Assembly (NCBI GenBank): GCA_964540835.1 | Contig: CAZIOA010000001.1 | Coordinates: 1-42,951 of the forward strand | Direction of reading: 5' to 3' | Source of the DNA: an uncultured Candidatus Saccharibacteria bacterium | GTDB lineage: Bacteria > Patescibacteriota > Saccharimonadia > Saccharimonadales > Saccharimonadaceae | Length of the DNA stretch: 42,951 nucleotides | Shown: positions 1 through 42,951 of the stretch, in pieces | Layout of the letters: each line of letters begins with the position of its first letter | Numbering within the stretch: position 1 is the first letter of the stretch | Made by a program: the position numbers and the translations under genes | Notes under the pieces: model-generated | The model's database searches: none | What the model was told of the DNA's origin: nothing | What the model saw: the letters and a program-made list of their open reading frames with translations, nothing else

Positions 1-1108
1 AGAAGCCTAGGTCGAGAGGATCAGCTAAGGTGAAATCTGGCACGACGTTTTCAGCGATGTCATCGACAACGGCTTGAGCTGGTGCAACAGGTGTCTTGTT
101 CCAATTAGGAACGACATCTTCAATGATCTGCTTCTGCACTTCTGCACGTCGAACAGGTTCTGGAACCGGTGGCGGTGGGGGTGGTGCGGGTTGATTGTAA
201 TGTGGGTCATTAGCCGGATTGTTCGGACCTGCAATTACGTCGAAGAACGCTTCTCCGATAGGAGGCACGACGTAACCAGCGGCTTCGATAGCCTTTGTGA
301 TCGCATCGCGATCACCTCCATAAATTTCATTGATCACACCGAATTTATCAACAAACGTCACGTGTGGTTCGCGCGGATCAGGAATACGGTGGTTCTGAGG
401 GATGGTCGAAACCATCGCTATAAGTGCGCCAATATCAAGACCCTGCGAACCGCCATTTGCCCAAAAATCGTTGATATCTAATCGATTAATCGTACCTGGT
501 AGCTGTGGTGTATCCAACGGTATGCCTACCATATCTTCCATGATTGGTTTCAATATAGGTTCAAACGTTCTCTTTAGCGGATGATTCAGGATGCCAGTGA
601 CACCATACCCATCACCATTGCGGACAACCTCTACGTTACCCGGTAGCGCGCCTCCGCTTTCGCGGGCAATCTGTGCGGCTGCGACGTTACAGACGGCTGA
701 GCCAAGCGAGAAGCAATCCAGGCGAACTTTCTCGTCAAACTTGTTTGCTCGCCAGGCGTCAACAACTTTCGGAGCGCCGTCAGCGATGGATTGATCCATT
801 CGGGCTGGACCCCCTATGCCAAATACTGCAATCGACGCTGGGTAGTGGATGCGCATGTTGTTGTCGTTCGGATCATAGCGTCCTTGCTGCATGGCAGCAT
901 CGACTGGCAGCTGGCTTGTCGGATCAGCATTACCGCCGACATAGATATTTGTCTCGTCGGCGTGTGCGGCGCCTACACCAAAAACTGCCGCGGTGCTCAC
1001 GCCTACGACAGCGACGGCTTTCGTACCCAGACTTTTTAGTTTCGAACTTTGTTTTTTCTCATTATGAGAAACTAAACCACCTTCAAAGGCCGCCTTTAAC
1101 CTGGCCAT
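1..1108 (-). CDS. Secreted serine hydrolase, PE-PPE/cutinase-like alpha/beta fold, with proline-rich region; C-terminus lies outside the window
   Basis: My own translation of the minus strand from the ATG at 1108-1106. The frame stays open to position 1, so it is absent from the ORF track (no stop in window). MARLKAAFEGG...KAVAVVGVSTAAVFGVGAAHA (signal-like), IYVGGNADPT, IHYPAS, RLDCFSLGSAV (nucleophile-elbow-like xSxG), then NQPAPPPPPPVPEP. Same architecture as the next two genes. Confidence 0.75.
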   Translation of the reverse strand, partial: MARLKAAFEGGLVSHNEKKQSSKLKSLGTKAVAVVGVSTAAVFGVGAAHADETNIYVGGNADPTSQLPVDAAMQQGRYDPNDNNMRIHYPASIAVFGIGGPARMDQSIADGAPKVVDAWRANKFDEKVRLDCFSLGSAVCNVAAAQIARESGGALPGNVEVVRNGDGYGVTGILNHPLKRTFEPILKPIMEDMVGIPLDTPQLPGTINRLDINDFWANGGSQGLDIGALIAMVSTIPQNHRIPDPREPHVTFVDKFGVINEIYGGDRDAITKAIEAAGYVVPPIGEAFFDVIAGPNNPANDPHYNQPAPPPPPPVPEPVRRAEVQKQIIEDVVPNWNKTPVAPAQAVVDDIAENVVPDFTLADPLDLGF

Positions 1109-1365
1109 ATGATAACCCCTATCTGCCCGCCCATTACAAGTTGTGCGGCGAGCGTATCGCACCGCTAGGCAAAAGTCAATGTGAAATATTTCACACTTTT
1201 TATAGGGGTAATTTACTCGGCTAACAGATTACGAGACGAAATAAAACGCATATGCTCATTTACCATCTCTCAACAGATAAGGAAATGTAATGAATGCAAC
1301 AATGTTTTATTGACAACAATGCACATAAATTGTGTGGATATATTGCTTATGTTTACTGTAGTGAC

Positions 1366-1394
1366 AAAATCCGACAGCGTTGCTGCCGGATTTT
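1366..1394 (-). terminator. Rho-independent terminator downstream of 1432..3216
   Basis: Minus strand reads AAAATCCGGCAGC-AAC-GCTGTCGGATTTTGT: a 13-bp stem (one G.T pair) running into a T-run. Confidence 0.7.
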
Positions 1395-1431
1395 GCATCG
1401 CTTTTAGCGAGATATCGCGTACACCGTGCGT

Positions 1432-3216
1432 CTAGCGTGCAGGCGCGAAGTTGCCCATGAAATCGTTTACCTGATCTACGATCTGATGCACAGGAGCTGG
1501 TGCTTCCGGTGGCGGAGGAGGAAGCTGGAATGCCGGTGCCGGTGGTGGCGGTGGTGGAGCAACTGGTGCAGGCGCAGGTGGCGCTACTTCTACGGGTGCT
1601 GGTGGTGGCGGTGGAGGCGGTGGAGCCACTTCCACGGGTGCAGACACTGCTGGTGCAGGTGGTAGCTCTACAGCAGGAAACGCTTCTTTTGCAACCTCTA
1701 CTGCTTTGTCGACAAGCTCTTTGACGGTAGGTTTGGCTGCTGGCACCTCAATGGGCACCTCTGGCGCTTGCGGTGGTGCTGGGACAAAATCCTCGACAGC
1801 ATCTTTCACTGCATTAACCGTGTCCTCGATGACTTCTTGAGGAGTAGGGAGCTCGGGAGTTTTAGCTTTTGGTGCCGCGGCAGCAGGGAGCGCATTTTTG
1901 AGCGCTTGAGGCACATCGAGTGGCGGCAGTACGTTCATATTTACCGTAGGAACTGACTCAGGCCGCAAGACAGAGTTTGGAATCTGCGCGATTTGATTCA
2001 GGTTGTGCTGCAACGAGTTCAAGCCATTTTGAATCGTCAACCCGGTATTGTGCAACGCTTGTCCAGGATTCATGATGGTGTTTTGTGTGCTGAAAAGCGC
2101 CTCGGCGACCATGTTTGGTACTTTGTTGACGAGTTCTAGCCCGAAGTCCACGAGAACACCAGGTACAAACCGAGTCATGACCCAGAAGAGATTTCCCGTG
2201 TTTAGCTGCTGATCCAGCGCGCGGGCAAACTCATCGACGGCGCACTGTCCGTTGACTTCAGGCAATCCGTCACGACCATTGTTGATCGGGAAGGCACAGT
2301 TCGCTGCTTTGTTCCAGTGGTCGTTGACATACATGCCGTTTGCCGCCGCTGCCTGTACGAGCGGATGAACGCCGACATCGTAGCGGAAGTGGATGACGCC
2401 ATACTCGTCCTGCCAAACCATATCCGGATTTCGGTCATGTACCGCATGAGCGGGGCTGGCACCTGTCGCGACGGCCTGCCACAAATTGCCGACCAAGTAT
2501 TGGTTCGCGCCGTTGCCCCAGATGTCGTTTTGCGACGAATGTTCATGTGAGCCTGGAGGAAGCATGGCGTTCATATCAACACCGGCAAGTGCCGCCCACG
2601 GCTCGCCAACCTTGCCCGGCAGACTGTTCCAAAAACCAGTCGAACTGGCTGGACCACCGTAGGAAACGACGAGTACATTTGGCGGTAGCACACCACCATG
2701 CTCACTGGCGATCATATGACCAGCGCGAGCGGCAGCGTCGGCTCCGAGCGAATGACCAACGATAAAGACTGGTTCGCCTCTACTGATTGCGCCACGTGAT
2801 GCTTCGACAGCTCTTACCGCTCCCTCCTCAGAGCATATCTTCATGCGGGCGACATCTGCGCAATACTCGATAGGTACGACGTTGTCTCCGGGACGAATCC
2901 AGCCTTCATGGTGCAGCTGGCCGATTGTACCGCTTGCATTCCAATCACCAAAACCACCTATCACATATTTGTTGACGGCGGAAAGATCAATCTCGTACGA
3001 TTTTGCCACCTCTTGCACGCTTGTTTGCGGTTCGCTCTCAGACGACGCCAGCATGCCGACGCCAGCCGTGACGACTATAGGCGCTACAGCAAGAGCCCCT
3101 AAGCTCCTGAGTGTATCGAGTTTGCTTCTCGGTTCTTTGTCATGGTTAGTAGAAAAACTTTCAAGCCCTCGTATAGTCAGCGCTTGCTCCCCTGAGGCAG
3201 ACCTTTTTTTACCCAT
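1432..3216 (-). CDS. Secreted or anchored lipase/esterase-like alpha/beta hydrolase with poly-proline C-terminal tail
   Basis: 594-aa ORF. N-terminal hydrophobic anchor (LGALAVAPIVVTAGVGMLA), classic nucleophile elbow VGHSLGA, and a tail of about 130 aa rich in PPPPPPPP/APAPV repeats. Block LDQQLNTGNLF is shared with 3369..5885. Confidence 0.85.
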   Translation of the reverse strand: MGKKRSASGEQALTIRGLESFSTNHDKEPRSKLDTLRSLGALAVAPIVVTAGVGMLASSESEPQTSVQEVAKSYEIDLSAVNKYVIGGFGDWNASGTIGQLHHEGWIRPGDNVVPIEYCADVARMKICSEEGAVRAVEASRGAISRGEPVFIVGHSLGADAAARAGHMIASEHGGVLPPNVLVVSYGGPASSTGFWNSLPGKVGEPWAALAGVDMNAMLPPGSHEHSSQNDIWGNGANQYLVGNLWQAVATGASPAHAVHDRNPDMVWQDEYGVIHFRYDVGVHPLVQAAAANGMYVNDHWNKAANCAFPINNGRDGLPEVNGQCAVDEFARALDQQLNTGNLFWVMTRFVPGVLVDFGLELVNKVPNMVAEALFSTQNTIMNPGQALHNTGLTIQNGLNSLQHNLNQIAQIPNSVLRPESVPTVNMNVLPPLDVPQALKNALPAAAAPKAKTPELPTPQEVIEDTVNAVKDAVEDFVPAPPQAPEVPIEVPAAKPTVKELVDKAVEVAKEAFPAVELPPAPAVSAPVEVAPPPPPPPPAPVEVAPPAPAPVAPPPPPPAPAFQLPPPPPEAPAPVHQIVDQVNDFMGNFAPAR

Positions 3217-3322
3217 AGTCTCCCGTATCCCCCTTTTATTGGTTATGGTAGAAGACTATTATGGTTTTACAACAATGTCAATATTAGAACGTTGTAAAAA
3301 CATGTGTTTGCTGTCACATATT

Positions 3323-3350
3323 AAAAACCCACTCTGTCAAAGTGGGTTTT
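3323..3350 (-). terminator. Rho-independent terminator downstream of 3369..5885
   Basis: Minus strand reads AAAACCCACT-ttgacag-AGTGGGTTTTTAAT: a 10-bp stem plus T-run. Confidence 0.7.
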
Positions 3351-3368
3351 CGGCTGTGGAAAACTCCT

Positions 3369-5885
3369 TTAGTTAAATAGGTCGAAACCGACAGCAGGCG
3401 CAGATGGAGCGCTCACGGCAGGTGCCGATGGTTTCGGCACTGGAATATCAAACTTCGGGAGGGACGGTGCAGGTAGTGAATGTGCCGGACTTGGGGTGAA
3501 TTGCTTGACTATAGAAGGGAGTTTGAACGATGGAAATGCTGGCGCGGGTGCTGGCGGTGGCGCGGGTGCTGGCGGCAGCTCTACGACTGGCGGCTTTGGC
3601 GGTGGAGCGACGCGCACAGGAGCAGGCGCTGGCGCGGGTGGTATATATACCGGCTTGGGCGTTTCTAAGCGAGGCGGCTTCGGAGTATCTGCAACGACAG
3701 GCTTTGGCTGCTGTACCGGTTTAGGTGACGGAACTTCATAGGCTGGCGCATCGATGACACGTGGCGGAGTTGGGTCCGGGATCGAATGCACGGGCGGAGG
3801 AGTGATGGCAATCCTATGCTCCACGATGTCGTTGAGCGACTGGCGAGCAGGCTCCGCAGGGGATTTAGGAGCATCCACAGGGGGAGGTGTTTCTACTCGT
3901 ACATGCGTCGGAACGCTATTTGGCTGATCGTCAAGGATATCACTCGCCAGCTGGCCTAGCGATGCCAGTGAGTGTTGAGTAGTTTGTTGTGCCGGGTGAG
4001 GAGCAGTTTGTCGCGAGGCATTGGCAGACGCTAACTCTTGAGCAGTCATGGCGGCATATTGGATGAACTGATCGGCAATCATATTGAGCTCACGACCGAA
4101 GTCCATGCCAGTGTACTGTTTGATCTGGTCTCTCGCCGTGTTGACAACGAAGTTCTTGCCGTCACCAAGTGCGTTTTCGATGACGTGATCGACTTCGCCC
4201 ATGAGTTTGTTGATTTCGCCCATAACAGTGCTAAATGCACGTTGAGCGGCATTAAACTTCGTCAATGGGTCGACATTTGGATCATTGATAATCGCAGCGG
4301 CTTCACCGACAGCGCCTGCCATATGGTTAAAGCCATTCCAGCTATCATCCATCAGCTGCTTCCACGGCTCGGGCATATTCGCTACCAATGTCTGGAAGAA
4401 ATTGCCGGTACCAAACTGCGCGTCAAGTGCCTTGGCTCCATAATGTAGCGCTTCACGAACATTTGCTTCCGGTGGCGGTGCGTTCGGATCGTCATTGCGC
4501 GGAAAGAGGGCACGGAGCGCTCGATTAGCACTCTCGGTGTCCATGATCCTGATACCAGCCCTTTCAAGCGCATCAACGACCCATTCGTTTTCGCGGTGAG
4601 CAACCCAGTGCTCGATGCCGTTCGCATCCTTAAACATCGTCCATGTCACGCTCGGATCATTGCGATCAGGCACCTCATGAGTGCCGTGAGGAATACCGGC
4701 GATGCTATACATGAGGGAAGTAAAGCTTTCGTTGCCACCACTGGCATATGGGTCACGATCATTGTAGAACATGCGTATCTTCGCGCCAGGAGGAAATGCT
4801 TGCTCACCACCCGTGTCGCGGAGACCGATTAACCCCGTGCCGAGTTTGCCCCAAGGACTCTTATCTATACCCTCGGCTCCTTGCGGCCCACCGATCATAT
4901 CGATCGTCAGGTCGCCTGGCCACTTGTTGCCATTTTGCCGATATACGTCCCAGGCAAAATCCTGCCCGGCATACGTACCGAATGAATAATAGATGAAGTG
5001 CGCGTGTTCGCCGCGCGACTGGGATTCCTGGTATCTTGCCATGGAGACTGCCGAGCCCTCTTCAATCGACGTTTCTGGTGATCTAAAGGGGTTACCGATA
5101 CCCATATCGGCAGACCAAGTCATACCTTCGTCACGATTACCAGGAGCGTAACCTTTGGCGTCAAACTCCGGCATAGGAGCCATGACCTGGGTATTGCCAC
5201 CCATACCGTAAGACCTGGTCGTCACCACTGCGTGCTCTATCGTGCCCACTGAAGACGCGTATGAGACGGCAGCATTTTTCGCTTCGCGATCTGGCTTGTC
5301 GGCATGTACGCCACCAAAGAGTACTACGCCAAGCGCCGTGCCACCAGCAAGCACGGTCGCCATGGCTTTTGGCGCTGCGTCAGACGCCAACTCCTGTAAA
5401 CGAGCGGCGGAGCGACTAAGCGCCTTTTTCGTCCTCGTCGACAGTGGATCTTCATCGTTGATTTTAGTCTTTTCGCGTCTCTCCATGCGCGCCTGCAGCA
5501 CAAGTGTTCGCTCCTCTATAGTGTGCTCGCGATGATTCTGCCATTTATTTTGTGCAAAAGTGTAGGCATTTTCGGCCGCCACCACGAGGTTGCCACGAAC
5601 CTGTACGGCTTTTTCTCGAACATGTGTCAGCGATTCAGCGACACCCGCCGCGACCGCGTGCCGATAGTCGACCGGCTCATCCGAGTTTTTATCGAAGTCA
5701 AATAAATTTTCTTCGACCTCCTCACCGCGAAGGTATTTATAGATAGATTCGAGAAACAAGTCACTACCGAGGTCATCCAGCCCCTCTTCCGAAGCGAGAT
5801 ATTGCTCCATTTCTCGATCATGAGTAGCCAAGGCATCTAACGATACTTCAACCTCTGTCTCAGTTGTTACTAAACCTCGACTCAT
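3369..5885 (-). CDS. Membrane-anchored paralog of the poly-proline-tailed hydrolase family (possibly degenerate nucleophile)
   Basis: 838-aa ORF. Charged N-terminal region of about 170 aa, one TM (AMATVLAGGTALGVVLFGGV), core with YYSFGT elbow-like motif and LDAQFGTGNFF block homologous to 1432..3216, and a Pro-rich tail of about 200 aa (PAPAPAPV, PPAPAPPPAPAPAF). Confidence 0.8.
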   Translation of the reverse strand: MSRGLVTTETEVEVSLDALATHDREMEQYLASEEGLDDLGSDLFLESIYKYLRGEEVEENLFDFDKNSDEPVDYRHAVAAGVAESLTHVREKAVQVRGNLVVAAENAYTFAQNKWQNHREHTIEERTLVLQARMERREKTKINDEDPLSTRTKKALSRSAARLQELASDAAPKAMATVLAGGTALGVVLFGGVHADKPDREAKNAAVSYASSVGTIEHAVVTTRSYGMGGNTQVMAPMPEFDAKGYAPGNRDEGMTWSADMGIGNPFRSPETSIEEGSAVSMARYQESQSRGEHAHFIYYSFGTYAGQDFAWDVYRQNGNKWPGDLTIDMIGGPQGAEGIDKSPWGKLGTGLIGLRDTGGEQAFPPGAKIRMFYNDRDPYASGGNESFTSLMYSIAGIPHGTHEVPDRNDPSVTWTMFKDANGIEHWVAHRENEWVVDALERAGIRIMDTESANRALRALFPRNDDPNAPPPEANVREALHYGAKALDAQFGTGNFFQTLVANMPEPWKQLMDDSWNGFNHMAGAVGEAAAIINDPNVDPLTKFNAAQRAFSTVMGEINKLMGEVDHVIENALGDGKNFVVNTARDQIKQYTGMDFGRELNMIADQFIQYAAMTAQELASANASRQTAPHPAQQTTQHSLASLGQLASDILDDQPNSVPTHVRVETPPPVDAPKSPAEPARQSLNDIVEHRIAITPPPVHSIPDPTPPRVIDAPAYEVPSPKPVQQPKPVVADTPKPPRLETPKPVYIPPAPAPAPVRVAPPPKPPVVELPPAPAPPPAPAPAFPSFKLPSIVKQFTPSPAHSLPAPSLPKFDIPVPKPSAPAVSAPSAPAVGFDLFN

Positions 5886-5960
5886 AAACAGTATTCATAT
5901 TAGCATGTATTTTGACTTTTGTCAATTTTAGTGCAAAGCATTTACGGTATAATGATACAG

Positions 5961-7265
5961 ATGACAAAAAAGAAGCTCCCAGAGGTGACACTTACGCTTG
6001 ACCGTATCATCGGCGGCGGGCAGTGTATCGGCGATTTGGAAAATGGCAAAAAATGTCTCGTATGGGGCGGTCTGCCTGGTGAAGAAGTGCGCGTGCAGCT
6101 GACGAAAAAGAAGTCGTCGTACGTCGAAGGGTACGTAACAGAGGTGATGAGGCCATCATCCGAGCGTATATCGCCACGCGACCCAGATGGCTACCTCAGT
6201 ACCAGCCCATGGCAGATCATGCAATTCGAGGCCGAAGCGCACTACAAATCAGCATTGATCGAAGAAGCGTTTGAACTGCATGACATGGTCCTACCGCAAC
6301 CGATCACTGTCTGGAGCGACGAGGTAGAGTACGGCTACCGCAACAAGGTAGAGTACAGTTTTTGGTACGACACCGAGAAAGAAACGTTGGATCTGGCGTT
6401 TTTCCGCCGCGGCACACATGGTAAAATCGCCGTCGACGGTACAAGCCTCGCAACCCCTGTCATTAACAGGGTAGCCCACGATGTACTCGCCGAACTACGC
6501 AAGCTTAAGGTCGATGGCCGAAGTTTGAAAACCCTTCTCATCCGAAGCAATCGCGCTGGAGAAGTCACCTGGCAGCTCTACGTCAAAGATGAGGATTTCG
6601 ACGCTGAAGCGGTACTCGCAAGTACCATCTCGCCAGAGGTGATTTGCGCCGAAGTAATCTACTCGAACCCCAAATCGCCAGCCAGCGTCATCACCAAGCG
6701 GCTCGGCGCGACCAGCGATAACATCCTGACCGACACCATTTTGGACGTACCATTCCGCTACGCAACCGAAGGATTCTTCCAAATCAATCTACCAGTTTAC
6801 GAGCAAGCCCTGACAGATATGAAAACATGGATTGAACCAAACAAACCAGTTGTTGATTTATACAGTGGTGTCGGAACGATTGGCCTCACCATCGGTGGAA
6901 CTGATGTGGCACTTATAGAGATGAACGAACATGCCGTCCGCGAAATGGAGCGAAATATCGTAGCACTCGGCAGGGTAGCTGAGGCAAGACCGATTCTGGC
7001 TGCCAGCGAGAATGCACTTGACCACATCACTGGCGAGGCAACAGTCATCGTCGATCCGCCGCGCGCCGGGTTGCACGAAAAGGTCGTCGCGAAACTACTT
7101 GAAACTGCACCTCAGCGCATCATCTACCTTAGTTGTAATCCTGTCACCCAGGCCCGCGATGTCGCCAGACTAGCCGAAAAGTACGGCATCCGCCACCATA
7201 TGGGCTACAATTTCTTCCCCCGAACACCCCATATCGAACACCTCGTTATCCTTGACAAGTTCTAA
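5961..7265 (+). CDS. RNA (uracil-5)-methyltransferase, RlmD/RumA/TrmA family
   Basis: TRAM-like N-terminus plus class I SAM methyltransferase motifs VDLYSGVGTIGL, VIVDPPRAGL, YLSCNP. The ORF track starts at 5919, but TATAAT at 5947-5952 makes the in-frame ATG at 5961 (MTKKKLPEV) the likelier start. Confidence 0.85.
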   Translation: MTKKKLPEVTLTLDRIIGGGQCIGDLENGKKCLVWGGLPGEEVRVQLTKKKSSYVEGYVTEVMRPSSERISPRDPDGYLSTSPWQIMQFEAEAHYKSALIEEAFELHDMVLPQPITVWSDEVEYGYRNKVEYSFWYDTEKETLDLAFFRRGTHGKIAVDGTSLATPVINRVAHDVLAELRKLKVDGRSLKTLLIRSNRAGEVTWQLYVKDEDFDAEAVLASTISPEVICAEVIYSNPKSPASVITKRLGATSDNILTDTILDVPFRYATEGFFQINLPVYEQALTDMKTWIEPNKPVVDLYSGVGTIGLTIGGTDVALIEMNEHAVREMERNIVALGRVAEARPILAASENALDHITGEATVIVDPPRAGLHEKVVAKLLETAPQRIIYLSCNPVTQARDVARLAEKYGIRHHMGYNFFPRTPHIEHLVILDKF

Positions 7266-7314
7266 AAATACTTCATAATTCATCCCGTTCACACCCTTCG
7301 ACATAGGAGTTTAC

Positions 7315-7761
7315 GTGAAGTTCCATGAAACTGTCATGATTGGGGCCATGCTAACCTTTAAGTCCATGCAGGCATCACTCCAGACCGCCGAACTGCTGAT
7401 AAGCGCACCCTATATCTCGCGAGAGACAAAAGTTCGCGCCGACCAGTTCGTGCAGCACTGTGTCAATCAGATGCAACCGTTTACACAGGCGCTCATCGCC
7501 AGTGAGCCGCGACAGCTTGATGGCAACCTGGAGCTGTTGCTATATAAGCAGGACATTCCAGGCTATCGCGCCACGCAAGAGCGCCTATGCAATGTCAAGG
7601 CAGAGGTTAGTATGCTCAAGGACCTCCACGACGACATGAAGCAGAGTGGCCATCAACTGAGAGCCCAAGTCCTCAGTTTGCCGCTTTTGCTCGGCAAGCT
7701 CCAGATGTGGGCCGTACAGCGCCAGCTCACCAAGATCTACGCCGGCGCAACTCTGTCGTAG
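7315..7761 (+). CDS. Hypothetical protein (148 aa)
   Basis: GTG start preceded by AGGAG about 7 nt upstream. No motif recognised. Confidence 0.5.
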   Translation: MKFHETVMIGAMLTFKSMQASLQTAELLISAPYISRETKVRADQFVQHCVNQMQPFTQALIASEPRQLDGNLELLLYKQDIPGYRATQERLCNVKAEVSMLKDLHDDMKQSGHQLRAQVLSLPLLLGKLQMWAVQRQLTKIYAGATLS

Positions 7762-7854
7762 GGTGACACACCCGCCGCTCAATCTCGCCCGCGAATATCC
7801 GCAGGCTCGAGAATGAGTCGGCGGGTATTTGCTTTTACGAGGTGTCCAGGAGCC

Positions 7855-8343
7855 TCATGAGGTCTTGATACGACGATACGCGAACTTGACGGACATGCGC
7901 CAGTTGCCACGCGCGTCCGTGTCAAACTGACGAATTTCGCCGTCAGGAATCTCACTTATCAACACCAGTCCGGGATTATACGGTGCAAGCGTACGGTAAT
8001 AGACAAGGTCCTCAGGCAAGATATGACTCCGACCAGGGAATACGTTTCTGACATGCTCGCGGCCGATATCATCGAAGTAATGTGGCTGGCCTTTCGGTGG
8101 AACATACAGCTCAGCCTTGAGCCCCATGCGAGCGATGAACTTTTTGATATCGCCAAGCGTCAGGTTAGATTGCGCGGTGATGTATGTAAACAATTGCTTC
8201 TTCGAAGTCAGAAAAACAGTCGCCACGGCAGTACGACTCACGGGCACCTGTCGAACGATGACACTATCGATCTCTAGAGCTAGCCCGAATTTCTGCTTGA
8301 CTGTCCGCTCAAGATCAAAATCATCGAAAATTTCATCACTCAT
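7855..8343 (-). CDS. Hypothetical protein (162 aa)
   Basis: The ORF track extends to 8673, but that part is antisense to the patatin gene. The internal ATG at 8343 (MSDEIFDDFDLER) has a TATACT box 10 nt upstream. No motif recognised. Confidence 0.55.
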   Translation of the reverse strand: MSDEIFDDFDLERTVKQKFGLALEIDSVIVRQVPVSRTAVATVFLTSKKQLFTYITAQSNLTLGDIKKFIARMGLKAELYVPPKGQPHYFDDIGREHVRNVFPGRSHILPEDLVYYRTLAPYNPGLVLISEIPDGEIRQFDTDARGNWRMSVKFAYRRIKTS

Positions 8344-8479
8344 AATTAGGTGAAGTATAGCATATAATAGACAATCCTTATTGTTTATGCCGTAATAATA
8401 CCTCGTGTTTGCTAAAATTTCGCTTTGTACTATAGTGTTACCAATATTCATGTAAATCCGGGTGGTTGCTGGAGGTAAT

Positions 8480-9331
8480 ATGGCAGGTCTTGAAACCAAC
8501 AAACACAATACGCTTTCAACCGTACTTGGAGCAGGCGGTCCATTTGCTATCGCATACAACTCTGGTATATGCATGGGGTTAGGCGAGAGGGGAATCAATC
8601 TCCGCGAAGATGATGGACCTATAATCGGCACCTCCGGCGGGGCTTGGACGGCTGGTTTCATCGTTACCGACAAAACAGAAGAAGAAGTCGAGGCAATCCC
8701 TCCTGTCGAGTTCCCAAATCGTGAAGAAGACTACCTGCTGGATATGGGCGAGAAGGTCTTTGGTGACGCGCGCTCTGCTCGTATAGGGAGCGTCGTCCTG
8801 CGACTACCGTCAGTCAGAAGACTCCTCCCAGGCAGAGAGGTGCTTTGGGATGAGAATATCACTATCGGGCAGAAGGCGGCGGCTACCTCTGCCATTCCAG
8901 TCGCATATCGTAACGTCAAACTACGGGGCAATCGATATATAGACGGCGGCTCAACCCTGTCGTTTACCCATGCCGACCTGGCACCAGCAGCAGATCATCT
9001 ACTTGTCGTTGCTGCTCTCGCTCGACACTCCAAGTTATCTCTGGGACCGCTCAAGGATCCTTCTCTCGTAGGTCGCCAGTTAGAGCTCAGAACCAAGTAT
9101 GAAGCTCGACGGTGGGAGAAGAAGTATCAAGGACAAACCGATATCATCATGCCAACTCCTGAAATAGGCGGGCTTGTCGAACGTTTCTCCGATCTATTCG
9201 TCAAGAAAATCGCTCGACGGGCATATGACATGGCTATCGAGCAAGCACATCAAGCGGTAGAAGAGCGCCCAAGCCTGGCTGCACTTGCCGAAAAAATGAC
9301 TCAAAAAGCCGCACAGGCCCAACAGACGTAA
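8480..9331 (+). CDS. Patatin-like phospholipase
   Basis: Oxyanion-type GAGGPFAIAY, nucleophile GTSGG (GxSxG) and catalytic-Asp motif IDGG. ATG at 8480 lies 5 nt after GGAGG (ORF track GTG at 8462). Confidence 0.8.
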   Translation: MAGLETNKHNTLSTVLGAGGPFAIAYNSGICMGLGERGINLREDDGPIIGTSGGAWTAGFIVTDKTEEEVEAIPPVEFPNREEDYLLDMGEKVFGDARSARIGSVVLRLPSVRRLLPGREVLWDENITIGQKAAATSAIPVAYRNVKLRGNRYIDGGSTLSFTHADLAPAADHLLVVAALARHSKLSLGPLKDPSLVGRQLELRTKYEARRWEKKYQGQTDIIMPTPEIGGLVERFSDLFVKKIARRAYDMAIEQAHQAVEERPSLAALAEKMTQKAAQAQQT

Positions 9332-9354
9332 CAACTGCGTTATAATATCCAGTA

Positions 9355-12300
9355 ATGGATTTTGAGACACGCCTGAACAAGCTGAACGAAGATCAGCGTG
9401 ATGCGGTCGATACTATCGACGGACCGGTGCTGGTGATCGCCGGACCGGGAACCGGCAAAACCGAGCTGCTCAGCATGCGCGTCGCGAACATACTACGGCA
9501 AACCGACACGCTGCCCGAAAACATCCTCTGTCTGACATTTACCGAAAGTGGCGCAGCTAACATGCGCGACCGTCTGACGCGATTTATCGGACAGGCGGCC
9601 CATGACGTCAACATCGGTACGTACCACGCATTCGGCGGTGATCTGATCAAGCGATTTCCGATGTATTTCATGGAGTCACGACTCCAGAGCCCTGTCGATG
9701 ATCTCGGTCAACACCAAATACTCGAAGCCATTATTGACAAGATGAGCTACTCAAACCCGCTCAAACAGACACGCCACCATCTGGGTGACCTGAAAAGTAC
9801 GCTCAGCGAGATCAAGCGTGCGCTGCTATCGAGCGACGACCTCCGCCAGATCGCTACTGAAAATACAACCTTCATCCAGGAAGGTAACCGGGATGTCGCC
9901 GCGATATTCGTTAACTTCACGACTATGCCACGTAAGCTTGAAAAAGCACTGCCTTATTTCGAAAACACGCTTACCGCTATCGAGAAGCACGTCTCTGATA
10001 GTACGCATGAACACATTGTGCCCCTCGCGAACATTGCCCACAAAGAACTTCGTGCCGCGCTAGAAGAAGCGCAGGAAAAAACCACGCCGCTCACGACATG
10101 GAAAAACAAATGGCTCGCAAAAGATGCTGGCAATAAATTTATCCTGGCTGGCGAGCTGGAAAACAGACGAATCAACGCACTGGCCGACGTCCTCGATCAG
10201 TACCAAAAAGCGCTGGAATCGCGTGGACTCTATGACTTTGACGATATGATTATCCGATCCATCCAGGCACTTGAGCGGCATGATGATTTGAAATTCACAC
10301 TACAGGAACAGTACCAGTACTTACTCCTTGATGAGTTCCAGGATACCAACGCCGCGCAACTACGTCTCGTGCAGCTTCTCACGGACAATCCTGTCCACGA
10401 AGGTCGCCCAAATGTCATGGCAGTTGGTGATGACGACCAGGCTATCTATGCCTTTCAGGGCGCCCAGTATTCGAACATGTTGGACTTTCACAGGGCGTAT
10501 CGTGACGTTCATGTCGTCAACCTCAGCCGGAACTACCGTTCGCACGCTGACATCCTGTTAAGCGCGCGCAATGTCGCCGAGCAAATCGCCGAACGTCTGC
10601 ATCATAAGTTTGATGACATGACGAAGACACTCGTCGCATCCAACCCTAATCTGCCCGAAAAAGCCACCATCTCTCGCAACGAATTTCTCAGCGGCATCGC
10701 GCAGTACGATTGGATCGCGCACCAAATCAAGCGGCTTATCGACGACGGGGTAGAGCCGCGCGAAATCGCCGTCCTGGCACCCAAGCATCGACAGCTTGAA
10801 CCACTCGTGCCATATCTCAATGCGCTCGATATACCAGTACGTTACGAAAAACGCGAGAATATCCTGGAAGCGCCAGTCGTCACGCAGCTGCTCGCCATGA
10901 GCCGTCTCGTGCTTGCTATCAAGAGCGGACAGAACGCCCTGGCAAACTCATTGTGGCCTGAGGTACTGAGTTATGATTTTTGGAATATACCGACGCATAT
11001 CATCTGGCAGCTTGCGTGGAAGGTGAGTGATTCCGATGACGACAGCTACAACTGGAACAAAGCAGTACTGGACGAAGACGTCTGTCGCGAGCCAGCGCTG
11101 CTTTTCCTGTCACTCGCCGGGATGAGCGAAGGTGAATCACTGGAGACTATGCTTGACTACCTGATCGGCACATCTCCTGTGGACACGCATGAGGAGTCTC
11201 TACCGTCCATTCGTTCACCGCTCCGCGAACACTACACCGGTCAACAGGCACAAGCAAATAATCCGCAACTATTCTATGAAACACTATCTCATCTGAAGAT
11301 ACTGCGCGAAAAACTGCGTGACTATCAGCAAACGCATGATCGTGCCCTGACGCTCGCGGACCTGATCACGTTCATCGATATGTATCATGCGGCCGAGCAG
11401 CAGATGATCAACACCAGTCCATACAACCAGGACGCCAATGCCGTGCAGATCATGACGGTGTTCAAAGCGAAAGGACTGGAGTACGAGCATGTCTTCCTGC
11501 CAAGCTGCACAGATGAAGTATGGGGCGGCTCATCACGTGGTAATTCCAACAAGCTGACACTGCCGCCAAACCTTGCGCCGATCCGCCACGCTGGCGCGAC
11601 TGACGATGAGCGATTACGCATCTTGTTCGTAGCGCTGACACGCGCCAAATTCGGCCTCTATATGACCAGCTACACGCAGAATTACAATGGCAAAGCGACG
11701 AAGCGACTGAAATACCTGGACGAGCAAGACCAAGGCGACGATACGTTCCGTAGCATGATATTACCATCCGAATCGCAACTGGTACTTGTCGACGATCGCT
11801 CGACTCCGCCTATAGAGAGTCTGGAGCTCGACTGGCGAGTGCGACACTCCGACGGCATCGCCGTCGCGAATCTCCGCGCGCTACTCGAGGATAGGCTACA
11901 GAAATACAAGCTCAGCCCGACGCACCTGAACTCGTTTACCGATGTCATGTACGGCGGACCGGTGAGTTTCTACTACAACACGATACTCCGTTTCCCTCAG
12001 GCTCCGACGCTTGCGAGCCAGTACGGCAACGCCATGCACGAAACCATGGAGTGGATCCAATACCGCGTCGATGAGTCCGGGACGGTACCGACACTCGACC
12101 AGACTGTCGCTGAATTCACCGAGCGGATGAAGGCCAAGAAGCTGCCGGAGCAGCAAGAAACACTGGAGGTCGAAAGGGGAGTGGTAGCGCTATCTGCGTA
12201 TCTGTCACAGCGTTCGCACATATTCAAGCCTGGCGACAAAGCAGAGCACAACTTTGCTCGCGAAGGCGTGGTTATCGATGACGTATATATGAGCGGTAAA

Positions 12301-12693
12301 ATCGACCGCATGGAAATCGACAAAGAGAAGAAAGAAATCGTTGTCGTCGACTATAAGACCGGCAAAGCCTTTGACCGCTGGAAATCCGATGCCAAGCTAC
12401 ATAAGTACCGCCAACAACTCTACTGCTACAAGCTGCTTATCGAGAGCTCACACACGTTCGTAGGCTACAAAGTCGTCGAGGGGCGTCTCGAGTTCCTGGA
12501 GCCAGACGAGACGAACAATATTCACTCATTGTCACTGGCGTTCGACGACGAAGAGCTAGAGAAGAACACACGACTCATGAAACTCGTCTGGCAGCACATC
12601 CATGACCTGTCATTCCCAGACACTTCCGACTATGACGAGTCGCTTACAGGCATCAAACGATTCGAGCAAGATTTGCTCGATGGTAAAATATAA
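9355..12693 (+). CDS. UvrD/PcrA-type SF1 DNA helicase fused to a C-terminal PD-(D/E)xK (RecB/AddB-like) nuclease
   Basis: Walker A GPGTGKT and motif II DEFQDT. C-terminal DRMEI...VVVDYKTGK...YRQQLYCY nuclease signature. 1112 aa. Confidence 0.85.
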   Translation: MDFETRLNKLNEDQRDAVDTIDGPVLVIAGPGTGKTELLSMRVANILRQTDTLPENILCLTFTESGAANMRDRLTRFIGQAAHDVNIGTYHAFGGDLIKRFPMYFMESRLQSPVDDLGQHQILEAIIDKMSYSNPLKQTRHHLGDLKSTLSEIKRALLSSDDLRQIATENTTFIQEGNRDVAAIFVNFTTMPRKLEKALPYFENTLTAIEKHVSDSTHEHIVPLANIAHKELRAALEEAQEKTTPLTTWKNKWLAKDAGNKFILAGELENRRINALADVLDQYQKALESRGLYDFDDMIIRSIQALERHDDLKFTLQEQYQYLLLDEFQDTNAAQLRLVQLLTDNPVHEGRPNVMAVGDDDQAIYAFQGAQYSNMLDFHRAYRDVHVVNLSRNYRSHADILLSARNVAEQIAERLHHKFDDMTKTLVASNPNLPEKATISRNEFLSGIAQYDWIAHQIKRLIDDGVEPREIAVLAPKHRQLEPLVPYLNALDIPVRYEKRENILEAPVVTQLLAMSRLVLAIKSGQNALANSLWPEVLSYDFWNIPTHIIWQLAWKVSDSDDDSYNWNKAVLDEDVCREPALLFLSLAGMSEGESLETMLDYLIGTSPVDTHEESLPSIRSPLREHYTGQQAQANNPQLFYETLSHLKILREKLRDYQQTHDRALTLADLITFIDMYHAAEQQMINTSPYNQDANAVQIMTVFKAKGLEYEHVFLPSCTDEVWGGSSRGNSNKLTLPPNLAPIRHAGATDDERLRILFVALTRAKFGLYMTSYTQNYNGKATKRLKYLDEQDQGDDTFRSMILPSESQLVLVDDRSTPPIESLELDWRVRHSDGIAVANLRALLEDRLQKYKLSPTHLNSFTDVMYGGPVSFYYNTILRFPQAPTLASQYGNAMHETMEWIQYRVDESGTVPTLDQTVAEFTERMKAKKLPEQQETLEVERGVVALSAYLSQRSHIFKPGDKAEHNFAREGVVIDDVYMSGKIDRMEIDKEKKEIVVVDYKTGKAFDRWKSDAKLHKYRQQLYCYKLLIESSHTFVGYKVVEGRLEFLEPDETNNIHSLSLAFDDEELEKNTRLMKLVWQHIHDLSFPDTSDYDESLTGIKRFEQDLLDGKI

Positions 12694-12719
12694 ATCACGG
12701 CACGACCTCTTTGTAGCTG

Positions 12720-12748
12720 TTGACAATTTACGAATACAGATGTATCAT
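12720..12748 (+). promoter_or_regulatory. Sigma70-type promoter driving the non-coding region 12.75-13.2 kb
   Basis: TTGACA (12720-12725), 17-nt spacer, TATCAT (12743-12748). No credible ORF follows. Confidence 0.6.
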
Positions 12749-12864
12749 ATTGTCAGTACAGAGTGTGTGGCGGATATCGTAGGAGTGTCTCGTAGGATAT
12801 CCGCTACACACTTCCTGTCGAACATACTAGTGATGTGCTAGTGATATGGGAGTTGTCGCACACC

Positions 12865-13009
12865 GCGGATGACAATGGCAACCTTGATTTATTCCTAAGC
12901 GGAGACGTGATAATCGCACCGGGAGGGGCTCATCCCGGGAATTGCATCATGACTCTTTACAGGAAAGCATCTTGCTTTCAGGGCGCGGGTTCGATTCCCG
13001 CCATCCGCT
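12865..13009 (+). ncRNA. tRNA-like / tmRNA-TLD-like RNA element, unclassified
   Basis: GCGGG-TTCGATT-CCCGC T-arm (12985-13001) is followed directly by CATCCGC, which is complementary to GCGGATG at 12865-12871. CCTTGA (12882-87) can pair with TCAGGG (12978-83) next to the T-arm. No D-arm or anticodon arm could be drawn, and 145 nt is too long for a tRNA. Confidence 0.4.
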
Positions 13010-13123
13010 CTTTTTGAGCAAGGTACGCTCTTGATTAGTGCACCAAGGACACCAATCAAGAGCATCTGGAGTCGCAGGCTAGAAGACCCTTGAGGTACTG
13101 CTTCGAGGAAGCCTCCTCCACAT

Positions 13124-13199
13124 GGGGGACGCGCTGAGCGCTTACGGGGTCAGCTCAGCGCGTCCCCCGCCCGTCGCATACATGTGACGGGCACTTTTT
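13124..13199 (+). terminator. Tandem hairpins ending in a Rho-independent terminator
   Basis: GGGGGACGCGCTGAGC/GCTCAGCGCGTCCCCC (16-bp stem, 13124-13168), then GCCCGTC-gcatacatgt-GACGGGC followed by ACTTTTTA (13169-13199). Confidence 0.6.
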
Positions 13200-13249
13200 A
13201 TATCTGCATAATATAGCTCTAGTATTTACGTATAATGAGAGAAGGCTTG

Positions 13250-14428
13250 ATGAAGAATTTTTGGGACACGCTACCACGACCATTTTTTGTACTGGCTCCT
13301 ATGGAGGCAGTGACTGATGTTGTGTTTCGTCATGTCGTGGCAGCCGCTGCGCCGCCCGACGTATGGTTTACTGAGTTTACCAACGCGACCGGCTGGGCGC
13401 ATGCAGGCGACAAGGCGATTGGTGAGCGATTGGTGAAAACGGACGACGAGAATCCGATTGTCGCACAGCTATGGGGAAGTGATCCGGCATCAATGAGCAA
13501 GCTTGCCAAACACTGTAAAGAGCTCGGCTACCATGGTATCGATATCAATATGGGATGTCCCGACAAATCAGCCGTCAAGAGCGGCGGAGGAGCGGGTATG
13601 ATCATGAATCCAGAGAATGCGGCTGCCATCATAACGGCAGCGAAAGAGAGCGGACTACCTGTCAGTGTAAAGACTCGTCTGGGTTACAGCAGGGTTGATG
13701 AGTGGCGAGACTGGCTGGCGCATCTGCTGAGACAAGACATCGTGAACCTGACGATACATCTCCGTACCAAAAAAGAGATGAGCAAAGTGCCAGCGCATTT
13801 CGAATTGATACCAGAGATCAAACAACTTCGTGACGAAATAGCGCCACAGACCTTTTTGACGATCAACGGCGATATCATGGACCGCGCGCACGGCATGGAG
13901 CTGGTCGACAAATACGGCGTCGATGGGGTAATGATAGGTCGCGGTATCTTTCACAATCCGTTCGCTTTTGAGAAAGTGCAGCACGAACCGTCCCGTGAAG
14001 AATTGCTTGGTCTACTAAGACTTCATCTGGATTTGCACGACCATCATGACAGTGTATCCCGCATTTCACACCTGGATGAAGCGCAAGGCGCCATTGAAGC
14101 ACGGCACGAACCGTACAAAAGGTACGGTGGAGTGAGTACTAGAGATGACAACGCAGCGATTCGCCAGGAGCCACCAGCGCAGGTAGCTGATGCTGCCTGG
14201 CAGGGTGGCGGTGTGAAAGGCGGGCGAAAGTTTGATCCGCTCAAACGTTTTTTCAAGGTGTATATGCATAGCTTTCCCGGAGCCGCAGAACTGCGAGATC
14301 AACTCATGCATACGAAAGACACTCAGGAAGTTCGCGCGGTTCTTTCTCAATTCTCAAGCATCCCACGACCCACGCGCTTGGATGCAGTACAAGGCGCTGG
14401 TGAAGCACGCAGCGAGTCGTATAGATAA
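13250..14428 (+). CDS. dus: tRNA-dihydrouridine synthase (Dus family) carrying an in-frame repeat-element insertion and a repeat-encoded C-terminus
   Basis: FVLAPMEAVTD and GIDINMGCP Dus motifs; C-terminal helical-domain sequence RKFDPLKRFFKVYMHSFPGAAELRDQL. ATG at 13250 follows GAGAAGG. The ORF-track ATG at 13235 overlaps the TATAAT box. Confidence 0.85.
   Translation: MKNFWDTLPRPFFVLAPMEAVTDVVFRHVVAAAAPPDVWFTEFTNATGWAHAGDKAIGERLVKTDDENPIVAQLWGSDPASMSKLAKHCKELGYHGIDINMGCPDKSAVKSGGGAGMIMNPENAAAIITAAKESGLPVSVKTRLGYSRVDEWRDWLAHLLRQDIVNLTIHLRTKKEMSKVPAHFELIPEIKQLRDEIAPQTFLTINGDIMDRAHGMELVDKYGVDGVMIGRGIFHNPFAFEKVQHEPSREELLGLLRLHLDLHDHHDSVSRISHLDEAQGAIEARHEPYKRYGGVSTRDDNAAIRQEPPAQVADAAWQGGGVKGGRKFDPLKRFFKVYMHSFPGAAELRDQLMHTKDTQEVRAVLSQFSSIPRPTRLDAVQGAGEARSESYR
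14064..14218 (+). repeat. Palindromic repeat element, copy A (inside the dus coding frame)
   Basis: Closing inverted repeat TTTCACACC/GGTGTGAAA. Internal hairpins CCGTAC-aaaag-GTACGG and CAGGTAGC-tgat-GCTGCCTG. Collinear with copies B and C. Confidence 0.85.
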
Positions 14429-14532
14429 TACGACGAGCGAGTACTGGAGCCAAGCAACGCAGTAATGAGCCAAAAGCACTGCAGCGCAGCGGTCTGTGAC
14501 CGCTGGCAGGCAGTGCAGTGCGTGGTCGTGGG
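14362..14532 (+). repeat. Palindromic repeat element, copy B (spans the dus 3' end and stop codon)
   Basis: Closing stem CCCACGACCCACGC/GCGTGGTCGTGGG. Hairpins GTCGTAT-agata-ATACGAC and GCACTG..CAGCGGT-ctgtg-ACCGCTG..CAGTGC. Very similar to copy C. Confidence 0.85.
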
Positions 14533-15492
14533 TTAGATAGGTAGGTTGATAAAGCTAGTCAGGCTACCCAGCAGACCCGACGCATTGCCAGCCATACCGT
14601 TTGCTATGCCGATCTGCGACGTGATTGCGGAGAATGAACCCATCAACCCACTCAAGCCCCCCAGACCGCCGAGCATACCGCTCAGATCGCTGATATTTCC
14701 AAGGTTGCCCAGATTGCCCAAGCTACCAAGACCGCCCAGACCGCCCATCATGCCGCTAAATGTCGCGACGAGCGCCATGACCAGCGTGATCGATGAAGCA
14801 AGTATAGACCCGATGGTAGTCATCATGGTAGAGATATTGTCAAGCTGAGACTGTGCGGAGGTGACGACTCCTTCGCCGTTAAGATTCAAGTCCACGCAAG
14901 TGCTTTTGTCCGTGTTGCCAGACAAGCACTTCCTGATTTTTGCTATTTGGCTCTGTAGCCCTCCGGCAGTTTTCTTGAGCTTGTCAAATACGCCAGACAA
15001 GCTCTCTATCGCTTTGGTTACGGCCGCTTGTACGTCCGTCAGTTGCGTGATCTGGAACTGCGCGTCGATATTCTTGGCAAGCGACTTCAAGTCACCCAGT
15101 GACATGGTGTTCGTGACTTTTTCCTGCATGGCTTTGAGCTGCTCAATGACTTTTTCGATGAACTTTTTGACTTTGTCTTTGAACTCGCTCGGCAATGTGT
15201 CTTTGTTTTTTGTGGTGTCTTTGTCGTTCAGGCCCTTTACCTGAAACGTTGTGCCGTTGCTGCTGATATGGATGTCTATGCTCAGGCTTTTTCTTGTTTT
15301 TTCGAAGTTTTCCAGACGGCGATCAATTTCTTTGAGCACCTTCTGCTTGAGCTCTTTGACTGCCTGCGTTTCGGCAGCGGCTTGTGCGTTTACCGTGGCT
15401 ACTGGCACCGATACAGCCAACAACATACTCATAAATAGCAGTGCGCATGCAGATACGGCCCTTGATGTGAAACGGGGGAGAGTGATATTCAT
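14533..15492 (-). CDS. Secreted coiled-coil protein with Gly/Leu-repeat hydrophobic C-terminus (hypothetical)
   Basis: Signal peptide MNITLPRFTSRAVSACALLFMSMLLAVSVPVATVNAQA, long K/E-rich helical region, and a C-terminal GGLGGLGSLGNLGNLGN...GGLGGLSGLMG tract. Confidence 0.65.
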   Translation of the reverse strand: MNITLPRFTSRAVSACALLFMSMLLAVSVPVATVNAQAAAETQAVKELKQKVLKEIDRRLENFEKTRKSLSIDIHISSNGTTFQVKGLNDKDTTKNKDTLPSEFKDKVKKFIEKVIEQLKAMQEKVTNTMSLGDLKSLAKNIDAQFQITQLTDVQAAVTKAIESLSGVFDKLKKTAGGLQSQIAKIRKCLSGNTDKSTCVDLNLNGEGVVTSAQSQLDNISTMMTTIGSILASSITLVMALVATFSGMMGGLGGLGSLGNLGNLGNISDLSGMLGGLGGLSGLMGSFSAITSQIGIANGMAGNASGLLGSLTSFINLPI

Positions 15493-15493
15493 C

Positions 15494-15793
15494 CTAGTCT
15501 CCTAACTTTACTCTGTTTTTACTATCGTCAAGCGCTGCCTCGGCCGCTTCTTGGGCGTCTTTTGACTGCTCGATGCTCGCCTCGAGCGTCGCGAGATTTT
15601 GCTTCGCTTCGTCAGCCGAAGTGACCGACGCTTCCGAAGTGTTTGCCTGTCCCGTACTGTTCGCGCTACCTTCTTCTGGCGCCGCAGAGCCAAATACGAT
15701 ATAGAGCGCAAGCGCGATGACGATAAATACAGCAGTGACAGTGCCGACGATGAGCCACGCAAATCGTCGAGAAGATTGTTCTGTTTTGTCCAT
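15494..15793 (-). CDS. Small single-pass membrane protein (hypothetical, 99 aa)
   Basis: TM WLIVGTVTAVFIVIALALYIVFG followed by an acidic tail. The stop lies 1 nt from the start of 14533..15492 (same operon). Confidence 0.55.
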   Translation of the reverse strand: MDKTEQSSRRFAWLIVGTVTAVFIVIALALYIVFGSAAPEEGSANSTGQANTSEASVTSADEAKQNLATLEASIEQSKDAQEAAEAALDDSKNRVKLGD

Positions 15794-16035
15794 TTGTATC
15801 CCTTGCTACTGTTTGTTTTTATCTGTTATGCGGCGATTGTAGCATAAGCGTGAACACTTCGCAAGTTTCTAGTTCAGCTATCTCAAAAAAGTAATGGTTG
15901 CAATCAAAAAAAAGTAGGAGTATCGTAAAAACTTGGCAAAAATAAATCAAGGAAATTATGTCGCACCACGAACAGTTGACACAACGCGAAAACAACATCA
16001 ACGAACCGATACAACGAAAAATAGGAGCAACGACG

Positions 16036-17007
16036 ATGCATAGCGCAGAAGTGCCAATAGCAATTTATGAAATATCTGAGTTATCAGCCGAAAGACAGGC
16101 GACATACTCTGAGAGGGATCGTACTCAACGCTGCTTCTGCCTCTGCGGTGATGATAGATGCCTCACAGCGGAATCAACCGATGCGCTTAAGCGCGAGGGT
16201 GCAGCAAGCCCAGACAATGCGCTACGCGTCTTTGGCGGCGCGCAAGGAATAGCGCACATTTTTGCTGTCTCCATAGCGGCTCAATATGGCAGACAAAAAC
16301 TACAGGAAATTACCGACGGTGACTTCGTTGGGTTCATCAAAAATGTGTCAACTCGCTGCGACGAGTTGGGCTTCATCGCATGCAACCATAGCGCAGATAA
16401 AAATGAGGAAGATCGCTGCAATGTCAACCCCAGCAGCAAAAACGGTATTGGCTGCGCACGTTTAGCAAATGCCCAGACAGTAGCAGAATTGAACTATTCT
16501 GAAGACATCATAAAGCTAGGCAAAAATGAAGAGAGAGCGATTTTTACCGCCTCTGACGACTCGTATATAGACACGATAGCGACCGCGAATCAACATATTG
16601 TTTCCGTATTTACCAACGAAGGTCAAAAAACATTTAACGCTGGTCGTAGTGAACTGATAGCCGCAGGCTCTCCTGTCGGACTCGTTACCGGCGCGCACGC
16701 TCCAGCAGACGAGACAGTCGTTGCACTGAACTTTCACCCCAACAAGGTGAGTAATCCACGCATGGCATATGAACGAAACTTGGCGTTTTATGATATCGAC
16801 GTGACACAGGTTGCGGAATTGGTCATGAAGCTACAGCCAGAACTGAACCTACAGCCACGCATTATCTTTGAAGCTATACTACAAGACGTACGCGCTACTC
16901 GAAAAGCACTCGCAGCATCGGAAAACAAGTCACCAGAAGATCTGAAGATTGAGATATACGGTCGCGCAGAAGACGGACTAGCATACCTCAACTCAATCAC
17001 TAATTAG
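16036..17007 (+). CDS. Hypothetical Cys-containing protein (323 aa)
   Basis: ATG at 16036 lies 8 nt after AGGAG (ORF track start 15958). No motif recognised. Confidence 0.5.
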   Translation: MHSAEVPIAIYEISELSAERQATYSERDRTQRCFCLCGDDRCLTAESTDALKREGAASPDNALRVFGGAQGIAHIFAVSIAAQYGRQKLQEITDGDFVGFIKNVSTRCDELGFIACNHSADKNEEDRCNVNPSSKNGIGCARLANAQTVAELNYSEDIIKLGKNEERAIFTASDDSYIDTIATANQHIVSVFTNEGQKTFNAGRSELIAAGSPVGLVTGAHAPADETVVALNFHPNKVSNPRMAYERNLAFYDIDVTQVAELVMKLQPELNLQPRIIFEAILQDVRATRKALAASENKSPEDLKIEIYGRAEDGLAYLNSITN

Positions 17008-17065
17008 TCACTGTATGGCTTGATAGCGCTAGGTCTTGCGCAAAATAACATTTGTTGAGCTGAGC

Positions 17066-17490
17066 CTACAGTCGACGACGACGACGCTGCAAATCAGCGA
17101 CCTTCAAGCGTACCGCATGACGATCAACGAGCTGGCTGGCTTTTTCGAGCTCTACCTGATCCTTGGCGCTTTCGCGCATTTTCATGGCGCGGTCGAGCGC
17201 AGCTTTGGTTTCTGCCTCTATGATATCCTCGCCGCTGTCAGCCTCGTCGACAAGTACCTTCAGGCTGTCCTGAGATACTTCGATCACGCCGCCGGTAATG
17301 GCGTAGTAGTGCAGGTGCTCATTGCTGTCGATCTTGTTTCTGCGCACAGCAATCGCGCCCGGCACGGCGATGCTGATCAGCGGTTCGTGACCGGGAAACA
17401 CCGCAATTTCACCATCTGCCGTCGGCAAAATTACTTCATAGACATCTTCGTCTACTTTAGTCCCGAGCAATGTGACTAACTGAAACTTCA

Positions 17491-17491
<1 letters not shown>
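17066..17491 (-). CDS. atpC: F1 ATP synthase epsilon subunit
   Basis: MKFQLVTLLG...GEIAVFPGHEPLIS is typical of epsilon. The GTG start overlaps the atpD stop by 1 nt. Confidence 0.9.
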
Positions 17492-18972
<1,481 letters not shown>

Positions 18973-19022
18973 TTATGTGCTCTAGTCCTTCTTGCTCAGC
19001 GTTTCGGTCGCTAAAGTCTCGC

Positions 19023-19409
19023 TCATGTCGTCGCCTCCTCGCCGCCGCTGATTTGAAAGTTGCCAGCCAGTACATCCGATAGTTTCCGCCGTGGCTTGAT
19101 TTTGGGCTTGATACCACGCTTGCGGTTATAGTCCTCCTTCGCCCAGCCATAGAGGTTACGGACATCTTCACCATTCAGTCCGGTCTCGTATTCAACCTGT
19201 AGGATTTTAAGTATCCTTGCCGGACTATAATCCTGGTCGATAAACTCCTGACGACGTTGCTCGTATATAGCAAAGAGGTTCACGTCGTCCCTCTGCTCAA
19301 AGTCTGCCTGAAGCTCCCTGAGGTACTTAGGTAGCTTCTTGATATAACCAAAGTCCTGCTCCTTTTTGACGGGAAAACGAGTTAACTCCGGTTGCTTCTC
19401 GGTCATCAT
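19023..19409 (-). CDS. Unknown 128-aa hydrophilic protein embedded between atpG and atpD
   Basis: The start ATG overlaps the atpG stop (ATGA). Highly charged, no TM. The last 10 codons copy the atpG 3' end (ISGGEEATT vs ISGGVEAMK). Confidence 0.6.
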   Translation of the reverse strand: MMTEKQPELTRFPVKKEQDFGYIKKLPKYLRELQADFEQRDDVNLFAIYEQRRQEFIDQDYSPARILKILQVEYETGLNGEDVRNLYGWAKEDYNRKRGIKPKIKPRRKLSDVLAGNFQISGGEEATT

Positions 19410-20275
19410 TTCATCGCCTCCACGCCGCCGCTGATTTCGGCGAGTTCCTGTGTGATCGCGCTCTGGCGGGCTTTGTTCATGGCGAGCGTCAGGTCATCGA
19501 TCAGGTCGCTGGCGTTGTCGGTCGCGTTTTTCATGGCGAGCATACGCATGATGTACTCGCTGGCACGGGCTGTAAGCAACGCGTGGTACACTTGCGCCTC
19601 GACGAGACGATACGTCACAGCAGCCAGCACTTCCTCGGCACTTGGCTCAAATGTCGCTTGGCGGACAGCTTCGCTCACCTCGGTTTTTTCAAACCCGGCT
19701 GGCAATATACGCTGCACCGTCGCCTCTTGCTTGACGGTCGAAACAAATTCGGTAAACACGATATCGACAGCATCGACGTCGCCGTTCTCAAACGACTCTA
19801 CCGCAGCGTCGACAATCGCGCGCAGCTGGTTACCGGCTGGATCGTCGGGCAGATCCTGGTATGCGGCAGTAACCTGTGTGTCTTTGAGCCTTGAAACGAA
19901 ACGGTTAGCACGACGACCGACGGCTATGGTTTGGTTTTTTATGCCAGCCGCATCGTCGTCGAGCAACTGTCGGGCGTAGAGTTTGAGTACGTTGGCATCG
20001 TATGCACCAGCAAGACCTTTGTCAGTCGCAATGACGATGAGCATGCGGCTTTTGATCTTGTCGCGCCTTTGAAACAGCGGATGTCGATCAGTTTCGCCCT
20101 GCGCAGCAAGGTGGGTCAGGATCTCACGTGCAGCGGTCGTGTATGGACCTGATGCTTTTTCGGCTTCCTGAGCCTTGCGCATCTTGCTAGCTGCCACAAG
20201 TTGCATGGCCTTGGTAATCTGCTTGGTCGATTTGACCGAGCGGATACGGGTTTTGAGCGCGCGGGTACTAGGCAT
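19406..20275 (-). CDS. atpG: F1 ATP synthase gamma subunit
   Basis: MPSTRALKTRIRSVKSTKQITKAMQLVAASKMRKAQ N-terminus and ITQELAEISGG C-terminus are typical of gamma. Confidence 0.95.
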   Translation of the reverse strand: MPSTRALKTRIRSVKSTKQITKAMQLVAASKMRKAQEAEKASGPYTTAAREILTHLAAQGETDRHPLFQRRDKIKSRMLIVIATDKGLAGAYDANVLKLYARQLLDDDAAGIKNQTIAVGRRANRFVSRLKDTQVTAAYQDLPDDPAGNQLRAIVDAAVESFENGDVDAVDIVFTEFVSTVKQEATVQRILPAGFEKTEVSEAVRQATFEPSAEEVLAAVTYRLVEAQVYHALLTARASEYIMRMLAMKNATDNASDLIDDLTLAMNKARQSAITQELAEISGGVEAMK

Positions 20276-20615
20276 CCTTAACCTCCCGAGCTACTTTACC
20301 AAGTGCTTCCTGTTTTGCGCGTCTTTGATTCTTTAGAAATTTATGAGATGGAACCGGAGTGTACTTTGAGTAAACGCCACTCCGACGCATAAGCCGCTCC
20401 GTAGCTGTCACTCGTTTTACCTCATCAGCTGTGTCTGTGTTATCTATCGCGCTAAACACCGCGCGTGCAGCTTGTCGATCAGCCAGTGTTTCATCGATAT
20501 CATCATTGGCCGCAGGCGCCTCGCGGTTCACGCGTCCACGTGCAAGCAGATCGGCATCAGCGCGGGCCCATCCGTCCAGCATTTCCATACTTTCGTCCGA
20601 CAAGTGTTCGGTCAT
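20268..20615 (-). CDS. Unknown 115-aa acidic/basic protein embedded between atpA and atpG
   Basis: Starts 3 nt after the atpA stop and overlaps the atpG start by 8 nt. No TM and no recognisable motif. Confidence 0.55.
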   Translation of the reverse strand: MTEHLSDESMEMLDGWARADADLLARGRVNREAPAANDDIDETLADRQAARAVFSAIDNTDTADEVKRVTATERLMRRSGVYSKYTPVPSHKFLKNQRRAKQEALGKVAREVKDA

Positions 20616-20618
20616 TGT

Positions 20619-22154
20619 CTACCCTTCGAATCCTTTCGCTACAGCTACGGCGACTTTCTCGAGCAATTTGGCTGTTTTGGAATCGTCAGTTATCTTTTCG
20701 TCGCCCTTGTTGAGTTCCTGCATGTCCTTTTTGTGGTCGGTCCATAGGCGAGTGAGTAGGGCAGTCTGCGCGTCCTTGATCTTGCTGACGGCAACTTTGT
20801 CGAACGCACCGCTGTTGACCGCGTAGATAGAAGCGACTTGCTCCCAAACGCCAAGAGGACTGTACTGAGGCTGCTTGAGCAGCTCTGTCAGGCGCTGACC
20901 GCGCTCGATCTGGCTCTTGGTCGCTTCGTCCAGGTCGCTACCGAACTGCGCAAATGACGCAAGTTCGCGGAACTGTGACAGGCCAAGTTTCAGGTGAGAG
21001 CCAACGGATTTGACAGACTTCGTCTGCGCGTCACCACCGACACGGCTCACAGAAAGACCTGCCGAGATAGCTGGGCGGATACCCTGGTTGAAGAGGTCTG
21101 TCTCCATGAAGATCTGACCGTCGGTAATAGAGATAACGTTGGTCGGAATGTATGCAGAAATGTCACCAGCCTGCGTCTCGATGATAGGCAGTGCAGTGAG
21201 TGAACCTGCGCCCAGGTCGTCAGACAATTTCGCAGATCGCTCCAGAAGGCGAGAGTGTAGATAGAAGACGTCGCCAGGGAAGGCTTCGCGTCCCGGTGGG
21301 CGGCGGAGCAGCAGTGACATCTGGCGGTAGGCGACAGCGTGCTTGGTTAGATCGTCGTAGATGATGAGCGCGTGTTTTTTGTTGTCGCGGAAGTACTCGC
21401 CCATGGCAGTACCAGCGTATGGCGCCAGGTAGAGTAGGGAGGCGGGGTCAGACGGACCAGTCGCGACGATGATGGTTTGATCCATCACGCCTTCTTCTTT
21501 CAATCGTTCGACGAGGCGGGCGATTTTCGACAGTTTCTGGCCGACAGCGACGTAAATGTTGACGACGCCGGTCTTTTGGCGGCCTTGGTTGATCATGGTA
21601 TCGATCGCGATAGCCGTCTTGCCAGTCTGGCGATCGCCGATAATAAGCTCACGCTGGCCACGACCGATAGGGAACATCGCGTCGATCGCCATGACACCGG
21701 TCATCATAGGCTCGTGGACGTGCTTACGACCGAGGACGCCGATCGCTTCACGTTCAACCAAGCCTCGGTGTTTGGTCTTGATAGCAGGACCGCCATCGAG
21801 CGGACGACCAAGCGGATCAACCACGCGGCCGAGGAGCTCTTCGCCCACGGGAACGTCCAGAATCGTGCCCTTGAGCGTCACTTTCGCGCCAGCTGCAACC
21901 TCTTCATCGCTGCCCAACAGCACGGCACCGATTTCGTCTTCGTTCAGGTTCAAGGCAAATGCTTCGACCGTACCGCTCTTCGTTTCGATAAGCAACACTT
22001 CGCTCGCACCGGCACTGCGAAGGCCGTACACCCAAGCCACGCCGTCACCGACGCGGGTGACGATACCGACGCTTTCCAAATCGCCAGATACTTCGAGTGC
22101 GGCAATCGCATCGCGGAGATCCTTGCTGAGTTCTGTAACTGTTAATTCTGCCAT
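20619..22154 (-). CDS. atpA: F1 ATP synthase alpha subunit
   Basis: Walker A GDRQTGKT; 511 aa; typical alpha sequence throughout. Confidence 0.95.
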
Positions 22155-22163
22155 TTTTGCTCC

Positions 22164-22553
22164 TTATATCTTGCTTGCTTTCAATTGATTCAGTCGACGC
22201 CTCAGTGTCGTATCCAGCTCGCGGCCAGCCGCGCTCACGCGCACGCCTCCCAGTAAGCTATCATCGACGGACTCTCGCATCACCACACGCTCGGCGTTCA
22301 TGGTTTGCGCCAAAAATGAAGCAATCGCGTTCTTCGTATCATCACCAAGCTTCCGACTGCTGTGTAAATCAGCCACGACGAGACCTCGTTCAGCAAGCGC
22401 AGCCTCTATGTCGCGAACAATCAAATCCATTTCGTTCTCGCGGTGCGTCTCAGTCAAGTATGCCGCCAGTTGTTTGATGACATTACGGCCAGCCAATAAC
22501 TCGTCAGCACAATACGCCGCGATTTTGCGTCGGGACAACTTGGCTCCAGCCAC
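22164..22553 (-). CDS. atpH: F1 ATP synthase delta (OSCP) subunit, short form (129 aa)
   Basis: Position between atpF and atpA. C-terminal DDSLLGGVRVSAAGRELDTTLRRRLNQLK matches the delta C-terminal pattern. About 50 aa shorter than usual. Confidence 0.75.
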   Translation of the reverse strand: MAGAKLSRRKIAAYCADELLAGRNVIKQLAAYLTETHRENEMDLIVRDIEAALAERGLVVADLHSSRKLGDDTKNAIASFLAQTMNAERVVMRESVDDSLLGGVRVSAAGRELDTTLRRRLNQLKASKI

Positions 22554-23095
22554 TACGCTTGCTCCTTGATTGCCGCGGCAATGATTTTTTTGTCGACGCT
22601 CTCGCTTACTGTTTTGCCGACGACCTTTTCGGTTGCAAGAGCAACTAGTTCAATCGTGTCGTTGTGTAGCGTCTTGCGAGCAGCGATAACGTCTTTTTCA
22701 AGCTGCTCATGTGCGTCCTTGACGATCTTGTCCGCGCGAGCCTTGGCTTTTTCTTCGCTTGCCGCGATCATGGCATTTGCCTCGTCTTTGGCCGTCGCGA
22801 CGATATCCTTTGCTTCGGCGCGCGCTTCTTTGAGCAGCTTGGCTATATCGTCTTGAGCGGACTCTGCTTTGGCTTCAGCTTCCTGAGCAGCTTTGACGCT
22901 TTCCTCGATTTTTGCCTGTCGGTCGTCAACTGCCTTGATTAGTATCGGAAAAACCCATTTACCCAGGACAAACACGAGGATCAGAAACGCGATGGCTTGA
23001 AATAGCAGCATCTGACCATTGATGCCCAATGAGCTAAGGATGTCGCCTGAAGCGCCCTGTTCCGCAGCTGCAAAATTATATAGAAGATTCGTCAT
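22553..23095 (-). CDS. atpF: Fo ATP synthase b subunit
   Basis: Single N-terminal TM (LLFQAIAFLILVFVLGKWVF) plus a long A/E/K-rich helix. Operon position. Confidence 0.9.
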   Translation of the reverse strand: MTNLLYNFAAAEQGASGDILSSLGINGQMLLFQAIAFLILVFVLGKWVFPILIKAVDDRQAKIEESVKAAQEAEAKAESAQDDIAKLLKEARAEAKDIVATAKDEANAMIAASEEKAKARADKIVKDAHEQLEKDVIAARKTLHNDTIELVALATEKVVGKTVSESVDKKIIAAAIKEQA

Positions 23096-23115
23096 GCAAC
23101 TCCTTTTATATCTAT

Positions 23116-23334
23116 TTAGCCTGCGACCGCGCGCGCGATAAACGCGACGACGATACCGATGATAGCCAGTGAGTCAGCAAAGACGATGGCGGTGATCATC
23201 AGCGTGCGGATTTCACCAAGTTTTTCTGGGTTTCGACCAAAAGCACCAAGCGCTCCGCCACCGATAACACCGATACCTACTGCCGCGCCTAGTGCTGGAA
23301 GGGCATAAGCTAAGACAAATGCTAACTGCTCCAC
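23116..23334 (-). CDS. atpE: Fo ATP synthase c subunit
   Basis: 72-aa two-helix hairpin with GxGxGxG-like packing motif (VGIGVIGGGALG), a polar loop (RNPEK) and a carboxylate in helix 2 (FADSLAI). GTG start 8 nt after AGGAG. Confidence 0.9.
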   Translation of the reverse strand: MEQLAFVLAYALPALGAAVGIGVIGGGALGAFGRNPEKLGEIRTLMITAIVFADSLAIIGIVVAFIARAVAG

Positions 23335-23383
23335 AATATTTTCTCCTTTAGTTTATTACTTTAAATTATATATTATATCGTTA

Positions 23384-23507
23384 CAACCTGCACATTTGAG
23401 TGCAGTTCGGGATGAAAAGCGAGCACCGCAGCGAAGACGTACACAAAACGTACGGCGAAGCGAGGAGACGGAGCTTTACATCCGAAATGCGCCAAATGTG
23501 AAGGTTG
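23384..23507 (+). repeat. Palindromic repeat element, divergent short copy D (atpB-atpE spacer)
   Basis: Closing stem CAACCTGCACATTTG/CAAATGTGAAGGTTG (14 of 15 paired) and GGATGAAAAGC/GCTTTACATCC. The central GCACCGCAGCGAAGACGTAC-acaaaac-GTACGGCGAAGCGAGGAGACGGAG aligns with the left half of copies A-C. Confidence 0.6.
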
Positions 23508-23511
23508 AACA

Positions 23512-24366
23512 TCATTCTGTCTGGACAGCCGCTTTGTTACGGATATCAGCAGATGAATGATCGTCAGAAGTGATGTCGTGCGCATCCTCAAGCACCGTGT
23601 GGCTCTCTACTGCCAGTGCCGTGAAGATAACGGTCAGGATAAAGAACACGTACGCCTGGACAAAGCCGATAAACAGCTCAAATAGCAGGAATGGCGGCAA
23701 CGCGACGACAGCGACGTAACTCGTCAAGACTCCAATGATGACGAGGAGGATCTCACCAGCGAAACAGTTGCCAAACATTCGGACGCTCAGCGCCGCGTAT
23801 CGTGAGAATTCTCCGATAAACTCAAGGACACCTTCGAAAGATCCGATCGGATCCTTGATCGGATTGCGGAAGTATCGTTTCAGGCTGCCAATGGGACCAT
23901 GCACGCGCAACGCGTAGTATTGCACCATGATCAGCACGATGATCGCGACCGCAAACGTGAAGTTCAGATCAGCCGTGATCGCGCGAAGTACTGGCGCATC
24001 GTTCCAAAAGATCGAGTCGAGTCCCGGCAACACGCTCATCCAGTAACCAGCCAGCATGAAGAAGAAGATCGTCAATGCAAGCGGTGCGACCTGGCGAGCG
24101 ATCTTTTGGTCTGGGATGACGCTATACACCTGACCGAGCATGCCTTCAAACGCCCACTGCACGAGTCCGACGAAACGATTATAGCGACCGTTTTTGACCA
24201 TGTAGGCGACGTAGCCTAGCACGCCAAAAAGCACGATGAGACTCAGTCCGCCAGTCAACAATGAGTTCGTGATCGGAAACCCGCCGATACTAAACAACTC
24301 TTGTGAAGCGACGTGGATCTCGATCCCGCCTGACGTAGACGCAAAATTACTCAACATACTCATCAT
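23512..24366 (-). CDS. atpB: Fo ATP synthase a subunit
   Basis: Multi-pass membrane protein with a conserved-Arg region (YAALSVRMFGNCFAGE) and an acidic C-terminal extension of about 35 aa. Confidence 0.9.
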   Translation of the reverse strand: MMSMLSNFASTSGGIEIHVASQELFSIGGFPITNSLLTGGLSLIVLFGVLGYVAYMVKNGRYNRFVGLVQWAFEGMLGQVYSVIPDQKIARQVAPLALTIFFFMLAGYWMSVLPGLDSIFWNDAPVLRAITADLNFTFAVAIIVLIMVQYYALRVHGPIGSLKRYFRNPIKDPIGSFEGVLEFIGEFSRYAALSVRMFGNCFAGEILLVIIGVLTSYVAVVALPPFLLFELFIGFVQAYVFFILTVIFTALAVESHTVLEDAHDITSDDHSSADIRNKAAVQTE

Positions 24367-24644
24367 TAATTACCGCTACTTTGCTCGTTTGCTTTCTTAT
24401 ATTGCTGCCTGACTAGCAGTGTCGTCACGACGATACCCACCGCCAGGCCGCCGACCGCGTACCATGGCTCAGTATCTGCCATGCTATCGATCCAGAGACC
24501 CAGGAGCGCCCCTCCGAGCGTAGGGACAAACATCCGCCACGTCGTATCCGCCGCTATCATGAACAATAAAACAACCGCTGATTTTTGTGGCGGTGTCTCC
24601 TTGTCGTCGCTTTTTTTCGCAGCGGCAGCGCTCATTACTAACAT
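24366..24644 (-). CDS. AtpZ/AtpI-like small membrane protein at the head of the atp operon
   Basis: 92 aa with two predicted TMs; overlaps the atpB start by 1 nt. TTGTCA-17-TACAGT promoter directly upstream on the minus strand. Confidence 0.6.
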   Translation of the reverse strand: MLVMSAAAAKKSDDKETPPQKSAVVLLFMIAADTTWRMFVPTLGGALLGLWIDSMADTEPWYAVGGLAVGIVVTTLLVRQQYKKANEQSSGN

Positions 24645-24710
24645 ACTGTAACAGAGAAAATTTTAGTTGACAAGAGGACTGTGCCGGTTTATTTGAGATA
24701 CAATTGAGCT

Positions 24711-24917
24711 ATGCCTCGCAGAAACCATAAACCACCTAAATATATTCGCTACAGCCCACCTATGAACGAACGGGCAAAGACCCGTTATCGCAACAAGAAA
24801 GACGCCGAAAAGGCAGCTGAGATGCAGATGTTGATCGTACCAAGCCTAGAGTTGACGGTCTACCAGGGAATAGATGGTGGATGGTATCTGACTCGCCGCA
24901 AAAATTCTCATGATTGA
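24711..24917 (+). CDS. Small basic hypothetical protein (68 aa)
   Basis: TACAAT box ends 6 nt upstream of the ATG. K/R-rich N-terminus. No motif recognised. Confidence 0.45.
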   Translation: MPRRNHKPPKYIRYSPPMNERAKTRYRNKKDAEKAAEMQMLIVPSLELTVYQGIDGGWYLTRRKNSHD

Positions 24918-25004
24918 CTTTTTTGCCACTAGATACTATGATTTAGGCACTTCATGGCGGTGGGGCAGAAGTACATTGACAAGCAGACAGACACAAGGTG
25001 AGTT

Positions 25005-25198
25005 ATCGCTGCGCCACTTCGCGCGCACCGGTATCTCATCTTGTGTTGGTAAGAATACACAAGCGGGGGAGACCCCGAGGACAATCGCCTGTGAGAACCG
25101 GAAGGAAGCGCGATGCGAATCGCAATCCCAAAGGGCCGGGCGATAGTCTCGGTCAAAACACGCCAATTCGATACCGAAAGGAATGGGGTCTGACAATC
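25005..25198 (+). promoter_or_regulatory. Structured GC-rich 5' leader of the acyl-CoA dehydrogenase gene (candidate cis-regulatory RNA, unclassified)
   Basis: Hairpins CTTGTGT/ACACAAG (25040/25057), CGGGG-GAGA-CCCCG (25064-25077) and GCGAT-GCGA-ATCGC (25110-25123). Long-range helix CCGAGGACAATCGCC (25075-89) with GGCGATAGTCTCGG (25139-52). No SD in front of the ATG at 25199. Confidence 0.35.
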
Positions 25199-26494
25199 AT
25201 GGCCGACAACATTTTTACCCTGTTAAGTCCAGATCAGTTGGAACTGCTGGAAGATGCAGGCAAGGAAACGGCAACATTCTCCATGGAACCTCCGGAGTTC
25301 GCGTCCACTTGGGCCCAATTTGTCGGCGATTTCGCCGACAGGGTGATTGTTCCCGTTGCCCGTGACTACGACGAGCGGGAGGCGTTCCCGATCGAGGTTG
25401 TGCAGGAGGCAGCGAAGGAGGACATTTACGGCATCCTGCCGCTGCTACTCGCCCAGGCTGAAAAGTCCGGTCTCTTCTTGCCGGAGATGGTGAGGGCGCT
25501 GTTCAAACGCGATCCGGGGTGCGGCATGGCGATCATGGGCTCGGCACTCCCTGCCGCTGCAGTCCAAGCCAACGGCACTCCCGAGCAAATTCTGGAGTGG
25601 GTGCCGCAGCTGTATGGCACCAAAGAGGACATCAAGATCGGAGCGCTCTGTGTGACCGAAGAGGGTGCTGGCTCGGATGTGTCGAAGCTGCGAACTCGAG
25701 CAGTACGCGACGGCGACGATTGGGTCATCACCGGCAACAAGATGTTCATCACCAACGGCTCGGTGGCCGACATGTATGTCGTCGTGGCAACTGTCGATCC
25801 CGAACTAGGGGCTCGCGGTCACGCCAGCTTCATGGTGCCGCGAGACACCAAGGGTGTGGAGCCGGGCAAGAAATCCGACAAATGTGGGATCAAGGGCAGT
25901 GACACGTCACCGGTGTACTTCGATAACGTGCGCATCCCTCGTGAAAACCTGTTGGGTGGAGAGGGTGCGCTCGAGGATAGGCTCGCCAAGGCTCACGAAG
26001 TACAGAAAAACCCGAACGCCCACAGTGGTGGCAAAAATCCCGCCATGGCGACCTTCGAGGCAACTCGCCCTCTAGTGGGGGCGATGGCAGTCGGTGTCGC
26101 CGAAGCTGCGCTGGAGTATGTGATAAACTACGCCAAGACACGCGAAGTTTTCGGCTCAACACTCGACGCCAAGGAGATCACCGCGGTGAAGTTTGCCAAT
26201 ATGGCCACGGAGATCGAATGCTCCCGGCTGTTGGTCTGGCAAGCTGCCTGGATGGCGAAAAACGGCAAGAAGTTCACGCGAGCCCAAGGCTCGATGAGCA
26301 AGCTGAAGGCAAGCGAGACTGCCGTGAACGTGACTCTGGAAGCCATCCAGATCATGGGCGGTTACGGCTTCATGCGTGAGCATCCCGTCGAGCGGTGGCA
26401 CCGCGATTCGATCATCATGAGGATTTTCGAGGGCACCAGCGAGATCCAGCAGCTGGACATCGCCGGAAAGCTCACGGGTCAACGTGTCCGCTAG
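25199..26494 (+). CDS. Acyl-CoA dehydrogenase family protein
   Basis: EEGAGSDVSKLRTRAVRDGDDWVITGNKMFITNG and RIFEGTSEIQ are typical ACAD blocks. The ORF track starts at 24998, but the first 67 codons are low-complexity leader; MADNIF at 25199 is the likely start. Clearly higher GC than neighbours (55-68% in 60-nt samples I counted). Confidence 0.85.
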   Translation: MADNIFTLLSPDQLELLEDAGKETATFSMEPPEFASTWAQFVGDFADRVIVPVARDYDEREAFPIEVVQEAAKEDIYGILPLLLAQAEKSGLFLPEMVRALFKRDPGCGMAIMGSALPAAAVQANGTPEQILEWVPQLYGTKEDIKIGALCVTEEGAGSDVSKLRTRAVRDGDDWVITGNKMFITNGSVADMYVVVATVDPELGARGHASFMVPRDTKGVEPGKKSDKCGIKGSDTSPVYFDNVRIPRENLLGGEGALEDRLAKAHEVQKNPNAHSGGKNPAMATFEATRPLVGAMAVGVAEAALEYVINYAKTREVFGSTLDAKEITAVKFANMATEIECSRLLVWQAAWMAKNGKKFTRAQGSMSKLKASETAVNVTLEAIQIMGGYGFMREHPVERWHRDSIIMRIFEGTSEIQQLDIAGKLTGQRVR

Positions 26495-26637
26495 CACCGC
26501 CGTCACAACAACTGAATAACGATTTCATGCGAAGTGATAGGTGGGCGGCTCAGTATTCTTACCCCGTCTGCTTGTCACTTTCGCTTCCGTGACTGCGTGG
26601 TCGCGCTGAAGAGTCCAAAAGGACGAAAAGCGAAATA

Positions 26638-26666
26638 TTGACGTATAGTCTCAAGAGGACTACTAT
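26638..26666 (+). promoter_or_regulatory. Promoter of 26673..27836 (leaderless type)
   Basis: TTGACG, 17-nt spacer, TACTAT; the ATG begins 7 nt after the -10 box. Confidence 0.6.
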
Positions 26667-26672
26667 TCACGC

Positions 26673-27836
26673 ATGAAGCTTAAGCGTCATGTCGATGCGT
26701 TTTTGGACAACACACAGTCGTCTGGAAGCTACTATCTTGGCGCCGATTCTTTTGACGCTCTCACTACAGGTTCGCTCCAAAAACTTGCGTCACTTCAGTT
26801 TCGTTTGCGCGCGGGTCGACTTCTGCTATCCCGAAACGCAGATGACAGACGAGCTGTCAGTCATATAAACAAGGTATTTCACGAAGATGATCTACTGTAT
26901 ATAACAGCTAAGCAGGATGGTTCCGGGGAGCTGCAGCGACCCATCACGCAGCAAACCAAGATCGTGCGATGGCTTGCGACCGCATCACAAAAAGACATAT
27001 CGACATTTCATAAATGGAACAGGGAGCGCACGCAAGATCTGCAGCTGGCACTAGGTCGCGATAGACCGGAAATAGTCGGCAAAGCCATGGAGAAAACCCA
27101 TGAGCTCGCTGATATAGGGCTGTTTCCAAAGTTCGCACCAGCCGTGATGGAACATGCGGTAAACAACCACTCGCTCGTTGCCATGGACACATTTATGAGC
27201 GCTGGACTGTACAGGGTCGGGTTTTGCTCCGACCATGAAGTCGCACTAGCAAATTTGTACGAAGACAAACTCAGCCTGGTAGGCGGCTCGGATGAACTCA
27301 ACAGGGTACCGTATCACGAATATTTGCATGCTGCTGGTAATGATCGTGGGTTTTTCAGAGGACTATACACACCCCTGTGGGTATTGCGCCCGCTGGAAGA
27401 AGCATTTGTCGAGCATGCGACCATGGTAGCATTGACAGATGAGCCGAAACGACCAGAAACAATTCACCCACAGGCTCGTACCGATGCCTCCGGTATCAGC
27501 GGAAGCTACTATCAGGAGAGAAGGCTCCTCGACTCGATCGTTAATCATACCGATATAAGTATCGAACAGCTAGGCGAAGCCTACTTCACGCCCCAGGGCA
27601 CAGAACGAGGCGACATGATACGCGCCGACATAGAGAGAAAAATCGGCAACTACTTTGTGTCTACTCAGAATTTTTTTGCATTCGTCGACAAATACGAAAA
27701 GTCAACTTTAAAGAAAAGAGACGAACTCATCACTAATGCCATTAATCAAGTTGAAGATGGAGGAGGCTTCCGATCTGACGAGCCACTGTACAGGAAAGTC
27801 TGGAGACCGCTGTCAAAGCTGCTGGTATACTCATAG
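26673..27836 (+). CDS. Hypothetical protein with HExxH zinc-metallopeptidase-like motif
   Basis: VPYHEYLHAAG (HExxH) with downstream acidic EEAFVEH as a possible third ligand. 387 aa, no signal peptide seen. Confidence 0.55.
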   Translation: MKLKRHVDAFLDNTQSSGSYYLGADSFDALTTGSLQKLASLQFRLRAGRLLLSRNADDRRAVSHINKVFHEDDLLYITAKQDGSGELQRPITQQTKIVRWLATASQKDISTFHKWNRERTQDLQLALGRDRPEIVGKAMEKTHELADIGLFPKFAPAVMEHAVNNHSLVAMDTFMSAGLYRVGFCSDHEVALANLYEDKLSLVGGSDELNRVPYHEYLHAAGNDRGFFRGLYTPLWVLRPLEEAFVEHATMVALTDEPKRPETIHPQARTDASGISGSYYQERRLLDSIVNHTDISIEQLGEAYFTPQGTERGDMIRADIERKIGNYFVSTQNFFAFVDKYEKSTLKKRDELITNAINQVEDGGGFRSDEPLYRKVWRPLSKLLVYS

Positions 27837-27902
27837 TACGTACACCTTGCATACGAAATGCATTTTGATATACTAAGTATAGTAAATAGAGGGATAATTA
27901 TC

Positions 27903-28175
27903 ATGAGCGACGCAAAACCACAAGTTACAATCTATAGCACCACGTGGTGCGCGTTTTGTCACACCGAAGCACAGTGGCTCGACCACCTAGGCGTCCCGTA
28001 CGTCAAAAAGGACATCGAACAGGACAAGGAGGCATATGAAGAGCTCATGCAGAAAAGCGGTGGCAACTACTCAGGCGTGCCCGTCACCGATATCGCTGGC
28101 GACCTCATTCTCGGCTTTGACCGCCCCAAACTCCTTGACGCGCTCAAAACACACAACCTCCACCCGTCTGCTTAA
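27903..28175 (+). CDS. Glutaredoxin/NrdH-like small redox protein
   Basis: VTIYSTTWCAFCHTEAQWL (CxxC) in a thioredoxin-fold context. ATG at 27903 follows GAGGG (ORF track 27858). Confidence 0.8.
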   Translation: MSDAKPQVTIYSTTWCAFCHTEAQWLDHLGVPYVKKDIEQDKEAYEELMQKSGGNYSGVPVTDIAGDLILGFDRPKLLDALKTHNLHPSA

Positions 28176-28239
28176 CTAAAGTGCTTATTGCTAATATTCT
28201 GCCGATAGCGTATATTCCGTCTTATCACGGAGTATCGCC

Positions 28240-29865
28240 ATGGGTAATCATGAAACCGAAAAATATGACGATTTTGAGACGATAGAGGGTGAGTCGGTCA
28301 TCGTTTGTATTGACGGCGTATCCAAGATCGAAGAGATGTTCGGTTCCGAATCGCTCTCAGCCCCGACAAATCTAGAAATTGAAAAAGACGTCAACTGGCC
28401 TCGACCGACAAAAAGCATGTCAGTCGAGCTGCTGCCGCTCGAAACAGATATCGACGGGGCGACCCTCGCTACGCGATCAATCAGTACAACGCTAACGTTT
28501 CCAAAATTCAAAGAGATTCCAGATGACGCGCTTGTATCATTCATAACGAATCGCCTCCACGAGGAAACGGGGATACACACGGATTTTTACCCGACGATTC
28601 ATGATGGCGACCACATGGAACACTGGATTTGCGCGCATGATGAATACGCCCTCGTATTTCAAATGCGGAGCAAGGAAAATGAACTATCGCTCCGCGCGTA
28701 TTCTGAGTATGACGATGTACCGGACAAAGATCAGATCAATAGACGTAAGTTGCAGCTGTTCTACATAGCTTCCACGCTCGCGCTCGACGCGTTGGCCAGC
28801 CAACTACCAAATCAAGAAATGAACACACAACGAACTCTCATACGCATTTCTCCTCCTGAAATTAATGAGGAGGGGTTAGAGCAAGAGACAGATGAAACCA
28901 ACGAGCCGGAGGACGCACCTGGAAAGGAATTGGAATTGTGGGTCGGTGAGGAAGAAGCGCCTATAAGGGAGCTGCTTGGACGACCATTTGATACCATCGG
29001 TGGACTGACGCTCGCCAAAGAAAAGTTACTCGAAATAGGTCTCGCATGGACATATCCCGAACTCGCCAAAGAATACGACATACAGCCTTCGCACTTCGTC
29101 CTCCATGGCCCTCCCGGTACGGGCAAAACCTCGCTCATAACGGCCTTCGCCGAAGAATTCGACGCAGAGCTTGTCGCAAAGCCTTCAACCACAATCGTGA
29201 ACGCTTATCTCGGTAAATCAGCCACGAATCTGGCCGACGCATTCAAAGAAGCAACTGACAAGGCAGAAAAGCAAAGAGTCCTATTGTTTTTTGACGAAAT
29301 CGATTCGTTAATAGGAAATAACAGCAAGCAACACCGCGAATACGGCCAGGTAGTAAATACGTTCAAACAGGAACTCGATAATCTAGCCAAATCGCCACAC
29401 TGCAGGAACGTCATCGTAGCGGCAGCGACAAATGCCGATATACAAGACCTCGAACCTGCGATCGTACGCTCTGGCAGGATCGAACCGATTCCCGCGCCAG
29501 CGCCAAACGAAAAAGAGCGCATAGATATCTGGTCGCGACTTATCTACACGTCCGAAGATATCAAAAGAGAAATCGATGCGGTGCAAAACGACAAAGATGA
29601 CGACGAAGAGCTGGTTGCCGCCAGCAAACTGAACCCGTCTCGCTTCGACAAAGATATCGATATCGGCAAACTTGCCAAATTGACCGAAGGAAAAACCGGA
29701 GCCGACTTCGTACAGATTTTGAAACGGATCCGCGTCAAAAAGTTTCGTCAAGCAGTCGGGCTCATAGCTTCGGGCAGACAAATAGAGCATGACGAAAATC
29801 CCCACGTCAAACTCATCACGCAAGTCGATATCGAAGATGCTATACGAACGTTTGGCGTGACTTAG
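28240..29865 (+). CDS. Classical-clade AAA+ ATPase with a unique N-terminal domain of about 270 aa
   Basis: Walker A HGPPGTGKT, Walker B LLFFDEIDS, second region of homology ATNADIQDLEPAIVRSGRIE. Single AAA module. Confidence 0.85.
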   Translation: MGNHETEKYDDFETIEGESVIVCIDGVSKIEEMFGSESLSAPTNLEIEKDVNWPRPTKSMSVELLPLETDIDGATLATRSISTTLTFPKFKEIPDDALVSFITNRLHEETGIHTDFYPTIHDGDHMEHWICAHDEYALVFQMRSKENELSLRAYSEYDDVPDKDQINRRKLQLFYIASTLALDALASQLPNQEMNTQRTLIRISPPEINEEGLEQETDETNEPEDAPGKELELWVGEEEAPIRELLGRPFDTIGGLTLAKEKLLEIGLAWTYPELAKEYDIQPSHFVLHGPPGTGKTSLITAFAEEFDAELVAKPSTTIVNAYLGKSATNLADAFKEATDKAEKQRVLLFFDEIDSLIGNNSKQHREYGQVVNTFKQELDNLAKSPHCRNVIVAAATNADIQDLEPAIVRSGRIEPIPAPAPNEKERIDIWSRLIYTSEDIKREIDAVQNDKDDDEELVAASKLNPSRFDKDIDIGKLAKLTEGKTGADFVQILKRIRVKKFRQAVGLIASGRQIEHDENPHVKLITQVDIEDAIRTFGVT

Positions 29866-29968
29866 CACACCCTGACCGCCACTGAGACTTGCCAATACAA
29901 CAACTAGACTATATTGCTATAATATGATATAGTTATACCAGTCCCATTCATATACGAAGGGAGGGACG

Positions 29969-30190
29969 ATGACAGAAGCTGGTATACATCTGATGGCAAG
30001 TCTATTTGGAGCATTCATCGGAACTCTTGCCATAATCATGCTCGTGATCATGGTGGTAACGGTCATGGTGAAAGTGGTAGCAAGAGTCGCCACGATGATG
30101 GGATTCGATCAGCTTGAGTTCAGGATGAACTACTGCGTGCCTGAGGGCATCAAGGAAGCGGAGAAGTACGCAAACTCTCCCGCATCCTGA
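29969..30190 (+). CDS. Small membrane protein (73 aa) between the AAA+ and Pup-ligase-family genes
   Basis: Strong RBS GAAGGGAGGG 4 nt upstream. Hydrophobic residues 8-45, polar C-terminal tail. Confidence 0.6.
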   Translation: MTEAGIHLMASLFGAFIGTLAIIMLVIMVVTVMVKVVARVATMMGFDQLEFRMNYCVPEGIKEAEKYANSPAS

Positions 30191-30208
30191 CCGCTACATC
30201 TACCAACG

Positions 30209-30295
30209 CCCCCGTCTGCACCTCGCACCAATTCACGACGTTGCACAATCCAGTTGGGATTGTCGTACTCGGAATTGGTGCAGGTAGCGCGGGGG
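30209..30295 (+). other. Extended RNA hairpin / possible terminator or attenuator
   Basis: GCACCAATTC (30225-34) pairs with GAATTGGTGC (30272-81). Inside it are ACGAC/GTCGT and CAATCC/GGATTG pairs, and outside it CCCCCG/CGGGGG, followed by TCTCTCTTTTTGG. CTGCACC (30216-22) can alternatively pair with GGTGCAG (30277-83). Confidence 0.5.
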
Positions 30296-30376
30296 TCTCT
30301 CTTTTTGGCTCTTTCTCTCAGTGGTAACAAATAGGCTATTTTATATTTGCGCCTATACGCGTATAATGTGCCCTCA

Positions 30377-31804
30377 ATGAAGGGACTTGGGAGAAATACA
30401 ATCGATGATTTCCGGTATGGCGTACCGGAGCGTGCGTTTGGCAGCGAAGTCGAATACACGCACCGGAGGGAAATCGTGCAACCGTTTAAAGATCGCTACC
30501 TTGACGCACCCGAATCCCAGCTGATTTTTTATGTTTCGCCTGAATACGCGGTTGCGCCAGGCAGGAATCATCATGACAGTGTGATCACGAGGAACGGCGG
30601 CGAACTGTATCTTGACTTGACATCACTGGAATTCGCGACACCGGAATGCCGGACACCAAGCGAGCTGGTAACGCATGAACGGGCTGGTGAAGTGATCGTC
30701 GCAGATGTCGTCGACCGACTATCGAATCACTTCGGCACGAAAGAAAAAGTTTTCAAACGAACCGGTTATGTGGACACCGTGGTGGCCGACAAGCGATTCA
30801 GTCAAGACAGTATTGGATATCACGAAAGCTATACAAGCATGAACGAATTCACGACACACTCGGCGTCGACAGCATATGGCAAGGAAACAAAAAAGCTCAA
30901 GGAGGCGCAGTGCTTATGTGATTTTCTCGCGCTTCGAAAACTAATCGACGGCGCGGGAATGGTAGCAAATAATCATTTTTCACTAAGCCAAAAAAGTCGC
31001 GCGATCAACTTCAATTACTACCGAAAAGAAGGCGTGAGAGGTGGCACGAAAGAACCTTTTTACATAAAATCAAGCCGTCTGGAAGTGAGGGCTGGCGAAA
31101 ACAGCAAATCCGACTGGGCAACCGAGTTTACGTTCGGGGTGACATCGCTCGTGCTACGCCTGCTCGAACATCAGCGGTATCCCGAACATTTAATGCTTCG
31201 AGACGCAAACGATGCAGCGCGACGAGTTGCCAGAACTCCCAATGCGGCAGTCGCACTGCAGTCCGGAATAACCATGCGTGCAATCGACGTCCTGAAAGAA
31301 ATCGTCGAAGAAGCATACGCGCTCGCAAGCGCATACCCGGATATGCCCGAGTATGAAGAAAAGGCGTTTCAGGACTTCCAAAAATTCTATGCCGACATGC
31401 ACCGGATCAGCTTACGTGATCACGATGTCAAGGCCCTTGCAGATCGAATCAACTGGGCGGCGAGGTTCGACTTTTTGGTCAAGGCTGGGGCGACTTACGA
31501 TACGTTTACCGCATCAGATCTCAATCAGATCAGCCACGATCTAGTGTGGGATCGAATCGGCGAAAAAGACATCGCCCGACGCAGACTGAGCAAGTTGGGG
31601 TTGACTGCACTGACAGCTGACGTGCTAGGGCCACCGCAAACCCGCGCAGCCACGAGGATTAAGATAGCTGGCAATCTATATAAAGAAGATAACCTGCGAT
31701 CCGTCGAATGGTTCAAGGTGACGCCAAAGACTGGTGAACCCCGACTACTGGGCGGTCCACTAAATACTCAAGCCACATGGCCAGACGGCAGCCTCGTCGA
31801 TTAG
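30377..31804 (+). CDS. Pup-ligase/deamidase family protein (PafA/Dop-like carboxylate-amine ligase)
   Basis: FGSEVEY, NGGELYLDLTSLEFATPECRTPSELVTHERAGE, GYHESY, LIDGAG, LSQKSRA, RLEVRAGENS and PPQTRAATR are collinear with remembered PafA/Dop blocks. ATG at 30377 lies 9 nt after TATAAT (ORF-track TTG at 30347). Confidence 0.8.
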   Translation: MKGLGRNTIDDFRYGVPERAFGSEVEYTHRREIVQPFKDRYLDAPESQLIFYVSPEYAVAPGRNHHDSVITRNGGELYLDLTSLEFATPECRTPSELVTHERAGEVIVADVVDRLSNHFGTKEKVFKRTGYVDTVVADKRFSQDSIGYHESYTSMNEFTTHSASTAYGKETKKLKEAQCLCDFLALRKLIDGAGMVANNHFSLSQKSRAINFNYYRKEGVRGGTKEPFYIKSSRLEVRAGENSKSDWATEFTFGVTSLVLRLLEHQRYPEHLMLRDANDAARRVARTPNAAVALQSGITMRAIDVLKEIVEEAYALASAYPDMPEYEEKAFQDFQKFYADMHRISLRDHDVKALADRINWAARFDFLVKAGATYDTFTASDLNQISHDLVWDRIGEKDIARRRLSKLGLTALTADVLGPPQTRAATRIKIAGNLYKEDNLRSVEWFKVTPKTGEPRLLGGPLNTQATWPDGSLVD

Positions 31805-31819
31805 GCTATACTGGATACG

Positions 31820-32662
31820 ATGAGTAAAAAATCCATAATGCTCGCCAGTGGAAACGAAGTTATTTACTGGTCACATCATGACGACAAGAAGCCGACGCTT
31901 GTGCTCGTGCATGGGTTCACCGGTTCTCACGAGGGGTTTCAATATCTCGTGCCACTACTAAAAAACTTCCGGGTGATCATCCCTGATCTGCCGGGATTTG
32001 GCGTCAGCCCGCTACCGCACGACAGGATAACGCTGGCGCATCTGGGGAAACTGCTGGCTGAGTTCATCGACGCGCTTGATCTCAAAAAGCCACCGCACAT
32101 CGTTGGTCATTCCATGGGCACGCTCGTTGTCGCGGAGGCCGTACGACAGCGACCGGAAATAGCCGCCAAAAAACTCATCCTCATCAGTGCGGTACCGTCA
32201 CCGATTGGTATCGCTGATATGCGACGAAGCGGGGCGGCGCTCAGCCAGCTCTATTACACGGCGAGTCACCGCTTACCGGTCATCGGTTCGAAACTGGCAA
32301 CAAGCAAGAAACTGACGCGACTCAGCACCCACCTGATCATGACGACAAAAGACAAAAAGTTACGACGAGATATACACGGACATCACTTCAATAACCTCAA
32401 CTACATCAGTGATATTGGCTGGTACCGACGGCTCTACAAACAGATCAACCGTACTGGCATCAGTCGCTACCACGAAGCATTCAAGCCATACGACGTGCTC
32501 ATGATAAACGGCGACAAAGACGCCGTCACGCCACTTAAACACCAACGTAAAACCGCCAAGCTGCTAGGTGCTACGCTTGAAATCATCCCTGGCGTCGGCC
32601 ACCTGTCACACTACGAAACCCCAGATCAATTAGCCCTCAAGATTAGGCAGTTTTTGCGCTAG
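31820..32662 (+). CDS. Alpha/beta hydrolase (esterase/lipase-type)
   Basis: LVHGFTGSH oxyanion region, GHSMGT nucleophile elbow, C-terminal GVGHL His region. TATACT box 7 nt upstream of the ATG. Confidence 0.85.
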   Translation: MSKKSIMLASGNEVIYWSHHDDKKPTLVLVHGFTGSHEGFQYLVPLLKNFRVIIPDLPGFGVSPLPHDRITLAHLGKLLAEFIDALDLKKPPHIVGHSMGTLVVAEAVRQRPEIAAKKLILISAVPSPIGIADMRRSGAALSQLYYTASHRLPVIGSKLATSKKLTRLSTHLIMTTKDKKLRRDIHGHHFNNLNYISDIGWYRRLYKQINRTGISRYHEAFKPYDVLMINGDKDAVTPLKHQRKTAKLLGATLEIIPGVGHLSHYETPDQLALKIRQFLR

Positions 32663-32786
32663 ACAAATCCTTTTGTCTTCACTCACGGTACTAAAAGCGA
32701 AGTGCAGCCATGTTTTTCCCGCCGCCGTGGCGCGAGAAAAACATGACGCGTAACGGTGCCTTGAGAGAACGGCGAAAGGATTTGTC
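32662..32786. repeat. 125-nt palindromic intergenic element between convergent genes
   Basis: Outer stem GACAAATCCTTT/AAAGGATTTGTC (12 bp perfect) and inner stem CATGTTTTTC/GAAAAACATG (10 bp perfect). Fills the whole spacer and overlaps the last base of the TAG stop. Confidence 0.7.
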
Positions 32787-32791
32787 GTAAG

Positions 32792-33967
32792 CTAGTTATC
32801 ATTCTCTGCGATGACTTCTTGGTAAACTTTCTCGAACTGCGGTATGACATTTCGGACATCATGCTTTTTCGCGATCTCAAGACTTCGCTTGCCATACGCC
32901 TGGCGTCGCTTCGGATGGTCGAGTAGCTGCATCAAAGCTTCCGCCATCGCTTCGACGTCATCGACGTCGATCAGGTAGCCATTCTTACCCGTCAAACACA
33001 GCTCGCCAAGCGCGCCCGCGTCGACAGCAACGACCGGTTTGCCGCTCGCCATTGCTTCGAGCATAGCCAGACACTGCAGCTCAGTCGGCGACGGCATAGC
33101 ATAGATATCTCCCACGCGATGAAGCTGCTGTAAATCATCATCAGAAACCAAACCAGTAAATGTCACGTGATCATCAAGACGCAGCGTGCTCACCAGCTCA
33201 CGCAAGCCCTCAGATGCATTGCCTGCGCCAACGATCAGAGCATGAAACTCCTTGCCAGACCAGTGCAACAACTCGAGCGCCTGCACCAGGATGTGGATAT
33301 GCTTTTCCTCGTCGAGCCGACCGATATAGCTGATGATAGGCTTACCGCGTGGTATATCAAACTTAGCGTAGATTTCATCATCTGGCTTGAGAGGTTTGAA
33401 GCGATCCAGATTGATACCATTGCTGATCGCGACAGCCGGTGCTTCGATTCGCGACAAATTAAATAGCCCCAGCGCTGATTCCGTCGGCATGATGATGCGC
33501 TTCGCGCCCTTGTATAGCAACGATCCGTACTCAGTCAAAATATAGCTGAACGGTCGCGAAACCGGCGCGAGAATCTTGATATTTTTTACCATGTTGTCCG
33601 GCATGACGTGGTTGGTCGCCACCACTGGGATACCGCGGTGCACGGCGGCTCTCAACATGCCGATACCTACCGTGAACTGCGTGTGCACATGCACGACATC
33701 CGGCTGAAACTCGTCGAGGATTCGCCGCATCTCTCGATCATACGTCACTGAAACGCGGAAATTTTTGCGAAAGTACAGACCAAACGACCGTATACGCATG
33801 ATGCGATAATTTTCGTCAACCTCCTGATAGCCGCGACCAGTCTGTGACGGCGCAACGACCATGACATCATGCCCCTGAACACTTAACCCTTGTGCGAGCG
33901 TGCGACATGCCGTGGCAACACCGCTCTTCATCGGCCAGTGCTGGTCGTTTGCAATGAGGATACGCAT
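32792..33967 (-). CDS. Glycosyltransferase family 4
   Basis: MRILIAND...GVATACRTLAQGL N-terminus and an E(x7)E-type region (PTELQCLAMLEAMASGKPVVA). Confidence 0.85.
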   Translation of the reverse strand: MRILIANDQHWPMKSGVATACRTLAQGLSVQGHDVMVVAPSQTGRGYQEVDENYRIMRIRSFGLYFRKNFRVSVTYDREMRRILDEFQPDVVHVHTQFTVGIGMLRAAVHRGIPVVATNHVMPDNMVKNIKILAPVSRPFSYILTEYGSLLYKGAKRIIMPTESALGLFNLSRIEAPAVAISNGINLDRFKPLKPDDEIYAKFDIPRGKPIISYIGRLDEEKHIHILVQALELLHWSGKEFHALIVGAGNASEGLRELVSTLRLDDHVTFTGLVSDDDLQQLHRVGDIYAMPSPTELQCLAMLEAMASGKPVVAVDAGALGELCLTGKNGYLIDVDDVEAMAEALMQLLDHPKRRQAYGKRSLEIAKKHDVRNVIPQFEKVYQEVIAENDN

Positions 33968-34004
33968 TTGATTGCCATTATACCATGGTCAAGCCTGGCA
34001 CAAT

Positions 34005-34160
34005 TTTCACACTTGGATGCAGTACAAGGCGCTGGTGAAGCACGGAACGAGCCGTATAAACAATACGGTGAAGTGAGTACTGGAGCTAGTAACGCAGTAA
34101 TGTGCCAAGAGCACTGCGGCGCAGCGGTCTGCGACCGCTGGCAGGCAGTGCGGTGTGTAA
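34005..34160 (+). repeat. Palindromic repeat element, copy C (divergent promoter region)
   Basis: TTTCACAC...GTGTGTAA ends. Hairpins CCGTAT-aaaca-ATACGG and GCACTG..CAGCGGT-ctgcg-ACCGCTG..CAGTGC. Near-identical to copy B. Confidence 0.85.
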
Positions 34161-34181
34161 ATTGTGGTAGAATAAGGGCAA

Positions 34182-34481
34182 ATGGGCAGTTATCATCCCT
34201 TTTTAAAAGCAATTCCGTACACCATTATTTTTTTTGCGATCGTACACCTGCTACTGAGCTTTTTTTATAGCATCTTGCACGGCGATCCAGACATAGCCAA
34301 CATGTTCCACGTACTTGGGTTCGATCTGTTTTGGCCCGAAATCGGCAAAGGTGGTCTCAACGCGCTCATCAGCGCCACGGTCGTCGCGCTTACTGGCATC
34401 GCTGCCGCGCTTATACTACGTTGGCGCGATCGACAGGCAGACCGCTTGCGCGAATCAACCAAACGTAAAGCAAAACAATGA
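34182..34481 (+). CDS. Small membrane protein (99 aa, hypothetical)
   Basis: Two hydrophobic segments and a basic C-terminus. Overlaps the next gene by 4 nt (ATGA). Confidence 0.55.
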   Translation: MGSYHPFLKAIPYTIIFFAIVHLLLSFFYSILHGDPDIANMFHVLGFDLFWPEIGKGGLNALISATVVALTGIAAALILRWRDRQADRLRESTKRKAKQ

Positions 34482-35551
34482 CTCTTTTTGACGCACGTTA
34501 TATAAACGTCGATTTCCATGATGGCATCAGCCGCTATACGACCGAACTCGGCAATGCGCTTGCTCGTCATACGCCGATAACGTTCATTATCTCCGACAAA
34601 GCACAGTTGAAGTTCCTCCCTGAAAATGCCGAGTATGTACAGTTGCATCCAGTTACCTCATGGCGAGAACCGCTTTCAAGTTTGTGGCTCAACAAATTTC
34701 ACCCGGATGTCGTCATCTCGCCCCTGCAGACTATCGGCTCTGCCGGTCGAAGGTTCAAACTGGTGCTGACGCTGCATGATTTGATTTACTACAAACACCG
34801 CACGCCGCCGCCACAATACAGCCAACTGCTACGACTCGGCTGGCGACTCTACCACCTAACATATGTACCTCAACGCCTGACACTCAATCGCGCCGACTTG
34901 GTCGCAACCGTTAGCGAGACGAGCAAGCGTGAAATCCTGGAAGCAAACCTCACCAAACGTCCGGTCGTCGTGGTATCGAATGCTGCTCGTGATCTTTCTG
35001 AGTACCTAAACAAACCGGTCACTCAAGGAGACAAACCACCGAAAAACCTTATCTACATGGGCGCGTTCATCCCGTACAAAAACGTAGAGACGCTTATCCG
35101 TTCACTAGCATATATTCCTGGTGATCGAACACTTCATTTACTCAGCCGTATCACGCCGGAGCGCAAGGCACAGCTCATGAAGCTCATACCAGAGAACGGC
35201 AGTGTCGTATTTCACGGTGGCGTCAATGACGAAGAGTACGCCAACCTACTGGCGGACGACGCGATCATGGTCAGCGCGTCAAAGGCCGAAGGCTACGGCC
35301 TGCCGCTCGCCGAGGCATTGAAGCTCGGCGTACCCGCAGTCGTGAGCGACCTCGAGATCTTCCGCGAAGTAGGGGGAGACGGCGCACTCTACGCCGACCC
35401 GGACAGCCCGCAGGATTTCGCCGCCAAAATTGCAATGCTCGACAGCAAAAAAAACCGCGAAAAACTCGTGGCCGCAGGCAAAAAACACATTGATAAGTTT
35501 AGTTGGGACGACTCAGCTAAAGCACTGCTTGACGCCATAAAAGATCTCTAG
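34478..35551 (+). CDS. Glycosyltransferase family 4
   Basis: C-terminal EGYGLPLAEALKLGVPAVVSD (E(x7)E) motif; 357 aa. Confidence 0.8.
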   Translation: MTLFDARYINVDFHDGISRYTTELGNALARHTPITFIISDKAQLKFLPENAEYVQLHPVTSWREPLSSLWLNKFHPDVVISPLQTIGSAGRRFKLVLTLHDLIYYKHRTPPPQYSQLLRLGWRLYHLTYVPQRLTLNRADLVATVSETSKREILEANLTKRPVVVVSNAARDLSEYLNKPVTQGDKPPKNLIYMGAFIPYKNVETLIRSLAYIPGDRTLHLLSRITPERKAQLMKLIPENGSVVFHGGVNDEEYANLLADDAIMVSASKAEGYGLPLAEALKLGVPAVVSDLEIFREVGGDGALYADPDSPQDFAAKIAMLDSKKNREKLVAAGKKHIDKFSWDDSAKALLDAIKDL

Positions 35552-35560
35552 ATATGCTTT

Positions 35561-35586
35561 GAGCCCCGACCATACGGTCGAGGCTC
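35561..35586. terminator. Hairpin between convergent genes (possible bidirectional terminator)
   Basis: GAGCCCCGACC-ATAC-GGTCGAGGCTC: 10 bp with one mismatch, no clear T-run. Core resembles the hairpin at 38179-38200. Confidence 0.45.
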
Positions 35587-35600
35587 TTAGCACCTCTCAA

Positions 35601-36539
35601 CTACTTCTTGTTCAGATTGAACCCCCAGGGGATGTTGTCCAGCAAAGCGATCAGCCACTTCTCGGGCATCTGCGCGAACGCATTGTGTGGCGTCTCCACC
35701 TCGACGGCGTTGAAACGCACGCCCGCTTGGTAGGCGGCATGCTCCCACTTGTCAACTTCCGCTGGCTGGTCCAGCGTACCGTTATTCCACGTGCAGTAGT
35801 AGTACTGAACCCACGCGAAACTCCGCAGCTTGTCCGGTGTCAGCTTGCAGGCACTCATGTGTGCTGTCTGTCGCGTGAACGCGCTGATGGAATAGCCGAA
35901 CATGTCACGTCGGGCCTTGCGCTTCACAGCCTCCTTGTCCAAGCCATCCTGGATCTCGTCGTCTTTCGGCGGCTGATTGAGCAAGAAGTACTGAACAGGA
36001 AGGACGATCAGGTTAATGACCGATAGACCGACCAGACCGAGGGGCACGAACCACCGCAGGACCCGAAACACAGGCCCGCCGATGTTGCCACCGGCCTTCA
36101 GGTTCTCCGAACCGGCGACGCCATCGAACACGATCAGCCCTGGCTTTAGCTGATCCGGCGCGATTTTGCGAAGCCACGCGCCAGTATCCAACGCAACCGA
36201 CGCTCCCAGCGACACCGCTACAAGCACGTCTCGGTGGCAGCTGGAGCGCTGCCGTCGCTTGTTGTTGGCGATATGCATCGCCAGGACACGCTTGTTGATG
36301 GTCGGCGAATACAACCAACGGCCCCAGTTGACGTAGTACAGCTGACCCCAATCGCGAATTGCTCGCGCGATGGGCGACAGCTGGTTCTTAGACTCCGCCA
36401 ATACGCCGGGGATGACGTACAATCCCCGGTCGTGGTAGTGCGGGTTGTACCGCCCTTGCTTGACCGTCAAAAAGCCCGGCACACAGATGCGCAGGGCAAT
36501 GTCGAGCAGCCATAGCAGGACCACTAATTGTGCCCACAT
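35601..36539 (-). CDS. GC-rich membrane-associated hypothetical protein, possibly alpha/beta-hydrolase-like
   Basis: N-terminal TM (WAQLVVLLWLLDIAL), VAVSLGASVALD elbow-like motif and a second TM (FVPLGLVGLSVINLIVLPV). ATG at 36539 follows AAGAGGTG. About 60% GC in a sampled 60-mer. Confidence 0.6.
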   Translation of the reverse strand: MWAQLVVLLWLLDIALRICVPGFLTVKQGRYNPHYHDRGLYVIPGVLAESKNQLSPIARAIRDWGQLYYVNWGRWLYSPTINKRVLAMHIANNKRRQRSSCHRDVLVAVSLGASVALDTGAWLRKIAPDQLKPGLIVFDGVAGSENLKAGGNIGGPVFRVLRWFVPLGLVGLSVINLIVLPVQYFLLNQPPKDDEIQDGLDKEAVKRKARRDMFGYSISAFTRQTAHMSACKLTPDKLRSFAWVQYYYCTWNNGTLDQPAEVDKWEHAAYQAGVRFNAVEVETPHNAFAQMPEKWLIALLDNIPWGFNLNKK

Positions 36540-36659
36540 GGGCGCCACCTCTTTCGTTGTAGTAGTTGTACAGGTGCGGAAGCACCTGTACCTCAGGCAC
36601 TCATAAGCATATCATATCATATCATAAATATAACTTTTTTACAAGATTAACAGAGGTGG

Positions 36660-37364
36660 TTAGGCGCTGATGGTCGTACCGACAGGCTCGCCAGCGATAG
36701 TACGGGCGATGTTGTCCTCCTGAAGCAGTTCGAACACCACGATTGATTGATTGTGATCCTCTGCCAGAGCGATGGCGGCTTTGTCCATGACTTGGATATT
36801 TGGATCCTCGACGGCTTCTCGGAGGGTGATGTGCTCAAGTTTTCGAGCTTCTGGGTTGTGCTGAGGATCGCTATCATATACGCCATCAACTTTGGTTGCC
36901 TTGAGGATAGCGTCACAATCAAGCTCCAGCGCCAAACTGACAGCCGCCGTGTCGGTCGTCAGGTAGGGTCGGCCTATGCCTCCAGCGACGACCACGACAC
37001 GGTTTTTCTCCAAATGGCTGATGGCGCGCCGGTGCGTGAACTGATCGATCACTTGATCGGCTTTGATATTCGTCACGGCACGCGCGGATACGCCGTGCGC
37101 ATTGAGCACGTCGACCAGCGCGAGCGCGTTCATCATCGTCGCGAGCATGCCGATATTGTCTGCTGTCACGCGTTGCACGCCACCACCTGTCAGTTGCGCT
37201 CCGCGAGCATAGTTGCCACCGCCAATCATGATGATTATCTGGCTATCGTGGACTTTTTTGATTTCACTGGCGATCCAGGCAGCGCGCTCAGCGTCAAATC
37301 CGCCGTCGAACTGCCCCTGTAGCTGCTCGCCAGAAAGTTTTAGAAGAACTCGTCTGTAACTCAT
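36660..37364 (-). CDS. pyrH: UMP kinase
   Basis: RVLLKLSGE, IMIGGGNYARG and the overall amino-acid-kinase pattern. Confidence 0.95.
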   Translation of the reverse strand: MSYRRVLLKLSGEQLQGQFDGGFDAERAAWIASEIKKVHDSQIIIMIGGGNYARGAQLTGGGVQRVTADNIGMLATMMNALALVDVLNAHGVSARAVTNIKADQVIDQFTHRRAISHLEKNRVVVVAGGIGRPYLTTDTAAVSLALELDCDAILKATKVDGVYDSDPQHNPEARKLEHITLREAVEDPNIQVMDKAAIALAEDHNQSIVVFELLQEDNIARTIAGEPVGTTISA

Positions 37365-37406
37365 ATCCGTATAAGTATACCACCTCTATCCGCTATAATG
37401 AGATGA

Positions 37407-37904
37407 ATGGCAAACAAAAAATCTCCCAAGCGACCATCTGCCAACCAACGAAATATCGTCAATCGCCGAGCGCGGTTTGACTATGAGCTGGGCGACGAGC
37501 TCACCGTCGGCTTGAGCTTGACGGGACCCGAAGTCCGTGCCGCGCGCGACGGACACGTGCAGCTCAAGGGTTCGTACGTGCAGGTACTCAAGGGCGAGCT
37601 CTATCTCCAGGGCGCTAGCTTCAGCCTGAAGCTCAACGAACGCGGCCAGCCCGGCGCGCGCAGCATCGACACCAGTCCGCGCAAGCTACTGGCGCGCCGC
37701 AAACAAATCGATGAACTGATTGCGCGGAAACAAGATGGCATGACGATCGTGCCTACAAAACTCTTCACGACAGGACGCTATATCAAACTCGTCATCGCTA
37801 CCGGCAAGGGCAAAAAGCGCTATGACAAACGGCAAGTTTTGAAAAAACGTGCCGAAGAGCGAGATATCAATCGAGCTCTGAAATCCCATAGGGATTTGGC
37901 ATAG
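37407..37904 (+). CDS. smpB: SsrA-binding protein SmpB
   Basis: NRRARFDYEL, KGSY and a basic C-terminal tail KKRYDKRQVLKKRAEERD. TATAAT box 7 nt upstream of the ATG. Confidence 0.95.
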   Translation: MANKKSPKRPSANQRNIVNRRARFDYELGDELTVGLSLTGPEVRAARDGHVQLKGSYVQVLKGELYLQGASFSLKLNERGQPGARSIDTSPRKLLARRKQIDELIARKQDGMTIVPTKLFTTGRYIKLVIATGKGKKRYDKRQVLKKRAEERDINRALKSHRDLA

Positions 37905-37991
37905 TGTCCATTATGGCAATCGAGCGGTTAGCGAGATTGTATGCCGAACCAGAGAACGCCAGTAACTACTAAAAATAGCGTTCTCTGCGTG

Positions 37992-38066
37992 AAGCTATAT
38001 AAACGCCAAGCATTAAAGAAGCGTGACGAAGAGCGCGAAGCTCACCGTGCCATGAAATTTCATTAG
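37992..38066 (+). pseudogene. Duplicated remnant of the smpB 3' end (C-terminal tail)
   Basis: KLYKRQALKKRDEEREAHRAMKFH* vs smpB KRYDKRQVLKKRAEERDINRALKSH. About 70% nt identity over 66 nt, in frame. It lies within a 41-codon ORF, 37941..38066. Confidence 0.65.
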
Positions 38067-38214
38067 GAATTTACTATCAAGACTCTGTGATGTGTATTGA
38101 TTCGGCAAATCACACGCGACTACCGAGACTCCTTTGCTCTAATATCCAGACGATGAATGATGAGGATTATCGGGGGAAGGCCCGACCGTACGGCCGGGCC
38201 AGTTCTCACACCTC

Positions 38215-38580
38215 CTAGTCGTGACTCAACGTGTCGTGCCTGGGGGCACGCTTTCTCCTGCCACCAAACGCAGCTGTTTGGTCGAGATCTTGTGTCCTGC
38301 CTTTGCCGCTGGCGTATATGATGGTCTGTCGCTTTGCATCAGGGTGGTGAAAACACGCGATCTTCAACCTTTTGTCCCATGTCGTAAGCGGATGTCGGTA
38401 GATAACCACGCTTGTGCCTTCCGGGATAGTGATGCGGTTGCCATCGCGACACCTAATCACCGTTTTTTTCTCAATCCGACGCTCGCAATTCGATTGGCTC
38501 GTATCTTTGATGCTACTGCCAAACTTATGCGTACCAACAAGCTGCACCAGCAGGTCGAGCACGGGAACTACATTGGCCAC
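38215..38580 (-). CDS. Hypothetical protein (121 aa)
   Basis: GTG start 9 nt after AAGGA; no motif recognised. Hairpin GGCCCGACC-GTAC-GGCCGGGCC lies just downstream (38179-38200). Confidence 0.45.
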   Translation of the reverse strand: MANVVPVLDLLVQLVGTHKFGSSIKDTSQSNCERRIEKKTVIRCRDGNRITIPEGTSVVIYRHPLTTWDKRLKIACFHHPDAKRQTIIYASGKGRTQDLDQTAAFGGRRKRAPRHDTLSHD

Positions 38581-38685
38581 AGGGGGTTTCCTTTCGGTAG
38601 GGTGGAGAACTGTTATAGTATAAGCTTATTGACGCCAAGAGGATGTAAAAAACTTCACAACGCGCGTATCTGATACACTAGATAC

Positions 38686-39477
38686 ATGAAAGTTTACTCC
38701 TGGAATGTCAACGGCATCCGCGCTGTCGTAAAAAAGGGTGAGTTCGCCAAGTTTATCGAAGCACATCAGCCCGATATCCTGTGCCTCCAAGAGACAAAGG
38801 CCCGCCAAGAGCAAGTAGAGATCGACCTGCCGGACTACTATGAATATTGGAACAGCGCCACCAAAGGCGGCTATAGCGGCACGGCGATTTTCAGCCGCAC
38901 TCCAGCACTAAAAACCGTGCCGAATATTCCTGCGCACATCGCCGAGAAGTACGAGCTCGAGGACACTTATGGCGACACCAACGCCGAGGGCAGAGTGCTT
39001 GCCGCCGAGTACGAAGATTTCTGGGTAGTCAGCGTCTACACACCGAACAGCAAGGGCAAGCTGGAGCGGCTGGGGCTGCGCACGGAGCAGTGGGACAAAG
39101 CGTTTCTGGAATACATGAAAGAGCTCGAGAAGCAAAAACCCGTGATTTTCTGCGGCGACCTAAACGTCGCGCACAAGGAAATCGACCTGGCGCGACCAGA
39201 AGCCAATCGCTTCTCGCATGGCTTCACCGACGAGGAGCGCGCCGGGTTCGATGCCATCGTCGACGCCGGATTTATCGATACGTTCCGCTTATTCAACACC
39301 GAGGGCGAAAACTATACCTGGTGGACTGCCTGGGCCAACGCCCGCGAGCGCAATGTCGGCTGGCGCATCGACTACGTCGTTGTCAGCGAGTCTCTCGCCG
39401 ATCGCATCGCCTCCGCTGAAATTCATGCCGACCAAATGGGCTCAGACCATTGCCCGGTCAGTATTGAAATAAATTAG
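38686..39477 (+). CDS. xth: Exodeoxyribonuclease III (AP endonuclease, EEP family)
   Basis: MKVYSWNVNGIRA, LCLQETK, GDLNVAH, SDHCPV. Confidence 0.95.
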   Translation: MKVYSWNVNGIRAVVKKGEFAKFIEAHQPDILCLQETKARQEQVEIDLPDYYEYWNSATKGGYSGTAIFSRTPALKTVPNIPAHIAEKYELEDTYGDTNAEGRVLAAEYEDFWVVSVYTPNSKGKLERLGLRTEQWDKAFLEYMKELEKQKPVIFCGDLNVAHKEIDLARPEANRFSHGFTDEERAGFDAIVDAGFIDTFRLFNTEGENYTWWTAWANARERNVGWRIDYVVVSESLADRIASAEIHADQMGSDHCPVSIEIN

Positions 39478-39541
39478 ACTATCTGGCAAAATATACCCAT
39501 TCCATCTGTGAGTGGACGATCTTTTATGGAAAGGTGATGCG

Positions 39542-40204
39542 ATGCCGCTTTTGCGAAAAGCACCAAGTTTTGACCCGTACGACAAGCTTGCTCACAATTA
39601 CCTCCACGCTTACTACGTCACTGGGCCAAAACTCCCGAAGCGCCGTATCATGCGGCAAGTCCTACGTGAGGGGGTGGAGGATGGAAGAATCTGGTCCATC
39701 ATACGTGCCAGTCGTGTCCGACAGTTAGTCAAGGGTCACACCGTCGTGATTATCAACGCGCGGTCCGACATACGGATCAAATATCTCATCGAATCGTCAA
39801 CAGTCGAATCGATTCGCGTATTTGCCCGGTGGCTTTACGATCAGCTCGATATCGACGGGTCTTACTTCGATAGGGTACACCGTATCTTTGACAACTACAT
39901 CGAAGCTACAGACGGGGTATACCAGCTCTGCTTGGCAGACCGGTTTAAGCCGAGCGAACAGCTGCTGCAAAAGCTTTGCGATGCGGGCAAAGCGTGTTTC
40001 GAGCAACTGCGCCCGATTTTCGAGGAAGACCTCGCAAGGCAACGTGCGGCTGCCATAGAAAGAGCCATTGCAGAAAAAGCCAAGCAAGCAGTTCTGCAAG
40101 AGGGCAAAAAGCACATCACCAACAGCAAGGTCGCCATGGCCGTCGAGGATATCGATACATTCATCTACGGTCATCGGGGCCTACCCAACATCACGCCACC
40201 ATAA
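39542..40204 (+). CDS. Hypothetical protein (220 aa)
   Basis: ATG at 39542 follows AAAGGTGA (ORF-track GTG at 39512). No motif recognised. Confidence 0.5.
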   Translation: MPLLRKAPSFDPYDKLAHNYLHAYYVTGPKLPKRRIMRQVLREGVEDGRIWSIIRASRVRQLVKGHTVVIINARSDIRIKYLIESSTVESIRVFARWLYDQLDIDGSYFDRVHRIFDNYIEATDGVYQLCLADRFKPSEQLLQKLCDAGKACFEQLRPIFEEDLARQRAAAIERAIAEKAKQAVLQEGKKHITNSKVAMAVEDIDTFIYGHRGLPNITPP

Positions 40205-40216
40205 CTGAACAGAGCG

Positions 40217-40256
40217 AAAACGCCATTCAGTTCACTGGGTGGCGTTTTCATTTTGC
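40217..40256 (+). terminator. Rho-independent terminator (repeat copy 1)
   Basis: AAAACGCCA-ttcagttcactggg-TGGCGTTTTCATTTTG. The surrounding 55 nt or so recur at 41920-41972. Confidence 0.7.
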
Positions 40257-40341
40257 AACTTATTTCATCTGTAAAAGAAGACTTCTTTTTCTGTTGACTT
40301 TTACTGTTGAGGGTTTAACCTTTTTACTCTTTTAATCGGAG

Positions 40342-40370
40342 TTGACATATGTATGTAGTGCTGTTATAAT
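40342..40370 (+). promoter_or_regulatory. Perfect-consensus sigma70 promoter with no ORF behind it
   Basis: TTGACA (40342-47), 17-nt spacer, TATAAT (40365-70). Confidence 0.7.
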
Positions 40371-40376
40371 GATAAT

Positions 40377-40955
40377 GTCTGTGGTTGAGGTGACTCCTAC
40401 AGGTACGTTAAAAAGTCAATTCGAGAACAGTGAATAATAGTTCTACAGCGTAGCTTCACCGACATGTTAATCAACGTGTGAGTGAAGCTACGTTGTAAAG
40501 TCTGGGCGTAGTGAGTAGTCACTGTTTGATTCCAAAGAAGAACCAACAAACTACTCGACAGTCTCAGTCGAAGTCTTATGCTAAATCTTAGTCGCAGCCA
40601 AGTCTGAGTCGAAGATTAGTCCAAGGCTAAGTCTGGGGAGGCGTTTCTCATTCCCCCCTGCCTTCTGCACCGCTCTGCATCATCGCTTCCTGGCGTCTTT
40701 GCATCTCTGCAGCGAGCAACAATTGAATATGTCCGGTCTCCCACCCCCCGAGGAGACCGAGGGCCACCCTCAGGCCTACCGCTAGTAACGACAATCGGTG
40801 CAAACCGAAGAGGGTATCCGCAAACCCCGCGGTGTAATATGGGCAGCGTGGCCGACGGGCCCCTTCGGGCTATTCGTGCATGGCCTGTCGGCCACGCTGA
40901 TTTACTTAGTTCTCTTTGGCTTTTGGCCGCTCCTCGTGAGCGGCTTTTTGCTTTT
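40377..40955 (+). ncRNA. Candidate structured non-coding RNA of about 0.58 kb, unclassified
   Basis: Consensus promoter upstream. No ORF of 60 aa or more on either strand. Several long perfect stems (40449-40491; 40733/40751; 40844/40887). Canonical terminator GCCGCTC-ctcgt-GAGCGGC-TTTTTGCTTTT at 40926-40955. Confidence 0.5.
40559..40640 (+). repeat. AGTC-rich direct repeats (two units of about 41 nt) inside the candidate ncRNA
   Basis: AGTCTCAGTCGAAGTCTTA (40559) and AGTCTGAGTCGAAGATTAG (40600). Eight AGTC tetramers within about 75 nt. Confidence 0.7.
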
Positions 40956-40973
40956 CTGACATGTCGATATTGA

Positions 40974-41093
40974 CCTGAGTCTCAAAACCTCAACGAAACG
41001 AGGCTCAAGCGACTGTAACCCCAGAAATTACGTCGCTAATTCGTGAATTTCTGGGCGTGAAAGGGCCTCGTGAGTGAGGTTATGAGGCTCAGG
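40974..41093. repeat. 120-nt imperfect palindrome upstream of the 41143 gene promoter
   Basis: CCTGAGTCTCAAAACCTCAACGAAACGAGGC (40974-41004) vs GCCTCGTGAGTGAGGTTATGAGGCTCAGG (41065-41093). Inner perfect stem CCCAGAAATT/AATTTCTGGG. Confidence 0.65.
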
Positions 41094-41142
41094 GGATATT
41101 GTTCTTGACGTTTGAATGATTTTGTTATAAATATATTACTTA

Positions 41143-41889
41143 ATGAATATGAATCCAGGACTGCGCCACCGACTAGAGAAACTGAAAGACTCTCGTCGTC
41201 ATTATTCTCCAGTTAATGACGAGCTGCGAAACGCGACCATGACGGCGCTACTCGGTCCGCATTGGGTCGGAATACCACAGATTACAGATGACATCATCTC
41301 TACAGCAGCATCGGAAGACAACGCGAAAAAGCTTATCCCGCTCGTGGAAGAGGGTCATCCAGTAGGCGAAGAACAATGCGAAGTAGCGACAGCCGAAGCA
41401 ATCATCGATGGAGTGGAACGACGCAATTTTATCACTTGGTCTCAACACCCGAAAACTGGCCACCTGCGAGCGATCGACAGCGAAGGCCTCGGCACGCATA
41501 ACTTCATGCACTGCACGCCTGATGACGTACCTATGCTGCGTCGGGCAGGATTCAAAGCACTCACACTCGTCCACGTCGTCACCCCAGGAGAAGTCTGGTG
41601 TGACGAAATTGAAAAGCATGCCGACGATCCGGACTTCAGCGAAAAGATAGATGAGTCGCTCGATATGCTAGAGTATCAGCGCAATGAAAAATCGTTGCAA
41701 AAAATCGTCTATCTTCCCGCCGAAGACAGGCGTCAGAAAATCGCTGACACGCTGCTCGCGCTTCCACGGCGAAAGGCATCTGCTCACTATAGAGAAATTA
41801 TATACGACGATTCGTACTACCGCTGCGTGGAGGAGATGTTCCGTATCGCGCTGCAGTCATTTTCATACTCACCACAAACCACTGCATAG
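41143..41889 (+). CDS. Guanylate-kinase-like paralog with degenerate P-loop (hypothetical)
   Basis: Collinear with 42028..42831 (ERRNFITWSQHPKTGH vs ENRQLLNWSLNKTGH; MLRRAGFKALTLVHVVTPGEVW vs MMRKAGFATLKVVYAVTPAQIW), but it has GPHWVGIPQ in place of GATRAGKST. Confidence 0.6.
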   Translation: MNMNPGLRHRLEKLKDSRRHYSPVNDELRNATMTALLGPHWVGIPQITDDIISTAASEDNAKKLIPLVEEGHPVGEEQCEVATAEAIIDGVERRNFITWSQHPKTGHLRAIDSEGLGTHNFMHCTPDDVPMLRRAGFKALTLVHVVTPGEVWCDEIEKHADDPDFSEKIDESLDMLEYQRNEKSLQKIVYLPAEDRRQKIADTLLALPRRKASAHYREIIYDDSYYRCVEEMFRIALQSFSYSPQTTA

Positions 41890-41936
41890 CAAGAGCAGGC
41901 TCAGGCGCGCGACATCCAAAACTCAACAGAGCGAAG

Positions 41937-41972
41937 ACGCCATTCGACCAGGGTGGCGTATTCAATTTGCAA
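41937..41972 (+). terminator. Terminator-like hairpin (repeat copy 2)
   Basis: ACGCCA-ttcgaccaggg-TGGCGT followed by ATTCAATTTG. About 85% identical to 40203-40258. Confidence 0.55.
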
Positions 41973-42027
41973 TGCATCAAAACATAAGCATTTTTTATCA
42001 TGCTTCGGCTGCGCTACAATCATAAGC

Positions 42028-42831
42028 ATGAATTTTTCAAAGGAAATGGTCGCAAGACTTGAAGAGCTTGGCGTGTCGAATCGCACGATAGAAAAGCTTG
42101 ATCAGCTGGAAACCGAGCGCGAAAGTTACGGGTACGGGGGCGGTGAAATGCACGGCAAGCACTTCATGCCGTTTGTCGGCGCGACGCGCGCGGGCAAGTC
42201 GACGACTATCGAGCCCATGATTGAAATCGGGCGCGAAGAACTGGGTATCGACATCGCTGAAGTCGGCTCAACTGTCACACGGAAGCGCCGACCAAATGAC
42301 CCTGCCGACTACATAACCGCCGACGAAGGAATGACACACGATGGCATGGTTGAACTTATCGAAAACCGCCAGCTACTGAACTGGTCGCTAAACAAAACCG
42401 GGCACATCTATGGCGGCCAGCCGAGCAATTTCGCTGCGAAATACAACCTCCAGCCATTCCTGCCAGACAGCCTGAACATGATGCGAAAAGCCGGTTTCGC
42501 CACGCTCAAAGTCGTCTATGCCGTGACGCCGGCACAAATCTGGCGCAAACGTTTCCCCGAAAGGGCGTCGAACGCGGACACTAAGGGCAGACTGCACGAA
42601 GCGCTCGATTCACTGCAATTCGGCATGAGCCAGCCCGACATAGTCCGCTACGTCAACCTACCAGGCGACGAAGCGCTACAGAAAGCCTCGCGTACGCTGA
42701 TAAAAATCCTCCAAGCGGAGGAAGATTGGAAACTGACCCGTGAACTCGAAAGTGAGCTTCCGCCCGGCTTTTACCTGCACGGCCGCGGCATGCAACGAGT
42801 CGCGCGTACGCTTCTCCGCGAAGCCGAATAG
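42028..42831 (+). CDS. P-loop guanylate-kinase-like protein
   Basis: GATRAGKST Walker A; STVTRKRRPND resembles the guanylate-kinase S/TTRxxRxxE block. TACAAT box 7 nt upstream of the ATG at 42028 (ORF track 41953). Confidence 0.65.
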   Translation: MNFSKEMVARLEELGVSNRTIEKLDQLETERESYGYGGGEMHGKHFMPFVGATRAGKSTTIEPMIEIGREELGIDIAEVGSTVTRKRRPNDPADYITADEGMTHDGMVELIENRQLLNWSLNKTGHIYGGQPSNFAAKYNLQPFLPDSLNMMRKAGFATLKVVYAVTPAQIWRKRFPERASNADTKGRLHEALDSLQFGMSQPDIVRYVNLPGDEALQKASRTLIKILQAEEDWKLTRELESELPPGFYLHGRGMQRVARTLLREAE

Positions 42832-42848
42832 CGTATACTATAGGTGTT

Positions 42849-42951
42849 ATGGACTTATCGTTCTGGAGACGGCAGGAGCCGGGCAGACCACTGTACCCTG
42901 ATATCGAGTGGAGCAAACCAGAGCAGCGCGGACACGCGGGCAAGCTCGGAA
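42849..42951 (+). CDS. 5' end of an ORF running out of the window (possibly NAD(P)H-hydrate dehydratase/carbohydrate-kinase-like)
   Basis: TATACT box, then ATG at 42849: MDLSFWRRQEPGRPLYPDIEWSKPEQRGHAGKLG, open to the window end. The functional guess rests only on the GHAGKLG pattern. Confidence 0.35.
   Translation, partial: MDLSFWRRQEPGRPLYPDIEWSKPEQRGHAGKLG

Follow-up and report, generated by a model that had tools for sequence, protein, structure and literature searches.

Three tandem predicted membrane-anchored PE-PPE/cutinase-like hydrolases in a Saccharibacteria-like genome, with a putative role on host-envelope lipids

Three tandem hydrolase genes in a Saccharibacteria-like genome raise the question of which envelope lipids such an organism would process, those of its host or its own. 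The window, i.e., the whole stretch of 42,951 nucleotides analyzed, belongs to a soil/compost Saccharibacterium. Saccharibacteria form a lineage living attached to other bacteria and are known as epibionts of Actinobacteria. The first-pass annotation had considered an epibiont of this kind as a possibility, in agreement with AtpD, which was 87-92% identical to proteins of Candidatus Saccharibacteria/Saccharimonadales MAGs; one member of the hydrolase family was annotated as Patescibacteria. For its attachment to Gordonia and the lysis of this host, the Saccharibacterium Ca. Mycosynbacter amalyticus depends on an intact mycolic acid layer of the host (PMC11880426).

Three consecutive minus-strand ORFs (A, B and C, Table 1) were found where the first-pass annotation had placed them, and every motif it quoted was located in one of them: IYVGGNADPT (A55), IHYPAS (A87), FSLGS (A133) and PAPPPPPPVPEP (A307) in A, GHSLGA (B154) in B, YSFGT (C300) and APAPAF (C779) in C. 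The pattern LDxQxxTGNxF was common to B (B334) and C (C487). The labels "first" and "third" gene had been used inconsistently, IYVGGNADPT and the "cut tail" both belonging to gene A. By sequence comparison the three are true paralogs, with 24-29% identity in BLASTP (A-B 29%, E 1e-17; B-C 27%, E 5e-16; A-C 24%, E 5e-9). Gene A had been regarded as cut off by the window edge, but the identical Logan contig L006 carries a stop right after LADPLDLGF, and the window edge at base 1 splits nothing but this codon; orthologs of the A type measure 368-408 aa.

Table 1. Coordinates of genes A, B and C and of their predicted parts in the window
Feature	Position	Strand	Basis or remark
Gene A, complete, 369 aa	1..1108 (codons 2-1108; base 1 = first stop-codon base)	-	completeness from L006
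A C-terminal tail, short, aa 301-369	2..208	-	21% Pro, one P6 run
A PE-PPE-like alpha/beta-hydrolase domain, aa ~52-300	209..955	-	
A N-terminal hydrophobic segment, aa ~30-49, then AHA|DE; signal peptide or signal-anchor	962..1021	-	hydropathy, charge flanks
Gene B, 594 aa	1432..3216	-	
B Pro/Ala-rich tail, aa 421-594	1435..1956	-	28% Pro; P8, P6, P5 runs
B helical extension, aa ~311-420, with LDQQLNTGNLF	1957..2286	-	motif shared with C
B alpha/beta-hydrolase core, aa ~78-310	2287..2985	-	pLDDT >90
B N-terminal membrane anchor, aa ~38-57	3046..3105	-	hydropathy, charge flanks
Gene C, 838 aa	3369..5885	-	
C Pro-rich tail, aa 640-838, ending ...GFDLFN	3372..3968	-	29% Pro
C long-helix extension, aa ~471-639, with LDAQFGTGNFF	3969..4475	-	helices 506-533, 540-592, 597-627
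C alpha/beta-hydrolase core, aa ~220-470	4476..5228	-	pLDDT >90
C transmembrane anchor, aa ~171-195	5301..5375	-	hydropathy, charge flanks, AF2 model
C acidic, helical N-terminal region, ~170 aa, predicted cytoplasmic	5376..5885	-	
Promoter-like TTGACA-17-TAATAT (with TG)	5897..5925	-	12 nt upstream of C start codon; consensus match only

Synteny of the hydrolase locus was seen in five or more lineages of relatives (L001, L002/3, L004/5, L006-8, L009/10), with a tRNA U5-methyltransferase on one side and, in relatives, glgB/6PGD on the other. Hydrolase orthologs were 27-46% identical, compared to 73-80% for the adjoining methyltransferase, and the locus evolves much faster than its neighbors. 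The homologs were lineage-specific and fast-evolving rather than ordinary housekeeping enzymes. Together, fast evolution and synteny could be read as a signature of host interaction. Compost metatranscriptome contigs (95-99% identity) spanned parts of A, B and C and gave a hint of their expression, with possible DNA carry-over.

The alpha/beta-hydrolase cores of PE-PPE or cutinase-like kind proposed at first were borne out by triad conservation, profile searches, Foldseek and the AF2 models. Structure prediction gave a confident alpha/beta-hydrolase core for B and C (pLDDT >90 over residues 80-370 of B and 220-560 of C), each with a strand-Ser-helix elbow; in B the nucleophile elbow consists of strand 150-155, Ser156 and helix 157-171. 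None of the Pfam families suggested beforehand (PF08237, PF01083, PF12697) scored on the window proteins, and the Pfam and NCBIfam models gave no match to A, B or C except a sub-threshold Lipase_3 on B; PF08237 was nonetheless reached by orthologs, those of L001 exceeding its gathering score of 21 (29.3 bits for C-type, 25.1 bits for A-type). Among 80 relatives, 24 matched PF08237 and five matched Cutinase, and the family profile aligned with a bona fide PE-PPE protein (hhalign 96%, E 3.8e-9). The profile search of the PDB retrieved first the Rv3802c/MSMEG_6394 structures (5w95, E 2.4e-7; 3aja, E 1.1e-5), then CE5 esterases and D29 LysB. Foldseek against the PDB returned alpha/beta hydrolases only, including 3aja, 2czq and 3hc7, with weak E values (~1e-3) and TM-scores of ~0.45; the top match of C was 3aja_B (MSMEG_6394). 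The top BFVD matches were Gordonia/Mycobacterium phage hydrolases, a phage PE-PPE protein and LysB. These models and profiles support a placement of A, B and C in the PE-PPE/cutinase-like branch of the fold.

Phage proteins were also found among the relatives. Orthologs matched phrog_102 ("endolysin"), and one family member, the Barnyard gp45 homolog P0073 (28% identical to A; E 3e-14), follows lysin A on a contig of mycobacteriophage type. Barnyard gp45 matched the family profile (99.6%, E 5e-24), and the match of the canonical LysB (Barnyard gp40) was confined to the nucleophile elbow.

The claimed N-terminal signal or anchor was recovered as one hydrophobic segment per protein (residues ~30-49 in A, ~38-57 in B and ~172-195 in C). 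At its distance from the N-terminus, that of C would not be a signal peptide; in relatives of the C type, 110-290 aa precede the anchor. Positive charges (K+R) averaged 4.4 on the N-flank of the anchor and 1.0 on the C-flank, and were more numerous on the N-side in 85 of the 90 family members. By this charge distribution, the single N-terminal segment is predicted to be oriented N-in/C-out and the catalytic domains of all three proteins to face the outside of the membrane. B carries paired Cys residues.

The tails of 130-200 aa reported at first held for B (174 aa) and C (199 aa) but not for A, where the complete gene of 369 aa leaves only ~65-70 aa with a single P6 run; likewise, "poly-proline" suited B (runs of 8, 6 and 5 Pro) but not C, which had PPP runs only. 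Proline made up 28-29%, and proline plus alanine 41-47%, of the B and C tails, against 5.7% Pro in the cores. The tails were not purely low complexity, with short acidic amphipathic helices inside: two short acidic helices in A (IIEDVVPNW and VVDDIAENVVPDF) and three short amphipathic helices in B, of which the terminal one, VHQIVDQVNDFMGNFAPAR, is conserved in the family. A role of the Pro-rich regions as spacers separating the enzyme from its anchor did not fit the domain order (anchor, enzyme, helical extension, Pro-rich tail).

We infer, with a probability of roughly one half, that A, B and C are surface-exposed esterases or acyl-transferases outside the cytoplasm whose substrates are ester-linked envelope lipids, probably those of an actinobacterial, possibly mycolic-acid-containing, host. 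The N-terminal hydrophobic segment (N-in/C-out) would anchor each protein in the cytoplasmic membrane or direct its export across it, and the Pro/Ala-rich tails of B and C (170-200 aa) could extend tens of nanometres through and beyond the epibiont wall, the tip of the B tail being a short conserved helix. The Ser-Asp-His triad would attack ester-linked lipids of a cell envelope, most likely that of the actinobacterial host and possibly its mycolyl or acyl-trehalose esters, which would loosen the outer lipid layer of the host and/or free fatty acids for an organism unable to make them. Because their closest relatives are envelope lipid enzymes of mycobacteria-like organisms and of their phages, these proteins may serve the epibiont in cutting or harvesting host-envelope lipids. 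As the catalytic domain is membrane-adjacent and the tail distal, the enzyme may not reach the host surface; host contact may need A to be released, or B and C to be cleaved or to work at a tight junction.

The same closeness to the organism's own membrane would suit membrane-anchored transesterases or lipases that, like Chp1/Chp2 or Rv3802c in mycobacteria, remodel the epibiont's envelope lipids or assemble them from scavenged host lipids instead of attacking the host, a possible but rather unlikely reading. The N-terminal half of B is laid out, by published positions, as that of Chp1 (TM 38-57 vs 46-64; S156/D231/H257 vs S156/D232/H255; PMC3318749), and the best solved match of the family, Rv3802c/MSMEG_6394, is an essential mycobacterial cell-wall (phospho)lipase/thioesterase (PMC2625445). 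The locus is chromosomal and conserved, and a patatin-like phospholipase gene is kept in the same neighborhood. However, no pks, papA, mmpL or fadD lipid-biosynthesis genes were found near the locus, the divergence of the orthologs relative to their neighbors would be unusual for core biosynthetic enzymes, and the closest relatives beyond the clade are phage proteins.

That the three proteins strip O-acetyl (or another acyl) substituents from wall polysaccharides or peptidoglycan, of host or epibiont, as carbohydrate esterases (CE5-like deacetylases) appears improbable. Profiles matched CE5/acetyl-xylan esterases (4psc, E 1.5e-4; 1bs9 and 1qoz, ~1e-3), and Foldseek matched the acetyl-xylan esterase 1qoz and the cutinase-like 2czq, but these matches were weaker than those to mycobacterial lipid esterases and PE-PPE proteins. 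The triad residues of the family are 75-80 (Ser-Asp) and 25-26 (Asp-His) residues apart, and the latter spacing is of the PE-PPE/Rv3802c type, not the ~12 of classical cutinases and CE5 (PMC2625445).

Even less probable would be non-catalytic surface adhesins or spacers, in which the fold only binds a ligand and the Pro-rich tails do the work. A function in binding is suggested by the length of the Pro-rich tails and by the conserved peptides at the termini, and the first Gly of GxSxG is absent in A (C-F-S134-L-G) and C (Y-Y-S301-F-G), unlike B (G-H-S156-L-G); the Tyr of C had led the first-pass annotation to consider a pseudo-enzyme. However, this elbow position (-2) varies freely among orthologs (G/C/S/A/Y), and the triad is intact in A (S134/D214/H240), B (S156/D231/H257) and C (S301/D378/H403). 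In an alignment of 143 relatives, it was kept in more than 97% (Ser in 136 of 137, Asp in 138 of 141 and His in 139 of 140 ungapped sequences), a purifying selection not expected of pseudo-enzymes. No copy therefore resembles a pseudo-enzyme, and A, B and C are probably catalytically competent. A prophage lysis-cassette remnant, i.e., LysB-like genes persisting as passengers of the chromosome, would account for the similarity in fold and profile to phage LysB and to proteins of the Barnyard gp45 type but is very improbable given the absence of flanking phage genes, the identical position in the related lineages, the anchors, helical extensions and Pro-rich tails foreign to lysis-cassette LysB, and the lack of any tblastn match of A and B in 50,697 phage genomes.

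Host-directed esterases or acyl-transferases of this kind, still the preferred reading, would share parts with several known systems. With classical cutinases and CE5 (PF01083), only the minimal alpha/beta-hydrolase fold is common, and profile and fold matches are weak. PE-PPE serine hydrolases (PF08237; e.g., PE16/Rv1430 of M. tuberculosis) have the same fold, xxSxG elbow and Ser-Asp-His triad, with a spacing in Rv1430 of ~77 and 26 (PMC3037379), matching that of the window family. The window proteins differ by the absence of PE or PPE N-terminal domains and of a type VII secretion context, by their occurrence in Patescibacteria and not Mycobacteriales, by scoring below Pfam detection themselves, and by their additional helical extension and Pro-rich tail.

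Chp1 (Rv3822), whose layout B mirrors, and Chp2 (Rv1184c) are membrane-anchored, biosynthetic and not degradative acyltransferases of trehalose glycolipids (PMC3318749). Shared with B is a lone N-terminal TM helix with the PE-PPE domain coming right after it. The site of action of Chp1 is the interface of membrane and cytosol (PMC3318749), while an outward-facing position is predicted for A, B and C; B and C carry 280-370 aa more, helical and Pro-rich, and the Chp-type setting of pks/papA/mmpL genes is missing from the window locus. In the profile match to Rv3802c/MSMEG_6394 (cutinase-like protein 6; 5W95, 3AJA), the best among solved structures, the triad residues of the family fall on the Ser of GFSQG, the Asp of GD and the His of PVH, and the long Asp-His spacing is shared, unlike in classical cutinases (PMC2625445), at an identity of only ~15% and a TM-score of ~0.45. 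The Rv3802c gene belongs to a cluster for mycolic-acid synthesis in an organism that produces mycolates, whereas Saccharibacteria are not known to make mycolates. Mycobacteriophage lysin B (D29 gp12, 3HC7) has a common cutinase-like fold, and 3hc7 ranked high among the PDB matches of B. Lysin B and Barnyard gp45-like proteins are soluble and, at 250-360 aa, short, and are encoded in or near lysis cassettes, whereas A, B and C would be membrane-anchored and are chromosomal, with long tails in B and C; for these phages, as would be necessary for the epibiont, the attack on the mycolata envelope comes from outside the cytoplasm of the host.

Genes A, B and C lay consecutively on the minus strand within positions 1-5885 and encoded genuine paralogs. 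Pairwise identities (BLASTP) ranged from 24 to 29%: A and B shared 29% over 298 aa (E 1e-17), B and C 27% over 256 aa (E 5e-16), and A and C 24% over 252 aa (E 5e-9), in agreement with the tandem trio of the first-pass annotation, whose quoted motifs were all located where expected. Gene A, described there as truncated by the window edge, loses only its stop codon, since the identical 14.6-kb Logan metagenome contig L006 carries a stop codon directly after ...LADPLDLGF; A-type orthologs elsewhere are 368 to 408 aa long. Long Pro-rich tails were present in B and C but not in A. A promoter-like TTGACA-17-TAATAT sequence stood immediately upstream of C, and no minus-strand terminator-like site was present between the three genes. 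Compost metatranscriptome contigs spanned pieces of A, B and C at 95 to 99% identity, which would be weak evidence of their expression.

Coordinates of the hydrolase genes and of other features in the window and on related contigs
Feature	Sequence	Positions	Strand	Length
Gene A	window	2-1108 (codons)	minus	369 aa
Gene B	window	1432-3216	minus	594 aa
C-terminus of B	window	1435-1491		
Gene C	window	3369-5885	minus	838 aa
Small conserved ORF	window	7855-8451	minus	
Patatin-like phospholipase	window	8462-9331	plus	
UvrD-type helicase-nuclease	window	9355-12693	plus	
Acyl-CoA dehydrogenase	window	24998-26494	plus	498 aa
AAA ATPase, PafA/Dop-like homolog, Abhydrolase_1 protein	window	28240-32662	plus	541, 485 and 280 aa
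Type IV pilin-like ORF	L001	5084-5338		
Type IV pilin-like ORF	L001	15409-15909		
Extra PF08237 protein	L001	17056-18555		
Extra PF08237 protein	L001	19444-21105		
P0073	L011	8001-8768		
Barnyard gp45	L012	4965-5861		

The three proteins belonged to a small family at the margin of existing models. When 1.84 billion representative proteins were searched exhaustively with an HMM of the aligned cores, only 143 relatives were recovered (E<=1e-3). Two word-index homolog searches returned only B itself and one ortholog, the first probably swamped by the low-complexity tail, and neither of two scans for B-type and C-type patterns across GTDB species genomes returned a relative. Against Pfam and NCBIfam, A, B and C were silent except for a sub-threshold match to Lipase class 3 (PF01764) at the nucleophile elbow of B (14.9 bits against a threshold of 22, E 0.026; none in A or C). 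The PE-PPE model PF08237, to which the trio had been likened, gave zero matches to A, B and C even at E<=1 (gathering threshold 21 bits), and PF01083 did not match them either. However, the PF08237 gathering score was passed by the C-type (29.3 bits) and A-type (25.1 bits) orthologs on the syntenic contig L001 and by two other family members, P0032 and P0025. PF08237 matched 24 of the 80 relatives scanned (E<=0.01) and Cutinase matched 5. Alignment of the family profile to a genuine PE-PPE protein had a probability of 96% (E 3.8e-9).

Profile and structure searches both led to alpha/beta hydrolases. The family profile retrieved Rv3802c (5W95, E 2.4e-7) and MSMEG_6394 (3AJA) as top PDB matches, with the Ser, Asp and His aligned, followed by CE5 esterases and the lysin B (LysB) of phage D29; B alone gave only noise against PDB sequences. 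AlphaFold2 cores built from the family alignment reached pLDDT >90 for B 80-370 and C 220-560 and displayed a strand-Ser-helix elbow. Foldseek matched them exclusively to alpha/beta hydrolases, as the first-pass annotation had anticipated, with the cutinase-like 2CZQ, D29 LysB 3HC7 and 3AJA among the matches of B and 3AJA ranking first for C. Profile and fold searches together placed the modeled cores with 3AJA, 3HC7, 2CZQ and 1BS9. PDB fold matches were modest (E about 1e-3, TM about 0.45), which makes A, B and C a divergent branch.

The catalytic triad was found in all three proteins (A S134/D214/H240; B S156/D231/H257; C S301/D378/H403). Five columns of the family alignment were at least 90% conserved, three of them being Ser156, Asp231 and His257 (B numbering); among ungapped sequences, Ser was kept in 136 of 137, Asp in 138 of 141 and His in 139 of 140 (>97%). 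Triad spacing in the family was 75-80 residues from Ser to Asp and 25-26 from Asp to His. A, B and C thus shared the spacing of the PE-PPE protein Rv1430 (S199/D276/H302, ~77 and 26 residues; PMC3037379) and of Chp1 (S156/D232/H255; PMC3318749). In contrast, classical cutinases (PF01083) have a short Asp-His spacing of ~12 aa (PMC2625445). In PE-PPE proteins a GxSxG/S pentapeptide surrounds the nucleophile (PMC3037379); B (GHSLG) fits GxSxG, and the first Gly is missing from A (CFSLG) and C (YYSFG). In C this absence had raised the suspicion of a pseudo-enzyme, but the position varies freely across orthologs (G/S/A/C/Y), and none of the three copies looks like one. By predicted fold, triad and spacing, A, B and C would work like PE-PPE/cutinase-like hydrolases, and the failure of PF08237 to detect them while orthologs pass makes them a divergent subfamily rather than ordinary members.

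Each protein had a single N-terminal hydrophobic segment. In A it is followed by AHA/DE and may act as a signal peptide that is cleaved off, whereas in C it lies 170 residues in, behind an acidic helical region, and must therefore be a membrane anchor. Across the family, the 15 residues flanking the anchor held on average 4.4 K+R before and 1.0 after it; the N-flank exceeded the C-flank in 85 of 90 members, and the opposite was never observed. This positive-inside signal (N-in/C-out) is strong, and it predicts that the catalytic domains are outside the membrane. Neither an LPxTG motif nor a lipobox was found in A, B or C. B harbored two closely spaced Cys pairs.

The domain order was anchor, hydrolase, a helical extension bearing the shared motif LDxQxxTGNxF, and Pro-rich tail. 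This order puts the tail distal to the enzyme rather than as a stalk from anchor to enzyme, contrary to the spacer role first attributed to it. The C-terminal regions of B and C (174 and 199 aa) contained 28-29% Pro and 41-47% Pro+Ala, against 5.7% Pro in the cores, with proline runs of 8, 6 and 5 in B and only triplets in C, and they held short acidic amphipathic helices. Polyproline II extends about 0.3 nm per residue, and a tail of 120-180 residues, if so extended, would span 35-55 nm. B ended in ...VHQIVDQVNDFMGNFAPAR. This terminal helix, of the conserved form ...Q(V/I)xDQVNxF(L/M)xG(F/L)xxPRR, was matched in 26 of the 87 long relatives, typically together with a basic C-terminal end, which occurred in 40, while 7, including C, terminated in (I/L)F(G/S/N); among short members, 11 of 57 terminated in C...YFTPGDAPC. 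None of these terminal peptides matches a sorting signal that we recognize. Tandem repeats in the tail-coding DNA were minimal, and contigs of other metagenomes, compared with the locus for tail-length polymorphism, broke off within low-complexity regions.

The same arrangement was found in at least five related lineages (metagenome contigs L001, L002/3, L004/5, L006-8 and L009/10), in the order helicase-nuclease, [patatin-like], small conserved ORF, tRNA U5-methyltransferase, C-type, [B-type] and A-type(s). This repetition indicates that the duplications are old and that the locus is chromosomal, not phage-borne. Hydrolase orthologs were only 27-46% identical, against 73-80% for the adjoining methyltransferase, a contrast typical of interaction-interface proteins. 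The helicase-nuclease shared 70% identity with that of L001 and just 36-38% with those of L002 and L004, which, set against the steady methyltransferase, suggests uneven divergence or gene replacement.

The small ORF between the methyltransferase and the patatin/helicase genes had no family match, measured 162-198 aa in relatives, bore the motif ...FDDFxLERT(V/I)K... and was 61-73% conserved in all syntenic lineages. The patatin-like phospholipase gene was conserved, at 55-73% identity, in the corresponding neighborhood of L002, L004 and L006, and it adds a second lipolytic enzyme close to the esterases. L001 encoded two extra proteins that matched PF08237 strongly (87 and 66 bits) and had tails that were acidic or rich in Ser, bringing five PE-PPE-like genes inside 14 kb, as well as two type IV pilin-like ORFs.

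The organism was placed as a Saccharibacteria-like patescibacterium on the kinship of its AtpD, 87-92% identical to proteins of metagenome-assembled genomes named Candidatus Saccharibacteria/Saccharimonadales (one labelled Nomurabacteria), and on a family member annotated 'Patescibacteria group bacterium'. A Corynebacterium-like actinobacterium, considered from the Pup-ligase-like, AAA ATPase and helicase-nuclease genes, was rejected given the Saccharibacteria relatives of AtpD and Pup-ligase/AAA matches far below cut-offs. Cultured Saccharibacteria are epibionts or parasites of Actinobacteria. The locus occurred in soil, bovine, compost, sludge and mixed-culture metagenomes. The window also encoded an F1Fo ATP synthase, the UvrD-type helicase-nuclease, Dus, SmpB, UMP kinase and GT4 glycosyltransferases, and contained no tRNA or Rfam element. 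An acyl-CoA dehydrogenase, extended at its N-terminus by ~100 aa, was encoded in this reduced patescibacterial genome and may be relevant if esterase-released fatty acids are used. The distant Pup-ligase-like/AAA pair adjoined an Abhydrolase_1 protein; the PafA/Dop-like homolog matched PF03136 at E 9e-40, yet with 94 bits against a 551-bit PafA cut-off, and these three genes may form a pupylation-like module, very divergent and outside Actinobacteria.

In the best-supported reading, A, B and C would be serine esterases or acyl-transferases that work outside the cytoplasm on ester-linked envelope lipids. The composite reading, in which these enzymes outside the membrane are linked to the envelope of a host, specifically a mycolic-acid bacterium, has a probability of about 0.5. 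We infer the host link from the epibiotic lifestyle of the lineage, whose cultured members are epibiotic or parasitic on Actinobacteria (PMC11880426), from the PE-PPE/Rv3802c/LysB kinship being confined to Mycobacteriales and the phages that infect them (PMC3037379), from the rapid evolution of the locus, from its habitats, and from the precedent of Ca. Mycosynbacter amalyticus, which requires an intact host mycolate layer (PMC11880426). The main rival, a Chp1/Rv3802c-like remodelling of the epibiont's own envelope with scavenged lipids, is favored by the enzyme's closeness to the membrane and by the nearby patatin-like gene, and appears rather improbable. Roles as carbohydrate esterases, as adhesins or as a prophage remnant are less likely still.

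Within the host-envelope reading, a fuller scenario is speculative and on balance unlikely. Environmental Saccharibacteria would have captured a mycolata-type envelope esterase from hosts or host phages and expanded it into a fast-evolving, membrane-anchored A/B/C battery for breaching or stripping the mycomembrane where epibiont and host meet. In this battery, the Pro-rich tail and terminal helix would serve as a reach-and-dock device, and the C-type cytoplasmic N-domain would couple host contact to the cell interior. If true, the family could be regarded as an analogue of phage LysB in function, working 'from without', and would provide a genomic marker of uncultured Saccharibacteria parasitizing mycolic-acid bacteria.

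The locus bears on how Patescibacteria/Saccharibacteria cross the host envelope and obtain lipids they cannot synthesize. Literature searches found no paper tying Saccharibacteria to PE-PPE, cutinase-like or LysB-like enzymes, and none on a lipid-cleaving enzyme in a parasite of mycolic-acid bacteria; the only cultured parasite of these bacteria needs the mycolate layer for attachment (PMC11880426). For such hydrolases, Patescibacteria as a taxon, the tandem A/B/C organization at a conserved locus, the C-type N-domain predicted to be cytoplasmic, the helical extension and the Pro-rich tail with conserved terminal helix appear undescribed. The locus offers a concrete handle on the epibiont-host envelope interaction: triad-intact, predicted outward-facing candidate esterases, conserved in chromosomal position yet rapidly diverging, whose fold otherwise characterizes the envelope metabolism of mycobacteria and the lysis step of mycobacteriophages. 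Metagenomes from soil, compost, sludge and cattle contain them. If confirmed, these proteins could predict hosts of uncultured epibionts, explain a step in epibiotic attack or lipid scavenging, and be a source of new enzymes that act on mycolata envelopes.

Among the relatives identified outside the clade, those clearest by sequence were mycobacteriophage proteins. P0073 (library search E 1.3e-17) was encoded on the mycobacteriophage-like contig L011, two genes past a lysin A 71% identical to that of phage Milly, and shared 39-41% identity with Barnyard gp45, NoShow gp33 and DrLupo gp47. Its 28% identity to A (E 3e-14) equals the closeness of A to its own paralogs, and Barnyard gp45 matched the family profile at 99.6% (E 5e-24), whereas gp40, the presumed Barnyard LysB, matched it at the elbow only. 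In Barnyard, NoShow and DrLupo the homologs of P0073 carry the annotation 'hypothetical protein', and their genes follow the lysis cassette at a distance of a few genes; P0073-like proteins may constitute a second esterase class of these phages that annotation has missed. The best fold matches among viral models were a Gordonia phage serine hydrolase, a Mycobacterium phage hydrolase, a Gordonia phage PE-PPE protein and several LysB. A tblastn search with A and with the core of B against 50,697 phage genomes gave zero matches, and in PHROGs A, B and C had no match, phrog_102 being matched by orthologs only.

Phage lysin B is encoded in a lysis cassette beside lysin A and holin, whereas the A-C locus is chromosomal among housekeeping genes. 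The likeness of A, B and C to LysB, a mycolylarabinogalactan esterase that hydrolyzes the mycolyl-arabinogalactan ester or trehalose dimycolate, would, as judged from profiles and models, be kinship in fold and profile only. Chp1 and Chp2 are membrane acyltransferases of a polyketide/acyl-trehalose biosynthetic locus, whereas no pks, papA or mmpL gene occurred near A-C, where the neighbors were the methyltransferase, helicase-nuclease, patatin-like protein, Dus and ATP synthase. In architecture A, B and C resembled Chp1/Chp2: hydropathy and the positive-inside signal gave them the same single N-terminal transmembrane helix followed by a PE-PPE domain, at positions that almost coincide with those published for Chp1 (PMC3318749).

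What the first reader, a model, noticed from the sequence alone, without database searches (positions are those of the whole stretch)
12720..13199. Promoter-driven, hairpin-dense RNA region containing a 145-nt tRNA-like module that fits neither tRNA nor standard tmRNA
Seen: a TTGACA-17-TATCAT promoter is followed by a 16-bp hairpin (12763-12811). The module 12865-13009 is GCGGATG ... GCGGG-TTCGATT-CCCGC-CATCCGC-T, that is, a textbook T-arm abutting a 7-nt strand complementary to the 5' GCGGATG. CCUUGA (12882-87) can pair with UCAGGG (12978-83) directly 5' of the T-arm, which is the geometry of the tmRNA tRNA-like domain. Three further strong hairpins and a T-run follow (13027-13199). Known: tmRNA charging needs G3.U70, whereas here the pairs are G1-C72, C2-G71, G3-C70 with U73, which coincides with the bacterial tRNA-Gly identity set. 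Standard tmRNAs are roughly 300-400 nt with a tag ORF, and only about 90 nt separate the P2-like strands here. smpB is present in this window, so a tmRNA must exist somewhere in the genome. Inference: it could be a reduced or unusual tmRNA-like RNA, a tRNA-mimic regulatory RNA, or a decayed tRNA. I could not draw D or anticodon arms.
Basis: partly seen in the sequence, partly recalled or inferred. Interest (0 to 1): 0.6.

Follow-up and report, generated by a model that had tools for sequence, protein, structure and literature searches.

The report
Uncharged tRNA mimic in Saccharibacteria RNA gene
The odd 145-base element is not a tmRNA. It is a remodelled tRNA look-alike with no decoding loop and no way to gain the CCA end needed for charging, inside a small, separately transcribed structured RNA gene that related Saccharibacteria keep just upstream of their dus gene.

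Summary
In detail: promoter, leader hairpin, the 145-nt module, further hairpins and a terminator are all at the stated coordinates.

The tmRNA reading fails.
- The genuine ssrA lies on another contig (88 bits).
- The module has G3-C70, no tag frame and no encoded CCA.

The module matches tRNA-shaped genes at the same place, between an AddA-like helicase gene and dus, in congeneric Saccharibacteria.
- There Rfam's tRNA model scores 43-51 bits, and a 59-71 nt arm replaces the anticodon loop.
- A covariance model built only from four other species hits window 12755-13009 at 66 bits (E about 1e-20).
- The window copy has also lost the D stem. It keeps a perfect 7-bp acceptor stem and the T arm.

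It cannot be a working tRNA.
- All 29 canonical tRNAs and the tmRNA encode CCA; this element does not.
- No class II CCA-adding enzyme was found in 23 genus genomes.
- No RNase Z, splicing endonuclease, RtcB or Ro was found in this genome. RNase P RNA is present.

Best reading: a selected, non-chargeable tRNA mimic, probably an RNase P handle or stability body of a lineage-specific RNA. Its function is untested. This scan noted the same helicase-dus slot before on other DNA.

The parts
12720..12748 (+). Sigma-70-type promoter of the RNA unit (TTGACA, 17 nt, TATCAT)
   Evidence: 11 of 12 consensus positions. Promoter-like sites sit at the same relative place in G001, G021, G022 and G012.
12755..12823 (+). 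Conserved leader hairpin, with its outer ACAG/CUGU helix and a conserved single-stranded tail
   Evidence: Alignments A2 and A3: 25 predicted pairs, 4 with compensatory double changes. Model R1 finds one copy per genome in 5 of 23 genus genomes.
12865..13009 (+). tRNA-like module: acceptor stem, D-loop remnant without a D stem, long arm in place of the anticodon stem-loop, 1-nt variable region, T arm, discriminator U, no CCA
   Evidence: Model R2, built without the window, aligns it end to end (66.3 bits).
12865..12871 (+). Acceptor stem, 5' strand
   Evidence: Perfect 7-bp complement to 13002-13008. In the seven aligned tRNA-likes, 6 of its 7 pairs show double-sided changes.
12872..12881 (+). 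D-loop remnant; both D-stem strands are missing
   Evidence: Alignments A1 and A4 and the R2 alignment place gaps where the six other aligned tRNA-likes have the 4-bp D stem.
12882..12983 (+). Extended arm: closing helix 12882-12887 with 12978-12983; inner long hairpin tipped by CCGGGA, an 8-nt loop and UCCCGG at 12919-12938; small side hairpin near 12964-12978
   Evidence: Folds. The tip hairpin is shared with G001 and G021. The arm is single copy in the genome.
12985..13001 (+). T arm: 5-bp stem and canonical 7-nt T loop
   Evidence: Local match to tmRNA model positions 346-363, E = 2.3e-5. Two of five stem pairs covary across the seven aligned tRNA-likes.
13002..13010 (+). Acceptor 3' strand, discriminator U13009 and C13010; no CCA follows
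   Evidence: C at position 74 without a full CCA is shared by 20 of the 21 slot tRNA-likes in congeners.
13027..13168 (+). Three hairpins filling the cargo position of the unit. The last (13124-13168) is a 16-bp GC-rich hairpin.
   Evidence: A long GC-rich hairpin just before the terminator recurs in 9 of 10 genus genomes folded, the window's own included. No credible ORF lies here.
13169..13199 (+). Intrinsic terminator of the unit. Its 3' half overlaps a possible -35 of the dus promoter.
   Evidence: 10-bp stem, 7 GC pairs, T run. Promoter-like site GTGACG, 17 nt, CATAAT at 13184-13212.

Best explanation
Window 12720-13199 is one complete, separately transcribed non-coding RNA gene. It fills the slot between an AddA-like helicase gene and dus in this Saccharibacteria genus.

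Its 145-nt core is a tRNA-derived mimic, most like tRNA-Gly(GCC). It has lost everything needed for decoding or charging: no anticodon loop, no D stem and no CCA, in an organism with no detectable CCA-adding enzyme. It keeps exactly the acceptor-stem plus T-arm unit that tRNA-processing enzymes recognise.

Inferred mechanism: RNase P, whose RNA is present, cuts at G12865. This releases the conserved leader hairpin and leaves a compact tRNA-shaped body carrying a variable structured arm and the 3' hairpins. The tRNA shape would act as a processing handle and stabilising chassis for whatever the variable parts do.

What is shown: homology, synteny, structural conservation, lack of CCA and the enzyme repertoire. 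What is inferred: transcription, RNase P cleavage and any cellular role.
For: Not tmRNA, not a working tRNA
- The real ssrA is at G000:C65:3764-4156 (88.2 bits).
- ARAGORN and Rfam find nothing at standard thresholds.
- Relaxed ARAGORN gives only implausible models.

Homology and synteny
- Rfam's tRNA model hits tRNA-shaped genes upstream of dus in congeners. Five have 59-71 nt in place of the anticodon loop (43-51 bits).
- The G022 copy folds as a clean cloverleaf with a long anticodon arm.
- Model R2, built from G001, G021, G022 and G012 only, hits window 12755-13009 at 66.3 bits, E = 7.5e-21. This is also the top hit in the whole genome.

Selection on structure
- On the seven aligned tRNA-likes, 99.1% of acceptor, D and T cells are paired, and 9 of 16 pairs show double-sided changes.
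- The leader hairpin has 4 compensatory pairs among 5 species.
- A long GC hairpin followed by a terminator recurs at the 3' end in 9 of 10 genus genomes folded, the window's own included.

Not chargeable
- All 29 canonical tRNAs and the tmRNA of this genome encode CCA; the module does not.
- In the closed congener G018, 43 canonical tRNAs cover all 20 amino acids and all encode CCA. The only CCA-less tRNA-shaped gene there is the one in this slot.
- Pfam PF01743 (class II CCA-adding enzyme) was found in 0 of 23 genus genomes and 0 of 4 same-family or same-order genomes, against 61 of 81 genomes in a phylum-wide Patescibacteria sample.

Processing repertoire
- RNase P RNA is present at 237 bits.
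- RNase Z was not found.
- An RNase J-type enzyme is present.

Precedent
- A 7-bp acceptor stem is described as a major RNase P determinant. Mycobacterium smegmatis YrlA, a bacterial tRNA mimic, is cut by RNase P (PMC4201824).
- Engineered tRNA scaffolds with the anticodon stem-loop replaced by an insert are processed and stable in E. coli (PMC3753655).
Against: - There are no expression data.
- The window copy is the most degenerate of its group. It has no D stem and only a 1-nt variable region. The 3' strand of the 10-nt clamp helix that flanks the tRNA-like cluster in G012, G022, G001 and G021 is absent.
- The unit is patchy. The leader type occurs in only 5 of 23 genus genomes and in 0 of 140 genomes from other genera of the order. 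The closest relative by Dus identity, G002, carries different slot content.
- Much of the acceptor and T covariation may be inherited from different parent tRNAs. Only three double changes fall within the five orthologues.
- RNase P cleavage is untested.
- An unrecognised CCA-adding activity cannot be excluded from sequence alone.
Confidence: 0.6

Rival explanations
1. It is a decaying tRNA pseudogene. A spare tRNA-Gly-type copy in a fast-changing intergenic slot is losing its arms and picking up junk sequence, with no function of its own.
For: - The D stem and variable loop are lost only in the window copy.
- Slot content differs even from the closest relative G002.
- Complete canonical tRNA sets exist elsewhere, so nothing depends on it for decoding.
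- Anticodon loops of slot copies are damaged in many different ways.
Against: - The 7-bp acceptor stem, 5-bp T stem and T loop are all perfect. Compensatory changes occur between species.
- The promoter, the leader hairpin with covariation, and the GC hairpin plus terminator are conserved.
- About 0.5 kb of non-coding DNA is retained in a genome of about 1 Mb.
- Every one of the 21 slot copies keeps C74.
Confidence: 0.17
2. It is a cis- or trans-acting tRNA-mimic regulator of the adjacent dus gene. The tRNA-modifying enzyme would bind the look-alike, which would tune dus expression or titrate the enzyme.
For: - The unit always lies directly upstream of dus on the same strand.
- The unit's terminator overlaps a promoter-like site for dus.
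- DusA is known to modify the tRNA-like domain of YrlA (PMC4201824).
Against: - A strong terminator separates the unit from dus, and dus appears to have its own promoter.
- The window copy has lost the D stem, which is the part Dus enzymes act on.
- In some congeners the slot also carries unrelated small ORFs.
Confidence: 0.1
3. It is an intron-containing or otherwise interrupted tRNA gene that is spliced into a working tRNA.
For: - Congeners show a tRNA cloverleaf with the extra sequence exactly at the anticodon loop.
- This incomplete assembly lacks several tRNA species, among them Pro, Lys, Asn and Trp.
Against: - No splicing endonuclease (PF01974) and no RtcB ligase (PF01139) were found.
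- Rfam finds no group I or other ribozyme.
- There is no recognisable anticodon with U33.
- There is no CCA and no CCA-adding enzyme.
- The closed congener G018 has a full canonical tRNA set without the slot copy.
- An earlier scan note that proposed a new bacterial tRNA intron was later marked as fallen.
Confidence: 0.03
4. It is a reduced second tmRNA-like RNA acting with SmpB in ribosome rescue.
For: - The geometry is like a tmRNA tRNA-like domain: no D stem, and a helix abutting the T arm.
- The T arm matches the tmRNA model locally.
- smpB is in the window.
Against: - A canonical ssrA with G3.U70 and CCA lies elsewhere.
- The module has G3-C70, no CCA and no tag frame. ARAGORN finds none at default settings, and relaxed settings give 'Tag not identified'.
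- Its orthologues have ordinary D arms.
- It cannot be aminoacylated without CCA.
Confidence: 0.02

Closest known systems
Canonical bacterial tRNA (Rfam RF00005), in particular this genome's tRNA-Gly(GCC)
   Same: 7-bp acceptor stem, canonical T arm and T loop. Orthologues in congeners also have a normal D arm and a 5-nt variable loop, and pass the tRNA model. Among canonical genes, tRNA-Gly(GCC) is the best hit to the unit model (46 bits).
   Different: No anticodon loop, no D stem in the window copy and no encoded CCA. Every real tRNA here encodes CCA. It is about 145 nt long and is not found by ARAGORN or by Rfam at threshold.
tmRNA tRNA-like domain (ssrA, Rfam RF00023)
   Same: Acceptor stem plus T arm, a D-loop analogue without a stem, and a long helix replacing the anticodon arm. 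Local T-arm match of 18.9 bits.
   Different: G3-C70 instead of G3.U70. No CCA, no tag frame, no pseudoknot region, and only about 90 nt inside the helix. The genuine ssrA is on contig C65.
YrlA-type bacterial Y RNAs (tRNA mimics bound by Ro/Rsr; PMC4201824)
   Same: A non-decoding RNA that mimics the tRNA acceptor, T and D regions, with a long helix at the anticodon position. One member is an RNase P substrate and another is modified by DusA.
   Different: No Ro/TROVE gene was found and Rfam gives no hit. The topology differs: here the RNA ends lie at the acceptor stem and a loop closes the long arm, whereas in YrlA it is the reverse.
Engineered tRNA scaffolds for recombinant RNA (Ponchon and Dardel; PMC3753655)
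   Same: Same design: acceptor stem, T arm and usually D arm are kept, and the anticodon stem-loop is replaced by a structured insert that keeps a hairpin shape.
   Different: That system is man-made and relies on E. coli processing, including a CCA end. This one is natural and lineage-specific, and its function is unknown.
tRNA-like processing signals in longer transcripts: the mascRNA element of MALAT1 and plant mitochondrial t-elements. This comparison rests on my own knowledge.
   Same: A tRNA-shaped module inside a longer transcript, used by RNase P or RNase Z to define RNA ends rather than to decode.
   Different: Those are eukaryotic or organellar and usually also use RNase Z and CCA addition. 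Neither enzyme was found here.

Membership tests
tmRNA (RF00023) | Full-length match to the covariance model at or above the gathering score (47 bits) | tested here: not met
   Only model positions 346-363 (the T arm) match, at 18.9 bits. Nothing passes at gathering.
tmRNA (RF00023) | G3.U70 wobble pair for alanylation and a 3' CCA end | tested here: not met
   The pair is G3-C70. The sequence after the discriminator is C followed by a T run. The real ssrA of this genome has G3.U70 and CCA.
tmRNA (RF00023) | Tag reading frame with a resume codon | tested here: not met
   ARAGORN finds none at default settings. At an 80% threshold it reports 'Tag not identified'.
tRNA (RF00005) | Acceptor stem and T arm | tested here: met
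   7-bp and 5-bp perfect stems and a canonical T loop. Covariation is shown.
tRNA (RF00005) | D arm and a 7-nt anticodon loop with U33 | tested here: not met
   The D stem is deleted, and the anticodon loop is replaced by a 90-nt insert enclosed by a 6-bp closing helix.
tRNA (RF00005) | A 3' CCA, either encoded or added | tested here: not met
   CCA is not encoded. PF01743 was found in 0 of 23 genus genomes, with a positive control of 61 of 81 in a phylum-wide sample. A non-canonical activity cannot be excluded.
Intron-containing tRNA (protein-spliced or group I) | Splicing machinery or a self-splicing ribozyme, and a restorable anticodon loop | tested here: not met
   PF01974 and PF01139 were not found in this genome. 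There is no intron or ribozyme family match. No canonical anticodon context is present.
YrlA / bacterial Y RNA | A Ro60/Rsr (TROVE) partner gene and a Ro-binding helix | tested here: not met
   PF05731 was not found. Rfam gives no match up to E = 10.
Helicase-dus slot RNA unit of Saccharibacteria (not in the searched literature; seen earlier in this scan) | Lies between the AddA-like helicase gene and dus, on the dus strand, with its own promoter and terminator | tested here: met
   Flanking genes, promoter and terminator. Of 18 congener loci, 15 show the helicase C-terminus within 1.3 kb upstream of dus.
Helicase-dus slot RNA unit of Saccharibacteria (not in the searched literature; seen earlier in this scan) | Contains a CCA-less tRNA-shaped module and matches a model of the unit built from other species | tested here: met
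   R2 hit at 66.3 bits, E = 7.5e-21. 20 of 21 slot tRNA-likes lack a full CCA.
RNase P substrate | Cleavage at the 5' end of the acceptor stem | not testable with these tools
   The determinants (7-bp acceptor stem, T arm) and RNase P RNA are present. No cleavage data exist.

The most novel reading that the evidence does not exclude
These Saccharibacteria use a natural 'tRNA scaffold'. A tRNA body that cannot be charged would serve as a nuclease-resistant, RNase P-processed chassis. It would display a fast-evolving structured arm (and in other species small cargo genes), for example as a decoy or binding platform for tRNA-binding proteins or tRNA-targeting nucleases of phages or of the host bacterium. 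This would be a class of tRNA-derived effector RNA that I did not find in the searched literature.
Probability: 0.2. Interest if true: 0.75.

Novelty: new variant of a known kind. Interest (0 to 1): 0.55.

Why it matters
Saccharibacteria are ultra-small episymbionts of about 1 Mb, and little of their non-coding RNA is catalogued. Here about 0.5 kb is spent on a promoter-driven RNA whose core is a tRNA shape. In a lineage with no detectable CCA-adding enzyme and CCA hard-coded in every real tRNA gene, that shape can be neither charged nor decoded.

This cleanly separates 'tRNA shape' from 'tRNA function'. It gives a natural counterpart of laboratory tRNA scaffolds.

It also has a practical use for annotation. 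In this genus, encoded CCA distinguishes real tRNAs from mimics, and the mimics explain odd 'tRNA-???' or rare-anticodon calls by tRNA finders.

If the variable arm has a target, it could reveal a new kind of RNA-based interaction in these symbionts.

Tried and rejected
- Standard detectors: ARAGORN and Rfam at gathering thresholds find nothing.
- Relaxed ARAGORN, with intron mode and lowered thresholds, gave only forced models: a 'tRNA-Val' with a 152-nt intron that starts inside the leader hairpin, and tmRNAs with no tag. I rejected these.
- Mobile-repeat idea: the region and its arm are single copy in this genome and unrelated to the hairpin repeat family inside dus. The G001 arm is single copy across the genus.
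- BLAST of the region against 41 relatives found only the T arm.
- BLAST against phage records found nothing.
- Pattern scans: the tip-hairpin plus T-loop pattern gave mostly chance hits in unrelated phyla. The acceptor plus T-arm pattern found only two Saccharibacteria-type contigs that carry the same long form with this acceptor stem and T arm as L026 and L031 (G021, G001). It found nothing in the metagenome collection.
- Leader model R1 found nothing in 140 genomes from other genera of the order.
- Coding potential: no ORF in 12750-13234 looks credible. All are 60 aa or shorter and overlap the RNA helices.
- Test of independence from dus in G019 and G004: uninformative, because the locus is missing or lies at contig ends.
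- Helicase C-terminal identity did not reveal a recombination breakpoint. It is 34-51% to all congeners.
- Literature: searches for Saccharibacteria with 'tRNA-like' or with tRNA introns returned nothing relevant.

Full report
**What is there**

The window is contig C1 of a 968-kb, 124-contig genome. Its close relatives are labelled Candidatus Saccharibacteria.

The finding lies in the 541-nt gap between two genes. Upstream is an AddA-like UvrD/PD-(D/E)XK helicase-nuclease gene (9355-12693). Downstream is a dihydrouridine synthase gene, dus (13235-14428).

- An 11-of-12 sigma-70 promoter at 12720-12748, and one intrinsic terminator at 13169-13192 with its T run.
- A long leader hairpin.
- The 145-nt module at 12865-13009, with a perfect 7-bp acceptor stem and a canonical T arm.
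- More hairpins downstream.

The 461-nt stretch folds far better than shuffled controls (z = -9.87). So does the module alone (z = -2.84). No ORF in the gap looks real.

**It is not a tmRNA**

- ARAGORN and Rfam at curated thresholds report nothing in the window. Only the 18-nt T arm matches the tmRNA model locally.
- The genuine ssrA is on contig C65 at 3764-4156 (88.2 bits). It has G3.U70 and an encoded CCA.
- The module has G3-C70, no tag frame and no CCA.
- smpB is indeed in the window, at 37455-37883, but it has its normal partner elsewhere.

**What it is related to**

BLAST of the region against 41 relatives found only the T arm. However, those hits lay just upstream of the dus orthologue.

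Rfam's tRNA model then found 21 tRNA-shaped genes upstream of dus in 17 congeners.
- Five are long: 117-136 nt.
- They have normal acceptor, D and T arms, but 59-71 nt in place of the 7-nt anticodon loop (42.9-51.2 bits).
- The G022 copy folds as a clean cloverleaf whose anticodon arm is simply very long.
- G001 and G021 share with the window the acceptor sequence and the tip hairpin of the arm.
- In G012 the orthologous gene is a 74-nt cloverleaf with no insertion but an aberrant loop.

The promoter, the leader hairpin and a conserved single-stranded motif after it are shared by the window, G001, G021, G022 and G012. The hairpin has 25 predicted pairs, 4 of them with compensatory double changes.

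A covariance model built from the four other species alone (leader plus tRNA-like) hits window 12755-13009 at 66.3 bits, E = 7.5e-21. It aligns the module end to end and shows the D stem as deleted. This is the top hit in the whole genome. The next best hit is the canonical tRNA-Gly(GCC) gene, which suggests the mimic descends from that tRNA type.

**Evidence that the shape is maintained**

- On the seven aligned tRNA-likes, 99.1% of acceptor, D and T cells are standard pairs, and 9 of 16 pairs show changes on both sides. Sliding the partner columns drops pairing to about 40%.
- Some of this covariation may come from different parent tRNAs. Within the five orthologues there are three double changes.
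- At the 3' end of the unit, a long GC-rich hairpin followed by a terminator recurs in 9 of 10 genus genomes folded, the window's own included, with unrelated sequences.
- In G012, G022, G001 and G021 a 10-nt helix joins the flanks of the tRNA-like cluster. The window keeps only a diverged 5' strand of it.

**Why it cannot work as a tRNA**

- All 29 canonical tRNA genes of this genome, and its tmRNA, encode the 3' CCA. The module does not.
- I rebuilt the closed 1,134,346-bp genome of congener G018. It has 43 canonical tRNAs covering all 20 amino acids, each with encoded CCA. The single CCA-less tRNA-shaped gene is the one in this slot.
- Of the 21 slot copies, 20 lack a full CCA, yet all keep C at position 74.
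- The class II CCA-adding enzyme family (PF01743) was found in none of 23 genus genomes and in none of the 4 sampled genomes of the same family or order. It was found in 61 of 81 genomes in a phylum-wide Patescibacteria sample.
- This genome also shows no tRNA splicing endonuclease, no RtcB, no Ro/TROVE protein and no RNase Z.
- It does have RNase P RNA (237 bits) and an RNase J-type enzyme.

Decoding, charging, protein-mediated splicing and a Y-RNA role are therefore all unsupported.

**Most likely mechanism**

What the window copy keeps is exactly the acceptor-stem plus T-arm unit. A 7-bp acceptor stem is described as a major RNase P determinant, and a bacterial tRNA mimic (M. smegmatis YrlA) is cut by RNase P (PMC4201824). 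Engineered tRNA scaffolds with the anticodon stem-loop replaced by a structured insert are processed and accumulate stably (PMC3753655).

I therefore infer the following.
- The primary transcript runs from about 12755 to 13199.
- RNase P cuts it at 12865, separating the leader hairpin from a tRNA-shaped body.
- That body carries the variable arm and the 3' hairpins.
- The tRNA shape acts as a processing handle and stabiliser.

This is inference; no expression data could be obtained.

In other species the same slot carries extra tRNA-likes or small ORFs. G017 and G008 have a Cys-rich ORF of about 53 aa, and G002 has a 48-aa ORF. The variable content fits a chassis-plus-cargo picture.

**Rivals**

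- Plain decay explains the lost D stem and the patchy distribution: the leader type occurs in 5 of 23 genus genomes and in none of 140 from other genera. It does not explain the perfect stems, the covariation or the conserved promoter and terminator architecture.
- A role in dus control fits the fixed neighbourhood and the overlap of the terminator with a promoter-like site. It is weakened by the terminator itself and by loss of the D stem in the window.
- The intron and tmRNA readings are rejected for the reasons above.
- The arm is not a mobile repeat. It is single copy here and in G001.

**Relation to earlier notes and literature**

This scan had already noted, in another Saccharibacteria genome, a structured unit with a tRNA-shaped module in the same helicase-dus slot, with swapped small proteins. 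It had also noted other non-decoding tRNA look-alikes in this phylum. An earlier 'new bacterial intron' reading was later marked as fallen. My tests agree with those notes.

New here:
- the CCA argument;
- the lineage-wide lack of a CCA-adding enzyme;
- the complete tRNA census of a closed congener;
- a model-based test of homology that does not use the window.

Literature searches found nothing on tRNA-like RNAs or tRNA introns in Saccharibacteria.

**Verdict**

The feature is real. It is a new variant of a known kind, a tRNA mimic inside a longer RNA, in an unusual enzymatic setting. Its function is open.

Noticed in passing
whole genome G000 and genus (G001-G022); closed congener G018: Every canonical tRNA gene and the tmRNA encode 3' CCA. 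No PF01743 CCA-adding enzyme was found in 23 genus genomes or in the 4 sampled genomes of the same family or order, against 61 of 81 across a phylum-wide Patescibacteria sample. This lineage seems to do without CCA addition and repair.
   Followed up: partly
loci L013-L032 (upstream of dus in congeners): All 21 CCA-less tRNA-shaped genes in the slot, and the window module, keep C at position 74 right after the discriminator. Only one has a full CCA. This may be a residual RNase P contact, but it is unexplained.
   Followed up: no
L026:2625-2709 (-) and L031:1039-1123 (+): A second slot tRNA-like in G021 and G001 carries an 18-19 nt hairpin inserted in the D loop. Its anticodon loop is reduced to about 5 nt.
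   Followed up: no
L020 (G017) and L022 (G008), about 500-650 nt upstream of dus; L013 (G002), about 260-400 nt upstream: Small ORFs follow the tRNA-like module. G017 and G008 have a conserved Cys-rich ORF of about 53 aa with CxxCxGxG-type motifs. G002 has an unrelated 48-aa ORF.
   Followed up: no
G000:C12:4483-4625 and G000:C20:166-308: Copies of the hairpin repeat family that also sits inside dus lie directly upstream of tRNA-His (C12:4640) and tRNA-Ala (C20:318).
   Followed up: no
window 14064-14218 and 14362-14532: dus carries in-frame copies of a repeat family with about 20 copies in the genome. Residues about 272-328 of Dus match many other loci. This was already noted by the scan.
   Followed up: partly
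G000:C65:3764-4156: ARAGORN misses the genuine tmRNA, while Infernal finds it at 88 bits. Its T-loop region looks atypical. RNase P RNA lies on the same contig at 985-1450.
   Followed up: no
window 12094-12690 against congeners: The C-terminal 200 residues of the AddA-like helicase are only 34-51% identical among congeners, while Dus next door is 70-92% identical. G002 is 92% identical in Dus but 42% in the helicase tail.
   Followed up: partly
G000:C23:50-1767 (-): The RNase J-type gene matches its family model in two separate pieces (residues 1-114 and 116-507), with about 160 nt between them. This may be another in-frame insertion.
   Followed up: no
G000:C5:16240-16326: tRNA-Leu(CAG) has exactly the same 7-bp acceptor stem as the module, although the module's D-arm remnant and its variable-loop homology in orthologues point to a tRNA-Gly(GCC) origin.
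   Followed up: no

Follow-up and report, generated by a model that had tools for sequence, protein, structure and literature searches.

Short palindromic repeats with which a dispersed, foldable element can be compared are known from several bacterial groups. The RPE are palindromic repeats of about 100–170 nt in a reduced genome, which can lie in frame within housekeeping ORFs and be translated as extra peptide, and have no obvious transposase, terminal repeats or target-site duplication. REP units are shorter (20–40 nt), carry a GTAG head and are present in tens to hundreds of copies, and REPs near a stop codon reportedly influence how the gene upstream is expressed. The ERIC/IRU sequences, imperfect palindromes about 127 nt long from transcribed spacers between enterobacterial genes, are considered RNA-level elements whose effects depend on orientation; we know of no in-frame coding copies of ERIC that are under structural selection. 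Among the MITEs, the Coxiella QMITEs give rise to sRNAs as well as in-frame peptides, and palindromic elements derived from IS200/IS605 have a conserved target sequence of 4–5 nt abutting one end.

The element described here, from a member of the Saccharibacteria, is previously uncatalogued. In the 42,951-nt stretch of DNA analyzed (the window), an unfiltered search with a covariance model of the 98-nt core that the copies share recovered four copies only, all on the plus strand, and the next-best match had an E-value of about 1. Three of them have two domains: copy A (14058–14224; core match 14071–14168, 107 bits), which forms a three-way junction, copy B (14362–14532; core match 14377–14474, 94 bits) and copy C (33995–34170; core match 34012–34109, 107 bits). 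Copy D (23380–23510; core match 23395–23496, 39 bits, E 1.7e-8) has a single arm. The first-pass annotation had listed three full copies and a shorter divergent one, all of which are present at the sites it gave, with limits that widen when the full closing stems are counted. Its identities, estimated by eye (85–90% between B and C, about 70% for A), were too high, the whole elements being 81% (B–C), 70% (A–C) and 60% (A–B) identical. D is a true member of the family, but a divergent one whose conserved loops have largely paired up. Window copies measure 130–175 bases; the single-arm form is about 115–125 nt long and the three-way-junction form 160–175 nt. The hunt for more copies found about 30 outside the window, all of them in Saccharibacteria. 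A scan of genome contigs with a 17-base core pattern yielded 101 matches, of which the 14 Saccharibacteria loci and L102 have the full element, the latter being a record labelled only 'bacterium'. Viral contigs gave 13 chance matches to the pattern with the element in none of them, and a phage origin was rejected on these grounds. The Rfam look-up suggested at first pass returned no family, with no matches in Rfam 15 at the gathering score for the whole window and none at E ≤ 10 over positions 13950–14650 with permissive filters. No tRNA or tmRNA was found in the window, and a literature search retrieved neither a paper that connects Saccharibacteria with MITEs nor anything of relevance to structured RNAs.

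The fold is closed by a helix, P1, whose sequence differs from copy to copy and which encloses a 98-nt irregular hairpin (domain 1) with varying, co-varying stems. The unpaired, purine-rich loops of domain 1 are nearly invariant (CAAGGC opposite AACGCAG, and GAAGCACGGAAC opposite GAAGUGAGUACUGGAG) and, according to the alignment, include unpaired GGA motifs. In the long form, an extra second hairpin, variable in sequence but with its pairing kept, converts the structure into a three-way junction. The sequence bears out all the stems named earlier, namely hairpins 1 and 2, the outer stem and the closing stem; the AGCG and GCAGG linkers, which had been called invariant, are constant in A, B and C but not in the family at large. 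Each window copy is far more stable than its shuffled versions (z-scores of −5.8 for A, −7.1 for B, −4.7 for C and −8.3 for D), and in no case was any of 200 shuffles as stable as the native sequence. In D and in a variant next to ArgRS in L133, the conserved loops are gone and pairing is even better, which could reflect DNA-level correction of near-palindromes with no RNA function. Two resemblances were considered and dropped: hairpin 1 (GAGCCGUAU...AUACGGU) looks like the lower stem of domain V in group II introns, and AGUAC opposite GGAAC is similar to the sarcin-ricin (bulged-G) module. The G-U pair, found in 13 of 28 copies, is not conserved, and C85 co-varies with G45, contrary to the pairing that the sarcin-ricin module requires. 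With ERIC the element shares the form of an imperfect palindrome, occurrence in either orientation and conservation across species, but taxon and sequence differ, and ERIC forms a single long hairpin rather than a three-way junction.

That the stems co-vary, and hence that a folded nucleic acid is under selection, had been claimed from the window copies and holds on about 30 copies. Over the whole element, 92.2% of the cells are paired compared with 27–41% in slid controls, and double (compensatory) changes occur in 44 of 57 pairs. For domain 1 the corresponding values are 92.7% against 22–40% with partners slid, with double changes in 22 of 32 pairs, a support that none of 500 shuffles reached, and in P1 all 12 pairs co-vary. 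The alignment holds 71 G-U/U-G cells vs 18 A-C cells, one U-G pair is present in 27 of 28 copies, and the sense strand folds more stably in 28 of 30 copies, with a mean advantage of 7.9 kcal/mol. We infer that the working form of the element is a folded single strand, which is most probably RNA.

The new findings of this analysis are an in-frame copy in a housekeeping gene, the insertions B and D, and a rule of placement at stop codons. The gene is a tRNA-dihydrouridine synthase (Dus; ORF 13235–14428, plus strand, likely true start at the ATG at 13250; Pfam PF01207, E 1.8e-48), in which copy A forms an in-frame insert of about 52 extra residues (RISHLDEAQ...GGGVKG). The insert is common to six species and absent from most Dus homologues, and PDB matches to the protein stop at about residue 270, ahead of it. 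Among the six orthologues, divergence at the three codon positions is 0.135/0.081/0.524 in the Dus core (pS 0.72) and 0.181/0.222/0.186 in the insert (pS 0.27), with pN/pS ratios of 0.65 for the insert vs 0.15 for the rest of Dus, while 94% of the insert's cells are paired and 17 pairs show compensatory changes. Flat divergence over codon positions combined with 17 compensated pairs indicates selection on the fold and not on the peptide. Size, palindromy, a reduced genome and a translated in-frame copy (A in Dus, in six species) are all reminiscent of RPE, as is the lack of an obvious transposase, terminal repeats and target-site duplication. By description the element is nevertheless distinct: it belongs to a different phylum, Dus is the sole in-frame host gene found compared with many for RPE, the copy number is much lower, and the structure is a defined three-way junction whose internal loops are invariant; in addition, synonymous sites are measurably constrained and copies lie flush with stop codons. 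The genome-contig scan with the 17-base core pattern gave no match in any Rickettsiales genome.

Of the 25 copies outside coding sequence, 18 have their 3′ end −8 to +3 nt from a convergent gene's stop codon, and the convergent genes concerned are true housekeeping genes. On the 5′ side the median gap is about 45 nt; in six copies the 5′ end is at most 22 nt from a same-strand stop codon. Copy B, located between the convergent ends of Dus and a minus-strand gene (14533–15492), abuts with its 3′ end the stop codon of the latter (14533–14535), and the Dus stop codon (14426–14428) sits in the hairpin-1 loop of B; the C-terminus of the minus-strand gene is 2 aa longer than in L001 (INLPI vs INL before the stop). 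Copy D occupies the atpB–atpE spacer antisense to the atp operon, and its 3′ end is 1 nt from the stop codon (23512–23514) of atpB (ATP synthase subunit a; 23512–24366, minus strand; Pfam PF00119), so that B and D each finish 1–3 nt from the stop of a minus-strand gene. Copy C has divergent neighbours, GT4 (32792–33967, minus strand) and an ORF at 34182–34481 (plus strand); its 3′ tail includes a putative extended −10-like box read from the sequence (TGGTAGAAT, 34165–34173, plus strand), 8 nt before the ATG at 34182, and tails of a related kind (GGTTAGAT) come after B and after the copies in L130 and L069. Copies between co-directional genes are antisense to both neighbours in 11 cases and sense in 4; unless they possess promoters of their own, many would accordingly yield mostly transcripts of the complement, which folds less stably.

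The contexts observed (inside an ORF, at 3′ ends, antisense to neighbours, upstream of pyrG, upstream of a tRNA) offer no constant position upstream of functionally coherent genes in their orientation, and a riboswitch or cis-acting leader was rejected. A dedicated promoter was likewise rejected, because upstream −10-like boxes are equally frequent on the sense and antisense strands (12 of 25 copies each). The consensus scan detected no intrinsic terminator at A, C, D or the sense strand of B, its sole match being a weak one on the minus strand inside B (14491–14477). After P1 there is no consistent U-tract across copies; T-runs follow it in about a third of them, but these belong to sequence coding for the Lys-rich C-termini of convergent genes and were dismissed as terminator U-tracts. 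REP/BIME and REPIN-RAYT sequences resemble the element in being extragenic palindromes just 3′ of stop codons, vertically retained and strand-asymmetric, with a mobilizing enzyme thought to be encoded elsewhere, but differ from it in that its core is 98 nt long, its conserved motifs are quite different and its copies are few.

Comparison with close relatives identifies B and D as insertions. The site of B is empty in four syntenic relatives (L001, L004, L113 and L116), and the inserted DNA probably extends from about 14352 to 14544, with TCAAGCAT at its 5′ and TTAGATAGG at its 3′ side. The atpB–atpE spacer is empty in L116 and received independent insertions, in opposite orientations, in the window (D) and in L001. 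Such presence/absence differences between close relatives imply past mobility: copies of the element have arisen at new positions in the chromosome. Filled and empty sites of B and D, when compared, show no obvious direct repeat, although the junctions are somewhat ambiguous, and the target-site duplications that the first-pass annotation had proposed to look for are thus not apparent at either. Terminal inverted repeats shared among copies were not found, only weak tails (TCAAGC, TTAGAT) in some of them; ATCTAA is present on the opposite strand of three copies, and the flanks contain TAA, TAG or TGA at variable offsets without a longer common motif. Like the MITEs (Correia, Coxiella QMITEs), the element is short, non-autonomous, dispersed, foldable and occasionally in frame, and as in some of them outward-facing promoter-like sequences occur; conserved terminal inverted repeats, target-site duplication and a parent insertion sequence were sought in the window and the retrieved flanks and not found. 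The kinship with MITE, REP and RPE elements suspected at first pass is accordingly to be narrowed: with no conserved terminal repeats, no target-site duplication and a low copy number (4 per 43 kb in the window) the MITE label is not supported, and RPE and REP apply to its behaviour only.

Once inserted, copies are kept. Intergenic orthologues in L131 and L133 are 79% identical, while third codon positions of pyrG differ at 60% of sites, and the copies after ArgRS in L094 and L133 have retained the same fold at 52% identity. Nucleotide-level constraint at orthologous sites implies retention by selection, and the fold, once placed, is maintained by purifying and compensatory evolution even in the Dus ORF, where it is translated through. 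The earlier inference of a dispersed structured element, either mobile or recruited as an RNA motif, is thus borne out by covariation, the lack of an Rfam match, presence/absence differences and constraint at orthologous sites.

We consider it about an even bet (probability roughly 0.5) that the element is a Saccharibacteria-specific, dispersed and strand-specific structured RNA module that behaves like REP, ERIC or RPE sequences. It would be dispersed by machinery encoded elsewhere and then kept by the host for protein binding or for a role at transcript ends, candidates being 3′-end protection, termination or the insulation of convergent transcription; the invariant loops may be the surface on which a trans-acting partner, be it a protein or a second RNA, docks. 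A more far-reaching version, which we regard as clearly less probable, is that of a new host-maintained RNA class in candidate-phyla-radiation bacteria, a mobile three-way-junction module whose loops bind a partner or form a catalytic or tertiary core. Such a module could operate in intergenic DNA, within a translated ORF and, where it faces the 3′ end of a gene, from the opposite strand, and the flush placement at stop codons would then be a mechanistic link to translation termination or convergent transcription instead of mere tolerance of insertions.

Comparably doubtful is the idea that the copies are independently transcribed genes for trans-acting or protein-binding small RNAs, with a promoter in the AT-rich 5′ spacer and an RNA that ends at P1, tail to tail with the neighbouring gene, copy A being a captured paralogue expressed from the Dus mRNA. 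The better folding of the sense strand, which includes copies antisense to their neighbours, would suit such genes, as would the asymmetric flanks, which have no 3′ gap but room for a promoter on the 5′ side, and the unpaired GGA motifs, of a kind bound by some RNA-binding proteins. A five-of-six match to a −10 box does occur within 45 nt upstream of 12 of 25 copies, but the opposite strand has as many, the distance to P1 varies, the consensus scan found no promoter at C, only 5–20 nt separate the same-strand stop codon from P1 in L029, L040 and L108, and a consistent terminator U-tract is lacking. Somewhat less likely still is a single-stranded DNA element in the manner of REPIN/RAYT or IS200/IS605 derivatives, its hairpin being the substrate of a Y1/HUH transposase or recombinase encoded elsewhere and its compensatory changes arising in part by template-switch correction of near-palindromes. 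Y1/HUH-type enzymes read hairpins by conserved loops and variable stems, the very combination seen here, and insertion without evident target-site duplication, an orientation independent of local transcription, the location of all four window copies on one strand and the more perfect palindromes of D and the L133 ArgRS variant agree with this proposal. Selfish mobility, however, leaves unexplained the roughly three-fold synonymous deficit at a fixed orthologous copy in six species; moreover, no convincing target motif common to the flanks emerged (the adjoining stop codons being TAA, TAG or TGA at variable offsets), genes for a transposase, integrase or reverse transcriptase are missing from the window, neither the window nor the retrieved flanks of other copies contain a HUH or other transposase gene, and the copy number is far below that of typical REP/REPIN populations.

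Two further proposals concern copy A and its reading frame. An intron-like insert cut from the Dus mRNA, with a fold conserved for excision and an open frame that is incidental, would agree with constraint on nucleotides and not protein, with a P1 that joins both junctions and with the canonical Dus sequence that removal would restore, yet it is highly improbable: no group I, group II or ribozyme model matched, the junctions have no bulge-helix-bulge motif, and the remaining copies are intergenic. Moreover, in each of the six species the protein predicted by gene callers runs full length across the insert, and the sole stop-free forward frame of the conserved core is the frame used in Dus, which fits read-through translation with survivorship. 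The other proposal, a protein-coding module conserved for its peptide, can appeal to the same frame being open in both A and C, but is refuted by the flat codon-position divergence and the pN/pS ratios given above, and we assign it next to no probability. Intergenic copies have frameshifts and stops in the peptide frame, and a peptide-profile search of 5.8 billion proteins returned only 13 tiny hypothetical ORFs, although known Dus proteins were also unlisted and the search may be incomplete.

The genomes of Saccharibacteria and other bacteria of the candidate phyla radiation measure about 1 Mb and contain very little non-coding DNA, and to our knowledge almost no regulatory RNAs or small mobile repeats have been described from these organisms. 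A fold of 100–170 nt that is kept by compensation at orthologous sites, and for which Dus pays with 52 extra amino acids, implies a function not yet catalogued, and its conservation, the in-frame copy included, points to a role that would be exerted at the RNA level. The copy in Dus offers a clean natural example in which RNA structure takes precedence over the constraint on an encoded protein. With the covariance model and the motifs of the conserved loops, the partner can be sought directly by phylogenetic profiling or pull-down, and the placement rule, with its opposite-strand stop codon, provides a testable hint at how the element comes to lie where it does or at what role it may play.

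The window holds four copies of the element, which with their full closing stems span 14058-14224 (copy A), 14362-14532 (B), 33995-34170 (C) and 23380-23510 (D), all on the + strand. The positions given in the first-pass annotation agree with the window sequence, and every stem that it named can be read there directly; its by-eye identities were too high, as the whole-element values are 81% for B-C, 70% for A-C and 60% for A-B. Compared with dinucleotide-preserving shuffles, the folds of A, B, C and D have z-scores of -5.8, -7.1, -4.7 and -8.3, and for each copy 0/200 shuffles were as stable as the real sequence. R1, a covariance model of the 98-nt core common to the copies, was scanned over the window with filters off and matched exactly four sites, all on the + strand (A 107, B 94, C 107 and D 39 bits), the next-best match having an E of about 1. 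Copy D, described earlier as shorter and divergent, is therefore a genuine member of the family.

A good-quality alignment of about 30 non-redundant copies revealed the anatomy of the element. Its closing helix, P1, has 8-16 bp and differs in sequence in almost every copy. Within P1 lies domain 1, a 98-nt irregular hairpin with variable stems, including a fully variable inner stem of 6 bp, and with near-invariant unpaired loop segments (GGAUG, CAAGGC, GAAGCACGGAAC, GAAGUGAGUACUGGAG and AACGCAG). The long form carries an extra hairpin with an internal loop, P3, and so forms a three-way junction, whereas in the short form P1 closes domain 1 directly (for example in D, in L004:16519-16640 and on the compared stretches L053, L061, L062, L070, L095, L107 and L108). 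The proposal that the stems co-vary between copies was borne out at both levels. Standard pairs fill 92.7% of the cells of domain 1 (28 copies), as opposed to 22-40% when the partners are slid by 1-3 columns, and both sides have changed in 22 of 32 pairs; the observed values were reached by 0/500 column shuffles. For the two-domain element (19 copies) the corresponding figures are 92.2% versus 27-41%, with double changes in 44/57 pairs, among them 12/12 of P1 and 6/6 of the variable inner stem. Domain 1 contains 71 G-U versus 18 A-C cells (31 versus 18 without two wobble-rich columns), one U-G pair being kept in 27/28 copies, and the sense strand gives the more stable fold in 28/30 copies, by 7.9 kcal/mol on average. 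Both the G-U excess and the greater sense-strand stability indicate that one strand is the folded strand. In D and in the L133 copy after the ArgRS gene (L133:7830-7995), the conserved internal loops are largely paired, which turns these copies into nearly perfect long hairpins; relaxed loop selection together with palindrome correction could account for this, or they could represent a distinct subfamily.

Copy A lies inside a gene for tRNA-dihydrouridine synthase (Dus; Pfam PF01207), whose closest named homologues belong to Candidatus Saccharibacteria and whose ORF, 13235-14428(+), is open straight across the element. Most Saccharibacteria Dus proteins have about 315 aa; the window Dus and five relatives (75-92% identity) share a 52-residue insert at the same site, after the TIM-barrel part that aligns to solved Dus structures, and a further relative, P0006, retains an in-frame deletion remnant of it. 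Of the three forward frames of the conserved core, two contain stop codons, and Dus uses the one that is open; the in-frame state of copy A is thus best explained by survivorship. Mean pairwise divergence among the six orthologous genes at codon positions 1/2/3 is 0.135/0.081/0.524 in the Dus core (pS 0.72, pN/pS 0.15) and 0.200/0.119/0.549 in the C-terminal flank, but a flat 0.181/0.222/0.186 in the insert (pS 0.27, pN/pS 0.65). Therefore, the insert is constrained at the nucleotide and not the protein level. With the set restricted to these six orthologues, pairing is kept in 94.4% of cells and 17/57 pairs show compensatory double changes, which is not an ascertainment effect because the sequences were gathered via Dus homology and not via the element. 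Other Saccharibacteria Dus proteins have a separate insertion hot spot just after the FAFA motif, where P0068, P0046, P0047, P0079 and P0087 carry low-complexity inserts of 30-100 aa (alignment A2, columns 313-400). Directly upstream of the gene, a 10-bp hairpin rich in G+C, with a T-run behind it (13169-13192), overlaps a promoter-like site (13184-13212).

Filled and empty sites can be compared for two copies. The syntenic stretches L001, L004, L113 and L116 lack B, and in them Dus abuts or overlaps the convergent gene downstream of it; the window has B exactly between the two genes, both C-termini being rewritten. The atpB-atpE spacer is an empty 38 nt in L116, holds D on the + strand beside the atpB stop in the window, and in L001 holds another copy, which has an internal deletion and lies on the - strand beside the atpE ribosome-binding site. 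The target-site duplications for which the first-pass annotation had proposed a search were not seen in either comparison, and no transposase, integrase or reverse transcriptase is encoded in the window or the fetched flanks. Extra small ORFs are interleaved with the ATP synthase genes of the window (19023-19409 and 20268-20615, both on the - strand), with a 32-nt repeat (91% identical) at their stop/start junctions (19023-19054 and 19406-19437); L116 and L004 also have extra small ORFs within the atp operon.

Other copies are orthologous between stretches. One upstream of pyrG (L131:6027-6196 and L133:4005-4215) is 79% identical between the two, while pyrG third codon positions differ at 60% of sites. 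Its P1 3' strand includes the pyrG start and first codons (ATGACTAAA...), so that the closing helix could mask translation initiation of CTP synthase. Nested in the L133 copy (L133:4031-4123 region), inside one strand of the variable stem, is a perfect 39-nt hairpin, GGGGTCCCCACGAAAATGATTTTTCGTGGGG, which may represent another mobile hairpin of smaller size. The copy directly after ArgRS in L094 and L133 is 52% identical and forms the same three-way junction; the L133 fold has -91.7 kcal/mol.

The 3' end of 18/25 non-coding copies falls at -8 to +3 nt relative to the stop codon of an opposite-strand gene. The 5' ends are 5-339 nt (median about 45 nt) away from the nearest gene boundary on their side. 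The adjoining stop codons are TAA, TAG or TGA, and hence a simple DNA target sequence does not account for the placement rule. The convergent neighbours are real and mostly housekeeping genes, encoding TyrRS, ArgRS, FtsZ, EF-P, a sigma-70 factor, GreA, pyruvate kinase, MscL and ATP synthase subunits a and beta. Of the copies that lie between co-directional genes, 11 run antisense to the genes on both sides and 4 run in sense; six copies begin at most 22 nt from a same-strand stop codon, and the L036 copy (L036:419-661) stops precisely where a tRNA-Glu(CUC) gene of the same orientation begins. T-runs after P1 were rejected as terminators, being located in the Lys-rich C-termini of convergent genes. 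At 34165-34184 of the window, an extended -10-like box (TGGTAGAAT) stops 8 nt short of the ATG at 34182, suggesting that the mRNA may be leaderless or nearly so; an identical TGGTAGAAT occurs upstream of the L036 copy.

Elsewhere in the window, two large ORFs without a Pfam match, 1432-3216(-) and 3369-5885(-), carry tandem DNA repeats of the Gly-rich type GGTGGxGGx. An AAA ATPase (28240-29865, +) and a Pup-ligase family protein (30347-31804, +), Pup-type protein-tagging genes in a Saccharibacteria genome, are encoded as near neighbours, with a short stretch that bears an ORF (29969-30190) between them.

A scan of 185,579 species, represented by one genome each, with a 17-base core pattern yielded 101 stretches, and nhmmer found the full element in 14 from Saccharibacteria and in L102, which has just 'bacterium' as its record label; the others are chance pattern matches without it. 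A stricter pattern retrieved 6 metagenome contigs, none of 13 pattern matches in viral contigs has the element, and of 5.8 billion protein clusters, a profile of the open-frame peptide matched just 13 small hypothetical ORFs. By these searches the family is rare and lineage-specific. The Rfam search proposed at the outset (Rfam 15) was negative both at gathering thresholds and at E<=10.

It is established that this lineage-specific family has a conserved, strand-specific fold, that it inserted at new sites in the past, and that selection keeps the fold at fixed sites, even within an ORF that is translated. RNA is the most probable form of the folded strand, whose invariant purine-rich loops probably serve a trans-acting factor as a recognition surface. 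We give a probability of about one half to the whole reading, in which a trans-recognised RNA module was dispersed and then kept at transcript ends. Half as probable is that the copies are independently transcribed sRNA genes; -10-like boxes lie upstream in sense in 12/25 and in antisense in 12/25 copies, that is, without sense enrichment, and consensus scans for promoters and terminators at the window copies gave nothing above chance. Slightly less favoured is a single-stranded DNA substrate of a Y1/HUH-type enzyme; here, near-palindrome correction would help to explain the variants with paired loops. Excision of copy A from the Dus mRNA like an intron is very improbable, and a coding module is refuted by the codon-position pattern of the insert.

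For the preferred RNA module, machinery encoded elsewhere would have dispersed the copies before their retention at transcript ends, by analogy with REP, ERIC and RPE. Like RPE, copy A is an in-frame palindromic insert, and like REP and ERIC, the element is an extragenic palindrome beside stop codons that occurs in both orientations and is retained vertically. The resemblance to REP and RPE suggested earlier thus holds for behaviour, but the element belongs to none of the three families; the suggested likeness to MITEs failed the defining tests of shared terminal repeats and of target-site duplication, and the window and the fetched flanks hold no candidate parent element. Full-text literature searches (one of them incomplete) found no relevant prior description. 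As far as these searches show, this is the first small interspersed structured palindromic repeat in Saccharibacteria, and a family with unusually clear evidence that selection acts on the fold.

Follow-up and report, generated by a model that had tools for sequence, protein, structure and literature searches.

The gene for a tRNA-dihydrouridine synthase (dus) in an uncultured Candidatus Saccharibacteria (TM7) bacterium carries, within its coding sequence, a palindromic repeat that recurs elsewhere in the surrounding DNA. What is this repeat, and what keeps it intact inside a gene? An earlier note, made from the letters of the sequence, had placed one repeat copy in frame in dus at 14064-14218 and likened it to the Rickettsia palindromic elements (RPEs), as a selfish element that adds peptides to proteins; as an alternative, it suggested that this dus is a pseudogene whose frame stays open by chance. 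For 25 years such in-frame repeats have been regarded as a curiosity of Rickettsia, either pure parasites or elements with some role. We analyzed the repeat and its relatives starting from the stretch of 42,951 nucleotides in which it lies (contig CAZIOA010000001.1 of assembly GCA_964540835.1), hereafter the window.

An insertion in the C-terminal domain of Dus

The dus gene spans 13235-14428 on the plus strand and encodes 397 amino acids that match the Pfam Dus profile (PF01207, E=1.8e-48) and Dus structures in the PDB; its best homologs in a protein search are Saccharibacteria-named proteins, and the loci of its relatives are from metagenome-assembled genomes (MAGs) of Saccharibacteria. Translation of 13235-14428 bore out the claim that the reading frame stays open across the repeat, which we call copy A. 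The repeat itself is real, but 14064-14218 covers only its core: helix extension gives a full element of 167 nt at 14058-14224 on the plus strand, in frame in dus, which encodes residues ~275-330 of the protein and adds ~56 residues to it. Copy A has the three-way form of the element (an outer stem P1, a long arm and a second hairpin), matches the covariance model of the family at 14067-14173 with 102.2 bits, and has a predicted fold of -77 kcal/mol (z = -6.2 versus shuffles).

The proposal that copy A is an insertion held up on alignment with orthologs, the block being absent from other Saccharibacteria Dus and from T. maritima Dus. When the T. maritima enzyme (1vhn) was aligned by phmmer, query residues 20-267 matched residues 9-253 of the chain and query residues 328-371 matched residues 258-302, leaving a gap in which ~60 query residues stand opposite 4. 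An alignment of 26 Dus proteins contained the block only in the query and in P0001-P0005, its five closest relatives (76-92% identical), the other Saccharibacteria Dus (~315 aa) being without it. Among the best 120 Saccharibacteria Dus listed, the majority measured ~313-320 aa and more than 100 had no insert. P0006 retains a short remnant of the block in the 26-protein alignment; its DNA basis is the loss of 117 nt (39 codons), in frame, from within the element in L009 dus, a loss that leaves the gene intact. Structure prediction agreed with an insertion: AlphaFold2 modelled the insert as a disordered loop within the C-terminal helical domain of Dus (residues 277-330, pLDDT 25-29), between helices 254-283 and 334-346, and the TIM barrel was predicted with confidence.

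Is the interrupted gene still at work? Among six dus orthologs, dN/dS in the flanks of the element was 0.03-0.08 in 15 of 15 pairs. Coding constraint persists in the 42 codons 3' of the insert (pS 0.6-1.1, pN 0.04-0.21), and the catalytic TIM barrel aligns in full to solved Dus structures. With the downstream codons constrained and dN/dS this low, dus is no pseudogene and its frame runs on through the element, so that the pseudogene alternative of the earlier note can be dismissed. Taken together, these sequence comparisons confirm copy A as a genuine in-frame insertion in a working tRNA-modification gene.

Four copies in the window

The window holds four copies of the element, 4 of 4 on the plus strand; copies A, B and C came from mechanical repeat finding and copy D from the covariance model. 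Copies A and C are 78% identical, copies B and C 81-90%. A family-specific pattern matched three times in the window, versus 0.00 expected (100 shuffles).

Copy B (14352-14532, plus strand, delimited by helix extension) is a three-way copy at the convergent junction of dus with a minus-strand gene (14533-15492). It matches the covariance model at 14373-14479 (97.6 bits; fold z = -4.8), adjoins the TAA stop of that gene (14533-14535) and ends exactly there. The final ~20 codons of dus and its stop come from copy B, which has displaced the original C-terminus and stop; AlphaFold2 predicted the resulting Dus tail (residues 380-397) with low confidence. The same convergent junction lacks this copy in four relatives (L001, L004, L006 and L009).

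Copy C (33999-34166, plus strand), again three-way, is intergenic and lies between a GT4 glycosyltransferase gene (32792-33967, minus strand; Pfam) and a small ORF (34182-34481, plus strand). It was recognized through repeat families D3-D5 and a covariance-model match at 34008-34114 (100.8 bits), and its fold has z = -2.6 versus shuffles. The earlier observation that the dus frame is free of stops in copy C as well is correct, but this is no property of the family: only 12 of 46 intergenic copies are open there.

Copy D (23384-23507, plus strand, delimited by helix extension) is a diverged simple hairpin that lies between atpB and atpE, in antisense orientation to the atp operon. The covariance model matches it at 23391-23501 with 41.8 bits and E=1.8e-8. 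L009 has no copy in this spacer, and L001 has a different short one there, on the other strand and at a different point. Copies B and D are lineage-specific gains, so that the element spreads; these comparisons show a family that is duplicated into new places, with gains confined to particular lineages and a single loss from within an element.

A structured element family of Saccharibacteria

We wondered how far the family extends. Scanning one genome per prokaryotic species with an exact pattern gave 48 loci; with two exceptions, these lie in Saccharibacteria or Patescibacteria-type MAGs, which came from soil, groundwater, hypersaline mats and animal guts. The exceptions were a MAG labelled Gammaproteobacteria and a Leucobacter (L042), and the latter scored only 14.8 bits with the covariance model and was set aside as a chance match. 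A metagenome scan gave 83 further loci; the metagenome pattern matches L093, L105, L123 and L124 failed the covariance model and were rejected. With the model itself, 62 matches passed E<=1, of which those at E=0.0012 and E=0.69 are doubtful; in a second set 91 passed E<=0.001, with 75 unique copies. Strict matches in the genome scan numbered mostly one per genome, with a maximum of four. On the metagenomic contig L083, almost every spacer between rny, hup, tig, ppa and nusA has a copy, five in all within 7.9 kb.

Copy C had no blastn match in phage and plasmid collections, Rfam 15 at gathering score over the window gave 0 matches, and Rfam at E<=10 over 13900-14700 gave one spurious 8-bit match only. 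A tRNA/tmRNA scan found none, and the literature on repeats, MITEs and structured RNAs of Saccharibacteria and the candidate phyla radiation yielded no description of the element. By these searches, the family is undescribed; in the genome and metagenome scans it is confined almost entirely to Saccharibacteria.

The 124 copies that could be delimited take two forms, a simple hairpin (68 copies, median 123 nt) and a three-way form (56 copies, median 169 nt). The outer stem of ~20 bp is free in sequence and retains its pairing. A long irregular arm carries the conserved core (GGAUGMAG-YR-CAAGGC ... GARGNACGG ... CCGUAY-loop-RUACGG ... GAGYA ... AACGCAG-YR-AUKCGCC), and about half of the copies have a second hairpin with a GCUNUGC loop and a 3' CAGG bulge. 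Of the 32 pairs in the consensus fold, which was built from 53 copies, 23 show compensatory double changes; in the second hairpin 11 of 12 pairs covary (37 copies). Covariation is also found outside the fixed search pattern: the M of GGAUGMAG covaries with the K of AUKCGCC, the YR dinucleotides covary with each other, and so does the outer stem. The sense strand is 61.5% purine, and in 52 of 59 copies its fold is more stable than that of the complementary strand (-39.3 versus -33.7 kcal/mol, p=2e-10). Thus, the fold is strand-specific. With a class-wide core of sequence and structure and a low copy number in most genomes, the element behaves like a selected structured nucleic acid.

Several resemblances were followed up and abandoned. 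Kink-turn and sarcin-ricin motifs, considered by eye, were rejected, and a loop-E motif is absent, because the Y of GAGYA pairs by Watson-Crick covariation. A resemblance of GAGCCGUAU...AUACGG to group II intron domain V had no Rfam match, and the upper helix is absent. The template and variable repeats of a diversity-generating retroelement did not fit either: differences between copies are not specific to adenine and covary as base pairs.

The ends of the element always pair, over a median of 11-12 bp beyond the core. Terminal sequence is kept within lineages only (e.g. TAGAACTTYCAG in L083, L077 and L048) and varies between genomes, whereas the interior is conserved. By inspection, the 10-nt flanks of the 124 delimited copies hold no consistent direct repeat of the kind expected from a target-site duplication, and none was consistent at two empty-site comparisons (the copy B junction and the atp spacer). 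No transposase was seen in the window or in the loci inspected, and no transposase or integrase gene beside the copies examined.

Placement in spacers and capture in genes

The majority of copies fill short intergenic spacers, in either orientation. Relative to the neighboring genes, orientation is random (20 loci mostly on the same strand, 25 mostly on the opposite strand), and about ten copies are antisense between tandem genes. At rpmA (L27), a sense copy lies 21-25 nt upstream of the start in eight genomes.

Insertions inside genes follow a stricter rule. In-frame insertion took place independently at least five times, at three Dus sites and in exonuclease III and TatD; every one of these copies is in sense orientation and read in one shared frame, and to this extent the RPE-like behavior proposed for copy A was upheld. 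The C-terminal site of dus has the element in six lineages, a second Dus (L088) carries two copies at two other sites, exonuclease III is interrupted in L054, L056 and L082, and a TatD hydrolase in L084. The peptide frame used in all of them reads ..LD(E/A)xQG..E.R.E.Y.. and is open in 12 of 12 in-gene copies (5 events; 8 of 8 in the first set), versus 12 of 46 intergenic ones (26%). Genic copies, open in a frame that is mostly closed in intergenic copies, have thus passed a filter. In the intergenic copies, reverse-strand frames are open more often than the in-gene frame. Tolerance of a hydrophilic, stop-free peptide is enough to explain the rule of sense and frame; a requirement for sense transcription may also form part of the filter. 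A conserved peptide gene within the element was considered as well and rejected, because the frame is closed in all but 20 of 54 copies.

Selection on the fold of the dus copy

The six orthologous dus genes that carry the element at one site formed a comparison set for asking what is conserved in copy A. In the flanks pS is 0.60-0.86, so that synonymous sites are saturated, versus 0.03-0.40 in the element, where dN/dS is 0.43-1.7. Identity at codon positions 1, 2 and 3 is 0.86, 0.92 and 0.48 in the flanks and 0.81, 0.77 and 0.81 in the element. Third-position identity in a sliding window ran at 0.35-0.69 along dus and reached 0.75-0.82 only over codons 271-330, a peak that persists without the closest pair. 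Across these six sequences the fold keeps its pairing in 94.3% of the 366 pair cells. Changes on both sides are present in 17 of the 61 pairs; shuffles gave 7.1 +/- 1.7, with 17 attained in 0 of 500, and slid controls gave 1-4. The unpaired core motifs are invariant among the six orthologs, and there are no indels. The exonuclease III copies show the same trend more weakly, with pS of 0.64-0.77 in the flanks versus 0.44-0.54 in the element.

Conserved third positions, the absence of codon periodicity and the compensatory double changes together show that selection acts on the nucleic-acid fold. By these alignments, the in-gene dus copy is under purifying selection on nucleotides and base pairs and not on codons, and it is not decaying. 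The idea of selfish DNA that stays open by chance fails here: the copy is conserved far beyond the neutral rate, lacks codon periodicity and has many compensatory changes.

The elements of the window and L001 differ at 5 positions, versus 30-35 in other sister pairs, and local recombination or exchange is possible in this pair. The conclusion on fold selection is independent of it.

Likeness to known repeat families

RPE-1 to RPE-10 are Rickettsia palindromic repeats inserted in frame (Ogata et al. 2000, 2002; summarised in PMC10969869). The Saccharibacteria element shares with them the form of palindromic repeats of ~100-170 nt in several copies per genome (here four in 43 kb) of a reduced-genome, host-dependent bacterium. 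It also shares the repeated in-frame insertion into unrelated housekeeping genes without inactivation, and the fixed frame, with a conserved hydrophilic peptide where the protein fold tolerates insertion. It differs in belonging to another phylum, and the likeness is one of behavior, with no sequence relationship claimed. It is low-copy in most genomes and has a class-wide core with heavy covariation, and its in-gene copy is under purifying selection at the nucleotide level, whereas RPEs are reported to deteriorate after insertion (Amiri et al. 2002). What stands of the earlier proposal is a palindromic, duplicating element of 120-170 nt, in frame in a functional gene; what falls is the notion that it is simply selfish DNA staying open. 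We describe the element as working like an RPE and not as a member of that group, because the family is confined almost entirely to Saccharibacteria and Patescibacteria MAGs. By analogy, it is the closest thing in behavior to an RPE outside Rickettsia, and its evolutionary signature resembles that of ERIC.

ERIC (enterobacterial repetitive intergenic consensus, or IRU) sequences are 127-bp imperfect palindromes of Enterobacteriaceae found mostly in transcribed intergenic spacers, with occasional intragenic open-frame copies (PMC10969869, PMC2759123); in Yersinia they affect mRNA decay at the RNA level via RNase E (PMC10969869). The element resembles them in its low, lineage-variable copy number, its occurrence in either orientation and its location in spacers. 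ERIC sequences are reported to be conserved beyond neutral expectation (Wilson & Sharp 2006), and orthologous copies are likewise conserved above the neutral rate here (third-position identity 0.81 versus 0.48 in the flanks). The purine-rich internal loops, the optional second hairpin and the variable outer stem set the element apart from ERIC, as does its phylum, the relationship being behavioral only; in-frame genic copies are recurrent here and exceptional in ERIC.

Transcripts of the Correia elements of Neisseria are cut by RNase III (PMC10969869). The element has paired ends that would form a long RNA helix, as do the terminal inverted repeats of Correia elements and other MITEs. What marks out a MITE (miniature inverted-repeat transposable element) is terminal inverted repeats of conserved sequence, a target-site duplication and an insertion sequence as its parent. 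In the present family conservation lies in the interior, the termini differing from one lineage to another, and inspection of the flanks showed no consistent direct repeat. Neither a parent insertion sequence nor a transposase was found in the window and the loci inspected.

Structured RNAs of the kind collected in Rfam, such as ribosomal-protein leaders and small self-cleaving ribozymes, are similar in having covarying helices around conserved unpaired nucleotides, in strand specificity, and in the fixed position upstream of rpmA seen in eight genomes. Unlike them, the element matches no family even at E<=10, and its copies sit on either strand in many unrelated settings, coding sequence included. 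In integron attC sites, conserved R''/R' core sites (RYYYAAC / GTTRRRY) form the foot of an imperfect hairpin whose interior varies, and the sites stand next to cassette ORFs in arrays. This candidate was rejected: the stem base of the element is variable and its interior conserved, and copies lie in housekeeping operons in both orientations.

What is being selected

We consider it probable that the repeat in dus belongs to a family of strand-specific structured elements across Saccharibacteria in which folded RNA in the transcript is the object of selection. An RNA-level role for the fold is our best guess by analogy. In dus, the ribosome would read through the element and the peptide would be a tolerated by-product. 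The folded RNA in the transcript may be a site at which a trans-acting protein or an RNase docks or at which processing takes place, the outer helix, long and perfect at ~20 bp, serving as a handle alongside the conserved purine-rich loops; it would act on mRNA as ERIC (RNase E) and Correia (RNase III) elements do. This explanation sits less easily with intergenic copies in both orientations (20 versus 25 loci), about ten of them antisense between tandem genes. Because antisense copies exist, a purely cis-acting role in mRNA falls short for all copies, barring antisense or independent transcription. The sense-and-frame rule in genes, moreover, is explicable by peptide tolerance alone, and the unusual likeness of the window-L001 pair makes local recombination possible there.

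RPE-like behavior is now seen in the unrelated, reduced-genome, episymbiotic Saccharibacteria, with diverged orthologs numerous enough for selection to be read directly: the hairpin is protected and codons are ignored, inside a working gene. On our reading of the alignments, this is a new family in a new phylum and direct evidence of an in-frame copy maintained for nucleic-acid structure. To our knowledge, almost no non-coding RNAs have been described in this phylum, for which the element provides a well-supported candidate RNA motif.

A bolder version of the same idea, which we regard as speculative, is that the element represents a new Saccharibacteria-specific class of functional structured RNA, either a platform for a protein or RNase or self-processing. 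It may have originated in the leader of rpmA (L27), and it would spread by copying itself to further transcripts and so join unrelated housekeeping genes (dus, xth, tatD, atp, nusA and others) in a single post-transcriptional circuit, with RNA structure dominating codon evolution. If this were true, the same nucleotides would be both codons and RNA structure wherever the element sits in coding sequence.

Could the element instead be purely selfish, like an RPE or a MITE, its dus passenger appearing conserved through recent spread, homing or gene conversion? Lineage-specific gains and losses, a copy number that varies widely among genomes (one in some, up to five per 8 kb in others), termini shared among copies within a lineage and the unusually similar window-L001 pair all agree with such an element. 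We nevertheless think it unlikely, for the six dus copies stand at one orthologous site with synonymous sites saturated and have accumulated lineage-specific compensatory changes. They also form a group of their own, apart from the other copies in the window (B, C and D), so that conversion from these copies is not seen. Invariant unpaired core motifs among the six, and the copy retained 21-25 nt upstream of rpmA in eight genomes, argue in the same direction.

The fold might alternatively serve in single-stranded DNA, as the substrate of a hairpin-recognizing enzyme (an HUH/IS200-IS605-type or REP-associated transposase, or the recombinase of an attC-like recombination site) or as a replication-related signal. 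This was the main rival in our consideration of mechanism; orientation would then follow replication and not transcription. Such a role would suit the strand-specific fold, the random orientation relative to neighboring genes, the four window copies on one strand and the whole-locus GC skew, which for the strand of the element fell below zero in 42 of 54 cases. However, GC3 skew, a better replication marker, is non-significant (29 of 46), and the replication-strand bias suggested by whole-locus skew is lost with it. The copies examined have no transposase or integrase gene beside them, the ends of the element pair mutually, unlike IS200/IS605 ends, and the conserved boxes are interior, away from the stem base, unlike those of attC. 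As the plasmid and phage collections also gave no matches, we judge a single-stranded DNA substrate to be rather improbable.

Returning to RNA in the dus transcript, the element might be removed from the mRNA, like an intron or a processed intervening sequence, and never be translated. Candidate-phyla-radiation rRNA genes do carry insertions that are removed, and a strong structure with a long closing helix would favor this. It is nonetheless very unlikely, given that all 12 in-gene copies (5 events) are open in frame versus 26% of intergenic copies, that the six dus orthologs have no indels, and that Rfam intron and ribozyme families gave no match. Hardly credible is a functional peptide module in Dus, selected for its amino-acid sequence: the motif LD(E/A)xQG..E.R.E.Y does recur in the Dus, exonuclease III and TatD inserts, but codon periodicity is absent and dN/dS in the element is 0.43-1.7. 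The modelled segment has a pLDDT of 25-29, the L009 lineage lost 39 codons with the gene intact, and most intergenic copies have stops in that frame. A dus pseudogene open by chance, for which nothing speaks but the presence of two element-derived segments, is almost certainly wrong in view of flank dN/dS of 0.03-0.08 in all 15 pairs, coding constraint downstream of the insert and a catalytic TIM barrel that aligns fully with solved Dus structures.

For annotators, ORF extensions and odd loops of 40-60 residues in Saccharibacteria proteins may be derived from this element.

Copy B replaces the 3' end of dus

The tRNA-dihydrouridine synthase gene dus carries a second copy of the structured repeat, copy B (window positions 14352-14532), at its 3' end. 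In place of its natural C-terminus and stop codon, dus now has sequence from copy B (codons ~376-397), and its present stop is a TAA within the apical loop of the copy's long arm. On the other side, the TAA of a convergent gene (14533-15492, − strand) directly adjoins the last base of copy B. At the same junction in four relatives (L001, L004, L006, and L009), the gene ends overlap and the element is absent. The product of the convergent gene is 319 aa long; its N-terminus is signal-like, its C-terminus carries a G/L/S-rich repeat (GGLGGLGSLGNLGNLGN...), and its Pfam matches were weak and sub-threshold only.

Other Saccharibacteria Dus proteins (P0046, P0047, P0068, P0079, P0087, and P0090) contain low-complexity expansions of 30–110 residues that are unrelated to the element (alignment A2, columns ~317–430). 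These expansions lie at a point that differs from the element site, in the linker that joins the TIM barrel to the helical domain. Several surface sites of Dus tolerate insertions.

Insertions between genes

Comparison of the window with loci L001 and L009 revealed two independent insertions into the 40-nt atpB-atpE spacer. In the window, copy D (124 nt, 23384-23507) is antisense to the atp operon, whereas L001 carries a short-form copy of ~85 nt (18757-18840) in the sense orientation and at a different point of the spacer. The L009 spacer (~20608-20645) is empty. The atpB-atpE spacer may be an insertion hot spot.

Upstream of rpmA (ribosomal protein L27), a sense copy is kept in eight loci (L024, L034, L046, L063, L069, L086, L107, and L116). 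These copies begin just past the stop of the preceding gene and end 21–25 nt before the rpmA start codon. This site could be the ancestral location of the element or a regulatory one (a leader). Copies also precede consecutive type IV pilin-like genes in L037 (6016-7011) and L097 (~1645); mechanical ORF calls cross the element at these loci, so the pilin precursors are listed with long spurious N-terminal extensions.

Amplification and a possible strand bias

In some lineages, the element is amplified far above its level in the window genome. L083 (1-7871) contains five copies in 7.9 kb, which occupy almost every spacer between the genes rny, hup, a pilin-like gene, tig, ppa, and nusA; their termini are conserved (TAGAACTTYCAG). 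When the loci of all copies were read on the element strand, GC skew of the surrounding locus fell below zero in 42 of 54 cases, but GC3 skew did so in only 29 of 46. The element may have a replication-strand bias.

Other features of the window

A GC-rich inverted repeat (gggggacgcgctgagcg...cgctcagcgcgtccccc, 13110-13175) in the 540-nt gap between a UvrD-like helicase gene and dus is terminator-like and bears no relation to the element family. Two large ORFs on the − strand (1432-3216 and 3369-5885), neither with a Pfam match, contain glycine-rich direct repeats of the GGTGGCGGTG type (1494-1649 and 3542-3640). Genes for an AAA ATPase and for a protein of the Pup-ligase family (PF03136, E=9e-40) lie near each other (28240-29865 and 30347-31804). 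Genes of the pupylation type are characteristic of Actinobacteria, which usually serve as the hosts of Saccharibacteria, and horizontal acquisition is possible.

Follow-up and report, generated by a model that had tools for sequence, protein, structure and literature searches.

An F1 gene core with two small ORFs

The window analysed here is a stretch of 42,951 nucleotides from a Saccharibacteria (TM7) genome. Its F-type ATP synthase operon is encoded on the minus strand, and the list of open reading frames and the sequence give the F1 gene order atpA–ORF115–atpG–ORF128–atpD (Table 1). Few gene arrangements in bacteria are as well conserved as the order alpha-gamma-beta. The atpA of the window is 88-94% identical to the alpha of Saccharibacteria MAGs, and its atpG is 76-88% identical across the close clade. 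A sequence-only reading of this DNA had placed two small, translationally coupled ORFs in the F1 core, and their coordinates, the 3-nt gap, the 8-nt overlap and the ATGA overlap agree with the ORF list and the sequence.

Table 1. Features of the atp operon in the window.
Feature	Coordinates	Strand	Description
AtpI-like, atpB, atpE, atpF, atpH	24644..22164	-	All junctions tight; atpH encodes a short delta
AtpI-like gene	24644-24366	-	Pfam ATPase_gene1 match
atpA (F1 alpha, 511 aa)	22154..20619	-	Stop TAG; Pfam alpha; ORF list and sequence
ORF115 (115 aa)	20615..20268	-	Begins 3 nt (ACA) past the atpA stop
atpG SD (GGAGG)	20286-20282		Within ORF115
atpG (F1 gamma, 289 aa)	20275..19406	-	Pfam ATP-synt, E = 1e-85
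Direct repeat copy 1	19406..19437	-	atpG 3' end (…EISGGVEAMK-stop); includes SD GGAGG and ATGA stop/start
ORF128 (128 aa)	19409..19023	-	Start on ATGA overlap with the atpG stop
Direct repeat copy 2	19023..19054	-	ORF128 3' end (…QISGGEEATT-stop); 29/32 identical to copy 1
14-codon mini-ORF	19026-18982		In the 95-nt spacer, starting on the second ATGA
Spacer, 95 nt	19022..18928	-	Between ORF128 and atpD; contains atpD SD AGGAGAA
atpD (F1 beta)	18927..17491	-	Start MVKTVEK; mechanical ORF from 18942
atpC (epsilon, 141 aa)	17491..17066	-	Overlaps the atpD stop; Pfam epsilon

Each small ORF is closely fitted to its neighbors. An SD-like GAAGGG for ORF115 lies inside the 3' end of atpA, and the TAG stop of ORF115 falls inside atpG codons 2-3, which produces the 8-nt overlap (ATGCCTAG). 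ORF128 is preceded by GGAGG, 7 nt 5' of its start. For atpD, the start at 18942 given previously was replaced. The true start is most likely 18927, where M[AV]KT[AV]E and the SD AGGAGAA are conserved in 15 relatives and where the gene caller also begins atpD in L165/L166. The spacer past ORF128 is therefore 95 nt long. An operon scan found promoter-like sites upstream of the AtpI-like gene only. No minus-strand terminator-like sites were found inside the operon, internal promoters and terminators on the coding strand did not exceed chance, and an Rfam scan of the spacers for an RNA element gave no match.

The delta subunit encoded by atpH had been described as short, and it is; its 129 aa match the OSCP profile at positions 66-170 only (Pfam). 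A tie between this length and the inserts did not hold, as the median length of delta is 129 aa in loci that have inserts and 129.5 aa in those that do not. The short delta is a general, phylum-wide Saccharibacteria trait unrelated to the inserts. A split delta, with its OSCP N-terminal domain encoded by one of the small ORFs, was considered and rejected because neither ORF matches OSCP and delta length is independent of the inserts.

The two small proteins and the duplicated atpG tail

Both proteins are hydrophilic and highly charged, as was first noticed (GRAVY -0.79 and -0.97; 36% charged residues), with a pI of 6.1 for ORF115 and 8.7 for ORF128. The view that they resemble neither known proteins nor each other also stands. 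They are unrelated by BLASTP (E = 0.15) and hhalign (nothing), and a 'GWA(R/K).D' motif common to both is not significant. Neither ORF has a meaningful match in Pfam, PHROG, NCBIfam or PADLOC, and the same is true of several relatives. At E <= 1, a Pfam-A scan gave only a sub-threshold Bbp19 match for ORF115 and nothing for ORF128, and the models for IF1, the zeta subunit (DUF1476), the epsilon C-terminal domain and OSCP matched neither. The AtpI/AtpZ-type membrane protein models (ATP-synt_I, ATPase_gene1) are not matched either, both ORFs being hydrophilic and without a Pfam match. A PDB profile search returned nothing at E <= 10, and PADLOC models at E <= 0.1 matched neither ORF nor three relatives. 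Transposase, endonuclease or integrase domains were not found in the ORFs, nor were terminal inverted repeats bounding them, and tblastn against 50,697 phage records returned no relatives. There is no sign in these searches of a classical selfish element at either slot. A literature search returned no description of ORFs between atpA, atpG and atpD in Saccharibacteria.

ORF128 has seven homologues at 57-99% identity, and their alignment (A1) has 56 invariant columns. In 5/5 genomic contexts examined (L001, L162-L164 and one JGI contig), the relative is downstream of atpG. In the JGI contig, a 198-aa ORF sits between atpG and the ORF128-family member. Against close members, the dN/dS of ORF128 is 0.05-0.09, a ratio that points to strong purifying selection, and pairwise distances within the subclade look vertical. 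More distant homologues stand first after atpG in L015, L091 and L005 (hhalign Prob 93.7%, E = 1.9e-7), and these three ORFs are the top three non-self matches of ORF128 among 12.8k ORFs. We define a post-atpG family (ORF128 type) as proteins encoded directly 3' of atpG on an overlapping stop/start and possessing the conserved core NLFAIYE..RRQEF…Q.EYET.L…D(V/I)RNLYGWAKEDY; ORF128 has both this position and this core. The family was not found in GTDB species representatives or IMG/VR. An AF2 single-chain model of ORF128 has a pLDDT of 70, with a helical core at residues 30-100 at 83-92, and suggests a small basic helical domain. Foldseek of this model against the PDB and BFVD gave nothing below E = 0.7.

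ORF115 is present with the same sequence in nine contigs assembled independently from different runs; these are at least 99.8% identical and thus uninformative on selection. Its GC3 is 0.45, compared to 0.55-0.65 for the other atp genes except atpE (0.49). Only six family members are found among 1.8e9 representative proteins. L084 encodes a homologue in the corresponding position (tblastn E = 1.5e-7; jackhmmer 4e-18). The two share a C-terminal module, in which 10/19 identical residues are encoded by different synonymous codons, and the N-terminal two thirds are not conserved. This module ties ORF115 to L084/P0009. In the search of 1.8e9 proteins, P0009 links to P0010-P0013 (E = 1e-13 to 4e-5), which link onward to the post-atpA ORFs of L002, L015, L085 and L007. 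We define a post-atpA mosaic family (ORF115 type) as proteins encoded between atpA and atpG with at least one shared module: FGERSFVEDLARGE; (V)ERE.TR.AL..AS.ELVD; PWERQR; GVYS.Y.P...H.FL.NQ; SLYEGLGLID.ARTRR; or a basic SRSRR tail. ORF115 is encoded at this site with such a module and, through its L084 homologue, appears to belong to this fast-evolving mosaic family of post-atpA ORFs. A jackhmmer search from L085 was discarded since it drifted into low-complexity antisense ORFs. Kinship with L003 and L012 through 'DETL..RQA.R' has no more than suggestive support (phmmer E = 0.005 among 26 sequences; hhalign E = 0.098). The AF2 single-chain model of ORF115 (pLDDT 58, three long helices) is too poor for a structure search; the protein probably consists largely of disordered segments or long helices, its C-terminal module being conserved. 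Programmed read-through past the atpA stop into ORF115 would be in frame in the window, yet the gaps in relatives are 0, 2, 3, 4 or 5 nt, so that there is no consistent frame for it.

The 3'-terminal 32 nt of ORF128 are a copy of the 3' terminus of atpG over the same length, with 29/32 positions identical. This repeat has a local alignment score of 49, which was reached by 0/2000 shuffles. The second copy regenerates the SD and the ATGA stop/start for the following cistron, and the homology of ORF128 to its relatives stops exactly where this copy begins. In relatives, a degenerate copy of the tail reads AGC GAG GAG GCT ATC GAT. The atpG-derived part of ORF128 is this 32-nt tail only; ORF128 as a partial gamma duplicate was rejected, with weak HMM matches to atpG but an hhalign Prob of 0.7%. 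A tail-duplication signature past atpA is also found in L003 (23/30) and L015 (19/30). For ORF115, a tail duplication is not significant (p = 0.57). Tail or head repeats adjoining the downstream gene were not found in 112 expansions scanned. Past ORF128, the mini-ORF of the spacer (MSETLATETLSKKD) begins on the regenerated ATGA, and ORFs of a 'RIEAH..SDE.HAEGEQ' family precede atpD in relatives. The spacer is the decayed remnant of a third small ORF, a member of this family.

Variable slots across Saccharibacteria atp loci

A comparison of 161 Saccharibacteria atp loci, with inserts counted at a threshold of at least 90 nt, shows where the operon varies. At atpA|atpG and atpG|atpD, the genes either abut tightly or are separated by expansions of 100–1,260 nt. 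The atpA|atpG junction has an insert in 46/159 loci and the atpG|atpD junction in 46/88 (20/27 and 19/23 within the close clade); at atpE|F, F|H and H|A, inserts are seen in 0-3 loci. In 32/33 atpA|atpG and 56/60 atpG|atpD expansions, one ORF on the same strand spans at least 90% of the gap, while an opposite-strand ORF does so in 1/33 and 8/60. Coverage here is that of the longest single ORF; the union of all frames did not separate the strands. From base composition, the chance that an open frame of 115 or 128 codons exactly fills its gap is about 0.3-0.6% per frame.

The content of these slots is diverse. The 121 gap ORFs form 64 BLAST clusters, none of which is present at both sites, and 31/38 post-atpA clusters are singletons. 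Individual slots have no ORF, a single one or an array of 2-4, and their occupants include NUDIX, Nuc_deoxyrib_tr (nucleoside deoxyribosyltransferase-like) and 23S_rRNA_IVP proteins. Content differs even between genomes with beta subunits that are 93-96% identical. In L001 the arrangement is atpA-3 nt-atpG, leaving the post-atpA slot empty. The nearest relatives, L004 and L082, lack an ORF128-type gene, and L010 and L011 lack both ORFs; in the window itself, the third small ORF has decayed. ORF115 and ORF128 thus sit in two variable slots, each bound to its site, which across Saccharibacteria are taken by dozens of small ORFs unrelated to one another.

These results support the sequence-only reading in part. 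Its lineage-specific genes in the F1 core are genuine and lineage-restricted, but they are not isolated insertions; they are position-bound families in variable slots. Of the checks it proposed in related genomes, conservation was found for ORF128 (the dN/dS given above), and synteny holds insofar as the families are bound to positions beside atpG, with a patchy distribution and empty slots in close relatives. Both ORFs are dispensable: clean atpA-atpG or atpG-atpD junctions in close relatives argue against obligatory subunits. No sign of a classical selfish element was found. Its choice between accessory F1 subunits and tolerated insertions still frames the question. That the operon is essential, as had been assumed, is doubtful; in Southlakia epibionticum, a saccharibacterium, Tn-seq found that none of the F-type ATP synthase genes is required (PMC10633639).

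Interpretation and comparison with known systems

ORF115 and ORF128 are considered genuine genes whose translation is predicted. We favor, with a probability of roughly 0.45, the reading that they are passenger genes, dispensable and translationally coupled, each in a variable slot bound to its site. Signs of protein-level selection are the low dN/dS of ORF128 and the synonymous changes at conserved residues of ORF115, and the proteins are most likely passengers under such selection that use the expression of the operon and are not components of the ATP synthase. Each ORF begins at the site, and with the SD, used by the next atp gene in insert-free relatives, either 3 nt past the atpA stop or on an ATGA overlap with the atpG stop. 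In turn, each gives the following gene a fresh SD and stop/start overlap, in the case of ORF128 through the 32-nt copy of the atpG tail. Ribosomes would thus terminate and re-initiate with no polar effect on the atp genes. Slot ORFs may be gained, lost and reshuffled by recombination through the very conserved flanking genes, the short duplicated tails or both, and recombination between the two 32-nt repeats would precisely excise ORF128. Natural transformation with homologous recombination has been demonstrated in Saccharibacteria (PMC10633639), and together with a non-essential ATP synthase this fits turnover by recombination. The tail duplication is significant for ORF128 and not for ORF115, and distances within the ORF128 subclade look vertical; both observations count against this reading. 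There are further counterpoints to it. ORF128- and ORF115-type families are seen next to atpG only, and ordinary passenger genes usually have homologues elsewhere; a gene trapped in the operon would give the same pattern. Moreover, inserts gather at the F1 genes, with gamma flanked by both ORFs, which also fits a functional link to F1.

Such a link is the basis of the main alternative, held less probable, in which ORF115 and ORF128 are lineage-specific F1-associated factors, either regulators of rotation or hydrolysis or assembly chaperones of gamma. Translational coupling would provide them at a gamma-like stoichiometry, and they would be analogous, not homologous, to IF1, zeta, AtpTheta, the epsilon C-terminal domain and the mycobacterial alpha C-terminal extension. 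Families bound to positions directly past atpA and directly past atpG across the clade, the strong purifying selection on ORF128, the tight start/stop overlaps and the gathering of inserts at F1 and not Fo junctions agree with it. As small, charged proteins with a helical or disordered structure, they also resemble known F1 inhibitors, the classes of which have been reviewed (PMC9317440; bioRxiv 10.1101/2021.07.30.454416). It is made somewhat unlikely by the patchy distribution, with the nearest relatives lacking these genes and L010/L011 having none, and by the many unrelated families, plain enzymes included, in the same slots. Non-synonymous evolution is 3-15 times faster than in gamma, with alpha and beta 90-96% conserved, and no similarity to IF1, zeta, epsilon-CTD or OSCP models is found. 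In the cultured saccharibacterium the enzyme is dispensable and probably an ATP-driven pump (PMC10633639), so a hydrolysis inhibitor is not obviously needed. A bolder form holds that ORF115- and ORF128-type proteins are a new class of in-operon, gamma-flanking F1 partners, acting as regulators or assembly factors for the ATP synthase in epibiotic Saccharibacteria that do not respire, and that the duplicated coupling tail permits scarless partner swapping; taken jointly, these statements are rather unlikely and are offered as speculation.

The extreme turnover of slot sequences, with its many singletons, would instead fit a reading as translated spacers, in which the act of translation sets re-initiation on atpG and atpD, the peptides being largely irrelevant. 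Translation would then tune the 3:1:3 alpha:gamma:beta ratio or prevent Rho-type polarity. Nearly all expansions are open in the sense frame whatever their sequence, and the N-terminal two thirds of ORF115, which differ from L084, and its poor codon usage fit as well. We regard this as improbable, since the dN/dS of ORF128 indicates amino-acid constraint, the C-terminal module of ORF115 is kept through synonymous changes, some slot occupants are bona fide enzymes and relatives whose junctions are tight evidently set their stoichiometry with no need of spacers. Open frames that arose by chance in non-coding expansions, or artefacts of assembly or annotation, would account for the handful of database relatives and atypical GC3 of ORF115. 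They are very improbable given the nine independent contigs, the sense-strand filling of the gaps, homologues with protein-level conservation, well-formed SDs and overlaps and the lack of an Rfam match.

A phylum-level lineage repeatedly inserts, swaps and loses small coupled genes at exactly the junctions of one of the most conserved gene orders. This shows how genomes that are very small, and seem to have few promoters themselves, can acquire and express new genes without disturbing an operon. Two position-bound protein families are defined, one of them under strong purifying selection, and both are directly testable because Saccharibacteria are genetically manipulable via natural transformation. 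Annotators and ATP synthase researchers should not take an additional ORF in a CPR atp operon for a new subunit as a matter of course. Should the proteins bind F1, Saccharibacteria would have a new class of ATP synthase regulators.

Small F1 regulators are the nearest functional comparison. IF1, zeta, AtpTheta, the epsilon CTD and the mycobacterial alpha extension are likewise small, hydrophilic, charged, helical or disordered and lineage-restricted. The epsilon CTD and the alpha extension also share with ORF115 and ORF128 a coding place inside the atp operon. Alphaproteobacterial zeta and cyanobacterial AtpTheta are encoded outside the atp operon and conserved across their own lineages, and IF1 is mitochondrial. 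ORF115 and ORF128 differ in that they have no sequence (Pfam E <= 1, PDB profile) or structural (Foldseek, ORF128 model) similarity to these regulators and are patchy, with many unrelated families replacing one another. The genes atpI, atpZ and gene X are likewise extra, non-catalytic ORFs co-transcribed with ATP synthase genes. In 1984, Tybulewicz, Falk & Walker reportedly described 'gene X' in the atp operon of Rhodopseudomonas blastica, where it separates the genes for gamma and beta; it would be a precedent for an ORF interposed between atpG and atpD and is taken as a lead only. AtpI and AtpZ are membrane proteins encoded at the 5' end of the operon, whereas ORF115 and ORF128 are soluble, lie inside the F1 core and occupy hypervariable slots instead of being one conserved gene.

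Like integron cassette arrays, the slots hold co-directional, promoterless sets of 1-4 small ORFs, diverse and mostly of unknown function, at a fixed site. A short direct repeat bounds one cassette here too, but the repeat is the 3' end of the upstream atp gene. Unlike in integrons, no integrase was seen in the stretches covered, the cassette ends have no attC-like palindromes, and no cassette is common to both sites. Variable regions bounded by core genes share with these slots a content that varies by lineage between conserved flanks. In the spc ribosomal-protein operon, which is conserved and highly expressed, secY-adk-map are likewise functionally unrelated, co-directional genes on the operon promoter. 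Compared to such passengers, ORF115 and ORF128 are tiny orphans, coupled via re-used start sites and turned over between close relatives, and genes in these slots carry a duplicated tail of the upstream gene at least three times.

ORF115 and ORF128 in the atp operon

ORF115 (115 aa) and ORF128 (128 aa) are real genes, and each belongs to a new protein family. They are encoded in a minus-strand operon ordered AtpI-like gene, atpB, atpE, atpF, a short atpH, atpA, ORF115, atpG, ORF128, atpD and atpC. The window belongs to a Saccharibacteria (TM7) genome; its gamma subunit shares 62-88% identity with gamma from metagenome-assembled genomes of this group. The junctions described in an earlier sequence-only reading are exact (see the table), and each of these starts has its Shine-Dalgarno sequence (SD) within the upstream gene's 3' end. 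Promoter-like sites were found upstream of the AtpI-like gene only; no coding-strand terminator was found within the operon, and an Rfam search returned no match. From this layout, both ORFs are predicted to be translationally coupled and expressed solely as part of the atp mRNA. The true atpD start is almost certainly the one that opens MVKTVEK, rather than the first ATG, because this N-terminus and its SD fit the M[AV]KT[AV]E start and the SD that 15 relatives conserve.

Both proteins are hydrophilic, with 36% charged residues. Neither matches Pfam, PHROGs, NCBIfam or PADLOC, and comparison of the two revealed no relationship, which upholds the earlier description of them as highly charged, unlike known proteins and unlike each other. 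The short delta subunit was also confirmed, but it is no peculiarity of the window: delta measures 127-133 aa in roughly 100 of the 113 loci compared across Saccharibacteria, with or without inserts. Its Pfam OSCP match is confined to profile positions 66-170, and canonical delta's N-terminal part thus seems absent phylum-wide.

Upstream of the operon is a divergent gene for an acyl-CoA dehydrogenase with all four Pfam domains. Such an enzyme is unexpected in a Saccharibacteria genome with minimal metabolism. Its true start is probably later than listed, given the long N-terminal overhang.

Features of the window and of collected Saccharibacteria atp loci (L numbers)
Feature	Source	Coordinates	Strand	Remarks
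ORF115	window	20615..20268	-	starts 3 nt past atpA TAG; stop TAG within atpG codons 2-3 (8-nt overlap)
ORF128	window	19409..19023	-	starts on ATGA closing atpG
atpG tail	window	19406-19437		last 32 nt
ORF128 tail copy	window	19023-19054		last 32 nt
Spacer with mini-ORF	window	18928-19026		mini-ORF begins on second ATGA
atpD start	window	18927	-	reassigned; SD AGGAGAA 6 nt upstream; first ATG 18942
atpH	window	22164-22553	-	short delta
319-aa protein	window	14533-15492	-	
Its homologue	L083	6191-7585		atpD-atpC gap
Acyl-CoA dehydrogenase	window	24998-26494	+	
Four-ORF array	L003	3744-5001		between atpA and atpG
Acidic protein, 197 aa	L015	3814-4407		post-atpA slot
Acidic protein, 252 aa	L083	2750-3508		post-atpA slot
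PF05635 gene	L033	5896-6282		atpG-atpD slot
PF05635 gene	L077	5966-6283		atpG-atpD slot

Two protein families and a duplicated coupling tail

ORF128 is a conserved gene tied to the post-atpG position. Seven homologues (57-99% identity, 56 invariant alignment columns) were found among 5.8 billion proteins. The homologue lies downstream of atpG in all five readable contexts and begins on the atpG stop in four; in the fifth, a 198-aa ORF separates the two genes. Pairs without synonymous saturation gave dN/dS values of 0.05-0.09, compared with 0.005-0.011 for the adjacent atpG segment. For ORF128, the dN/dS and synteny checks proposed in the sequence-only reading returned purifying selection and a retained position. 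A search with the family profile through all 12,816 six-frame ORFs of 162 atp loci gave, as its best three non-self matches, the first post-atpG ORFs of L091, L005 and L015, and their homology is confirmed by profile-profile comparison (probability 93.7%, E = 1.9e-7, 77 columns). The AF2 model has a helical core at residues 30-100 (pLDDT 83-92; overall 70), with nothing similar in PDB or BFVD.

ORF115 is a member of a fast-evolving, mosaic post-atpA family. A word-indexed protein search returned only ORF115 itself, and just six family proteins emerged when 1.8 billion representatives were searched exhaustively with a profile. A 153-aa ORF in the same position of L084 matches it (E = 1.5e-7 by tblastn against the collected loci, 4e-18 by jackhmmer) through a common C-terminal module, GVYS.Y.P…H.FL.NQ…EA.G. 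Different synonymous codons are used at 10 of 19 identical residues of this module, so constraint acts on the protein and not on the RNA. Four new family proteins (P0010-P0013) have N-terminal modules in common with the L084 protein, and their C-termini match post-atpA ORFs in L002, L015 and L085; family members are thus networked through short modules that recur in varied combinations. Similarities to L003 and L012 are no more than suggestive of further links. The predicted ORF115 structure consists of three long helices with no fold (pLDDT 58), and its GC3 of 0.45 is the operon minimum.

ORF128 closes with a 32-nt stretch that repeats the final 32 nt of atpG (29/32 identical), its GGAGG SD and ATGA stop/start included; none of 2000 shuffles matched the alignment score. 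Homology to ORF128 relatives, which have a degenerate version of the tail, stops exactly where the copy starts. The atpA tail (…VVKGFEE in L003) is likewise repeated at the end of the first post-atpA ORF, with 23/30 matches in L003 and 19/30 in L015; for ORF115, a tail copy was not significant in the shuffle test. At least some cassettes thus consist of a body followed by a duplicate of the coupling tail that ends the upstream gene. While the body takes over the original start site, the duplicate rebuilds one for the next gene. Recombination between the two tails could excise ORF128 precisely, and the product would be the arrangement of L082, L084 and L086, where an 'MS(E/N)…' ORF directly follows atpG.

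Variable junctions across Saccharibacteria

Among 161 Saccharibacteria atp loci, junction gaps of at least 90 nt were scored as expansions. These were found at atpA-atpG in 46/159 loci, atpG-atpD in 46/88, atpD-atpC in 20/125, atpB-atpE in 8/111, and atpE-atpF, atpF-atpH and atpH-atpA in 0-3 loci each. In the clade nearest the window (gamma identity of 75% or more), 20/27 atpA-atpG and 19/23 atpG-atpD junctions are expanded. Gap lengths on both sides of gamma fall into two classes: tight (2-12 nt) and expanded (by 100-1,260 nt). One same-strand ORF alone accounts for 90% or more of the gap in 32/33 distinct atpA-atpG and 56/60 distinct atpG-atpD expansions, against 1/33 and 8/60 for opposite-strand ORFs. 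The 121 gap ORFs form 64 BLASTP clusters, none present at both slots. The majority lack a Pfam match; among the others are everyday enzymes and 'intervening-sequence' genes of a known kind, namely NUDIX, a nucleoside 2-deoxyribosyltransferase-like protein and the 23S rRNA-IVP four-helix bundle.

Slot content varies among very close relatives. L004, with a beta subunit 96% identical to that of the window, has no ORF before atpD; L082 (gamma 88% identical) has a 57-aa ORF from a different family and no other; L001 has a clean atpA-atpG junction, an ORF128 homologue and two further small ORFs; and both slots are empty in L010 and L011. In the window, the 95-nt spacer between ORF128 and atpD has a 14-codon mini-ORF, and a stretch of 14 residues in another frame is like the RIEAH..SDE.HAEGEQ* C-terminus of a small pre-atpD ORF family (L082, L084, L086, L003, L007). 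The spacer looks like the decayed remnant of an extra small ORF.

Several other occupants were recorded. The L003 array spans 1,256 nt and has four consecutive coupled ORFs (90, 137, 133 and 53 aa), the third with an 'ETLQERE.ARRALGK' module. The acidic post-atpA proteins of L015 and L083 match each other (phmmer E = 3e-62) and have no Pfam or NCBIfam match. In Nanosynbacter-like loci, oral and other (e.g., L050, L045, L068), at least four genes alternate in the atpG-atpD slot, one per genome; they encode a deoxyribosyltransferase-like protein (126 aa), a NUDIX protein (149 aa) and two unknowns (169 and 131 aa). Further loci of this type have a tight junction.

The atpD-atpC expansions differ in having independent genes, such as MFS-type transporters, and no translational coupling. 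Their occupants (L023, L025, L032, L038, L060, L016, L039) are MFS-like transporters of ~450 aa, 23S_rRNA_IVP-like four-helix bundles and small membrane proteins; the bundles in L038 and L060 were likened by eye to the Pfam-confirmed L033 protein. The 23S rRNA intervening-sequence protein family (PF05635) seems to tend to land in conserved-operon junctions. The window also encodes a 319-aa protein that is hydrophobic at its N-terminus, contains a coiled-coil region and ends in repetitive sequence rich in G, L and S; its homologue in L083 (BLASTP 1e-38) indicates that this gene also travels with the atp neighborhood.

Possible landing places or F1 partners

Both ORFs are under protein-level selection, position-bound and dispensable. 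The reading we favor, at a probability of roughly 45%, is that the gamma-adjacent slots act as site-specific landing places, permissive to small genes that are captured there, diversify and eventually disappear. It is favored because many unrelated families, plain enzymes among them, fill the slots, presence is patchy among near-identical F1 cores, and sequence turnover is fast. It is also favored by the cultured saccharibacterium Southlakia epibionticum, whose ATP synthase components are all dispensable and which undergoes natural transformation with homologous recombination (PMC10633639). The same dispensability undercuts the premise of the sequence-only reading that the operon is essential (PMC10633639). 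One possible reason for hotspots at the F1 junctions is that their flanking genes are the most conserved (alpha and beta, 88-96% identity) and would be the best homology arms for exchange.

The sequence-only reading had left a choice between accessory subunits and tolerated insertions; a reading close to the second now leads, and the first is the main rival, at a somewhat lower probability. A role as F1 regulator or assembly factor would fit three observations: both families are found strictly beside gamma, ORF128 is strongly constrained, and the proteins are like IF1, zeta and AtpTheta in physico-chemical character. Tests of membership in such families fail. That the ORFs serve as translated spacers alone is improbable, as this is contradicted by the ORF128 dN/dS and by the synonymous changes in the ORF115 C-terminus. 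Chance ORFs or artefacts can in practice be discarded.

CPR genomes commonly contain orphan small ORFs. The searchable literature yielded no description of this arrangement; the nearest precedent, to be taken as a lead only, is Rhodopseudomonas blastica, where an unidentified gene reportedly lies between those for gamma and beta. The slot with its duplicated tail is a new variation on two themes already known: conserved operons that carry passenger genes, and variable regions flanked by core genes.

Follow-up and report, generated by a model that had tools for sequence, protein, structure and literature searches.

A near-identical copy of the atpG 3' end closes an orphan gene in the ATP synthase operon of a Saccharibacteria bacterium and may be a short templated patch

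In bacterial atp operons, neighbouring genes are translationally coupled by ATGA stop/start overlaps, with the SD located inside the upstream gene. Nearby imperfect direct repeats are subject to misalignment mutagenesis, a term that covers templated mutation, short-tract ectopic conversion and template switching between the repeats. In naturally transformable bacteria, homology-facilitated illegitimate recombination (HFIR) brings in foreign DNA, upon which recipient DNA is usually deleted or replaced, not duplicated. With each of these systems the locus analysed here, at which an orphan gene ends in a near-identical repeat of the end of the preceding atpG gene, shares some features and differs in others.

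The minus strand of the window (the whole stretch of 42,951 nucleotides that was analysed) holds a complete F-type ATP synthase operon in the order atpIBEFHAGDC, as assigned from the ORF list and from Pfam matches for the gamma subunit and AtpI. The operon consists of an atpI-like gene (24644-24366), atpB (24366-23512), atpE (23334-23116), atpF (23095-22553), atpH (22553-22164), atpA encoding the F1 alpha subunit (20619-22154), atpG encoding the F1 gamma subunit of 289 aa (19406-20275; Pfam PF00231, E=1e-85), atpD encoding the F1 beta subunit (17491-18927; 93-96% aa identity to relatives) and atpC (17491-17066). This is the canonical atp gene order, which the relative L001 displays likewise with the corresponding Pfam families; atpA, atpG and atpD were located by tblastn in 80 relatives. 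As the best AtpG matches, at 85-88% identity, are Saccharibacteria/Saccharimonadia MAGs, the organism is a TM7 bacterium, and near-identical window sequence is present in soil, compost, rumen and sludge metagenomes. Two extra ORFs are located within the operon, ORF115 between atpA and atpG (20268-20615, minus strand) and ORF128, which encodes an orphan helical protein, between atpG and atpD (19023-19409, minus strand). ORF115, the second orphan insert, overlaps the atpG start by 8 nt, has a GC3 of 0.45 versus 0.60-0.65 for the operon and is missing from L001 and from insert-free relatives. The window is free of Rfam matches, and a literature search for inserts in Saccharibacteria atp operons found nothing.

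The terminal 32 nt of atpG (copy 1; minus strand 19437-19406, AAATCAGCGGCGGCGTGGAGGCGATGAAATGA), with which the protein ends in ..EISGGVEAMK*, recur at the end of ORF128 (copy 2 as first drawn; minus strand 19054-19023, AAATCAGCGGCGGCGAGGAGGCGACGACATGA). The description given in the initial annotation is confirmed, as the two copies are identical at 29 of 32 positions, share the same frame and both end on a stop codon, with the protein ends ..ISGGVEAMK* (AtpG) and ..ISGGEEATT* (ORF128) and with both stop codons embedded in GGAGGCGAnGAnATGA. The mismatches at 19039, 19030 and 19027 are of the types T/A, T/C and A/C. Among direct repeats in 8.5 kb the pair ranks first, and a degenerate 32-mer search recovers these two sites only, with 0 matches expected (100 shuffles). 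Whether other gene ends are likewise repeated downstream, as had been suggested for follow-up, was assessed for 114 window ORF ends, the best match being 14-21/32 versus 29 here. The repeat is not an assembly artefact, as the same structure is present in independent Logan contigs from several studies; metatranscriptome contigs also span it. In the strain variant L082, the gene ends match at 28/32 (GGAGGTGA) due to a fourth mismatch. Copy 1 is conserved in all relatives, the AtpG end ..EISGG(V/A)EA.. being universal, and copy 2 matches the window's own atpG end at 29 positions versus 25-27 for orthologous atpG ends.

Both copies possess an ATGA junction in which GGAGG precedes the stop-overlapping ATG by 7 nt, within the 5-10 nt expected of an SD, and atpG, ORF128 and a relic ORF are chained in this way, much like the genes of other bacterial atp operons. 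At copy 1, the overlap opens ORF128, the translation of which is predicted to be coupled to atpG. At copy 2, AGGAGG, a strong SD, is positioned 7 nt ahead of the ATG of a 14-codon ORF (MSETLATETLSKKD; 18982-19026, minus strand), and atpD follows about 95 nt after ORF128 with its ATG at 18927, both as previously described. The locus departs from ordinary ATGA coupling in that the motif is duplicated together with a further 15 identical nt without a role in coupling, and in that atpD is not coupled through the motif. The duplication of a coupling junction upon insertion, as proposed in the initial annotation, is not supported by insert-free relatives, which have no ATGA overlap at atpD and where atpD has its own SD (AAGGAGAA); their junction reads stop-..AAGGAGAA..-ATG, and the same SD context is kept in the window (AGGAGAA at 18932-18938, within the 95-nt spacer or tail at 18928-19022 that extends from the ORF128 stop to atpD). 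As atpD retains its own SD, the duplication of the junction is unneeded for its expression, and atpD is predicted to use this SD and not to be coupled through copy 2. The operon strand is devoid of a recognizable promoter or terminator at the junction. The 14-codon ORF probably represents what is left of the start of a small gene that has decayed; at its place, relatives possess intact small ORFs or comparable short tails. DNA homology of the 95-nt tail with ORF51, ORF57, ORF70, the L004 tail, the L087 tail or the ORF128 5' end was not significant by shuffling, with hints of homology restricted to the protein level and to short motifs. A tandem duplication of ORF128 that left a remnant second copy found no support.

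ORF128 has no match in Pfam, PHROG, NCBIfam, PDB sequences or Foldseek. Its AF2 model displays a helical core (residues 44-102, pLDDT 85-92) and a disordered tail (residues 116-128). The protein family is tiny, with 7 homologues among 5.8 billion clusters; an exhaustive HMM search of 1.84 billion representatives recovered two real clusters (P0002 and P0008) and one spurious repeat protein, and a scan of metagenome contigs yielded no further ORF128 locus. All family members are located at the atpG|atpD junction and belong to a narrow Saccharibacteria clade, with the arrangement atpG-ORF133-ORF82-ORF51-atpD in L001, L085 and L086, atpG-ORF198-ORF132-atpD on the P0002 contig and atpG-ORF117-short tail-atpD in L087. 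Two remote candidates occupy the same site, ORF144 of L015 (hhalign P=0.007) and ORF179 of L005 (hhalign P=0.003), and are probable homologues of ORF128, in the case of ORF144 on the basis of a weak profile score and synteny.

The repeat is absent from the junctions of all these homologues (L001, L085, L086, L087, the P0002 contig, L015 and L005). In L001, L085 and L086, the stop-anchored identity between the ORF end and the atpG end amounts to 5-17/32, and the C-termini of the family (..GNIQVFRVDSEEDPNDFES, ..NLEEEGEE and ..RQEEAT) are unlike that of ORF128. The GC3 of ORF128 (0.60) is operon-like, which argues against recent foreign arrival. ORF128 is thus best read as a long-time resident of the atpG|atpD junction, where its family is older than the repeat. 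This bears directly on the proposal of the initial annotation that the gene had been inserted with duplication of the junction. ORF128 is indeed an extra gene in a tight junction (the atpG|atpD gap is 0-15 nt in many Saccharibacteria) and its 3' end is partly a real atpG copy, but the repeat is not supported as an insertion footprint, since homologues reside at the site without it and its last 9 nt belong to the ORF family.

Comparison with the ends of the homologous genes demonstrates that copy 2 is chimeric, with 21 nt derived from atpG placed between a flank and a 9-nt end that belong to the ORF family. Divided into left flank, middle segment and 3' end, the window ORF128 reads GGCAACTTTCAA, ATCAGCGGCGGCGAGGAGGCG and ACGACATGA (followed by GCGAGAC..), the window atpG CTCGCCGAA, ATCAGCGGCGGCGTGGAGGCG and ATGAAATGA (followed by TGACCG..), L015 ORF144 AAGATTTATCAA, TTCGCAAAGGAA and ACGACATGA (followed by CAGATAGC..) and L087 ORF117 ..CCGA, CAGGAGGAA and GCGACATGA (followed by CGAATTTAG..), and in the L085 clade the middle segment is GTTTTTCGCGTTGATAGCGAGGAGG. 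The atpG-derived patch ATCAGCGGCGGCGAGGAGGCG (19032-19052, minus strand) matches atpG at 20/21 positions in frame and encodes ISGGEEA, and the family's own 3' end ACGACATGA (19023-19031, minus strand) contributes ..TT* and the ATGA overlap. The latter is identical at 9/9 positions to the end of L015 ORF144 and at 8/9 to the end of L087 ORF117; as a 9-mer it is rare (13 occurrences in 1.27 Mb), and the tail after copy 2 is also common to the L015 and L087 ORF ends. As ACGACATGA is common to these ORF ends, the last 9 nt are old ORF sequence and not atpG, and consequently ancestral ORF states account for two of the three mismatches between copy 1 and copy 2. On the left, the flank T.TCAA is common to the window ORF128 (TTTCAA) and L015 ORF144 (TATCAA). 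Acceptor flanks common to L015 on either side therefore enclose 21 nt that match atpG, as is characteristic of a templated patch. The patch is the sole stretch of copy 2 with no counterpart in orthologues of the ORF128 family, and it shares the GGC GGC synonymous states of the window's own atpG allele at sites that are variable among relatives. The best reading of the 32-nt near-identity is accordingly a composite of a recent atpG patch of 15-21 nt and an older similarity of the SD-ATGA junctions. With respect to the concern that the shared ending might be a generic motif, GG/EE residues and ATGA are indeed generic, being encoded by the SD and found at unrelated genes, but an identity over 15-21 nt is not.

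We consider it reasonably probable that copy 2 originated from a recent, lineage-specific templated patch, that is by a template switch or by ectopic conversion over a short tract, with SD-ATGA similarity as the seed. The ORF128 family would have been present at atpG|atpD long before the patch, and the two gene ends would already have been alike through their SD (GGAGG) and their ATGA stop/start overlap. In one lineage, a segment of approximately 21 nt, with a minimum of 15, would then have been copied from the 3' end of atpG onto that of ORF128, 383 nt downstream, via replication template switch or short ectopic conversion between neighbouring gene ends, whereby 4-6 poorly conserved codons of the disordered C-terminal tail would have been replaced. 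Since members of the ORF128 family differ in this C-terminal tail, which is disordered, such a replacement would be tolerable and the patch presumably close to neutral. The universal conservation of the atpG end suggests that copying proceeded from atpG to ORF128. At its borders the patch shows microhomology only (left AA, right A.GA.ATGA), which together with the orthologous acceptor flanks makes a template switch or short conversion the simplest reading.

The features shared with described cases of templated mutation and template switching are a short donor in the same orientation a few hundred nt away, prior short similarity, microhomology at the borders, and an imperfect repeat that has become longer and more perfect. 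In contrast to those cases, the event at this locus is deduced from comparative sequence only, 21 nt replace approximately 12-18 nt, and the microhomology at the left border comprises 2 nt. It counts against a patch that no sampled sister lineage has ORF128 without it; unpatched orthologues of ORF128 are all distant (~50-72% aa identity), and all strains within ~99% carry the patch. Mechanistically, a two-joint event is also less simple than a single illegitimate crossover.

Such a single crossover underlies the model of a recent entry of ORF128, e.g. through transformation with DNA of a related Saccharibacterium, in the course of which the last 32 nt of the recipient's atpG would have been duplicated. 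A crossover between homologous atpG sequences and a single illegitimate joint, at CAA|ATC within the atpG end, would suffice, and the three mismatches would represent later drift or allelic differences between donor and recipient. HFIR could place foreign DNA by precisely this combination of a long homologous anchor (atpG) and one microhomology joint, and Saccharibacteria operons do display mosaic tracts, but it leaves unexplained why the ORF-family 3' end is retained in copy 2. The patchy distribution of ORF128 and the fine-scale mosaic recombination in the operon agree with such an entry, as do the nearest relatives without ORF128, L088 (AtpG 88%; atpG-ORF57-atpD) and L004 (closest atpD), where a small ORF or tail follows atpG immediately in what are possible empty sites. 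The 60-nt tail of L004 begins with CGAGAC and the window reads GCGAGAC after copy 2, the run X1 contig of a relative that is ~85-90% similar skips ORF128, and this architecture recurs in L091, for which L003 provides a convincing empty site. On the other hand, recent entry requires that the changes T>C and A>C recreated ACGACATGA by chance (9/9 in L015, 8/9 in L087), and for this reason we judge it unlikely. All three mismatches moreover shift copy 2 from the strictly conserved AtpG C-terminus in the direction of ORF-family states, the GC3 of ORF128 is native-like, and the increase in similarity of the window to L004 sets in away from the junction. L004 is the closest relative by atpD, but not by atpA, atpG or atpC; sliding windows along the operon reveal mosaic similarity tracts, none of which starts at the junction, and neighbour-joining (NJ) bootstrap analysis of AtpG gave no settled position for the window lineage.

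A quite improbable alternative shifts the duplication back to the founding of the family. The founder would have copied the atpG end, the right part of which diverged subsequently into the ACGACATGA common to the window, L015 and L087, with the left part re-homogenised by concerted evolution in the window and lost elsewhere. The ends of the ORF family, which all combine an SD, ATGA and a GCGA-type spacer, recall the atpG end in this manner, and junction duplications recur in the operon; the recent conversion that is required is the same as in the case of a templated patch. However, the L087 and L015 ends resemble atpG only at the level imposed by SD/ATGA constraint (~11/18), the left part is seen in the window lineage alone, and the fourth mismatch in L082 argues against ongoing homogenisation. 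Effectively refuted is a chance or functional convergence of two SD-ATGA junctions, or an artefact of assembly. Although GGAGG...ATGA is generic and SD-encoded GG/EE C-termini occur at unrelated inserts (e.g. KGGIDE in Nanosynbacter), 15 consecutive identical nt extend upstream of the SD with synonymous sites included, 0 matches are expected in shuffles, the empirical null reaches 14-21/32 and independent assemblies agree.

Mobile elements were considered as well. As in a target-site duplication, an accessory gene is enclosed by direct repeats, with the left copy forming the intact end of the preceding gene and the right copy the end of the insert, and relatives have 'empty' junctions. In contrast to a target-site duplication, the repeat is longer than is typical, the right copy is chimeric and the gene family predates the repeat at the site. 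An IS with target-site duplication was rejected, as the right copy is not wholly target-derived, its last 9 nt being the ORF-family end seen in L015 and L087. Searches of ORF128 by Pfam, PHROG, NCBIfam and fold gave no transposase, recombinase or integrase, and none of the inverted-repeat pairs listed for 16.5-25 kb brackets ORF128. An integron was likewise rejected. A near-identical repeat at a gene 3' end recalls the TR/VR pair of a diversity-generating retroelement, which was dismissed since the repeat measures only 32 nt and the mismatches (T/A, T/C, A/C) are not adenine-specific; a scan of 10 large window ORFs gave no reverse transcriptase.

The window is not exceptional in having inserts. 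Among 80 GTDB species loci, at least 100 nt are present at atpA|atpG in 21/79 and at least 90 nt at atpG|atpD in 35/76, and inserts at both junctions are also seen on three further metagenomic contigs that encode close AtpG relatives. Lineage-specific orphans make up most of the insert content; in Nanosynbacter-type and other loci, it includes a NUDIX hydrolase, a nucleoside deoxyribosyltransferase-like protein and a 23S-rRNA-IVS protein. Across Saccharibacteria, both F1 junctions are hot spots for orphan genes. GG/EE motifs terminate many of the inserted ORFs, and the KGG(I/N)DE ends of Nanosynbacter were rejected as atpG copies, being read-through of the atpD SD (TAAAGGAGG).

True copies of the end of the upstream core gene are rare but recurrent. 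At its end, ORF200 of L091 repeats 16 nt of the atpG end exactly; the next gene is homologous to the one that lies immediately behind atpG in L003, so that L091 and L003 form a convincing pair of filled and empty sites. In L003, the end of ORF90, an orphan, matches the atpA end at 22/24 positions, and in L015 the end of ORF197 matches the atpA end at 18/24; as ORF90 and ORF197 are unrelated to each other, the two events are independent. Stop-anchored matches in 113 gap ORFs extend over 21 nt in L003, 13 nt in L091 and at most 6 nt in the others, with a null maximum of 8. The clean junction duplications in L091 and L003 indicate that insertion-type events, or patches that reach the stop, do occur in the operon, an observation that weighs against a patch at ORF128. 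Between the ends of the window atpA and ORF115 there is no DNA similarity, and the protein score of 15 is within the null (maximum 16).

The suggestion of the initial annotation that the repeat records how genes are spliced into coupled operons probably does not apply to ORF128, whereas the mechanism fits L091 and L003. In a broader form, duplication of the upstream 3' end with its SD and stop/start could be a recurrent route by which new genes, most of them orphans, enter the F1 part of the operon in Saccharibacteria or become stabilised there. The duplicated junction could serve as a short right homology arm with which a cassette moves from genome to genome through homologous recombination, and the ORF128 family could be a lineage-specific accessory or regulatory protein of F1. 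Four independent cases can be cited (atpG/ORF128 in the window, atpG/ORF200 in L091, atpA/ORF90 in L003 and atpA/ORF197 in L015) against a background of unrelated inserts at atpA|atpG or atpG|atpD in about a quarter to a half of the species; as a whole, we regard this proposal as doubtful.

With respect to its meaning, the repeat most likely adds one more example to a known mutational process; it is small, probably neutral, and does not constitute evidence for the route by which the gene entered. The essential and tightly coupled operon of these reduced-genome episymbionts, which include the cultivable oral Nanosynbacter, nevertheless tolerates and repeatedly gains orphan genes at two junctions, and the first inserted gene of several lineages terminates in a copy of the upstream core gene's end. 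If this reflects a real mechanism, it would provide a concrete route for gene gain inside coupled operons as well as a marker for ordering insertions. The recurrent junction copies and the hot spots at the F1 junctions are more notable than the ORF128 repeat itself.

Across Saccharibacteria, the atpA|atpG and atpG|atpD junctions in the F1 part of the ATP synthase operon are hot spots for lineage-specific genes, as observed in the loci L002-L081, L088, L090 and L091 of relatives. The spacing amounts to at least 100 nt at atpA|atpG in 21/79 species loci and to at least 90 nt at atpG|atpD in 35/76, and the majority of the junction inserts are unrelated orphans. The ATGA of the atpG stop, where a start codon overlaps the upstream stop codon, is the usual start of the inserted ORFs. 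Recognisable products at atpG|atpD, in Nanosynbacter-type and other Saccharibacteria, are a NUDIX hydrolase, a nucleoside 2-deoxyribosyltransferase-like protein or a 23S-rRNA-IVS four-helix-bundle protein (loci L068/L076, L050 with its relatives and L033/L077); sister species of these bacteria have the junction without an insert.

Copies of core-gene ends, as in the orphan ORF128 of the window, recur in relatives. In L091, the first ORF 3' of atpG, ORF200, ends in 16 nt that exactly repeat the atpG end (GGAGGCAATGAAATGA; copies at 3354-3370 and 3954-3969, compared with L003 from 4367 onward). After ORF200 comes a homologue of ORF70, the ORF that directly adjoins atpG in L003. As filled and empty site, respectively, L091 and L003 form a clean pair for an insertion that duplicates the junction. 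At atpA|atpG, the first inserted ORF ends in a repeat of the atpA 3' end (..VAKGFEE*) in L003 (ORF90; 2221-2244 and 2497-2520, 22/24 positions) and L015 (ORF197; 2287-2310 and 2884-2907, 18/24), and as ORF90 and ORF197 are unrelated, these copies are independent events.

A second orphan in the operon of the window, ORF115 (20268-20615, minus strand), is an insert that separates atpA from atpG, whose start it overlaps by 8 nt. With a GC3 of 0.45, ORF115 lies below the 0.60-0.65 of the operon; no homologue was found among the relatives' loci compared, and no match in Pfam, PHROG or NCBIfam. Immediately upstream of atpD, the 14-codon ORF and the frame following it (18928-19026, minus strand) look like the frameshifted relic of a small gene. 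Relatives keep an intact small gene at this position, from the ORF51 or the ORF57/ORF70 families, to which the resemblance of 18928-19026 at DNA level is not statistically significant.

Elsewhere in the window, two genes about 480 nt apart (28240-31804, plus strand), one for an AAA ATPase of 541 aa and the other for a 485-aa protein of the Pup-ligase family, suggest that this Saccharibacterium has a pupylation-type system. A 319-aa protein (14533-15492, minus strand) without a Pfam match has a signal-like N-terminus and, at its C-terminus, GGLGGLGSLGNLGN-type repeats in a row, and next after it lies a 99-aa small protein (15494-15793).

Within atpG, 19487-19546 of the window is identical to L004 (-141 to -81 from the stop) at 59/60 positions, against about 75% for the gene overall. 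Similar high-identity tracts are contained in atpA and atpD, and together these tracts indicate fine-scale recombination between species. The window also encodes an AddA-like fusion protein of 1112 aa, made up of a UvrD-type helicase and a PD-(D/E)XK nuclease (9355-12693, plus strand), which may be relevant to the recombination capacity of the organism.
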